The translations under genes were made by a program, and so were the position numbers. From Atractiella rhizophila (lineage: Eukaryota), in the NCBI GenBank assembly GCA_021432655.1, contig MU271273.1:62001-111132 (forward strand): DNA of 49,132 bases, given 5' to 3'. The notes under the pieces were generated by a model. That model was not told where the DNA came from, did not search any database, and saw nothing but the letters and a program-made list of their open reading frames with translations. How positions within the stretch are numbered: position 1 is the first letter of the stretch; every line of letters starts with the position of its first letter. Below, one piece after another: positions 1 to 49,132 of this stretch.

Positions 1-1140
1 CTTATGAAGTAGATTTGATTTTAGTACTGCAACACATGGCTTGTTAAGCAGATGCATTCGCTAATACGAATTTTTTGTGCTCTGATCTACACCCTTGATT
101 TGGAGCAGTGCTACAGCTTAACCTCCTAACTTGGGTAGCTGGCACAGAGGTATTAGAAGGGGGGTTCCTGATATCTGATATCCTCTTCGAGTGCCGGCGG
201 GGTCGTATCATTTGCAGCAAACAGGAGAAATAGAAGGTACAGCAACAGGCGGCACAATCCTCCTGCTACCTATGTTTACCTTTAGATGCAATGAAGAGGA
301 CAGGACCGCAAGAAGTGAGCGTGATCATGGCATAGGCAAAAAGCAAAAACATCCTCGTTAGGGCAATCGGGAAGCTCTTGAATCGCCATGCTACGAAAAA
401 TACAACTGGGACATTGGTAACCACTTTGCTCGGCTACTCAACATGGGGCCTTCGCTGCAACCAACTGCAACTACTGACTTGAAACGGTTGTGGTGCAGCT
501 GTGTTTAGAAACCTTCTCATATACATGACGATATAAAGGATGCATCTTCTCATTGTGCATCTACCATGCTAGAAGAATAATTCTTTTTACATTTAAGCCA
601 TAAAAGATGAGTCTATTGTTCATTATAAGAGGAAAGGGGAAGAAGATTATTGCAGCAAGTAGAATTCTCTCTTGATGGGTGGATAGCCTCTGCATTGCAA
701 TATTGTCTACCTTCTCATGTGGCTGCCAGGATTATTGCACCTCAAGCCTATGGAAGTACCAACGATTGGATGGTGACGTGCAGAATTATTGCTCCCCGTC
801 CCATTCTCAGTTCCGTAATAGTAGAAGAATATATATAGCAAGTCCTATACTCCCATACAAGACAGATATTATCTTGACTGTTGTAGCCGGGTGATGTGGT
901 TTCATGCCTGTGAGTTCATTTAGCCTTCTGGAAAACAAGCAGGATGAGAGAGTTTAGAAATCTGAAGGATGGAAGGTTCAACCTCTTCTCACATGGGAAA
1001 CTTTGATGAGTGAAAGATGAGATTATATATTTCCAATGAATAACTGCCTTGAAAGATGGGAATCACTTCTCTTTTATATTATTCTTATTATTCCATTAGG
1101 TATGTTGAATTTTATGTCTTCAAGCTCTGAAGTTCGAGAA

Positions 1141-1230
1141 TATTTCAATGTGCCTGGTGAGGGAGGTATGAGGGCTCAAAAGTGCGCTTTATGACTCATA
1201 CCAAGAACGGATGGCTTTTAGTGGTAAGGA
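1141..1230 (-). mobile_element. Helitron-family 5' terminus (A|TC...)
   Basis: The minus strand reads a|TCCTTACCACTAAAAGCCATCCGTTCTTGG.... This ~90 bp closely matches 20845-20934, which lies upstream of a Helitron RepHel relic. Similarity ends at the TC, preceded by a host A, as expected for Helitrons. Confidence 0.7.
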
Positions 1231-1242
1231 TTGATAGTGAGC

Positions 1243-2723
1243 CTCTATGAAAATGGACTCAGTCCTTTGTCAGTCAGAAGTCAGTACTAGTCAGTAAGTA
1301 TTCAGCCACTGAGTTTTGACGGATTCTGACTGACTTTAGATCAGTAAGTGCCAAATGAAATGACAATCAACTCAGTCTACCACGGTCAAAATTCAGTCTG
1401 GCGTTTTTCACTACCGTCAAAATTCAGTCTACACTCTATAGACCTCGCACCACTTTTTATTAGCTTCCGGATTTATTCAGCTTGTTTTCAGTTCATATTC
1501 AGTCTCAAGGTCACAATTATTTACTTTCTTGATATGAAAATGCATTGCAATATATATATTCAAACCTAGTAACAACACTCAAACTCACCTTTTGGCCCTA
1601 CCGTTTCTAGAAGTTATCTCGAAAGCAGACGAATCTGCTATGTACAAAACCAAAACCGCAGTTTACCTTTGAAATAAGATCTCAGGCTCTCCGCTCTCAT
1701 CATATCAGAAAGAGAGTACTAACCATGCTTCCCACCACTTTCAATACTTTTTGTCTGCCTCAAACCATGCAAGGATCAGAAGCTAGCGGAAAAAACAGCA
1801 AGTAAACATACCACTGTCGAAGCCACTAGCCAAGCCAATTAATCCGAACTGCAAACTAAATAATCTGTCACCCCCATTAACCTTTGTTAATACGAAGAGC
1901 ACGTTAGCGAGTGGCAAGACCGACCTGGAAAACTTCGATCTGCTTCTAAGCTCAGAATGCATATAAGGTCTAGCTCATGTGATCAGACATTGTGAAAAAC
2001 AATAAGAAAACTTACAGTCTTATCTAATGACGGAAGTCAGTGTGGCTACATGGTAACACGAAGCTGTGTCAGAACTCCTTCATCTGATAGGAAACAAGAA
2101 TCAAGTATAAACAAACAGAAGCCATGTATACAAAAGCAATGTACAAAGAAAGCACAAAAGAGCGGAAATCAGAAGCAAGCAGCAACCTATTGATATGAAT
2201 GTGCTTCGTCTAACATTTGTACGGTTGGTGCCTAGTCTACTATACTTTATATGTGAAGTGTGACTGTATCACATATGAGCACCTTGTTGGCTACTGCACA
2301 ACCATCACCAACCTAAAGAATACTTACAATTTTCGGATCTTTAGCATCTGAAAGAATTCCTGGCTAGCTATTGTTTGATATCGGTTGAGAGTAGCACAAG
2401 CATCTGATGTATTGGGGAGAGAATGCGTGAGGGTGTGGTGTGAATAGGGGCTGGAAGACTCGAAGATGGGAGTGATCCGATAACCTGGTGGGAACTTGGT
2501 GGTTTTCTATTGAAAAAATCGAATGAGGTGCGTTGATGTAGATGGAAAATGGAATGCCGGGGGAGCACATGGTGTTATGAGTCCTTGCCAGGTCGTCGTA
2601 TGATTGCACTGAGGAATGACTGACTTTACATTCAGTCAATGTTGGCAGACTGAATTTTCAATGCGGGTTGACTGAGTTTCAATGGAATTGACTGAGTTTC
2701 GACTGAACCCTGTTTTCATAGAG
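1243..2723. mobile_element. Non-autonomous DNA transposon, 1481 bp, 11-bp TIR, 7-bp TSD
   Basis: CTCTATGAAAA at 1243-1253 and TTTTCATAGAG at 2713-2723 are perfect inverted repeats. AGTGAGC flanks both ends (1236-1242, 2724-2730). Many TCAGTC/GACTGA subterminal motifs occur at ~1257-1430 and ~2618-2706. No transposase ORF. Confidence 0.85.
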
Positions 2724-3723
2724 AGTGAGCATGGACGATCTCCTGACATCGTCGGCTCCGTCACTTCTTCTATTGTGTACATGGAATAGTTGTCATCCTG
2801 TTCATCCGCATTCTCATCCTCCTCCTTTTGTGGAGGAGTCAGTGCTGGTGCGTTTTGAAGAGGTTTGTCAACATCGAGTGAGGGTATGAACACTGAGATA
2901 TCGAGAGATTTTGTTGGCGGTGTGGTCGTCACGTTAGGACTGATGTGTGAGAAGAGTTTGGTTTTGACTGGTGACGGGAGTTGCGGCGAGGTTGCTTTGG
3001 GAGAAAAAAGAATAGGAGCCGCCGGTGTTTTTGCAGGCGATACAATAGAAGGGAACCAGGACGCCTGATGATTTCCCATTCGTCCAAACCGCTTTGTTGA
3101 GGCTCGGATTCCTTTGAATAGAAGGTGGGGAAGTAGGATACGGGCGAGTTGATAAGCGTGGTCGGTTTGGAGGCGGTGTCAGCGCTGGCTTTGGGAGACT
3201 GTAATGGTGGAGGAGATGTGAAAGGATTTGAACCAGTTAATATCCAGGGTAGGCGAAGTGGATGCATTCCAGTTTCAGGCGATGGAATCTTCCGCGATAT
3301 CACAGGACGAGATGTATCTGCTTTCCTAGTCAAAGAAGGATGGGAAAGCCTCTCCTTCCTCGCCTCCTCCTCCAGCTCCTTAACCTCCTCCTCCCTCTTC
3401 ACCCTCGCAAATTTCACCCTCCTCGTCCTCTCCTCCTCTTTACTTCATCTAAGCGCTATCTCAAACATCACCTCCTCCTGCCGCGCCACATCCGCACGAT
3501 TAAACCCACATCAGGCGGCGCCGTTAGGGGTGGTAGCCATCCATGGTGCCCGTACGGCATAGCTCACAGGTATCCAGACTTTGTTGCCTGGTCCAAAAGG
3601 CGCAGGAGTGTCGAGAAGCTCTGTGTAGAAGTTGGGTTGGGCTGTTATGCCGTAGTTGGTGGTTTATCGCTTTGTGGAGCTGGTGGGCAGAGCGCATGGC
3701 GAGAGGGAATTGGATTCAGCCAT
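2724..3723 (-). pseudogene. Decayed gene for a Pro/Ser-rich, partly charged protein of unknown function
   Basis: ATG at 3723 (MAESNSLSP...) runs in frame into ORF 2929-3417 through three stops (TAA, TGA, TGA), each one C-to-T change from a sense codon. It probably shifts frame into ORF 2636-3079. The 3' end is cut by the TIR element. Confidence 0.5.
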
Positions 3724-4466
3724 TGTGATTGGGAAGTCTTCCTAGGTGCATTGAAGTAGAAGACAGTTTTGCTTTTGAATAGGATATAATAGCTGTAGTT
3801 TACCTGCGAGCTCGATGATCAATAAATTCTGTAAATTACCCAATAGGATGTCAAAATCGTCCGTTTGACCATTTTCATCAAGCAGCAAGTAGGGTTGAGG
3901 TAATCAATGAGGAGCCTTCAATAAAAAACGATCAAGCATGCTTCCCCTCGTCAAGAAATGAAGAAATGAAGAAAGTCGGCAGTTAGATGACTCTCTTGTT
4001 GCTTTTTGTCGTCATGAATCCAAAAGTCAGACTTTACGAAGGTATTCAGCATATAAATGTATTCATGAGCGTGCTAGAATATGCAAGGAACAGGAATATG
4101 TAAGAAATAATGACAGAACATACGCATAATATGGCACTGCAGACGACCTTGCGGCAGGTTTGGCGATTTATAGCTTCACTTCGACAGCAGATGACAATCG
4201 CTTCAGCAGCCCAGAAACCTCTTATGTTGAGAGAGCTAGAGATCCGTAGCCCGCTGACGTTGATCCAAGTGGCATTTTGGCGGCTGTATTTGTCGCTTGG
4301 CTGCTTGACGTTTAGTGTGGGTAACTGGTTCGTTTTAAGCATCTAGTGGGATCGTTTCTCTAGAATGTTTGAAGCACGAGGAAGACTTACAGCTGTCGGT
4401 TTTCTTGGATCAGACAGGTCGGTACATTATTCAAATGTTCCACATATTCATTGGACATGCTACATC

Positions 4467-6137
4467 TTATAGTGAAACATCATTCTCCACGGTCCTTCGG
4501 ACTGCTTCTTTCATCACCTCTTCGTAACTACAAAATCCTAGTCCTTTGAGCTCGAATCTTGATCCAAGTCGTTCCGTTAACGTTTTATGGTCTGACCAGG
4601 GCCTTGAGTCCAACTGAACAGTTGGACGTTGCGAGGCCAGATTTTCAAATGTCAGTGTTTCCAACTGATCCGTCCAGGCTGCGCCGGAAAGATAGGCGGT
4701 CAGAGGTTCGAATCCTTGACTGTCGAAGCTTGACGAAATACAAAACCCGAAGTTGAGACGTTTGGCAGCGCAAGAACCTTTTGTGAATGATGATGAACTA
4801 AAATACGAACTGGAGAATCTGCCCGCGATGGACATCTCTTGGATGTCAGGGATCGTGTGACCTGATGTGAGGAGAAAGTCCAAGACCTCGAAACACTTCT
4901 CTACAGAGATGTCGAGCATTCGGGGTTGTGTCATCTGCAGGAAAGATTTGAGTTCCTCTGAGGATTTGAATGTCGTTACGTTGGTGTCAAGTCGCATGAG
5001 CCTCTGAGGACGCAATGTGGGATCGAATACAAGTTGCGCCATCCCAATCGATAAGTCCTCCGTACTGCCACGGATTGTCAATCTCTGCAAATGCTGCAAG
5101 TTACATTGGAACTCTCGAGCCCGAACTTGCGTATCCTGCGTCGTCGACGTGATTGGGACGTTTTTCAGCTTCAATCTCACCAAACGCGATGAGAGGCGGA
5201 GGTCTGGGAAAGAATCAACCAGGTTTCCCAAGAAGTCTGTGGACAGTTTAAGCGTCATTAAACGTGGTAAGATCGGAGCGACAAGTTGATCTTCTCCAAC
5301 ATGTCGCAACCAGGCGTCTTCAGAACGCCCATCCATGTCCAGCTCTTCCAGAGTGTCTTTGACGAGGTGGAGGAGCGGGAAGAACGCACGCCAGAATTGA
5401 AGATATGTTTCGCCGTCGAAGCTCGCAGATCGAAATGCTGTAAGAGACTTAAGAGTCCTCGCTGATGCCGAGAAAAAAGCCGGGTCAGGAGGCAGAATGG
5501 CGCTGATAATGAGTTCGTAGAGCGCAAACGGGGCTGGAGAGGACAGTGATGTATAAATATCTCGTAAGTGGAGGTATCGCAAATATTTGCATTCTTCTAG
5601 ACCGGTAAACCAATTTTGAAGAACTGGATCGGTCATGCCGCTACTCGTTCGCACCCAAAGATGACTTAAATTCGAGGGCAATCGAATACGAGCTTCTGGT
5701 GCTGGACGCTTCATCCACCACAGCATGACATCCATAGTTTGCAGCTGATCTCCTACGGACTTTAAGACTTCGCTGAAAACATCCCAAAGCGCCGCCCAAT
5801 TTACGTCTTCCGATTCTTGCGACGATTTTGGAAAGTTAACGAACAGGTGCTTAATGTTGGCTCGACGCGTGGGCGACTGGCGTATGAACGAAAGAATCCC
5901 GTCCATATTCGCAGTAGAAAGTCTAAGTAACCAATCGACATAGGGTAGGGAGAGCTCGCTCCATTGTTTGCACACCAGCGAGCAAGTTAGGATTTGGCTG
6001 TTCGAACGAGTGGTCAACCAGACAGATGGCAGATGCCTATCGCGCGTGTAATCTCGTCGTTCCTCGATCCAGTGCACGGCAAGTATTTCGAATATCTTGA
6101 GTAGCAGCTCAACAGGGAGCGATCGAATCGACGCCAT
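4467..6137 (-). CDS. F-box domain protein with LRR/RNI-like C-terminal region (556 aa, single exon)
   Basis: Long uninterrupted ORF. From ATG 6137 it reads MASIRSLPVELLLKIFEILA...CSLVCKQW (F-box motif), followed by repeated LxxLxL segments (LRYLHL, LEELDM, LMTLKL, LQRLTI). Confidence 0.85.
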   Translation of the reverse strand: MASIRSLPVELLLKIFEILAVHWIEERRDYTRDRHLPSVWLTTRSNSQILTCSLVCKQWSELSLPYVDWLLRLSTANMDGILSFIRQSPTRRANIKHLFVNFPKSSQESEDVNWAALWDVFSEVLKSVGDQLQTMDVMLWWMKRPAPEARIRLPSNLSHLWVRTSSGMTDPVLQNWFTGLEECKYLRYLHLRDIYTSLSSPAPFALYELIISAILPPDPAFFSASARTLKSLTAFRSASFDGETYLQFWRAFFPLLHLVKDTLEELDMDGRSEDAWLRHVGEDQLVAPILPRLMTLKLSTDFLGNLVDSFPDLRLSSRLVRLKLKNVPITSTTQDTQVRAREFQCNLQHLQRLTIRGSTEDLSIGMAQLVFDPTLRPQRLMRLDTNVTTFKSSEELKSFLQMTQPRMLDISVEKCFEVLDFLLTSGHTIPDIQEMSIAGRFSSSYFSSSSFTKGSCAAKRLNFGFCISSSFDSQGFEPLTAYLSGAAWTDQLETLTFENLASQRPTVQLDSRPWSDHKTLTERLGSRFELKGLGFCSYEEVMKEAVRRTVENDVSL

Positions 6138-6344
6138 CAGAAAGCCTGTCACAAATGTTACTAGTGCCACTCGATAAAAGTGCGAGCACGCAGAGGGAAA
6201 AAGGTACAGTACACTCCTGACTTCCAAGCTACAGCGATTTCAACGAGCTAAGTCTACCGGCAAGGCTCTGTGCAAAAGAATGGTGAATTGTTCTTGACTG
6301 TGCCCTCGAACCCCAGGCGTTCCGGCCCCCAGGGTAGGGGCAAA

Positions 6345-7345
6345 CTGGCCCCAGGGATTTGCGCTTCAATTTTGAGAAAATTTGCAGCCAAAAAGCAGGT
6401 CAAAAATGGTCCACCAGTTTTATCGCCGACCAACTCCGACGCCTTTGGCGGCGGGTCTGCTGGATTTTCTTCCTGTTCCGAATCCTTCCAAACTGTTTGG
6501 GGATGGTTAGGCACTCCATGTTTTGTTTCTTCACCTTGCTGGATCCGACAGGTCTTACAGAGTGTTTGGGGATGGCAAGGTGCTTTTAAACCTCATTGAC
6601 CCTCATTTTCAACCTCGCCACACCCTCATGCTGCAATTTTTTTTGGCTCTCGCGCTCAACCCCTTGAACGAGGGCTGCGCTGAACGGCCGCGGACGGGTT
6701 TCGAGCTGAAAAAGGACCAGGGGCTCAAAAGGGTTTTGTGACAGAATTTTTGGGAGATTTGAACGCCAAGAGGGCGCGCGCCGTTGACTCGGACCAACCT
6801 TGGACGACGAGTAGTTGTGCAGTCGGATTCTACTGGCTATGGGTTGCGACAATCCTGCAGCAATAGCGGTTGAAGAGGCAAAGCGGATATGGGGACCCAA
6901 CTGTGAGATTGCTGGCCTCGTGTCCTTCGGCTCTGGAGCTGCACCCCGCTGTCAAGTTGGACAATGTCGAGCCAGCATTGAAGGCATTGGTGCGGATTGC
7001 TCGAGGTTTTGAATGAGGTGAGGACGAAGATGTGACAGTATCAGATGGGGCACGGCTCCATAAGGGTTCGTCTGTGAGCGATTTCCTGCACCTGATCTGT
7101 ACATGTGCGTCATGCTAAAAACCGGGTCGTGCTTTGATATCAAGATAAGGATTTTTTCACCCAACACACTGCCAACTACCTTTTGAGCCTACACACTCCT
7201 GTAACCTTCACATCTCCAAAGCCCTAACCAAGAGCGTTAGCTCATGGTCGGTGGTGTCAGGGTTAAGACCTGGTCCACCAGTTTTGTCTGCAAATTTTCG
7301 CCAAACTACAGCGCAATTGCGAGAGCGGCCAAATCCCTGGGGCAG
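6345..7345. repeat. Degenerate inverted arms (~6345-6735 and ~7178-7345) flanking a patatin-like fragment
   Basis: Collinear blocks are shared between the left arm and the reverse complement of the right arm: CCCCAGGGATTT, GAAAATTTGCAG.CAAAA, CAGGTCTTA, TTTGG.GATG..AAGGT, GGCTCAAAAGG. Confidence 0.5.
6830..7012 (+). pseudogene. Patatin-like phospholipase fragment (C-terminal part of the domain)
   Basis: MGCDNPAAIAVEEAKRIWG...IAGLVSFGSG resembles the fungal patatin segment GxGxNNP...EA..IW...LVSxGTG that follows the DGG motif. Isolated fragment. Confidence 0.6.
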
Positions 7346-8152
7346 AGGAGTCCTAGCTTTAAACTTTCCATAGCCCCATGGTTGTATCACTCGGCACGCT
7401 CGTCTTCTACTCCTTAATACACCTATCGCTTTCGTAACCATATTTTATTTCGCTCACCACATCCTCCACCCACATTTTCTCTTTCGGCCCACCGCACAGC
7501 TTCACATTCCATGCGCACGGATCTGTTCTCTTCCTAGCACCGATCTTAAACGCAAAATCCACATTCACACCCTCCATCCTCTTGCGCACGCACTGTCTTC
7601 ACATCTTCGACGTTTGCCCAATTCGGCCTGATGACTTTACGCTTCACCTCCTTTCTTGATTGGACCAATGCATTTGCCTGAGCTGGCAGAGCATGATTAG
7701 GAGAACGGGATCGATCCTCGATAACCGCGTCTGGGGGATTTTGTGATGGCTGGCGCCATAGGGGAGACGGGGAATGTAGGGAACTCTTGTCTTGTATTGG
7801 ACGTCTGGGGCATCTGGCCGTGGTTCTGGGATCTCGAGCTTGTCTGACCTTGGTTCGGGTTGGAGGTCAACTCCTGCGAGGGAGGAAGCAGGGGGGGAAT
7901 CCTTGCTTGCTTTCCGCTACTTGCGTCAACCCTCCTTCAAGCTAACTCAGCGTGTGGTTGGTTCAGGAAGGATCGCTCACTTGGGGCTGCAGAGTCTGCA
8001 AGGTGTCGTCTGTGAAGGCAGATCCATATCACTACATACAAAAACAGATACATTATCACATTCAAGCTTTCCCCTTCTACACTCCTAGGTCCATCAATCA
8101 GCAGTAACTACCCAGGTACGTCAATGGCATACCATGCAGACAGCACTGCACA

Positions 8153-8259
8153 ACCACTAATCATTGAAATCGTAATTGGATGGTGACAGACACTCCCCTA
8201 ATTTACCACTAATCATTGAAATCGTAATTGGATGGTGACAGACACTCCCCTAATTTACC
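8153..8259. repeat. Perfect tandem duplication, 52-bp unit x2
   Basis: 8153-8204 is identical to 8205-8256 (ACCACTAATCATTGAAATCG...CCCCTAATTT), plus a 3-bp ACC overhang. Confidence 0.95.
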
Positions 8260-8644
8260 TTACGTTTTCTGGAGTTTCGTTCGCTTGTGTCATCTGTTGC
8301 TGGCATGATGAAAGAAGCGACAGGGAGGATGGGGCAAGGGCAAGAGGGTCAGACTTCTCCTCTGTTGTTGATGAGCCAATGTTCTTGTTGGGTCTCCTTT
8401 GATAGTTTGAGCGTTCACCTCATTTGACACGGATGTCCCTCCCTTGTTTTCACCAACATGTCCCCATGTCAGCCAGACTTCACAGTGGATAACCCCAAGA
8501 ATCCTCATGAGGGAGCCCCTGGTTCAACAGTGTCGACAAGCACTACTCAATCACCTTGTGTTTTCCTGAAACCAGAGGACATCGCACGAAACACGCTGTG
8601 TGAGCTCTGCGTCGTGAAGTGTCCTAAGCCAGTGCCTCACTCAA

Positions 8645-9350
8645 GACAAGAACCCAAAGATATTGCTCCCTGCAAACGAATTGAGATTTCGAAGAGCTCA
8701 GTGAGTGCTGGGCGAGAAAGAGGAAGGAGTTTGAAGAAACGATTAGGAGGACTCGTATCCGTATCAATGTTCGCCATCCCTTTGTTCTTGAGCAACATGG
8801 GACACGGTGTGAAGTCCATGATTCGCTTGAATGTGGATGAAACCGTGGTGAAATATGCTTCATGGGAAGTCTCAAAGGAGAGTACGGTCGCTCGAGGTCG
8901 GTCTACGAGAAGGCCCTCGACGTCTCTCCGGCTGAAATAAAGGTGTGGATGTCATATACGGGGATGGAGCTCACAGCGCGTAACATTCAACACGTGCAAC
9001 GTCTTCGATCGAGCTTCACCCTTCTCCCCCATTTGGACCAGCTCTGGTACAAATACGTATTCCTTGAGGAACTCTTGGGAAATGCGAGCGGCGCTCGGCA
9101 GATATTCAAGCGCTGCTGGGAGCCAGATGAAAGGCTTGGAGCACATGTATCAAAACGGAGGTAAGGTATGGCGAGCAGGACCATGCAAATAATGTGTATG
9201 AGAGGTTGTCAATTGTCATCTGGGAACAAGGATATGTATTAAATGGGCAAAGCTTGAGGAGGTGCATGGGATGTTGGATCGAGCGAGGGAAATGTGTTTA
9301 CTATGCATTTGCAAAGCTTGAAATCCGGCAAAAGGAATATGAGAGGGCCA
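8645..9350 (+). pseudogene. CLF1: Truncated, frameshifted relic of pre-mRNA splicing factor CLF1/crooked-neck (HAT repeats)
   Basis: Across frames: RKRKEFEETIRRTR, WVKYASWE-like, [80 protein letters not shown]. Several frameshifts and internal deletions. Confidence 0.85.
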
Positions 9351-9577
9351 TGTGGAGAGCACTTGTAACAATAGTATGGAGATGTAGATTCATTGGCCGA
9401 GGTGGGGGCGAAGATGCAATGCATTGTCCGGGTGTATAAGGATGAGAATGCACAGATGTCTGGAGATCAGTGCTTCCTTCAGCGAATGTTCGTTTCGCAT
9501 TATCTGAGCAATGTTTGGCTAGGAGTAGACAAATAATAACAGTAATCCGCAAGCAGAGTCTCGAATCATGGAGGGCT

Positions 9578-11903
9578 TCAAGGTGTGCGAATCAGGGTAA
9601 CTTCCTGCTCCGATGCATGTGCGGAAGCAATGAGCCCCCCTACCATGAATGTCCCTTCAATGGAGGAACGTACCGGGACTTGCGTATCATCGACGACAGC
9701 GTCCACCTGGACATTATCCTCCATCGGAGTCCTGATATACTCGAGCATCTCTGCTTGAGCCTTCTTCTCGGCTTCCACGACGTGCTGTCTCCTGGGCTGC
9801 AACCAGGAGCTGGACTTCATGAACAAACTAGTGCCTGGATGAAATCCTGCCAATGTAGCAACCCGAGACAATTGACCTGCTGCTCCATCGATCCCTGTGG
9901 GAGGCAAGGAGGATTCGATTTCCTCAACTGTGAAAGAGGGAGAGGGAATATAGTATCGTCCTGCGAGGTACTCGATGTCAAAGATGTGTTGTCCGCCTGG
10001 TGGCGACAGGGGTTGGAAGAAGTATCCTTTGGCAGGAGAGATGTCGGCTACGGGTGATGGCGTCGAGGCTGAGGATGTGATCTTTCGAAGACCGAAGAGT
10101 TCGCCCGCGACTCGGGCGGACGATTCTGCTCCGACGAAGAAGCAGTGGATCTTGAGGAAGAAGGACTTGAAGGATCCAGGTCGAATCTGGGCGGAGAACT
10201 CCAGCGGGAGATCTTCTTCTCTGGCGAGCAAACGGACAAGTTCACCGCTCCAGATTTTTTCCGCTCTATTTTGCCAATCCACGTCGTCATTATCGCTAAG
10301 TTGTCTTGGAGGCGGAGAAAGAGATGGCGCACCCCCAGAACATTCCTTGGTAGTATTGAAACTTGAGTGCCTCATCCATCTGCGCCTTCTGCTCTGAAGT
10401 CGCAGCCGACCTCGATATCATATCCTGCCTGCTGAGCTTGTACCTAAAGAAGGGATCATCTGAGACTATTGAACAGACTAGAAGGGGTATATGAGGTTTA
10501 CCCACCTGTCGAACATTAAGAAGCAGCGAATGATGTGAGCCCCGGCTAGCATGCAAGCATTCCATTTTAGCCTCTGCTACTACAGCTTCGGAGAAATGGA
10601 AGGACAGACTCTGTAATGCGAGTGCGTAAGGCGTCACAGCGGTATAAACGTCGCCTATATCATTGATGGAAGTCCTCACGTCCTTCTGTTGCTTCTCATC
10701 CCAAATTGCTGCAATACCTTTCGGAGTCCTCAGCTCCAACTCAAACAGCTTATTATTCGGCGGATGGGCCAACCTGTTCCATCACATTGCATCCAATCAG
10801 CACATTTTCCGCCAACCAATTTCGAGAGGGTAGACGGAGAGGGGAGAGGACGGACCAAGGCAACAAGCTGTCCTCTTCGACTTCCACATCGTTGTCTGCT
10901 GCGAGGAGGCGTACCGAGTATTCCGACTTCCAAATCCCTGCCGAGCTCCTCAACTTGCTCGTTTTCTTGAACACGACTGCGGGCCAATGGGTGATGGCGA
11001 GTTCCTCTGCGTCGTCTTCACTCTTGTTCTCGCTCCCGATCCGCTCCCCCAACCTGACCCAAACGAGCTCCAACTCCCTAAACATTCCTTCCGCCACTCT
11101 CAAATCCTTCTCCCTATCCTTCGACAGGCTCTTAGACAGGTTCGGGATGGTCCTTCCCTCCTGGAAAGTCTTTGACCTTTCCACGATACTCTTATCAGGC
11201 ACGGGAAGGAGCTTTCCATCCCTCCTGAGCCGCGCAGCAATCTTTCCCCATTTCGATCCGCTCTTCCTCTCCGGATCCTTGAGCCCCAACACCTCCCTGT
11301 TGACCACCTTCTGCGGCTCCCGATGTCCAGTCTTCGGGCCGCAGTATATGCATTCGCAGACTTTGGAGGCGGAGAGCGGTTGAAGAAGCCAGTAAGCGTG
11401 CGCAACAAACTCGTTGGGAGATCTATAGATCACATTGGGACGACCGTACAGGTAGGCGTCTGATCGAACTTTGGTGGGATCTGTCGGGTCCCCGCTCTTC
11501 CTTCGAGTTTTGGTGAAGAGGTTGTATCCGGGAGGGAAGGCTGCGAGCGCGTATGTCTTCCTGGCTTTCCATCCCAACAATCGTCCCAACCCGACCGACC
11601 GGACGAAACAAAAAGAATCGATGAGTACCATGATCCGCTCGAATGGGAAGGAAGAAACGCACTCATATCGAGTTCGAGCAGCTTTGCCACGGAGTCGCCG
11701 AGCTTCTTCAGCCACATCTCTAACGTCTTCTGCTTGGGCCGAGTAATGTTTTCAAACGGGCCATCCTGCGTGCTCGGCCAATGAGACTCGTTCCCGTCTG
11801 TGGCGAAGATGTGGATGCGATAGATCTTCTCCTTCTCGTCGTATGTGATCCGATACATCTCTTCCTCCTCCGCCTCCGCCTCTGCATTCGCATCCACAGT
11901 CAT
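9578..11903 (-). CDS. clr2: Cryptic loci regulator 2 (Clr2)-like transcriptional silencing protein, spliced
   Basis: Motifs DGNESHWP, WLKKLG, YALAAFPPGYNLF, RSDAYLYG, YRSPNEFVAHAYWL, CECIYC, and YQGMFWG|AEKIWSGELVRL match the Clr2 N- and C-terminal domains. GT-AG introns restore the frame: 11662-11565, ~10855-10774, ~10331-10266, and possibly ~10505-10445. Confidence 0.8.
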
Positions 11904-12645
11904 ACCCACATCCTTGAGTGACGGAGCAGGCCGGTACTGAACTGACAAGTTCAACTGAGAGTTTCCAGCAGTTGGAATCGGTGGAAAGGTTGAGGATGCT
12001 GATGGCAAGAGACGCGTGCGCTTGATCCCATTAGCACTCTTTACCGCATACGATGAGACGTTTTTGGTGATACATTCCGAGAGGTCAAGGATGGATTTTG
12101 AGAGGTGGAAGGTTAGGAGAAGCTGAGCAAGAAGACCGTCGTTTGTTAGGTCGTGGGGGTTGGATCGGGTTCTGTGGAGTCGGAGGGAGGAAGGAAGGGA
12201 CTTCAGGCACTGTCGCCCAGCATCATTTTGATGACAGAGCAGAGACAGAGGTGAATAATGTAATAGCTTGTTATGGGATACGCAAGTACAGGATGACATG
12301 GAAGGGTATTGGCAATGGCCATCGGCTCGTTTATAATGGGCACGCTTTTGGGCATCGCAACCAGTTGTGAGCGCATACATTATGAGGCCGCGCGATGTTT
12401 CCAGCGTGTTCGAAGGGCCCAGGTGCTGTTAAGCAAAGAACACTTACCTGCGTCTAATGGTGTGGCGTTTCCCATTATCCCTACTTCTTGCGTATGTTTA
12501 GTAATACTTTCTCACACGAACGAAATCCCGTATGACGCTTTTGGAGCGAATATAGAGAAGTAATCGAGTAATCAAAGGAACCAGGCGTTGGGCGGTGTTC
12601 GCGTTGGTTCCAACTAGTCCATTACGCTCAGAATGAGGCCTCCAT

Positions 12646-13488
12646 TGGATAGAAGGCCGGCCGGAAGGACAGTGAACCAGCCCCCAGCCTTCCCAAAAAT
12701 AAAACTGGTATATCCTATCCTATACTCTAAGATTCATCAGTTTTCCTATACTCTAAGATTCATCAGTTCTTGGCATGAGTCATAAGACGCACTTTTGAGC
12801 CCTTACACCTCCCTCACCATACACAATAGAATGAAATGTATCATACCATCATATCCCATATGCTTGCCCCTTTCTGAACCTGCAAGGAAATTTTATTCTG
12901 AAAGGGTTGAAAAATGCGTTTTGTACTGGACTCGAACGCTTACACGATTGGATCACTGTGGGGTTCAAGGGGCCATGCCGCTTGCGAGTGGGTTGGGGGG
13001 CCTGAGGGACGAAGGCCCTTGACACACTTGTAATAAATCTATTCTTCTAACAGCGTTGGGTTTCTTGGCATGAGTCATAAGACGCACTTTTGAGCCCTCA
13101 CACCTCCCACACCATGCACAATAGAATGAAATGTGTTGGAAATCGACGGGCTGAGGAGCAGAGCTAAGTATGACTTGGTTACCTTTGGCTGAGCTCTTGG
13201 AAACGCATGAGCACCAGGAAATGGAATTCTATGTGTTTATATGGCTTGCAGCAGTGGCAACTAGAAAGTAGTAGAACATTCCAGGGAGCTGAAGAACTTT
13301 GCCACTGAGTGGCACGAAACTAGACTGCAAGATCCAACAAATGAATTATACAATCATAACCCATATGCTTGCCCCTTTATGAATCTGCGAGGAAATTTTA
13401 TTCTGAGGGGGGTAAAAAATATGGATAGAAGGCCGGCCGGAAGGACAGTGAACCAGCCCCCAGCCTTCCCAAAAATAAAACTGGTATA
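12646..13488 (+). mobile_element. Head-to-tail stack of non-autonomous mini-Helitrons
   Basis: Unit A starts a|TCCTATACTCTAAG at 12718 and unit B starts a|TCTATTCTTCTAAC at 13038. Both continue TTCTTGGCATGAGTCATAAGACGCACTTTTGAGCCC, homologous to the termini at 1230 and 20934. Unit A ends GGGCC...GGCCC...CTTG|T (~13030). Unit B ends GGAAGG...CCTTCC...AAAACTGG|T (13484). 12646-12712 is identical to 13422-13488. Confidence 0.7.
13134..13339. mobile_element. Solo LTR (206 bp) inserted in mini-Helitron unit B
   Basis: TGTTGGA...TCCAACA termini with AATG duplicated on both sides (13130-13133, 13340-13343). Unit A shows the uninterrupted homologous site near 12835. Confidence 0.8.
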
Positions 13489-13559
13489 AATCGAACCAAA
13501 AGGGCTTGCTCAACGTATGGATGCTTTGGCAACGGCATAGATGCTGCTTACAAATGATG

Positions 13560-13900
13560 CAGCATCTAGGGAGTGACGAGACACAGGAAAATGCTGGTGT
13601 AATGTAAAGTGGAAAATCCAGTAACAGGCCATAACATCGTCTCAGGAGTAGTTGCCTTTAGAAGATCCAATGAATCTGGCATCCAAGTACTCTTGAATCT
13701 CATTCACGTCCCAAACATCACCTCTGGTACCATGAAGGACAGCTTATATCCCATCATTTCCTTTGTAGATATTTCAAGGGATGCTTGACTGATTTAATGG
13801 AGATGCAGAGTTATCATTGATATGAGCTGTAAACTGCCAAAGGACATTAGTATTAAACAGTACAACCCAATGATTGAGTACAGATTGAACTACGGTGAAG
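13560..13900 (-). pseudogene. Helitron RepHel internal fragment (degenerate)
   Basis: The minus strand gives NHWVVLFN...QFTAHIN, IKSVK...IYKG.D, NEIQEYLDARFIG and IFHFTLH. These match the conserved WVVPYN / AHINVE / KYIYKG / DEI..Y.DARY / IF.F.LH series. Confidence 0.75.
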
Positions 13901-14189
13901 GAGGCTAGTGGTCGTCAAAAAGTACAAGTTACAATTTTTATATGTTTGGTGGAGGATTGTTGACGATGGTAAATGAGGACCGGGAACTTGTGGGATATAT
14001 AAGTTATAAGGTTGTTTTCATCTGTAAATTCAAAGTCTAATCATAACCTTCCAGGAATTTGTTGTTAGGAACTCACTGCTCGAGGTGGTGGACTTCAAGA
14101 TTTTGCTCAACATGTATGGCTACTTGGAGTCGATTTCAAAGGTAGCAGGCAGGCATGTGTTAACCTCTGCTGTCAACATAGGAACAGTG

Positions 14190-16270
14190 TCGTTCTCTAT
14201 GTGCCCGAACTCTGGATTGGCCAGGATCTAGCTCATCTGGAAATGTATGTTTTTGAAACAATTCCTCACACAAATCCAGCACAAGCAGATTTTGTTGTGG
14301 CATTTCAAGAGGCAATCTTAAAGAAGAAGGCAGACTTGCAAGGTGGGGTTGCTGAGTATTATTCAGTTGAAGAAAGTTTGGAGCGGCTTATGAAAGTTGA
14401 AGATAAGTTCAAGAAGAATCCTGATCTTTAGAACAAGTGCTGTGCCATATTCGAGCTTCAAAAGGGTCACATTGAGAAGGGATGCCTTATTCCAAAGTAT
14501 CAGCAGCCCCCATATATGATATGATAATAAAAACTGGCACAGTGTAGCTGGCAAGCCATTTCGTGGATCAGCTTCTTCTCTTACAACTGTACTGTGTGTC
14601 CTTCCCGATATCTTCTTATGCAAGAACTTCCTTGTCAAAATTAAGAATCGCTCTCAGCCAGCTGACTTACTATCACAAGCATTCGGAAGAACGTTATTGA
14701 GACTGGTACCCACCACATCTTTCTTGTGGTCGGAATCTTTACCTAGAAGAAATCTTATACTCTTCAAGCCAGCCTAAACTGCTGGACATCTTTTTGAAGC
14801 ACGAGTTTGGATTGGTTATGTGTGAAAAGCAGCATGTTTTCTGTACTTGTTACTGGGAGTAGTACATTTATTGATATTCCATGAGTTTAGATTTACAGGA
14901 GTTGACCTAGATTGCTATAAAGTGAAGTGAAAGGAGCTCCTCCAAACTCTCAAACCAGATAATATCGAACACCCCAAAGTAATTGTTATGGCTGTGATGA
15001 ATGGAACGGTTGTTATAAATGGTGAGCTTACTGTGGACTCTGATGATGAAATGGAGATGTTTCCGAAGGCTGTAGGTCTTCTCTTGCCAGTCTTCCCAAC
15101 ATAAGAATATATTCGTATTGAGCTGTTATAGAAATCCAAAAACACTCAATTACAACGTTCTGCAATCAGTTCATCTTGCTTGCTAGAAAAGTGCATGACA
15201 ACCCAATTGGATAGTGAGGATGATGCTACTAGGCTTGCCATCTCCTCCAAACTCCTTCATCTAAATCAAGAACTTTTGGAGCCAGATATCAAGCCACCTT
15301 CGCCACCTTTTTGGAACTTCACAAAATCGAACCAGTGCCCATCTTCCACAAATATTGATGTGGAAGCACAACCACTGTCAGTTCCTCTGCTCATGAGTGT
15401 CTTCCGATCTTGAACATCACAGACGTTTCCTTCAGCAACAGGGATTACAATTCAGGTATACTCTGATGCCTTCAGGAAACTTGCAGCCTGCCGACTCTAG
15501 TTCAAAGCTACTTCTTCAACAATGGAGAAGCAGCTGAAATTGTTTGCTGAGAACTATATTAACCCCTGCGTATTACAATGCAGAAAAGGTGGTCCAAACG
15601 ATTTTGTAAAATCATTCGTAACTGTTTGGTGCTCAAAAATGATTTATTTGCAATCGAGAAGAGGTTGCTGGTCACATTCAGAGAGTAGCTAGCGGAGACT
15701 GTGAGTTTGAACACTTTATTGACAGGAAAAGGAATTTACTAACAATGTCGAGCAGCAATTAAACCATTCCGTACCAGTGAAAGTGACATATATGAAGCTA
15801 ACAAGGAAGGGCAACCTTGGAGCTGTAAACACTTGGTGGTTGATACAAGAAGGAAAATGATTGTGATGGTGAGAAGAATTCAAACAATTATCAGCGCAAC
15901 GTCTGTGACGATAACTTTCTGCATTGGTCCAAGGGTTCCATACCCACTGCCTAAGACCAACTTATGCAATGTCCCACTCTGCAAGAATATGTTGGGGAAG
16001 TGGAGCATAGACGAGAATGCAGTGAAGAAGGTTTTCACAGATATCAATGATGGGAAAGTGCCGGATGTCGATCAATCGGTGGAGATGATCAACAGGCGAG
16101 TTTTTATGCCAATGACTTGGTTAGAGGAAAAGATGGACTGGATTTACTTAGTGAGTAGTCATATGCAAATGGATATCTTTTGTATTTTCAGTCTGGGACA
16201 TATAATGTGTCAGGATTTTGGCGCGTTGAGTATCATTCATTGCCACCTGTTCTGTGGCTGTTTTTCTTGA
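14190..16270 (+). pseudogene. Possible decayed multi-exon gene of unknown function
   Basis: Protein-like ORF pieces (14201-14431, 15180-15413, 15833-16270) and intron-like GT..AG segments. No family recognised. Confidence 0.25.
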
Positions 16271-16559
16271 ACCTTCTGGACTTCCATGCTTACCAATGTT
16301 TGCCACCTACTGTAAAGGTATAAAAGCACTAGATTCTTTATTGTAATACCATGAACTTGTAATTTCATCATAATGTACCAGCCTCCACTTTTGAAATTTT
16401 TTATAAGACGGCATCAACTATTATAAAGCAAAGGCAAATTTTGAGCTTTTATTTGATCAATTACAACTGCAGTTGCAAGAGGACGGAATACACTGTTGCG
16501 GAGTCAGACAATGTCAATATAATGTGAGTTGATGCTCTGCTTTGTTAATATCCCCTCAA

Positions 16560-17060
16560 TGCTAATAATCCTTATATGTCGTGATAGCTAGCTCTCAGAC
16601 CTTGCATTCGACATACTCACGCCTGAGATACGATGGATAATGGCGACGTAATAGGGAATCATATGTTTGACAAATATAGGGTGTGTATTTTTCCTTCGCT
16701 TTTTTTGATATCCGCTCACTCTTATTATGCATTATACGTAATAATATCTAGCCTTCGGGCCCATCACTCAGCGCCCTCACGTTTAAAATACGATGGGTAA
16801 TGGTGAAGCAATGGGGAATTGCATTTTTTGATATATATGCGGTGCATATTTTTTCCTCCGCTTTTTTTATTATTAGCTCATTCTTATTATGAATTATACG
16901 TCGTTGTAACTGGCTCTCAGCCCTTGCGTTCTCCCTACTCACGCGTGAAACATGATGGATAATGGTGAAGTAATAGTAAATTGTATTTTTGATATATGAA
17001 GGTGAGTATTTTTTGCTCCGCTTTTTTAAATGTTCACTCACCGTTGTTACATGTTATATA
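16560..17060. repeat. Diverged AT-rich tandem repeat, ~160-162 bp x ~3
   Basis: The anchor CTCACG...ATGGRTAATGG recurs at 16616, 16776 and 16938. Each is followed by TATTTTT..CGCTTTTTT..CTCA. Confidence 0.85.
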
Positions 17061-18789
17061 GGGCAACAACAGCAACACATACGTTACTTTCAAGCTACTT
17101 AACAGGAAAACACATTGGGTATTGATGTTGGAAGGTACGATTACGTGTCAAGTTTCCACATACCTATATCTTTTATTTTGTTTTTTTGTGCTTCAGAGAC
17201 AAACACACTCCATTTTATAGACACTGGATCAGTCTCAATTGTATTCAAGATGAATCATTAATCATTACTACATTTTTGCATTCAAGAATATTCGAGGTCG
17301 ACCACTTTTGTGTTTGCAGCCCGATGTGGCCAAAATCTCCCTGATATTGAGCGCAAAACCTTTTTGAGTGCGCGGCTGCGCAAAACCCTTGGGGCAACCT
17401 GTTGCCAAAAATGTACACTTTGGCAAATCTTTCTGGTCACTTTCAGAAAGCAGAAATCTACGAATCACGTCGTTTGGCCACTTTCTGTTGCTCCTTAGTC
17501 ACTTGCTAGCTTTCCTCCACTGTACATTGCTCAGCCAATATCAGCGATTAGGTAAATCTTGTATTACACTTCTACCTTTCGATTAGTCGAAATCGATGCA
17601 TAGATTATAAAATGGGGTCCGTAGAATGTGGGAGTGAACATATGGAGGAGGCGAGGGAAAGTGGGATCGTGAGTGGCGCCTGCCTTGGAAACCGCATCAG
17701 CGAGAGTTAGAGTACTGATAAGTCCTTACTCCTGTCAATTCCAAGAGAGAGCTGGCCGGTAAGGGAAGACAATGTCCAGAGGTACATGTTCCAGCCTTTA
17801 CCAACTTTGCGGCTGAACTGCAGTGCATGTATACATGTATAGTCAGTGTTATGTTTTTTTCAGTGAGCGCAGGTAAAAGTCGACTTGCCTACTGCCTCCA
17901 GTTTCCTAGCAGAGTTCTCTGCTCTGATGGCTCTGTGGGCCTCTTTCGCGGTCTTTCCAGGGCACGTAGCTCCGCACAAAGCATGACAAGCATTCTCATA
18001 AGCTGATCTAGTCCTACAATCAGGTACCACACTGCAAAAGCTATACTGAAAAGGCTTACTTTCCACTAATCTCCCTCCTGCTCTTCAAGACTATTCACCA
18101 TCATTAGAGCCATTCTGAGGAGGAATGTAAACACACCGCTGCTTCCAGAAATGCCTTAACCGCCATTACAGGTCCTTCTGCTCCTTTCCCTCCTCCACAT
18201 TCCTGTGCCCTCCTGTCCCAAGTCCAGAACCTGCACCGTTCACCGTATCTACACACTTCCACCACGGCCGCCACTCACACTCACACCCACACTTCTGCCA
18301 CCACCTCCAATTCTGCTCACGTCCACACTTCCACCACACATCGCATTCACAATGGTGGGTTCCTGGGCTCTCAGAATCGCAACTGAAGAAAGGGTAAGAG
18401 GTGGGACCGATCCAGAAGGTAGATTGAGCAATTGGGTTAGGCAGGTGAGGCTGGCATGAGGCGGGTTGCTCGCAGTTGGGATTCGAGAGCAATGTTCTAT
18501 CTTGTATGGAAAGCAGCTAATTTGAGAAGATGACAGACAACACCTGCAGTTGAAATATATCCGACTTGGCTGCTCTGCAGAGCGGCATCTGACATGCTGA
18601 GCGGAGAACGTGCCGAAAATCAGGCTGGAAATGAGAGCTGGGCCACACAGTTTTCGAAGAAGGGTGAGTGGGCTACTTTGTGAGCAAATATCGGTCAAGG
18701 CCAAAGAAATCTGAGAAGACATACTTTCTGTTTCAAAAGTTGGATGTCCTCTGATTGGCCTGGGATGCCGAGTGCTGGTTGAAGCATGC

Positions 18790-19057
18790 CCAGATCGAAA
18801 ACATCGCACGACCGGACTTCTTCTCCTTCGGGAATGTTCAGGAGATTTCCAAACTCAAGCATGACGACTTTGAGCATGTAAAGTGTGGAGAAGGTACAGG
18901 TGCCGCCATTGTCGATCGCGAAGATTCGGAGTCCTTGTTCGTTCGTCTTCTTGACATTGTCAGGGACTTTGAAAATCTTGATGGTTTGAACTTGGGATGG
19001 GCTAGAGGATGAGAAAGGTGTTGGGGTAGCAGATCTGGAGGCAACGGGCGATTGCAA
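18790..19057 (-). pseudogene. Patatin-like phospholipase N-terminal fragment
   Basis: GLRIFAIDNGGTCTFSTLYMLKVVM...RSCDVFDL resembles the fungal patatin start LRxLSxDGGGxRGxSxLxxL..xM...PCxxFDL. The Gly-rich loop is degenerate. Confidence 0.7.
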
Positions 19058-20469
19058 ACCAATTCTTGAAATAGTTGACCGCCATGGTGAATGAGAGAGA
19101 AAGTATTCTTCTTTGGGTGAAAAAGATAGGAGTAATAGTCCATCTGCGTAACATGGACTCGTTCTCCCATGTTTCCAACTATTTGTCCGTCATTATTTCG
19201 ATGTTCTTCCCATGGACAACGTTGAAGCAGATCACCATGACGGAGGAGAATGTACGTGTGCCAACCTTGCTCACCATATGGAAATAAAAGTGGAAATCGC
19301 AGTGGGAGATAGTTGGCATTTTGATCACTGACTTTTTCATAAAAGTTCTGACCATCAGGCCGTCGGAGTTTGACCACAATATCTCTTGTGACACCTGCAG
19401 TGGCTCCTGATTCTTCTCCAATGAGAAGCACTGCAATTTCTCCTATGCCATGACCTGTTGGCCTATTATATCGACGGGGATCGAGATCTATAGGATTAAT
19501 AGGTCGAATGTGGAGTTGTAATGCTGGGTCATCTGCCATACGCTCCCTTGCAGTTTTATAGATTTCCGGCCATGGATTAACTCGCCACATCATGTCTTGC
19601 AACTTTCTCAATGTCACTTCCTTAAGTTTGTTCCCTCTAATGGTCCCTATTCTTTTACGAATCTGCTCTTCAGAATCCAGCATATATATCTGTGCAAACT
19701 TTTCTTCGTCATCAGATTCCGGAAGCAAAGCACCGATGAGATGGCAAAGCTCCCCTTGAATCCGGAAAGTGTAAACTCCATGCCCAGGGATAGGTGGCCG
19801 CTTGTCTCCGAGAGAAGTAAAGGAAAGAGCATTATTGTAGGAGCGGATATTCTCACGAAACTGTGTTGATTCATGCGTATCTGGATTGGTGAACAGCTGA
19901 AACAACTCTGGTGGAGGATTTTCATAAGCAGGAAGAACAATCTTTCCATGGGAGCAGCAGTTCGTAAATTTCGGATTATGCTTAGAGCTCTTGACTATTC
20001 ACTCCTCAAGCCAACGGAAGGCACTGCATTCTGAGCAGAAGACTACGCTCCAGCCAGAAAGCCGCACGGCTTCCACGGTTCCCGAAGAGTAGTTAAATGC
20101 GATGAAAGGATGCCGATCATGCCTTTCATCTCTTGGTGGCACCATCCTTGGGTCAGGAACATCATTGTTCCCAAATCCTCCATCAGAGGATCCTTCAGTT
20201 TTGTCTCCATCTAAAGGCTGAGGGTCTGGCTGCCAACGTTGTCGTCGTACCCTCAGAGGTTGAGCCTGCTGCTATTGCTCACGAATTTGGCGTGTCAAGT
20301 GCTGAGGTGGGGTAGGTTGCGTAATCTGAAAACGCTGGGGCAGTCCTGCATGACGTCTCTCTGTACGTCGTGGAGCAGCCTGAGGGATATCTGACTGGCT
20401 CTCTTCTCGCCGTTGCTGCTGAGCATGAACTCGTCGGTTTGCACCATTTTTTTTCTTAGGGAGGGGCAT
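19057..20469 (-). pseudogene. Helitron RepHel N-terminal region, truncated, with premature stops
   Basis: Zn-binding CSECSAFRWLEE*...FTNCCSHGK, then FRENIRSYNNALSFTSLG, YTFRIQGELCHLIGALLP, KFAQIYMLD, RRYNRPT, YLPLRFPLLFPYGEQGW and GGQLFQE. Homology ends near 19060. Confidence 0.9.
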
Positions 20470-20934
20470 GATGATTCTAAAGTGCGGTCAGAAAGCACTA
20501 AAGGCAGTATATTCTAGCTCACATGTGCTCACTTTCTTCCCCTTAAGGTAGGCAAACAACACTTTTTGGCGCCTGACTTGAGAAATCCCAAAATGCCCTG
20601 AAGAAATAGCGTGCGGCCTTGTTTTGGCGCCGTGTGCTGCGGTTGCTTTGCGGGGCAGCTGCGCACGGTGTTTAGCGGCCAAGTGGGCCAAGTGGGGAAG
20701 CCAGTGGAGCCGGGGAAGGCAGAGTACACGGTTGCAAAGGGTTTGAGTCCGCTGCAAAACACTTTTTCTCACCACTTCAAAATAAAATTTCCTTGCAGCT
20801 TCAGAAAGGCACAAACATATGCAGTAACATGGTGTAATTCATTTCATTTCAATGTGCCTGCTGAGGGAGGTATGAACACTCAAAAGTGCATTTTATGACT
20901 CGTGCCAAGAACGGATGGCTTTTAGAGGTAAGGA
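19057..20934 (-). mobile_element. 5' portion of a formerly autonomous Helitron
   Basis: Terminus a|TCCTTACCTCTAAAAGCCATCCGTTCTTGGC at 20934 is shared with other copies in the window and lies ~465 bp upstream of the RepHel ATG. Confidence 0.8.
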
Positions 20935-21195
20935 TGTGGAACTAAGTGAGTATGTTGTATATCCCGAAAATGAGCCGGATTGCTACTAATTTGACTGACT
21001 TTCACATATTGAATGTGTCGAACTTGTCTTATTCTCCTCTTCTCTCATGCTTAATGCTTTCCTGAATGTTCAAAATTTCGTGACAGAGTATCTAGCAAGT
21101 AGCGACAAGCCAGACGTACGATATACAACCTGTAATTAGACCTTTTAGAGCTTGGAATGCGAATAAAGTGATGTATATATCATAGCCAGTTCTCA
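20935..21195 (+). mobile_element. Possible solo LTR
   Basis: TGTGGAACT...AGTTCTCA imperfect inverted ends and an AATAAA near 21162. No TSD visible because the left flank is the Helitron end. Confidence 0.3.
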
Positions 21196-21842
21196 TTTTG
21201 CTCCTGTCATGTAGTAAACTCTCTATACATAATTTGCAATTTACCTTGTTTATCCAAGGCTATAAACATGTGATGTGTCGGTAAATGAGAAATAAACCCA
21301 GTTATCATGAAGGAGAGAACACCTTCGGTTGTCTAAGCACTCTGCCACTCCGGCTCTTAAGAGGACTTTCTGCTTGTTCCATGCCCATCTCTACATCTTT
21401 AGCTTTGTCTAGCAGTCCATCCAAACCATCCTCTGAGCTCTCATGGTCCTCTTCGAAGCCAGGATGCACATACTCATCCAACATCTCGACATCCTGCTCC
21501 TCCCGCACTTCTTCTTCCTTCCCTTTTCCTCCCGATCCTTTAGCTCCCCTCATAAGGTATGAACTCACAGTTGGGTTTATTTCAATCCTTAACTCCTGCT
21601 CCAATTCCTCTCCCACGTCCAATTCAATCTCCACCATCCACCTTTGTACCCATCTTGATCCGGACATTCTTCCTCCTACTTCGCTTGCTTCCACCCCTAC
21701 CACTTCCAGACCGAGCAGCACCTGTAGCGCCACACTCTTTAGCGCCAGCTCTTCCCTGAGACCGAGGAACGACGACAACAAAAAAATCCCATCCTAATAA
21801 TTCGAATAAAACCGACCCTCTCACAACCAACCAACCTACGCC

Positions 21843-23301
21843 ATGTCCCAGAAAGGCCCTAGGCTCTCACAAGAGGGCTCAAAGGTCTCTCTTGGGCAAG
21901 GAAAAGGAGGGGGCACGCGAGTAGACTTTACCTCAACTTCTACCCGCCCTACCCAACCTATCCTAAACAATAGTGTTAAAACAGGAGGAGGCATTTTAAG
22001 GAACAGCCAGAAGGCTGTAGATGAAAGTGATGAAGAGGGGAGGAACACAGATACGTACTTCCTAGATATGGAGGCAGGGGAGTCTGTTCCTTTCTCTTCC
22101 ATATTCTTTCACGGAACACCAAACTTCACCAGGATCAAGGATATTCTAGGCATCTCAGAAGCGGTGCAGAACAACCCAGTTAAGTTATTAGAATTCACTT
22201 ACCGTCAATTTATTTCCATGAGCTCCATCAATAAGCTCTTTAGAAACACAAAGGGTGAATTCAAAACAGATCAGGCGATCATAGATAATATCGAGACTCT
22301 TTTAAGGGCCTGTGTTTTCCCTATTAAAGAAAGATCCACTTAGTGAAATATGTCGCATCTCACAAAACCAGACCCTCACAAATAGGTCTATTGAAATCAT
22401 GTTTGACAAAATTGAAAGCATGGAGCGCAAACTCGCAGAGGGAATCCATGTCCATCAGAACAACATCCAACCCTCTTGGGTTCAGAGTGTTAAGGATTTC
22501 CCTCCACTTGGTGCCCCCATACCTTCTCTAGCCTCTAAGACTGTTCCTATGTGATCCAAGGCTGCCCTTAAAAAGGCCCGCCAAAGAAGGAACAGAGTCA
22601 GGAAACTGATGCTATTCCCTCCAAAAGGCTCTATGTCTTTATTAGATAATAAATCCAAAACTGACATCCTCTCCCAAATTAATGATGCTCTGGCAACCGG
22701 AATGGTTGTCATTGATCCCTTGTGAGATACAACTCCGGGTACAGAGAAGGATACATTTGTATCTGCCTCCACAGTTGACAAACTACCTGAAGGAGGTCTA
22801 GCCATGTGGCTCGACGATGCAGTTGCCTGCAGTTGGGCCACTTCGGGAAAAACTGTCATAGAAAAGGTAGACCTATCTGTGGGGCCTGTGTGGAAGAACA
22901 CGACACAAAGAACTGCACAAAAAAACCTCACTTGCTTTATGAAAGAAGGGGAAAACCCCTCCCAATGTAATGACCCAACAGCTCCCCCATGTTCTCACAT
23001 AAGAATTAATCTACGATGTGCATATTGTGGCAAACAAGGCCACGGAGCACATGGGGCCTATGGGGGAGACCAGTGTGTTAAAAAGATAGCAGAAAGAGCG
23101 AAGGCAAGGAGGATTGAGAATGAAATGGGAGAATACTTTGATAGGAATGATTTCGGAGGAGATCCTGGGATCCCCTCTGATGAGGAAGGAGGTGATACCA
23201 ATTATGCTTTGGATGAACCAGAGCAAAGGCATATGGGGAGACAACATGAGATGGAGTCAGAAGAGCTGCTGAAAATCGGCAATACAGCATCTATTGAATG
23301 A
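21843..23301 (+). pseudogene. LINE ORF1 (gag-like)
   Basis: Consecutive ORF pieces broken by stops, with the C-terminal knuckle CAYCGKQGHGAH...C. Its stop overlaps the ORF2 ATG (ATGA at 23298-23301). Confidence 0.75.
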
Positions 23302-26300
23302 TTGACGACCCATTCTCATGGTCACGTGAAGGTAGCTACTCTAGTGAAGAGATTGGATTTGAACACCCTTTTAATCCTTTTACTAAAACCAATTCGCTCC
23401 GTTCCAAGAAGCACATCAACATTATCCAACAAAATCACCACAAGAGAGGAACGATTATACACTCGTTCATGAATTCTGAGGACAGACATGTGGACATCAT
23501 TTTAATACAGGAACCACCTTCCATAATACCTGACAGTGGCAACCTGATTATTTATCCTGGTTATAAATGTGTTGCCTCCAAAAAAGTGAAGACGTCCGAC
23601 TCAAGGTCTGAAGTCTCACAAGCTATTATTCTTATCAATCAATCATCATTTTCGGGGGAATCCTACATTGAACTTCATAGCAGTTTCCCAGATGTAGCAG
23701 CAGTTCTTTTTATGCCCCCAAGTGGGGAACGTTTATTAATAGTCAACGTTTACAACGGAGGAGGAAAGATAGAGGTCATACATGACATTCGTCTCTTATA
23801 GAAGAATCAAAGTTGAGCGGCCTCCTGAGAGAGCAAGACCTAATCTATATTGCTGGGGACTTTAACTTGCACCACATCGAGTGAAACCCACCAGGGTATA
23901 CAAGATCGGGTGGCAATGTGGACATCATGCTCGAAATATTCGAAGAGTTAGGGCTATCCCTAAGGTCACAGGCAGGAATTCCCACTTACATTAGTGCCAT
24001 GGGTCATGAAACCATTATCGATCTCATCTTTATTAACGAAATAGCCAAAGATTTCATTACATACTGTGTCACTGACCAAGGAGGAGACAGTCATAATTCT
24101 GACCACCATAGGCTGCTCACAACCTTGTCCGTCCTCCCACCTGCATTCGATCCGAGCCCCAAGTATAACTACCAAACGGCCGATTGGGAATTGGTAAGGG
24201 AACATCTGCAGGGGACTAACTTACCTACAGACATTATCTGTGGCACAGACCTTATCTCAACACATGAGGAAGTGGACAAGGCAGTCGAACAGCTTACCCA
24301 GGCACTGGTTGATGTCTCAAAGCTGCTGCCCGAACCTCAAAGAATCAACCAGCAAAAAGGTGGTGGTCAGACCAACTAACAGAGAAGAGGAAGAAGGTTA
24401 ACAAGCTCAGGAACCGTTTCCTGAGATTGTGATGGACAGGTAATAGGGAAACCACAGAAGAAGCTCACACAGTGTAGTGCAAGGCTTCTAACCAGTTTTA
24501 CACTGACTTTAAGGCAGCCAAGTCTCAGCACTTCGAGGACTTTCTTGCCGACCTGGACCAACATTCCATATGGACAGCTCACAAATACGGTAAGAGGGAG
24601 GAGTGGTGCCGTGACATCCCCCCTCTTAAGGGGCAAGATGTCCCCGAAGAGAGTCCCGAACGCACTGTGTCCTCCCCAGCCAACAAGGCTTCCCTCTTCC
24701 ACGACACTTTCAATCCAACAGTGCGCCAGTGTGATCTATCCGACATCCCTCTCCTACTACATCCTCCTCCAGCTTCCTCTCCTGCACTTAAGATAGACAA
24801 AATTGCTGAGGCATTAGATAGGATAAAGGCAACCTCCACACCAGGCATGACGGGTATATCAAACAAATTATTGAAGGAGGTAAGGGAGGAGATCTGCAAG
24901 CCCCTCTTCTCTATCTTTGCAGCGTGTTTCGAAATCAGCTATTACCCATCTGCCTGGAAGAGGTTCTCGACGGTCCTCCGAAAGCCAAAACGTCCTGACT
25001 ACTCCCTCCCCTCCGCTTATCGGCCCATTGCTCTGCTTGACTGTGTTGGGAAGGTCTTCGATGGAGTTATCTTAGCCCAACTCACTTTTCACGTAGACAG
25101 CAGTGGTGCTCTCCCTACCCATCATTTTGGCTCAAGACCCTGCCGCTCAACAAACGATGCTCTACTGACAGTCACAGAGTTCATCAGGGATGGTTGGCGT
25201 AAAAGGGAGGTTACAGCATCCGTTTCACTGCATGTCAAAGGGGCTTTTCCGACAGTAATCCATGACCGGCTCATCAGCAACCTGAAGAGGAGAATGTTAC
25301 CACAACAAGAGGTGGATATCATTAACTCCTGGTTGAGAGAGCACCAAACGACCTACAAATTTGACGGATACACGTCAGAATTCTTTGTCCTACTTGTTGG
25401 ACTGGCATAAGGCTCCCCCCTCTCCCCCATTCTTTACCTATTCTACAATGCTGATTTATTGGAAATACAGACGCCGGAAGGGATCTCTCTCAAATGTGGG
25501 TTTGTAGACGACATCCACATGAATGCCCATGCGACTAACCCGGAACAGGCCATTGCTACTCTAGAGGTGATGCTCGAGAAAGTGATGGTCTGGGGCGATA
25601 TTTGAGGAAGCCAAAACGGACTTCGTCCTTTATGGGAAACTGAAGAGGATGAAATCCCGTTTCGGACGCCTCACCATTCGTGTCGGATCTACAATGGTGA
25701 AGCAGTCATCTGAGATGAAGTACCTGGGAATGCTCCTTGACTCCAGGCTAAACTTCATTCTCACTTAAAAATAATTGAGAAGAAAGCAAAATCATCACTC
25801 TCCCTCCTGGCCACTCACTCCAACACAACGAATGGTATCCCCCTACCTCTATTCCGGCGCCTCTATGAGGCTGCAATATGCACGATGACCGACAACAATG
25901 CAATCATATGGAACCGCTTAGGGTTAAAGACAGGAGGAGCAGCATGACTGGAAATCGTCCAATGGTATGCCCAGCGTCTAATGCTGGGAGCATTCCGAAC
26001 CACTCCCCTCTCAGCACCGTCATATGACTCTAATCTTCCTTATCCTGCCTCCCATTTGGACAGGATTGTTGGAAGAGACACTGTCAGACTTCTTTCTCTA
26101 CCCAACTCTAACCTAGCGTGCATCATCACCAGAAAAATCCTCTCCTCTGCTCAGCCTCGTTCTCACTCCTCCTCTATCAACAACGTCTTCAACTCAAATA
26201 AAATCTCATTTCCGGACAACCTCGAAACTATCCCTTCATTCACCACTCACCCCGGGAATGCAACCCCTTTCGACATCCACCTTGAGAAGACCAAAGAAGA

Positions 26301-26510
26301 CGCTCTCACTACATTCAACAAGCTGGAACAAAAAGACGACGAGGTATGGATTTTTACGGACGGCTGACGCACAGAAGACCGAGTTGCCTGCGGCTTGGCA
26401 ATGACGAACCCAGAAGTGAAAGCGGGCTATAGGATAGGTGGTTGTGATGAGAACACAGTTTTTGAGGCAGAGTTGTTGGGGATTGACCGAGGCCTGGCGT
26501 TGACATATTA
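23298..26510 (+). pseudogene. LINE ORF2 5' part: endonuclease, reverse transcriptase, start of RNase H
   Basis: NIIQQN, DIILIQEP, AGDFNLHH, TIIDLIF, SDHH; YRPIALLDCVGKVF, KGAFPTV, GSPLSPILYLFYNADL, GFVDDI, KYLG; VWIFTDG, VFEAELLGI. Many stops and frameshifts. Confidence 0.92.
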
Positions 26511-29500
26511 TGGGGTATGTAGAAATTGAACAAACATTGCTAAAATTTCACATAGATATTGAACAGCGCGTCATTTCTCTTTTATTCTCTCATTAATTAG
26601 CACCGGACCACTTGGTAAACCTCACACAAGGTCTCATCCACGTAAATACAGAGTTTGATAGACAACGCTCTCATACCTGCAATGCTATAGTGTGCCGAAG
26701 CTGGGGTCTTCTTTTTTGACCCTTTTCAACTCTTTTTGGACGCAGCATAGTTGGTGATGATGATGATGATTCTGCACACCTGCCTTTTTCGGCGGAAATT
26801 CTCGTTGCCTCAATCGAATCAAGACAGCTCGGAAAGCACCTATGATGAAGTTTGCATAACATTTAGATTATAAGTAAGTCTGTTGCCATCTATAAAGCTG
26901 ACTGTAGTCCTAACTTGAATGCTGGGGAAAATTAGAGCCTCCATTCGTCATTGCTGATGACGAAAATGCTCCACATTGAAGGTGGTTACCGGGGAGACTG
27001 TTCCAATGATCCTGTGGTAGATTAGGCTGGAGGAACCAAGGTATTGAATCTGGGAAGTTGGAGTATGCAATTGTTGCATGGATTGGACTTGTAAGTGGTG
27101 ACTCTGATCGTGGGTTGGACGCGAGGTCGGGTCGAATGGGCGCTTCAGAGGTATGGGGGATCGTGGGAAGCCGCTGTCAGGTAATTTTCGCTTTTGTTGC
27201 GATTCAGTGGGGTCTGAAGGACCAGGAAGTTGGCCTAGAACCCTAATCAACACTGGATTGGTTTGATTGTCAAATACAACGTACGGTCACCTGCTGCCAA
27301 GCTTGAAGCAGTGGCATATGTGGAATGGGTGAGAGAGCGTAATTGTGGGAGAGATGTTGGAGGTGTTGTTCCATTTGTCTTGCCCCGCTTCTGAATTAGT
27401 TTGTTCTTCTTAGCTTCTTCCCGCTCCTTCTGTTTCCTCTTTCTCTCTTCAGCTCTTTCTTTCTTCTTTGCTTCTTCTTCTGCCTTCTCCGCTGCTCTCT
27501 CAACTGCTTTCATCGCCCTTTCCTGCTTCTTCCTCACATCTTCCGCTGCCTTATCTGCTGCCTCCTTCTCTTGGGCTTCCATTTGCCTGTATGCTTCACT
27601 CCCGCTCAACAGCCGTGCAGTTGTAACTAACTCTGTTTTCTTCCCAGGCTTCCTCTTGGACTCCAATGACATCCGGAGCTGCGCATTCTCCCTCACACCC
27701 ATGTGAACCGACGTCCTCAACACTCCTTCCCGACGACGAGTTTGATGAAGTTCCGAATCTAAGGCAGATAGAGCTTGGAATAGGAGGACAGGGTCACTGT
27801 GACTTGTCAACTGGATCTTCTTCCCATCTGGACCTCGGAAGATCGTAAGTGGTTTCTTTGGATAGAAATCACAAGGCCTGATTGGACTGGTTAAGGAGAT
27901 TGGAATGGTTACATCGGGATTAGTCCGTTGGATGGGAGTACAAGATAAGGAGGGAGCGGACTGTGATTGTGGAGGGTTATCTGGCAGTTGATCAATGTGG
28001 CTACCGGCATTGAAAGCAGATGAAATGGGAGGCAACTGGATTATGGGAAATTTGTGAGCCTCGAGTTCTTGATCTGACTAGGCTTGTGAGGTGTGGAGGT
28101 TGATAAGCTGGAATCCGACATGAATTGTTGATGGTTCTGGGGCAATATCCCTAACCTGGATACCATCTGCTTCGTTATCATCTTGCAGAGAGGGAGAGGT
28201 AGGTGTTTCAGTCGGAGCAGGATCGTCAAAGTTGAGAAGGTCGGAAGGAATGCAGTCTGGAAACTGTGTGCGTGTTGATGAATACTGAGCTGGTGCAAAA
28301 TCAGCTTCTGTGAAGTGATTGCGATCAATTGATACTGCTCCAGAAAGATCATCAACTTGAACACCAGTGGCTCTCCAACTGTTGACCATTGTTGATGGCT
28401 TCAGACCATCTGCATGACACTTCAAATACCTTGAAATGAGGTTTTTCTTTGAAATATCACGTCCTTCTTCGAGCATATCGTCCGTGACCTGGCTCCAGGC
28501 CTTTCCGATTGGTCCAAAAACACCGACGTCCAACGGTTGAAGTTTATGCGTCGTGTGTAGCGGCAGGCAAATGATGTGGACGGTATTGTGAAGATGTTCC
28601 CAAACGTAGCGGATAATGAGTGCCGACGAGTGAGAGCCATGGCCATCGACAATAAGAAGGCAGGGACGTCTTGGATCTGCCCGGCTGTTAACCCATGGTA
28701 CATAGACCAGCGTGAACCACAGATAGCCAAGTACTTCATCCGTCCAACCATTTTCGGAAACAGCCACGCTAAGCAATTTTAATGTCAACAACACTCCACT
28801 AATGGATATAGAGAAAGATGAACAAAATCTCGTCCCTCTGTTGTTCCGTCAACCCTTGGAGCCAGCCTTTCTGATACCGTTTTCCCGAGAAAATAAAGAG
28901 TGGGTTCAGCCATTGCCCACTTGCAGAAACACACTCAATGAGTGTGATCAATTCTAGCTTATCTGACTTCGCACGATAGATAGCCTGTCGCTCCGCAGGT
29001 CCAATTACTCGCCGCACCCCCATCTTGCGGCCTCCTCCTAACTGCAAACCCTTCTCATCCATATTTGTTATATCTTCTGCTAATAAGCCATACTCCTCAA
29101 TCTTTTTTTCTAGCAGATCATAATAAGATTGCACATTCCTCCGATTGAAAGCTTGTGCTCGTTTCGGATCAAGAGGGTTTGCTTTGAAGCTTTTGATCGT
29201 TTTCCCATTCCTCTTCATAAAACGATAGTACCATCCATGTCCCAGCCGTCTTCCAACAATCTTCTTGACCACCAAATATAGGCCTCTTTTACTAAGAGGA
29301 AGTCCAGAATCCCCAACCCATCGAAGCCAGTCAACTAAACCTTCTTCTTCACCTTCAGTTAATAATCTTTGGCTCAAGTGACTCTCAACAGCATTTAATC
29401 CTCCTTGACAGCGGTTCCTGAGAGTAGTATGCTTCATAAACACAAAACCACCCTTTCCATCTGGATAGGAATACCGCTGTGCCACTTGCCGATAGGAAAG

Positions 29501-30134
29501 TGCGCACCCCTTCTTGATCTGCTCTTCTTTTTGACTCTTCCAGTAAATGTCTACTGCCTCCACCAAATCTCTTTCCTTTCTTACCACCCAGTCCTCCTCT
29601 GTTAACTCCTTCTTCGGCGGCATTTGAGGGATGCTGCCGCGTGCTAGAGAGGAAGGAACTGCGTCGAAGTCGCGACTGGGGACAGCACGTTATGAATAAC
29701 AAGTCCAAGTCCGTGTTTCCGGCACCATGTGACCCAAAAGGTCGTGTCAAAGTGCGCAATTTAACTTTATTGCACAGTCTGTTGCGCACCTGTGGAGCTG
29801 AGCATTGGCAACTTTCAACAACTGACCATCTGGCCCCACTTTGACCAATCACTTTCAAACAATGAGAAGTTGCTTCTGAGCCTTCTGTTTTGAATCTGAG
29901 CACAAAAAAGATATGAATTTGCATGTAGATTCTTAGAAATCTGGGGATTCAGGAGCGATGTCATTTTTCACAATATCTCAAAGACCGATTCCACAACCGA
30001 TTAGATATTTTGTGAGAATGTGCGAAGATAGTAGGTGATCCTGAATATACAAAAGCTAAGGAATTGATGTATATTTGAAAAATTTTAATATATGGTGTTC
30101 AATATCTAGGTATGTTCAATATCTCCGTAACCCA
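26511..30134 (-). mobile_element. pogo/Fot1-like (Tc1/mariner superfamily) DNA transposon, 3624 bp
   Basis: Imperfect 22-bp TIRs: TGGGGTATGTAGAAATTGAACA versus reverse complement TGGGTTACGGAGATATTGAACA. TA on both sides (26509-10, 30135-36). The LINE RNase H is split exactly here. Confidence 0.9.
27247..29623 (-). CDS. pogo-like transposase (CENP-B-type HTH + DDE_1), spliced; C-terminal part possibly interrupted
   Basis: RLLTEGEEEGLVDWL, NMDEKG, SENGWTD, LLIVDGHGSH, CLPLHTTHKLQPLDVGVFGP. Probable intron ~28825-28772. A downstream charged coiled-coil ORF at 27247-28035 follows. Confidence 0.85.
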
Positions 30135-30136
30135 TA

Positions 30137-30960
30137 GTAGTGCTCAATAAATCACGAGGAACTAGATCCTTGGTCCGTATTTTCACGGATTCCCAAGCAG
30201 CAGACAAAAACCTGGCAAAAAGCCGAAATGTAAACCTGGGGTCAGCGTTGTCAAGAGCACCCACCATCTAGCCAGCTCCTTCAAACGGCACTTTCCACTT
30301 TCTAATATATCCCTTCATTGGATACCCGGTCATGCGAAGATCAAAGGAAACGAGCTTGCGGACAAGGCCGCCAATGATGCCACAAACATCAAGATAGCCA
30401 CCGGCAGCCACCCACTCCTTAGGAGTCCCTCAGCTTTTCGAGCGACTATAACTACATCTACATTCTACCACTGCAACACCTTCCCCCTATTCACGGGAAA
30501 ACATCACCGTTCACTTGGACGTACTATCTCCTCCGAAGAAACGTTCCAAATGCTCTCCGCCATGCCCAGAGCGTAATCCTCCATCTTCGTTCACCTACGA
30601 TCGCGATACGTATGCAACAACAACTACCTGCGCAAAATTGAAGCTAACGAGGACCCGAACTACGATCACTGCGGGATGAGGGACACTGTCACACACCTAT
30701 TCTTCGAATGCAAACGCCTTGAGACAGAAAGAAAGAAGTTGAGAGTCAGGCTAAGGCGGAAGCACATCCGCTTCAGATCGCTCAGTGACTTACTGAGCAA
30801 CCCGGAAGCGGTAAAAGCAGTGTGGGAGTTCATAAGGAAGAGTGGGAAGTTCAAGATATGGGTCAAAAAGGCGCAAAAGGTACTGGACAGGAGGAAGGCA
30901 GAGAGGAAGGGAAGGGCGAAGGGACGAGAGGAGGATCAACAGGAAGACGGGGAGGATTAA
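30137..30960 (+). pseudogene. LINE ORF2 3' part: rest of RNase H and C-terminal Zn finger
   Basis: RIFTDSQAA, HWIPGHAKIKGNELADKAA, CGMRDTVTHLFFEC. Confidence 0.9.
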
Positions 30961-31238
30961 ATTAATGGCACTAATCTACCATCAATGGAAAGCCCCAACA
31001 ATATAACTCCAGCCATCGGGACTTAGGGTGCACTTTCCTAGCTCATCTTTTCTCTCGTTCTCCACCTTTTCAAGGGGACTTGGGGACTTAATTTCTGTTC
31101 AATATTTTCCGGATACCTACACAAAGATTTCACCTTCCCAGTTCATCGTTTCATGGTCACCTCTTCAGATTTAATATTTTGACCATGTCCCCAAATGTAG
31201 AGCTCCGTTGACTATAGTCTGTATGCTCTGAAATATGA

Positions 31239-33055
31239 TCACAACAAGAACAACAATCTTCCCTGAGACGTGGTACCACCTTCTCCGCTGGCAATATAAT
31301 TGTGCAGCCTCTCCTCTACTTCCCCTCGATATACGGCCGCCATCTTCTCCCGCTTCTCCAACCTCTCTTGCTCCTTCCTATCCCTTTTTGCTTGATGCTC
31401 ATCTTCTGCCCTCACTTCAGCTTCCTCCATCACGTCCAGTTGAGCTGCTTTAATCGCTCCAACATCTTTCTTTACAACCTTCCGGGTCCGGGTCACCTTT
31501 GACTCACTGTACGAGTTCTTCCATCGTTGGATTTCCTTATTCTGTTGTATGACAAGTGTCTAAAGGCATTGATTAGATGCTTGTAGACCCTTGACGATCT
31601 TGAGTGCTCGTCCTTTGGTGGTTTGGAGATCAGCGGTGGAAGGTTGGTTGTTAAGAAGAAGAAGGTCTGCAGTTCATCTTGAGGTATTCGGGGTGAGCTT
31701 ATGGAAGGGATCAGTGAAGGCGGAAGAGAGTGTCATTGAGGGGGATGATCCAGGGTTGGCTGCTTCCTGTGCAAGTCGACAAAGAGGTTCCAGACCATGA
31801 ATCGCTACTGATGTCAACAGGCCAAATTTCGGAGACTTCAAATGCTTTCTTGATCCGATCTGGTGTGTAAGTATTCTCCTAAAATAATATGAAAATCGAT
31901 TCTTCTTTATGTCCCTCCTCTCCCTTAGCTCGTTGTCCAATATCCGAGAACAAGACAGCTGCAGAAAGCTGAAAATCGCAACTTTAGTGGGGAGGTGAGA
32001 TGGCTAGTATGAGGGATGAGGATGAAGGGAAGGATATAATGAGTGAGTACAAATCAGAGGAAGGAGAAGGTGAGGTAAGAGCCATGACCATCCATCAAGA
32101 GAAGCTGCCATTTACCATCGGGGCAGCGGTTCTCCTCCTCAAAGAAGGCTAACCACTCGCGGCCCAGTTTATTGTCGGTCCAACCGCTCTCTGAATTGGC
32201 ATAATGTGCCGTCTTGATTCTTCCCTCCATCCAGCTCTTCATGAAGTTCTTTCCGGTGAAAATAATCATGGGATTAGCTGCTTTACCACTAGTATTGATA
32301 CATTCAATGACTGTCACCCACTCATAATTCCCATCTATAGTATTCTCCCCTTAACCATCAAACAAACAGAAGTGTAAACTCATCCATTACAAATTGAGGA
32401 TTCTTCACTTGATCCTTCCTTCTCATCACCACATACTCCTTCTGAGAGACTGCAAGCATAAACCCCTTCTCATCAACACAATTCACTTGATCAGCATCCA
32501 CAATCCCATATTCTTTGCAAACCTTTCCCAGCTCCTTCCACCACTTCTCTAACTCTTGATAAGAGATGTTGATATGTTCCTTCTCAATCCGTTGGGCTAC
32601 TCGATTGGCGATTCCAGATGGCATTTCATGAACCCCTCTTACCAGCCACAACTGCTGACACCATCCGCTGAATTTTCTGGGTGGGTCTCTATGTAAAGCT
32701 CTTTCGCAAAGTTGATGATGTACTGCTTCGTGACGGGGTAAAAGATCAGTTTGCAGAAGTTGTATATTTCGACAATGGCATCCTCTTGAGCTGGTGTCAG
32801 CTTTTGCCGTGACTGCATGTCTTCATCCTTCGTTCGATGGCCCTGCAGTTGATTCACGAGGCTTTGGGGAGAAACGCTAAATGTTCTCGCTATGGCAGTA
32901 ACATCGATTGGAAACTGCTTTCCCTTGTTCTTGGCCTGTCTCTTGATGTAGGCAGGGGTGTCTTGAATGAGCTGTCGAGCATAGGTTTTGGATTTGTGGA
33001 GAGCTTCAGTCTTCACTTTTCGAGATTTAGAAGGTTGTTGTTTTGGTCTGGTCAT
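31239..33055 (-). pseudogene. Second pogo/Fot1-like transposase relic
   Basis: QKLTPAQEDAIVE (HTH), NCVDEKGFML, VTVIECI, NSESGWTD, LLLMDGHGSY and a charged C-terminal piece. Frameshifted, with the third DDE block missing. Paired TIRs were not found. Confidence 0.85.
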
Positions 33056-33597
33056 AACCTAAGAGCTCGTTTTATGATACTGAGGGGCTCCTGAGGGCTG
33101 AAGGAATGTTGGGTGAGCTATTGTGGTGGAGGACGGAGCAGTGACTCATATGCGTGTGAGCGTGTCACTGTCAGGTGAATCTCACCATTGACCCTCAGGC
33201 CAGGAATGGGGAACCACTACTTTCCGTATTGATTGCTCTCATAATCGTTACCCGATAAGCTGTTCCACTTGACGATAACATCTAAACAATGGAGCTGAAC
33301 ATATGTCGTCACGGTTCCTTATATTTCTCAAATCTATGAATGGTATCACACTTTTCGTAGCAAAAAAAACCAAAGTCGTCACTGTTGTCCCTGTAGGGTC
33401 GTTAGAGAGAATTTATCAGAATATTTACGCTAATGCTAACTAGCTCAACCACGTGTCAATTGACGGCCATCGCGTGAAATCTCAACTCCTCTTTCATTGG
33501 TGCCTGTGCAAGTTCTTAAGTCCGACATAGCCGACCTTGTCTTAATCTTAAGCGTCTGCTTGTCTTGGTCGACTGAATTTAACCTCATCCGGCGAGT

Positions 33598-35857
33598 ATG
33601 CCGACAGAGTCGACTCCTTCTCCTCAAAAACAGAGGCAATCTTCCTTAGCAGTTCCCGAGCAACCCCATTCCACTCCTTTCAACCTGCGCCATTCTGGAT
33701 CTGACGTTCACGCATCTAACATCGAATACCCCGAAGCGTATAGAGCGGCTGAAAGAGAGACAAGAGGGAAATGGGTGTCTGTGAAGGTAGACAAGTTTAT
33801 GGGGATGATTAAAATGAGCAGCCCTGAGGCTGAAGAGGCACTTTCAGGGCTGCTCGAAAGACGCGAGCCCATCATCCTTCCAGCTGCTGAGACCAAGCAG
33901 TACGATGTCATGGTACGTGCTCTTTATCAGTCATGGGGATGGGTTTCATGGGTCGAATAGATAGAATCGATGAGGTGTTACTTGGATAGCGGATGGCACC
34001 AGGTTAATACCTCCGCTCATATCGATACAAACATTCCCGAGATCTTCGGTGCAACTGGGGTAAAACCGGATATCATTCTTTATTCGCCGTCCAGAAAGGT
34101 CGTTGAAGGTCGGATTACGGATATGAAGGAGGCTGATTTGTTTTGGGAGTTTAAAATTGGTGTCCTCCCGTTTCACGACGCTCCCAACGAAAAGGGCAAA
34201 GGCAAGGAGAATCCCGACGAAGTTGAGATCGAAAGCAATACCTTGGAAGCGAGGATCAGGAAGGACGACGACGATGATATCCCAAGCGGCTTTGAGAATC
34301 GAGCCGACAACGCGTTGGAGCTTCGTGGCCAAATAACGCTTTATAACACTGTCGTCCAAATCCTCCAACGCAGGACCCGCGTCTTTTCCATCTATATTTG
34401 TGGAGAAACAGCGCGCCTCGTTTGTCATTCTCGCACCGGCACTGCTGTCACCCTTCCGTTCAATTACAATAAGGAACCCTATCTTCATCAATTTTTGTTC
34501 CAATACACGCGCGCTACCCGAGTTCAACGGGGGGCATGACGACACGTACAAGGAACCGAGCGACCCTGTCGAGGAAGAAAATGCAAGGGACCGCCTTGGC
34601 CTTGGGGCTGACGATCCACTGTACGTCGTCAAGTTCGGTTTGGCGAGCTATTACGTCTCGAAACCTTTCACCGACTTTCACATGTATCCTGTCGGCCGTA
34701 GCACGAAATGTTTCTATGCTTATTGCCCTCGTTTAAAGAAGCTTGTACTTTTGAAGGATATCTGGAGGAAGATGGAGTACGAAAAGGAAGGAGACACGCT
34801 TCGCAAACTTAATGTTGCAAACGTCCCCAACGTTCCCGCCATTCTTGACGACTGCGATATCGAGGGCGACCTTCAGAAGATCGAGGAGCCTTATCGCCAG
34901 GCGATGCAACATTACGCTCAGGTAACTGACAAGATCGGACGCCCTCTTTCTTCCTTCACGTCCAGCTGGGAAATGGTCAACGCGGTTTGTGACGCCATTC
35001 GAGGTATGTTTCTGCCGCGTTTTTACTGTTTGTCTGACCAGAACACAGCTCACGAAGCCGCATGGGAGAGAACGAACATTTTAAACCGCGATATTTCCTC
35101 AGCGCAACATCCTTATTTACGATCCACCATCAACATCTGACCGCGGCTCAGTAGAGTCGCAAGGACTTTTGATTGATTGGGAAATGGCAAAAGTGGAGTC
35201 GTCAGAGTCATTCCCACGGACTACTGAACGTACTGTAAGCCCTCTCACTCAACTGCACGACACAATTCTGAATGGTGAACGATGTAGGGTACCCATCAAT
35301 TCATCGCTCTTGAACTCTTGAGTTCAGGTCGCGCCCAACACGAACCACGACATGACCTAGAATCATTCATCTATGTCTTACTCTGGATCACAATACGACA
35401 CGCCAGGTCCAGGATGGTAGAGGCCGACAGGGACAACTTGCTGGAACATTTCGATCGGAAAAGAACCATAGCGAGAAGTCACGCGGCGAAAAAAGATCTT
35501 CTGAAGTCCCCCTCCCAAGTGTTACATCTCCGATTAGACACGCCGGAGCTGCGCAACACCCTCGAGTCAGTTTGGCGGCCCTTTCAGGCTTATATGGAAG
35601 CCGTCGAACTTGGAATGAACCGTGAAGTTGACAAAATTATCTTGACGCATTCAATTCTGATTGAAAAGCTTGTATCTGCCCTTGGAAACAAGAATTGGAA
35701 ACAGACGAAGGATGCTGCAATCGAGTTTATGGTGAGGAAGCGGAAGAGAAAGGATGAAGATGAAGATGAAGGTGGAGAAAGAGAGGGAAAAGGTCACGGA
35801 GTGGAGGGAGACGAATTGATGCACGAAGTGATGCGAGCGGTGGTGGAAGGAGTGTGA
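33598..35857 (+). pseudogene. Fungal-type protein kinase (FunK1 / Pkinase_fungal), spliced, two apparent +1 frameshifts
   Basis: WEFK, RGQITLY, RTRVFSIYI, GRSTKCF, VLLKDIWR..EKEG, ILNRDIS..NILI, GLLIDWEMA, GTHQFIALELL, HEPRHDLESFIYVLLW. Introns near 33913, 35004 and 35235. Extra base in the G6 run at 34529-34534 and near 35105. Confidence 0.85.
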
Positions 35858-37308
35858 GGAGTACGAAGAGTGCGGCGGACAGTATGAAGAGCTCTGCAAG
35901 CCGAAGGAGAAGTTGATGTGGAGGTGGAGGCGAGAATGGGGAAGCATAGAGATGCAAAGGAGTGAAAGATGGAATCGAAATCACAAAAGTGGGATGGCAC
36001 ATCGGCGGCCGTAGGATGACGAAGACCGCTCAGCTCAAAAATGTTCCGTGCTTCAGTTTGGCGAAGATTGGCACACAAACTGCTGACCAATTTTAACCCC
36101 GACGTCGCTGATGCCCATTTTCTTTCGCAAACCGGTCGCAACCTCCTTTTGACATTTATTTTTCTGACCCGCAATTTGCGCGTGGCAACTTGCGATAGAC
36201 TTGGCATGAGTCAAGCCGAAAATAATAAGAGGTCTTCGAGGGTAGGTTTCGTCGAATTTACTGAGTTAAATGTACCACCCCATTCGTAGATGGCGCACGA
36301 CGGTTTCGAGCATGATTCACACATTTACTTTTTGAGCACTTAATCACCGCCCACAAACAAGTCACGGATCAGATCAGGTGATGTCGTATTTTTTCAAGTA
36401 GCCTTTGCTTTGCTGTATGCGGTTCGAAGACGCCGCCATAAGTGTCACTACACTTCCCTAGCCAACTCGAGACCTCTGTCTGTGAAGGCGGTCGGAAAGA
36501 TTGATCGACGTTGAGATACCTCATGGAATGCCGAACGGGAATCGTTTCGGGACGAGGCGACATGACTGAGTCAAGAAACTTCTTGGCACTTTGGGCAAGA
36601 TTTTCTTGACTGGCACGTCCAGGTATGACACGACGAGTGTCTGAGCGCCCAACCCCATCTTCTTCACCACGAAAACGAAAGAAGAGGTGGGGAAGGCAGT
36701 GGGACTCGCTGTCTGACGGAGATCGATAGCGGAGTGTTGCATGGAGAGGAGGAGGACTTGCCTTATGGCATTAGGGAGGCGTTAATGGGCTCAGGGTGAG
36801 GAGGAGGATCTCTTGGTTCCGGTATCAACTCTGCACGGACAAATCAAAAAAACTACAGATGATTCGCTTCCACACCTCCTTTGAAGACAATCGATCAACC
36901 TGCCCACAATGTCGCGCACCTCAGGCACCGTTCATCTGCAGGATTGGAGAAAATGTGCTTCAGAGGATGCTTATCATCGGAATATGCAAGCTCGTTGTGT
37001 AGAGAACTCAAAAAGGATAACAGGGCAATGGAAGTCTATTGGATCATGGCTGAGCATGGAGAAATGCCTCATAACGCGTCCGTCACCATGTCACCTCTCT
37101 TCCAACATTCATGATGGCATAGCATACGGATCGGAAGGGAGCGAGATGGAAAAGCATCGGAAGGGAGCGAAATGGAAAAGCATTGTTCGCCGCCAGAGGA
37201 TATTACAAGGGAAGGGTACCTCTGCTTGTTAGGTCTCTCTCCCCATCTACTTGCCGAAGGTGTGGTGATGGAAGATATTTGAGCAAGGGAGCTGTTGGAG
37301 GTATCCAG

Positions 37309-37963
37309 TGTGGTACGATCACCGCACATGGGTGTACGTACGAACGGTCAACGACCTGCTCTCCTAGGTGCTTACCACCAGGGATGAGCAGGTAGGAGTC
37401 TCGGATAATAGTCATGTTAGGTGCTTACCACCAGGGATGAGCAGATCCACATGGTAGCGAGAGCAGGTTGGGGAAAATTTTTTCGAAAACGCTGTTGAAT
37501 GAATGTTGACAAGTTAATATCTCTGCCCCCATCGCCAGCTCCAACCCCTTTTCCTGAGCAGGAAACCGAATCAAACGCACCCAGTGAGACCCTGGATCTC
37601 ATCTTGGACCACGAGAAAGAGAAGGCGGCGACCGCAACAATGGCACAAAACTTGATGAGTCTTTGGAGTGGTAGAAAGCTGGAGGCCGGGAACTGGAAAT
37701 CTTGGTATGAAGAGTTTATTCGCTTGGCGGTAGGGAGTGGTTTTGGAGAGGTTGTTCTTGAGGAAGGGAGTGGAGGTACACCTAAACCAGAACTTCCTAC
37801 TTTCGCGATTGGCGGTTTGAAGGAGAATGCAACCTCATTTACCTCTAAGATGACCACCTATCAGAAATGGATCTCAAATGATGCGGCTGCCAATACTATC
37901 CTGAAGGCTCTCGTGACGGAGAGTGATTGGGATTCGATGGCGAAACTTGGGACATGTCGTTGA
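37309..37963 (+). mobile_element. Ty1/Copia-like fragment: 5' LTR, PBS and truncated gag
   Basis: ...GATCCACA (LTR end, 37451) is directly followed by TGGTAGCG (tRNA-iMet-type PBS, as in Ty1). ORF 37499-37963 has KLEAGNWKSW...YQKWISNDAAANTIL, typical of Copia gag. The LTR start (TGTGG at 37309 or 37261) is uncertain. Confidence 0.7.
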
Positions 37964-38846
37964 CCCACCAAGCAACCGCCCTGGCTTGACCTGGGACACT
38001 GACACTGACGTCAGTAGCTGAGGGTGAAAACCCCTCCGGACACTGTTGGTACCACTGTGGACACACAGTACAGGGGCGTGGTGCTGTGATGGTGCCAAGC
38101 CTCCCCTTGTTTCTCAGTGAATGCGTTTCTCGGTGAACGCGTTTCCAATGTGCATGAGATCCGCAGCCTTCACACAAGGAGATAGGATACCATTTAGCCG
38201 AAGCTTAAAGGCATAGCGATCACATGTGAGGTTTTAGTGGGTATTGTTCATAGAATGGAGCCCCACACTGTTCCTTTGCCGATCACGGCGGGTTCATGCG
38301 TAAAAAGCATTTCCTCACCCAAGGGGAGGACAAACTCAAAATTTCCGACAAAACACAGTTCTGGAGGGACATACCAAGAAATGCGGCTGAAAGTTTGTCC
38401 CACAGTGAAATAGCGGTGAAAGAATTGTGAATTCTTGTGAACAAGTCAGCGTACAACAGAAAGTCAACGTCGAGCTCAGCACATTAGGGGGTGTCAAAGT
38501 TGTGATAAATCCCACTTGTCAAGCGGCATGCATTCGCCTAATCGGGGTTGATGATGATGAACTTAAGTGCACATGCAGGCTTATATGTGACTCAAAAGAC
38601 ACGCGCCTCAGAGAGCCGCATAACACACACGCGAAAGCCAGTAAGCGCACCTGTAAGCAAGAAAGGTCGTCCGGGTGCGGTCGCGAACGGTGCAGATCGC
38701 TAGATGTCCGGGAAAGTTGCAGCCAACTGCAGCTCCTTGCATGAATGGTATCTTCGCTCACCAAGCTTGTTCGCTGAAGGACGACCTGCACTCCCTTTTT
38801 CTCCCAGCTCTCCTCTCCCAGCTCTCCCAGCTCTATTAGCGTCAAC

Positions 38847-41145
38847 ATGTCACCAAAAGCCGCAGCCAGAAAGCGTGGTCGACCAGCCAAAAGGACGGCA
38901 GTCCCGTCATCTCCGGCTGTCAATACGGTGCAGGCTGTTGAGTTCACACCGATGGAGTAAGTTCTTTCCTCCTTTGCTCTCTTGGTACTTAGGAAGGGGT
39001 TTGGTGGTTTTGTAGGTGGACTCACGGCCTCATCACGGCGATGCTCGACTTTGTGAAAGACGATGATTATACTCGTCGAGGTCTCTACCCTGAGAATGGT
39101 GCTCGTTCCACGTCCATCAAGAAGGTGGAGCATTACCGAAATGTCGCAAAGAAAGTCTTTGGACGGTTTCCAACCTACAGCCAATGGATTTCTCACCCAG
39201 ATGAGAATATCGCAGAACAAGCTCGTATTTACTATGGAGCTTTGGTTAAGAGCAAATTAGAGTAGTATGTATTCTCATTTCTATCTTGGTTGGCGCTCAG
39301 TTTGTGTGACTTTGAGTCATTGGAGTGTTTTCTGCCACATCATGCATCGGGTCCTAATGTCTCATGTGGACTACATTCCCCATCTGTCTCACAGGTTTCT
39401 CCTTTTCTGTACTCCTTGACTAATACTTTGGTATGGGAATAGCTTGGATAAGCGATATGAGCAGCTCAAGAGTAACATGTCCAGCACCGGAGCGGGTCTA
39501 ACAGAGGAGGAGGTGCGAGAGAATCCGGAAGCACGGAATAAGCTTGGTTTGTGGTTTCCAACTATCTCAGAGTGTTTCTAATTACTGGTCTAGATGCGAC
39601 ACTGAAGAAGTTCCCATACTGGTGGCACATGTGCGAGCTGAAAGGACAACGCCACAACATCGCCGCACCTTCAAAGGGCAACTCTGCCACCCCGATTGAC
39701 ATCGCCCGCCTTCAGCAGAAGGATCCTCAAGCTGTGATTGTGGAGGAAGAGGAAGGTGAGGTGGATGAGCTTGTAGACGAAATACCAAGCTTCGTTGCGG
39801 TTGCAATGAAGGAGGTTCTGTCTGGCAACGGAGATGAAGAGCAGGATTCGGAGCAGTTGACGGATGAATTTGTTGGTATGCACCATTTCTATCTTCTATC
39901 TTCTTTGTACTTGATCTGATAGAGAATCATTAGTAAGAAAGGCAAATGTGTCTGATCAGCTTGAACCTGGCCATCTTGATAACGGTTTGTACTTTCTCCT
40001 GGCTCTTTTCCGACTGGCTAAGCTAACAGAGGAACAGCTGTGTGTGCGGAAGAACACCCCTTCAGTTTTGAAATCAACGCTAACCATGTGGGTATCGCCC
40101 TCACTGGTGATGTTCCTGGTCCTCCCGCTGTGTTGTCCGATGAGAGCGAGTTGGAGGAAGTGTTGATGCAGAAGCAGTTAGCACGGTCTAACCGTCGCCT
40201 GGAGAAGAAATATGGGAAGGGACCGTAAGGCATTTTGGTGATTAGTACCACATTTAAGATTGTTGATTGCTATTTTGAATCACACTGGCAACACGGGCAA
40301 ACACATTTAAGTTGAATGTGAATCCTCCCACAATGACGGATAAAATCCCCAACGTCACGCTGACCAATCCTGCCAACTCCTCCAAAGTCACTGCCAAATC
40401 GATTGGAAGGAAGGGAAAGCATCCGATCTCGCTGGATGACAGTGATGAGGGAGAGTCGAAAGCCAAACCTGCTCAACGAGTAAGTATTTGGTTTTGAAGT
40501 GTTCCTGGCGATGAAGATGCTTACCTTGACTAGGGACCTCAACGCAACATGCTCGGTAACCTTGGTACAGCCCTTACAGATATGAGTACAGCTACTGAGG
40601 CCAGGCGAGCTCAGCAAGAGGTCGAACGTCAAGACACAAAGCGCCAAAAGCAAGTTCTGGATGCGGAGCTTGAACTGAAGAGGTTAGATTTCAAGCGAAG
40701 AAAGCTGGAACAGGAAGCTGAGGACAAGAAAGAAGATCGGCAGCTTAGGAGAGAAGAGATGCAGCTACACACGCAGATGTTTCAGCTCCAGGCACTCGGG
40801 ATGGCTGGGTTTGGAGGTGGAAGTTCTTTTGGATTGGGAGGTGGTGGAGGATTTGGCATGTTTGGAGGCGGTTTTGATAGTGGTCAATTCAGTATGGCCG
40901 GAGGTAGTATGTTTTGTGCTGGCCCAGGAGTTGGAGCTGACATATTTGGTATGGGACTTGGAGGAGTTGGTGGAGCCAGCATGTTTGCTAGGGGTGGAGG
41001 AGGAGGATTGTTTCCTGCGGGAAGCACACTTGGTGGCGCCGGAATGGAAAGTGGTGTAGTTCAACCAGTTGCAGGTGTTGATGGCCAACCTGTTGGCGCT
41101 GCTGAAAGGATTCAGGAAGTAAACCAGATGGAACTTGAGGTATAA
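38847..41145 (+). CDS. Harbinger accessory DNA-binding protein (AT-hook + Myb/SANT-like, coiled coil, Gly-rich tail), multi-exon
   Basis: MSPKAAARKRGRP, intron ~38957-39015, WTHGLITAMLDFV..., KFPYWWHMCELKGQR. Last exon 40549-41145. Lies inside the TIRs, opposite the transposase. Confidence 0.7.
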
Positions 41146-41231
41146 ACAGTGCTTGATAACTCTGTCATGGTCATTTCTTTTTTGATAACTACTCAGAGGT
41201 TACTATGATACTATCCAATGTATCCATTTGT

Positions 41232-42879
41232 TTATATATCCTGGGTTGCTAAATGTTCCACTAAAGCAACCTTCAGCTCATTCCTCCTCTTCCGTGCTTC
41301 CTCAAGCTGACGCGCTCGAACTCCTCGACCTAAATCTTCATCATGATCCACAGCCCCCTGCTCCCAAGGTCTGCCATATGTCTCCCTCAGCTCACGTTCA
41401 AATGCCATGCCATCCCGGCAGAAAGCATCCTTGCTCAGGTCCAAATCTTGTTCATCATTGAAAGCAAACATATGGACAATCATGCAAACTCGGATCCAAT
41501 CTTGAACCATTGCAATCTGCTGTTGATTGTTAAGGAGAAGGCGTAATTCTTTGAGTGATTGGAAGCGACCTTTGAGGTATCCAATGGCATGTTCTGCGGC
41601 GATGCGAATACGTGAAAGGTGAACATTGAAAAGACGTTCCGTTGCATTACCGTCTTGTCACACAGTTGCTTGATCATAAGGAATAATCAACCAGTCCTGA
41701 ATTGGGTATCCTGAGTCTGCCCAACACCATTCATCCTCTGCTAGAAGTGCAAAGTGACGATTACGAGGAACCACTCTGTCCATCTTCTCTTGCCAGAGTA
41801 AAGAATCCTGTCTACGTCATTAGCACACCGGTGATATCGTAAGAAATTGAAACCCATTAACCTTTAGAACTGTGCCATCAGTTTTGCTTCCAACATGACC
41901 AACAGTATAATCAATAATCCTCGCATCCGGTGTGCAGAACACCTATTTATAAATAAACACAGAGCAAATGTAAGTTCAATGAGAACTGGGGCAAACTAAC
42001 CGCAATGCTTTCACAATAAGTAGATTTTCTTCCATACCATGTATCCCCTGCCATATGTGGTTTTTGGAACATATTAATCAATGTTCCATCAACCATACAC
42101 CATCCGCCCTTCCATTCTTCACAACCTCCTGCAATTTCTTTTGCCATTTCCTTATACTTCTTTCGAGATGATGGTCTAGGCCAAAAAACGGACTGTTTGG
42201 CAAGAGAGGGCATTAAGAGGATGGCAGTGATCACACGAAAACAGCACAGCTCTATCATTCCGGTGCTACAGCCAAAAATGGCGGATAGGGAATCAAGTGA
42301 TTCTGCATTGCCATAGTGTCCTAGACGGTGGAGGAGAACAGCAAGCTGATATCGAACTGGAGACTGAGGATTGTGAGACTTGTTCTGAAAGATAGGATGA
42401 TGCTTGATTGCTTTTAGAAGCTTCTGGAAGCTGATTGGATCAATGCGGACGGCTTTGCGAAACTTTTCTGGCTTCTCGCAGTAATAGGGGCCAAAAAGCT
42501 TGGTGACATAACTGGTACTGAATATCGCTTCATCCTGGACATGGGTGCGGAGGCTCAGATATCTCTGAGAATTGAGAATCTTGAGAACTTGAGTAACGGG
42601 GTCGAAATTGGAGCTGTCAGAGTCGGATTCAATACTGGAGGAATCATCCTTGAATGCAGTAGAGCTATTGCTGCTGTCTGAGGATTCTTCACTACTGCTC
42701 TGGCTGGACATAGAGTCATCGCTATCATTGTATTGAGCAGGTTCCGAGCCTGGAGCACCATCTGAGCCGGAGCCATGATCCGAATCATCATCTGAGTTGA
42801 TGAGCTCAATCAGTTGTTGAAGTAGTTTATGAGGCATAAACTGCTCTACTGCAACTTGCCGATCTGTCTGGCGGGTCAT
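41232..42879 (-). CDS. PIF/Harbinger DDE transposase (DDE_Tnp_4-like), spliced
   Basis: FRKAVRI...F..LL, QLAVLLHRLGHYGN, GWCMVDGTLI, WYGRKS; after two introns (~42000-41945, ~41860-41810) WADSGY and FNVHLSRIRIAAEHAIGYLKGRFQSL. Confidence 0.9.
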
Positions 42880-43326
42880 GGCAAATCAGGAAAGGACGGT
42901 TCGCTTAAGGCAGATAGCTGACGCAGCCCCAAGGGCAGGAAGATAGTTTGGCCCCTTTGGTGAGGGCTGAATTGCGAGCCGGGCAACTGCCGCTTGCAAG
43001 CTGGCAATAACGCAGCCTGAAAAGCAGGTTTTTGGTGGGGGTCTCAAACCCCAGCAAGCTGCTTATTTTTTTACTCATCATTTCATGCAGACTTGCAAGC
43101 CGCATATTTAAATTTATTGATTCAACTTTGACACCCCCTATTTTATCAACCCAGTTATCAACCAACGAGAAGCATTCAACCCACCAGTCTTCAGTATAAC
43201 AGGTCACAATCAGCTTCAGTGAGAGGAATTGAAAGTCACAACAGCTGTACGGCGTGCCAGGAAGTCTCAAGGGCCGAGAGGGGCACGCTTCAACTCCAGC
43301 GTGGGTCTGAGTGACGGTGCTGAGGA

Positions 43327-44204
43327 GTGCTACAGCCAAAAATGGCGGATAGGGAATCAAGTGATTCTGCATTGCCATAGTGTCCTAGACGGTGGAGGAG
43401 AACAGCAAGCTGATATCGAACTGGAGACTGAGGATTGTGAGACTTGTTCTGAAAGATAGGATGATGCTTGATTGCTTTTAGAAGCTTCTGGAAGCTGATT
43501 GGATCAATGCGGACGGCTTTGCGAAACTTTTCTGGCTTCTTGCAGTAATAGGGGCCAAAAAGCTTGGTGACATAACTGGTACTGAATATCGCTTCATCCT
43601 GGACATGGGTGCGGAGGCTCAGATATCTCTGAGAATTGAGAATCTTGAGAACTTGAGTAACGGGGTCGAAATTGGAGCTGTCAGAGTCGGATTCAATACT
43701 GGAGGAATCATCCTTGAATGCAGTAGAGCTATTGCTGCTGTCTGAGGATTCTTCACTACTGCTCTGGCTGGACATAGAGTCATCGCTATCATTGTATTGA
43801 GCAGGTTCTGAGCCTGGAGCACCATCTGAGCCGGAGCCATGATCCGAATCATCATCTGAGTTGATGAGCTCAAGCAGTTGTTGAAGTAGTTTATGATGCA
43901 TAAACTGCTCTACTGCAACTTGCCGATCTGTCTGGCGGGTCATGGCAAATCAGGAAAGGACGGTTCGCTTGAGGCAGATAGCTGACGCGGCCCCAAGGGC
44001 AGGAAGATAGTTTGGCCCCTTTGGTGAGGGCTGAATTGCGAGCCGGGCAACTGCCGCTTGCAAGCTGGCAATAACGCAGCCTGAAAAGCAGGTTTTTGGT
44101 GGGGGTCTCAAACCCCAGCAAGCTGCTTATTTTTTTATTCATCATTTCATGCAGATTTGCAAGCCGCATATTTAAATTTATTGATTCAACTTTGACACCC
44201 CCTA
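43327..44204 (-). mobile_element. Truncated second copy of the Harbinger right end (TIR, promoter, 5' transposase)
   Basis: 878-bp direct repeat of 42263-43140 (offset 1064). I counted 8 substitutions by eye. Ends at the TIR followed by AAT. Confidence 0.95.
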
Positions 44205-44374
44205 ATGTGCTTGGCGTTACGCGTTACCACTCCAATCGAAAGAGTACTGTATAAGGATAAGGATGCCAAGAACTGACACATCTTAGAGGAAAGCATCTTC
44301 CCATCTCCCTCATTTGCACTTTACGATCAAGAGGATAATTCAACTCGAACTGTCTCAATGATCCAATAGTCGGG

Positions 44375-46710
44375 ATGGCAGACAAACTCCCGGCCAAATT
44401 TTTCGAAGCGGTCAGTGCTTGTTCCCTTCTATCCTTAATTTGACGGGACGGGGACGGGGCAGGCTGACAGCCATAAGAAGCACCAAAGATGGGAAGAGTT
44501 GCTCATAATGTCGCAGTCTCTGATGGACTCTCAACCCGATAGTATAGGGAACTTGGCGGGACGCTATTATCGACTAGTCGCGGTACTATCAAACGGCTCA
44601 ACAAAGTGGGCTCCTTTACCGCGTTTTCCTACATTTAAACACATTGGAATGCTATTGGATCTTCGGGGACAGGGCAGCGGTTGAGGATCTGGTGACCCTG
44701 GAAGAACTAAGACAGGACGCCGTCAAGATATTGAAAGCCGGTGCATCTCGCACAGACACAGTATTCTCGAATGACGTCCACTATCCACTTTTTTTTCTGG
44801 TCCTGCTCTCGCTGGAACTTAAGGATGGGAATCTATTTGCGCCTGGTGTCGCTGGTTAGTCGTGTCCTCTACGTCTATACTACAAGGCAAACTCAGTTCA
44901 ATTTCATTCAGGAATGACTTTGCAGTGTTTCACTCGACAGCATTTGTTTGTTTCCTGTATTATTCCCACGCTCCTGGATGTTCGTATTGGATATGTGAGT
45001 CTGTTTCATGCCGCATGGGGATAGAGCTCAGCGGCATTCAGTCCCAGTCCGAAAGTGTTTATTCTGATCTCCTGCAAGTCGAACCGACTCAGAAAAGGCA
45101 CCTCTGTAATACCTTTCCCCTTGCCGCCGAATGGATTGCGAAGATCATTGACGAAAAGAAGGTCCACAAGAAAATAGAGAGAGCGGCCGCCCGCGCTAGG
45201 ATTCGTATTGTGCGCGTGGATCGTGTCCGGGACATCGTGGAGGAGGCAGCGACGGAGAACAAGCTGTTTTTCCTTCTCGGTACGTTTCTTGCTTCTATTG
45301 ATCCCAAGTTGGGAGTTCAATAATTTCCTTCTCTGTAGATCCATCTGGTGAGGTCGACCTCCCCCCCTTCTCCAGTACGGAATCCGAAATCCCACAAAGG
45401 ACGAACTCCGAATGATCATTTACGACTGGCGTTGGATCTAAAGGACTTGATCGTCATCCAACCTACATCAACTGCCGATGAGCTCGAGCCCCAGCCGGAG
45501 TCTGTCTACATCCTCGACCAGGGTTGGCTGCTGGAGAACAATCATCCCGCGGCAGATGAGGGCTGGCAGCCTGAAAATCATGATGAAATACCATTGGAAG
45601 CTCTGGTAATGTCCTTTGATACATTCCATTGTTCGTATCCTAAGTAATCTTTCGCAAATTTACAGATCGCCACTGAACACTTCCACATGCTCGATGACGA
45701 TGTCGACTGGGATGCGATAGATGCGATAGGCTCTACCCTGGATCTTCTCGCTCCCATAGTTCGTCATAAAAGGCAACCGAACACCTCACAAGGCGGCATG
45801 AGCGGATTTAGTGGTCCCCGCGCTGCTCAACTCAGGGGAACGGTTGGCACTTTTTCGTTGAAAACTGGCAAGGTGAGCAGATGATAACACATGCTGACCT
45901 TGGTTCGCTTATATTTGATTCCTGAGGGCAGAGGCCGCGTGAAAATATTGACCAGGATGACCTCATATATCAGAAGCTCTCTGAAGGAGAAGACAGAGAG
46001 AGATGTAAACTGGCATTGGCGGACGCCAACAGCGGTACGTCACTCTCTCTGCAAACATGGTCCCTCAGATGGATCTAGTGGTCGGATGTCGCATTTTGAC
46101 TCTGATGCACAACGTCGTCCCGGAAATATACCACGACTGGAGCATGTCCAACCAGGAACATCCATCGAATGTGAATCTCCAATTGCTTCCGGTCACTCAA
46201 TATTGCGCTAGCGCTTACATGGGACCATCTCACATCGACAAAGTCGATCGGAATTTCACATACAGCCACAACGCTTTCAACGAAGAATACGAGGGCTTCC
46301 CACTGGCAAATGCCATGTTTATTCCGGCGTTCAACGTGAGCGAGCAGTCCGATCTCGTTTGCCCGAGACTAACGCTATCTGATTAGCTCGTTCTCACGAC
46401 ACCTGGCGGCTCCGTACACGGTTGGAGGAGTCGCGACCTCTATCACGGAACTCTGCTAGCGCCGCCGTATTACGGAAAAATTCGCATCGTCCAAGGCGAA
46501 CCTCTCTTCAGGCCGGCTCTGGGTATAGTCACACTGGCAAGCAGCAGAGTCATAAACGAAATCAGGAAAGGCAACCTTGAACATGGAATCCACCGGCACA
46601 ATGGTTGGACCCCGGAAGCCCTCTCGAAGTTGAATGGAGTTGCCGAGGCAAACAAGAACAAGCACATTCGAAGGCGTTGGGATAATATGCGCGCTGCATC
46701 GTCGATGTGA
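44375..46710 (+). CDS. TET/JBP-like 2-oxoglutarate/Fe(II) dioxygenase, multi-exon
   Basis: Spliced C-terminal region: GGMSGFSGPR...GTF, LMHNVVPEIY, YMGPSHIDK (HxD at 46231-46239), MFIPAFN|LVL...VHGWRSRDLYHGT (distal His at 46444), stop at 46708-46710. Intron 46336-46386 has GTGAGC/CTAAC/TAG signals. The start and 5' exons are tentative. Confidence 0.72.
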
Positions 46711-47103
46711 ATAACCGTCCAACGCGCTGCTAGCCCACGTTTCGAAAGAGTGGACATCTTCTAATCAAACAGATGGGTTCGAAGAGGGTGGAGACCGTCG
46801 AAAGTGTCATCAGAGGTGAGGTTGGAGGACGAAAAGTGGTATAAAAGGCGTAGTTGGAGGATGAGGCGAAGAAGAGACTGTGTTGAAAGGTTATAGGGAT
46901 GGTTGTACAGAAACTCTGAGAATCATCCTCGAAATCGGGATTGCCTGGGTGGCAAATGACGGCCATTCGTGATCCATTGTACAATGCTTAGAGACTACGC
47001 GTCTCGTCGGGCTAAATAATCTTCTGGACGAATCCAAACTCAGCACCCTGGATTTCATTCAGTTTACCCACCCATCGACTTCGCATCAGTTCCGCATCAA
47101 AGT

Positions 47104-48737
47104 CTAATTGGTCCACTTACCCAGCAGCTTCATCCAATTCAGTTTCCCCAAAATTTCAGACTGATCCTTTTTCGTGGACGCAGATGCCAGCGCTGGAGAG
47201 ACAGGAGAAGGAGATTCACAAAAATGTAACATTCCAAGGATGCACCTGTTAAAAACGGATGGTTGATGTGTCATGTTATCAAAAATGTAGCTTACAGGCT
47301 GTAATTGAGTCTCCCTGGTCCCGAAAGGTGACGAACCTCTGCTCTGTTCGGAGTATCTTAACCCGTCATAATCACACAATCGTGATTGGCCCATACTGCA
47401 TGAAGATTGTAGCGTGGTGTGGTGAGATTGTAGGCGAGGTTGCCGACATAGAACTTTTTGTTGGGGCTATCGTCCAGGTCAATGAGGAACATATGGTCGA
47501 ATGGCACGAACATAAGTTTTGGGGTTTGAGAATAGCAGTCGTGAGCAACAGAATATTTAAAGGACGACTGAGAATACATGCTCCCCAAAGACATCACAGG
47601 AAGGTGACAAAAAATGATCGTATGCAAAGGAAGGAAGGAGTGTTAAGCTTATGTGGGAACACTGTGACACCATGTGGCCACAACCTTTTCTCATCGGAGT
47701 AGAAATAGCTTTCTAGAATACCAGTTCTGAAGTATATGCATCCTGTAAATGAAGCAATATCTGACGAGATACGGATCTGTAAGCACTGCAAATGCGAGCC
47801 ACAAAAGCGATGGGACTCGCACTGCAGGGGGCTTGCATATTTGTGAGAAAATATCACCGTAGCCCGTTGCCGTTCCTTGAGCCAATTATCAAGCAATAGA
47901 AGAAGAAGGAAGGGAAAGAGAAAAAGTCACAAGACCAAAATGACGAAGGAAGTGAGAAATGGGAATGCGCAAATGTCCATCAAACTCCCCCTCGCATTCA
48001 TCAATGTTGAAAATATCATTCTCGTGCAAGGAGCTGCCTGCAATGACCAAAAACTGTAATCCAATTCCACCCATTGCCTCTGCCTCTGCGCCAGCCTCTC
48101 CTCCTGAAGTCGCTTATCCTGGGCTAGAGGGAGAGTTTGAAATTGGGAATAAACGTTTGGTGGGCAAACACCTGAGCAGCTTAGTGAAAAAGGACTAGGA
48201 TAGTAAACTAGTGTGTAGCAATGGAAAAATACGCTTTTCAACACTATAATTGACCCAAAGTACCCAGAGCAAGCAGTTGAGGGCGAGAGAAATAAATAAG
48301 AAGTCGAATGAAAGCGAGGACGCTCACAGCACGAGTGAGGAATGATATCTCCCTCTAAACTTTCCCTTTTTATAGCTTTCCTCTCCCTCCAGCGCTCCAC
48401 CTCGCTCCACCTTTTTTCCTTCCTCATGCTCTGATCTCCTACATCCTTTTCTAAATCCTATGTTGCCCTATTTCCTTTTATCTTGCCCACATTTTCTGTC
48501 TTGTCCAATTGCCATTGTCTTTTTATTTAAGATTAAGATGGAGTTTTCTATTGGTCCTTGTTCTATCTTGAATTGGACTTTGTCTACATTTCCTTGTTCA
48601 GATTGAATTAAAAACATGGTTGCGGAGTTATGCGTTAGTCGATTGTTCTCCTCGATCGAGCTTCTCGAATCGTCCACTCCCTCCAATACCGTACCTGGGA
48701 AGTGGGTTGGTTGCGTCGCACGTGCCCGTTTTGGCAT
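47104..48737 (-). CDS. Multi-exon gene or relic of unknown function, convergent with the dioxygenase gene
   Basis: Chain of protein-like minus-strand ORFs (48468-48737, 47927-48427, 47594-47896, 47358-47627, 47104-47394) with intron-like interruptions. No family recognised and intactness is unclear. Confidence 0.4.
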
Positions 48738-49132
48738 TTGGTTGTCACGTGATAGTATGTACGGACGGGATGGGGTGCGTCACTATAAGAACTGCGCCAC
48801 CCGCCAACTCTTTGATATTGTTCTTGCCGTTTGGAAGCCGGTTGAATTCTTTGGCACTGGTATCCAAAGTTCTAACAGGTATAACCAATTCCCTTCCGTA
48901 CATTCATTAATCTGTTTGAATAGTGTCTCACTGATATCTATCGAATTGCCAATAGATTATCACCAACTCGCACCGTCATCACAGATGTGGTTGGCGAAAG
49001 CAAAAGCCACTGTGACGATCGGTCCCACCGAACTATTCAAGTGTATCTAACTTCAATCATGTTTATTTTGCGAAATAATCAAAGAAAGAGCATTCCATTC
49101 CTAAAACAGCGTCTCGTTGTACCTCGTTTCCA

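Follow-up and report, generated by a model that had tools for sequence, protein, structure and literature searches.

This locus raises the question of whether a gene hidden by its introns, next to the terminus of a Harbinger transposon, encodes an enzyme that oxidizes DNA bases, and of how the gene and the transposon are related. The gene occupies positions 44375..46710 (+ strand) of the window, that is, the whole stretch of 49,132 nucleotides analyzed from Atractiella rhizophila. An initial annotation, made from the letters alone, had proposed a TET/JBP-like DNA-base dioxygenase. The explanation that we regard as rather probable is that of an Atractiella-restricted, multi-copy, Harbinger-adjacent gene, whose C-terminal ~280 residues would constitute a very divergent Fe(II)/2-oxoglutarate dioxygenase of the TET/JBP type.

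The gene model and its transcription were directly observed. The coding sequence runs from a start codon at 44375 to a stop codon at 46708-46710, in agreement with the coordinates of the initial annotation, and the ORF track over this interval displays fragments only. It is distributed over ten exons on the + strand (44375-44410, 44463-44605, 44673-44854, 44912-44994, 45042-45279, 45339-45605, 45666-45872, 45932-46034, 46079-46335 and 46387-46710), separated by nine GT..AG introns (44411-44462, 44606-44672, 44855-44911, 44995-45041, 45280-45338, 45606-45665, 45873-45931, 46035-46078 and 46336-46386). Contigs derived from RNA in run X3 skip all nine introns, and in X4, an RNA run from a soil metatranscriptome, introns 3, 7 and 8 are skipped as well; none of the nine intron joints was seen in the DNA run X1. 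A further run, X5, contributed two small, unspliced pieces. An intron-hidden gene in which the HxD and distal-histidine exons are spliced together in frame had been proposed, and the X3 joints bear this out: the joint 46335|46387, at which the HxD and H-G-T exons meet with the reading frame preserved, is present in an X3 contig whose shorter side comprises 255 letters. Moreover, the paralogue models P0001, P0002, P0005 and P0006 are co-linear across the exon junctions. The transcript form of the gene yields a protein of 612 amino acids, to which all residue numbers below refer.

The window copy itself is broken. A run of seven C in exon 6 (45361-45367, + strand) holds one C more than the transcript, and exon 6 is therefore frameshifted (+1), so that the spliced coding sequence measures 1840 nt, is out of frame, and its translation stops after ...RTNSE. 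One base is left out at 45361 in X3 (depth 55.9/55.9) and in X1 (DNA depth 778.8/1730.4), and the six-C frame is followed by P0005 and P0006. The transcripts observed derive from a copy or allele without the frameshift. The public A. rhizophila model P0004 is faulty in another respect, as it misses intron 8 (46035..46078, + strand, 44 nt; joint 46033>46078 in X3 and X4) and therefore terminates, with ...ANSGTSLSLQTWSLRWI, upstream of the HxD exon and without the catalytic part.

The gene belongs to a small, multi-copy family restricted to Atractiella. A phmmer search with P0001 against 1.84 billion representatives retrieved four proteins, and word-seeded searches matched the A. rhizophila models P0001 to P0006 only, which are located on five contigs (16706, 193560, 133650, 111132 and 5484 nt). 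In the DNA run X1, 91 contig pieces were placed on the window, with variants 90-99% identical; X1 depth is not readable as copy number, and the multi-copy status rests on variant contigs that overlap one another and on the six gene models. Searching 50,697 phage records with P0001 (tblastn) gave a single chance match (E 10), and two pattern scans of metagenome contigs produced 53 and 110 matches with zero relatives among them. A family known from one species only, with a broken copy in the window, lends itself to an explanation that we consider unlikely: that the protein is a lineage-specific, repeat-associated product and not an enzyme, its HxD and H-x-T motifs being coincidental and its language-model neighbors misleading. 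The locus would then hold an ordinary species-specific repeat-associated gene.

The layout of the protein and its constraint bear directly on this point. Exons 1-6 (44375..45605, + strand) encode an N-terminal region of about 316 residues, probably helical, in which no family is recognizable. A long uncharacterized N-terminus had been described in the initial annotation, and about 330 residues are indeed without a recognizable family in Pfam and the ESM Atlas; for the N-terminal 330 residues, the latter gave a maximum of 0.87 and mixed TPR-like leads, with a TM not above 0.42 for a model of poor quality. The conserved C-terminal domain starts in exons 7-8 (45666..46034, + strand), which carry the GGMSGFSGPR block (residues 359-368). 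It continues through exon 9 (46079..46335, + strand), with the candidate Fe(II) ligands H471 and D473 in SHIDKVD (470-476), into exon 10 (46387..46710, + strand), with the candidate distal histidine H525 in WRSRDLYHGT (518-527). A 2-His-1-carboxylate triad (HxD ... H) is hence present at the motif level. The 2-oxoglutarate-binding arginine, previously described as ambiguous, still has two candidates in exon 10, namely R538 in GKIR (535-538), 13 residues past the distal histidine and conserved in the three sequences covering it, and R547 in FRPALGIVTL (546-555), 22 residues past it, covered by the window alone and missing from both P0001 and P0003. The combined motif pattern was matched by none of 20,000 protein shuffles, a result that is descriptive only, since the pattern was composed with the sequence already known.

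Identity among the paralogues rises from 52-63% in the N-terminus to 70-72% in exons 7-8 and 74-81% in the HxD exon, reaches its maximum of 93-97% at residues 506-535, around the distal histidine, and is 37% in the tail. Among the family sequences covering each position, H471 and D473 are conserved in four of four and H525 in three of three. In addition, synonymous changes make up 12 of the 30 exonic differences listed, compared with 23% expected for random changes. That the conservation peak of the family coincides with the candidate distal-histidine strand, and that the candidate ligands are all kept, argues against a coincidental origin of the motifs, while the absence of the RPALGIVTL strand from P0001 and P0003 argues in its favor.

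We then turn to the membership of this domain in the TET/JBP family. A match to 2OG-Fe(II) or Tet_JBP profiles had been set beforehand as a check, and none was obtained in Pfam, PHROGs, NCBIfam or the PDB sequences. Pfam returned nothing for single exons (E <= 1), for P0001 (E <= 10), or for P0002 and P0006 (E <= 1). With P0001 at E <= 10, PHROGs and NCBIfam gave stray weak matches only, 2OG dioxygenases being absent, and the same type of outcome, lacking any dioxygenase family, was found for P0003 (PHROGs, NCBIfam) and P0002 (NCBIfam). Family profiles run against the PDB sequences (E <= 10) recovered no TET, JBP, AlkB or other dioxygenase chain, the matches being of the chance type (E 0.4-0.8). 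Profile-profile comparison by hhalign with 7 and 80 phage Tet_JBP sequences, all relatives of Cooper gp2 and thus a comparator of one phage subfamily only, resulted in a probability of 0.5-0.7% and an E of about 0.1. In a control whose query omitted the N-terminal model P0006, the observed score of 16.6 was equalled or exceeded by 28 of 100 column-shuffled queries; the similarity to phage Tet_JBP is at chance level. At low threshold, and with a non-significant total score, the alignment placed the GGMSGFSGPR block on the invariant F-G-x-A-P-R-R block of the phage proteins and FRPALGIVTL on their Y-R-I-S-x-V-Y-Y strand, and the phage H-R-D fell some ten residues past SHID instead of aligning with it.

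These failures are to be read against the reach of the methods. In a calibration within the PDB, the phage Tet_JBP profile recovered NgTet1 with an E of 0.011 and TET2 with an E of 0.5, and Cooper gp2, a known Tet_JBP member, attained 28.2 bits against a Pfam cut-off of 34.9. Because the phage profile barely reaches NgTet1 and TET2, missing HMM matches constitute weak evidence against membership. Still, the lack of any family or solved-structure sequence match is what a protein without enzymatic function would display. The missing Tet_JBP profile match and the chance-level hhalign result would also suit a 2OG/Fe(II) oxygenase from outside the TET/JBP family (for instance AlkB-like, or a hydroxylase of proteins or small molecules), inactive on 5mC, as the HxD...H...R grammar is general to the whole oxygenase superfamily. 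The distal-histidine strand may also resemble its counterpart in E. coli AlkB. Nevertheless, AlkB and other 2OG families are likewise without a match, and to this explanation we give even less credence than to that of a non-enzyme.

The ESM Atlas, in contrast to the profile tests, pointed to TET/JBP. With P0001, two Tet_JBP (PF12851) clusters came on top, with a score of 0.95 (which, as stated by the tool, about 1 in 100 shuffled proteins reach) and 210 and 202 of 256 features; the N-terminal part, at no more than 0.87 with mixed families, provides an internal contrast. The Tet_JBP family set is carried by 23 of the 30 matches, which speaks against an oxygenase of another family. The ten best family-bearing matches all share family or clan with the top one, an agreement that, according to the tool's own warning, a third of shuffled proteins attain as well. 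A score of 0.95 with 210 features also weighs against a non-enzyme, a high feature count being typical of true members. AlphaFold2 models contained no beta-sheet, both for P0001 (mean pLDDT 36.6) and for window exons 9-10 read through the intron (mean pLDDT 30.3), which would favor a non-enzyme, in either case at a confidence that makes the model unusable. Taken as a whole, the window family has in common with Pfam Tet_JBP (TET1-3, JBP1/2, NgTet1, CcTET and phage TETs) the candidate HxD...H...R grammar and the language-model neighborhood, and differs from it in lacking a profile match and in aligning to the phage members no better than chance.

Additional indications come from the transposon-linked TET genes of rust fungi. 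In Kojima 2025 (PMC12730594), TET/JBP genes are described in Harbinger (PHISTA) and six other rust transposon lineages. In a comparison by eye with PU-type TET proteins (rows 32-35, 49, 65 and 88 of Table S1, PMC12730594), four motif blocks were found in common with the window protein, following one another in an identical order at comparable distances: G-x-M..G-x-R; H-x-D-[RK]..[FY]-T-[FY]; W/F-R-x-x-x-x-x-H-x-T, where the histidine stands at +7 in the PU-type and window proteins alike; and R..L-G-[IY]. The co-linearity of the four blocks argues against a non-enzyme, and the likeness of the G-x-M..G-x-R and W-R-x5-H-x-T blocks to the PU type against a non-TET oxygenase. The PU-type genes belong to Pucciniomycotina, are multi-copy and are associated with transposons (PMC12730594), as is the case for the window family, and this setting, which is that of fungal TET/JBP genes, again speaks against an oxygenase of another kind. 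On the other hand, the strict PU-type block G-x-M-[FYW]-[SA]-L-G-W-R-K-G (LGWRKG) is absent by eye, the window protein having GGMSGFSGPR in its place; the window protein carries ~330 extra N-terminal residues and comes from another class, the Atractiellomycetes; and PU-type genes lie between transposon termini (PMC12730594), whereas the window gene lies 172 bp outside one. In the part of the PMC12730594 supplement that was searched, none of six window 4-mers was found as an exact string, and Atractiella is mentioned neither there nor in the text of the paper.

Based on these results, the gene product is probably a dioxygenase of DNA bases, TET/JBP-like but highly divergent. The proposal of the initial annotation is sustained by the ESM Atlas neighbors, the PU-type motifs recognized by eye and the conservation, and it failed in the profile test and in hhalign. 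Such an enzyme would have the double-stranded beta-helix fold put forward in the initial annotation; Fe(II) would be held by H471, D473 and H525, and the C5 carboxylate of 2-oxoglutarate would be bound by an arginine past the distal histidine, possibly R547 or else the family-invariant R538. The methyl group of a DNA base would be oxidized, the likeliest conversion being that of 5mC to 5hmC and beyond, and base oxidation may oppose the methylation-based silencing of repeats that travel with the gene. If this is a true TET/JBP enzyme, transposon-linked enzymes of the DNA demethylation type reach a second class of Pucciniomycotina beyond the rusts. Surveys of the family based on profiles and public gene models would then miss such genes, the model deposited here ending before the catalytic exons.

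As to the genomic context, the neighbor of the gene is a PHISTA-like Harbinger at 38487..44202 (- strand), delimited by a perfect 16-bp terminal inverted repeat GGGGGTGTCAAAGTTG and flanked by TA on both sides (38485-38486 and 44203-44204). It contains a DDE_Tnp_4 transposase match at 41235-41657 (- strand; E 8.6e-7, 29.1 bits, above the cut-off of 24.8), as well as an 878-bp internal repeat (42263-43140 = 43327-44204, 99.1%), within which the terminus occurs a second time, at 43138. Eleven of the first twelve bases of the terminus GGGGGTGTCAAA are those of the Puccinia PHISTA consensus start, and its alignment to the consensus scores 10, compared with a maximum of 7 among 2000 random 40-mers of the window. 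The features of PHISTA, namely DDE_Tnp_4, the TA target duplication and a terminus GGGGGTRTCAAA, are all present in the element. With the PHISTA Harbingers of PMC12730594 it thus shares TA flanks, DDE_Tnp_4 and a terminus (GGGGGTGTCAAA vs the Puccinia consensus GGGGGTATCAAA); it differs in that the rust elements carry TET genes, while no TET gene lies between its termini, and in its 878-bp internal repeat. A neighboring KDZ or Plavaka transposase had been reported as not recognizable, and none was found in 171 of the 179 stop-to-stop ORFs of at least 80 aa in the window. Several unrelated mobile elements (LINE, DDE_1) are also found in the window.

Iyer et al. (2014, as cited in PMC12730594) reportedly described basidiomycete lineages in which TET/JBP genes have expanded in connection with KDZ transposons. 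Here, too, a TET-like gene has multiplied within one species and lies in repeat-rich surroundings; its neighbor, however, is a Harbinger. The claim of a new mobile context did not hold, as the association of Harbinger (PHISTA) with TET/JBP genes has already been published for rust fungi (PMC12730594).

The start of the gene had been placed ~170 bp from the Harbinger terminus, and the ATG in fact lies 172 bases beyond the terminus, which ends at 44202, outside the element and head-to-head with its transposase. The 5' leader (44101..44374, + strand) is contained in an X3 contig that spans 44101-44409 with two other letters and passes from the Harbinger end through the terminus into exon 1; the contig start at 44101 cannot mark the true transcription start. 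Because the leader seen in this contig begins inside the Harbinger end, expression of the gene may be coupled to that of the transposon. As a putative enzyme gene that lies outside the transposon ends and yet has the terminal region in its mRNA, it would bear on how such genes move between transposon lineages.

A stronger version of our explanation, which we hold to be doubtful, would make this gene a fourth, Atractiellomycete type of transposon-linked fungal TET/JBP, divergent enough to be missed by every profile method and fused to a helical region of ~330 aa that serves in targeting. Its transcription would proceed outward from the PHISTA end, and it would act against silencing from a position immediately beyond the inverted repeats, which would drive it; the gene would be either in the course of capture or release by the transposon or domesticated. 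An accidental adjacency, in which the element inserted upstream of one copy in a repeat-rich region and the family propagates or is duplicated in some other way, appears to us evenly balanced between true and false. It is favored by the location of the gene outside the inverted repeats and by the several unrelated mobile elements in the window. Moreover, an X1 contig matches rightwards from 44204 and is unrelated to the left of this loose end, and the continuation of its left-hand sequence was not found within the window. No inverted repeats framing the gene were found in the window, which ends 2.4 kb past the stop codon, and nothing credible as a second PHISTA terminus or a Harbinger-like coding sequence was detected downstream to 49132. 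However, TET genes are carried by PHISTA elements in rusts, and the consensus sequences of these TET-carrying elements are 6.5-8.5 kb long (Table S1, PMC12730594), so that a unit beginning at 44101 with the TIR-like GGGGGTCTCAAA could have its other end past the window. Against an accidental adjacency also stands the X3 transcript contig, which spans the Harbinger end and the gene.

The ORF track shows only ORF fragments between 44100 and 46900, and the gene model of the TET-like gene was settled by placing public sequencing runs on this region. The kind of run X3 is not on record, but its contigs are RNA-derived, since they skip introns that the DNA run X1 keeps. Nine GT..AG introns on the + strand are spliced out in the X3 contigs, which join the sequence across all nine: 44411-44462, 44606-44672, 44855-44911, 44995-45041, 45280-45338, 45606-45665, 45873-45931, 46035-46078 (44 nt) and 46336-46386. 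In addition, X4, a soil metatranscriptome with RNA on record, supports three of the nine joints (introns 3, 7 and 8), in contigs that match at 95-99%. Start codon (ATG, 44375) and stop codon (46708-46710) coincide exactly with the gene limits predicted by the initial annotation (44375..46710). Its in-frame connection of the HxD exon (exon 9) to the H-G-T exon (exon 10) was also borne out by transcripts, through the X3 joint 46335|46387. One X1 DNA contig departs from the window at 44419, within the first intron, and goes on as a (GAT)n run, suggesting that another copy or allele has a microsatellite variant here.

Spliced at the RNA-supported joints, the window's coding sequence is 1840 nt long and out of frame. 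A 7-C run at 45361-45367, in exon 6, has one base more than in X3 (55.9/55.9 depth), and one C fewer is also found in part of the X1 DNA (778.8/1730.4 depth); as the X1 depth is divided between them, the 6-C and 7-C forms both seem to be present as DNA. The 6-C form encodes an uninterrupted 612-aa protein, in a frame also followed by the paralogue models P0005 and P0006, while translation of the window copy would end after about 262 residues. X3 also departs from the window at a few places besides the C run, so the source of its transcripts is a near-identical copy, allele or strain and is not demonstrably the window copy. The public model of this locus, P0004 (44375-46075, 425 aa), named hypothetical protein of Atractiella rhizophila, is the window's own product letter for letter up to exon 8. 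Because it bridges the exon 6 frameshift with an invented intron and leaves intron 8 unspliced, the model ends in ...SLRWI, without the exons for HxD and the distal His.

A phmmer search with the paralogue model P0001 retrieved four proteins from 1.84 billion representatives, word-seeded searches found A. rhizophila models only (P0001 to P0006, on five contigs), and metagenome scans found no relatives. Moreover, X1 places 91 contig pieces on the gene region, with overlapping variants 90-99% identical. The gene family is thus small, multi-copy and, within the collections searched, confined to one species.

We then focused on the assignment to the TET/JBP dioxygenases. The Tet_JBP profile match envisaged in the initial annotation did not materialize: Pfam gave no match for single exons (E up to 1), P0001 (E up to 10), or P0002 and P0006 (E up to 1). 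PHROGs and NCBIfam (E up to 10) returned no dioxygenase family, with stray weak matches only, and no dioxygenase chain was found among PDB sequences. When the family was compared by hhalign with Mycobacterium phage Cooper gp2 (Tet_JBP, E 4e-8) and 80 viral relatives, the probability was 0.5-0.7%, and with a query lacking the N-terminal P0006, 28 of 100 column-shuffled queries reached at least the observed 16.6, that is, no signal above chance. AlphaFold2, with alignments of six to nine rows only, gave mean pLDDT values of 36.6 for P0001 and 30.3 for window exons 9-10 (in-frame intron read through, X at the intron's stop), too low for a usable model of the fold. Still, profile silence is weak evidence against membership, since even NgTet1 and TET2 are reached by the phage Tet_JBP profile only at E 0.011 and 0.5, respectively, and the accepted PE type of fungal TET has HHpred E-values of 1.4 and 19 (PMC12730594, section 3.2.3).

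Positive indications came from ESM Atlas, where the top two clusters for P0001 were Tet_JBP (0.95; 210/256 and 202/256 features shared) and the same family set was attached to 23 of 30 matches. By the Atlas's own figures, roughly one in every 100 shuffled proteins also attains 0.95, and true members typically share more than 170 features. Tet_JBP is not its default answer, as the N-terminal part of the gene gave 0.87 at most, with mixed families. Furthermore, compared by eye with the PU-type TET domains of rust transposons printed in Table S1 of Kojima 2025 (PMC12730594), the window protein has four blocks in common, in the same order and with similar spacing: G-x-M..G-x-R (residues 359-368), H-x-D-[RK]..[FY]-T-[FY] (471 onward), W/F-R-x5-H-x-T (518-527, His at +7 in both) and R..L-G-[IY]-x-[VT] (547 onward). 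The distance from the first block to the His of H-x-D is about 102 residues in the PU type versus 112 here, and the strict LGWRKG block of the printed PU domains is not matched. Paralogue identity to the window protein is 52-63% in the N-terminus, 70-72% in exons 7-8, 74-81% in the HxD exon, 93-97% in the 30 residues around the distal His and 37% in the tail. The candidate ligands H471 and D473 are kept in 4/4 family sequences, and H525 in 3/3. The synonymous share of the listed exonic differences, 12/30 versus 23% expected, indicates mild constraint at best. Overall, the TET-like assignment of the initial annotation draws support from the ESM Atlas neighbours, PU-like motifs and conservation, but not from the profile, PDB and hhalign comparisons, and we regard a TET/JBP-type dioxygenase as the somewhat favored identity of the product. 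A product that is not an enzyme, which would suit the profile silence but not the kept ligands, is unlikely; a 2OG oxygenase other than TET/JBP, which would share such ligands but not the Tet_JBP neighbours, appears slightly less likely still.

The 2OG-binding Arg is ambiguous, as already held initially. R538 (GKIR), 13 residues after H525, is the same in all three sequences covering it. R547 (FRPALGIVTL), at +22, lies within a strand-like stretch that low-threshold hhalign paired with the phage Y-R-I-S-x-V-Y-Y strand and that resembles the printed PU-type block A-R-L-G-Y-S-V; this stretch is absent from models P0001 and P0003, through annotation or real absence.

Upstream of the gene lies a PHISTA-like Harbinger transposon, with 16-bp perfect inverted termini (GGGGGTGTCAAAGTTG) at 38487 and 44202 and a DDE_Tnp_4 transposase on the - strand. 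It is flanked by TA on both sides, in a palindromic site (AGCACAT-TA ... TA-ATGTGCT). An 878-bp direct repeat inside or at the end of the element (42263-43140 = 43327-44204, 99.1%; 186 unique bases between) gives two right-terminus copies, at 43138 and 44202, and the left-flank mirror is found at the outer one only, not at 43138 (AGCACATTA / TAATGTGCT). The terminus is identical to the Puccinia PHISTA consensus start at 11 of the first 12 bases; its alignment score is 10, whereas 2000 random 40-mers drawn from the window score no higher than 7. According to section 3.1.4 of PMC12730594, PHISTA is defined by TA duplications, and in rusts a TET gene is found in its members alongside a transposase and a third protein. 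Unlike in these described members, the TET-like gene here is outside the element, starting 172 bp past the terminus, close to it as predicted, and divergently oriented to the transposase. The leader contains Harbinger sequence, as one X3 contig starts at 44101, at a TIR-like GGGGGTCTCAAA, and continues through the terminus into exon 1. The gene may be part of a unit with its end beyond the window; within the window no inverted repeats framing it were found, and downstream to 49132 neither a further PHISTA terminus nor Harbinger-like coding sequence. Alternatively, Harbinger may merely have landed beside the gene, whose 5' flank is common to one X1 contig only from 44204 on, while the leader runs through the terminus. 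No KDZ or Plavaka transposase was found in 171 of the 179 window ORFs of at least 80 aa, in agreement with the initial reading.

The mobile context, proposed as new, is not: for Pucciniomycetes, Kojima 2025 (PMC12730594) describes TET/JBP genes in Harbinger plus six further transposon lineages. 'Atractiella' is absent from its text and from the available supplement, and from the matches listed in literature on dioxygenase, transposon and 5-methylcytosine. New here are a far more divergent family, from a fungal class other than the Pucciniomycetes, its long N-terminal region, the gene position outside the Harbinger inverted repeats, and the truncation of the public model.

Elsewhere, the window holds LINE-like retroelement pieces at 23885-30573 (+; Exo_endo_phos_2, RVT_1 and RNase_H ORFs). 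A pogo-type DDE_1 transposase ORF (28081-28848, -) interrupts this element, and a second DDE_1 piece lies at 32057-32350 (-). Two ORFs at 34337-35854 (+) match Pkinase_fungal, a fungal protein kinase family (E 6.5e-13 and 6.4e-10), and are probably one intron-split or broken gene. An ORF at 10756-11751 (-) carries a Clr2 transcription-silencing domain (Clr2_transil, E 8.4e-17), placing a chromatin-silencing factor gene and the TET-like gene in one window. A family of short repeats (1142-1231, 12744-12941, 13062-13134, 20737-20935), with 77-96% similarity and both direct and inverted members, resembles a small non-autonomous element present in several copies, and a 52-bp unit is perfectly duplicated in tandem at 8153-8259. 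Finally, a 590-aa ORF at 4470-6239 (-) has a weak F-box-like match (E 1.4e-4) and an ORF at 8841-9161 (+) has HAT/TPR repeat matches (E about 6e-5), both below cut-offs.
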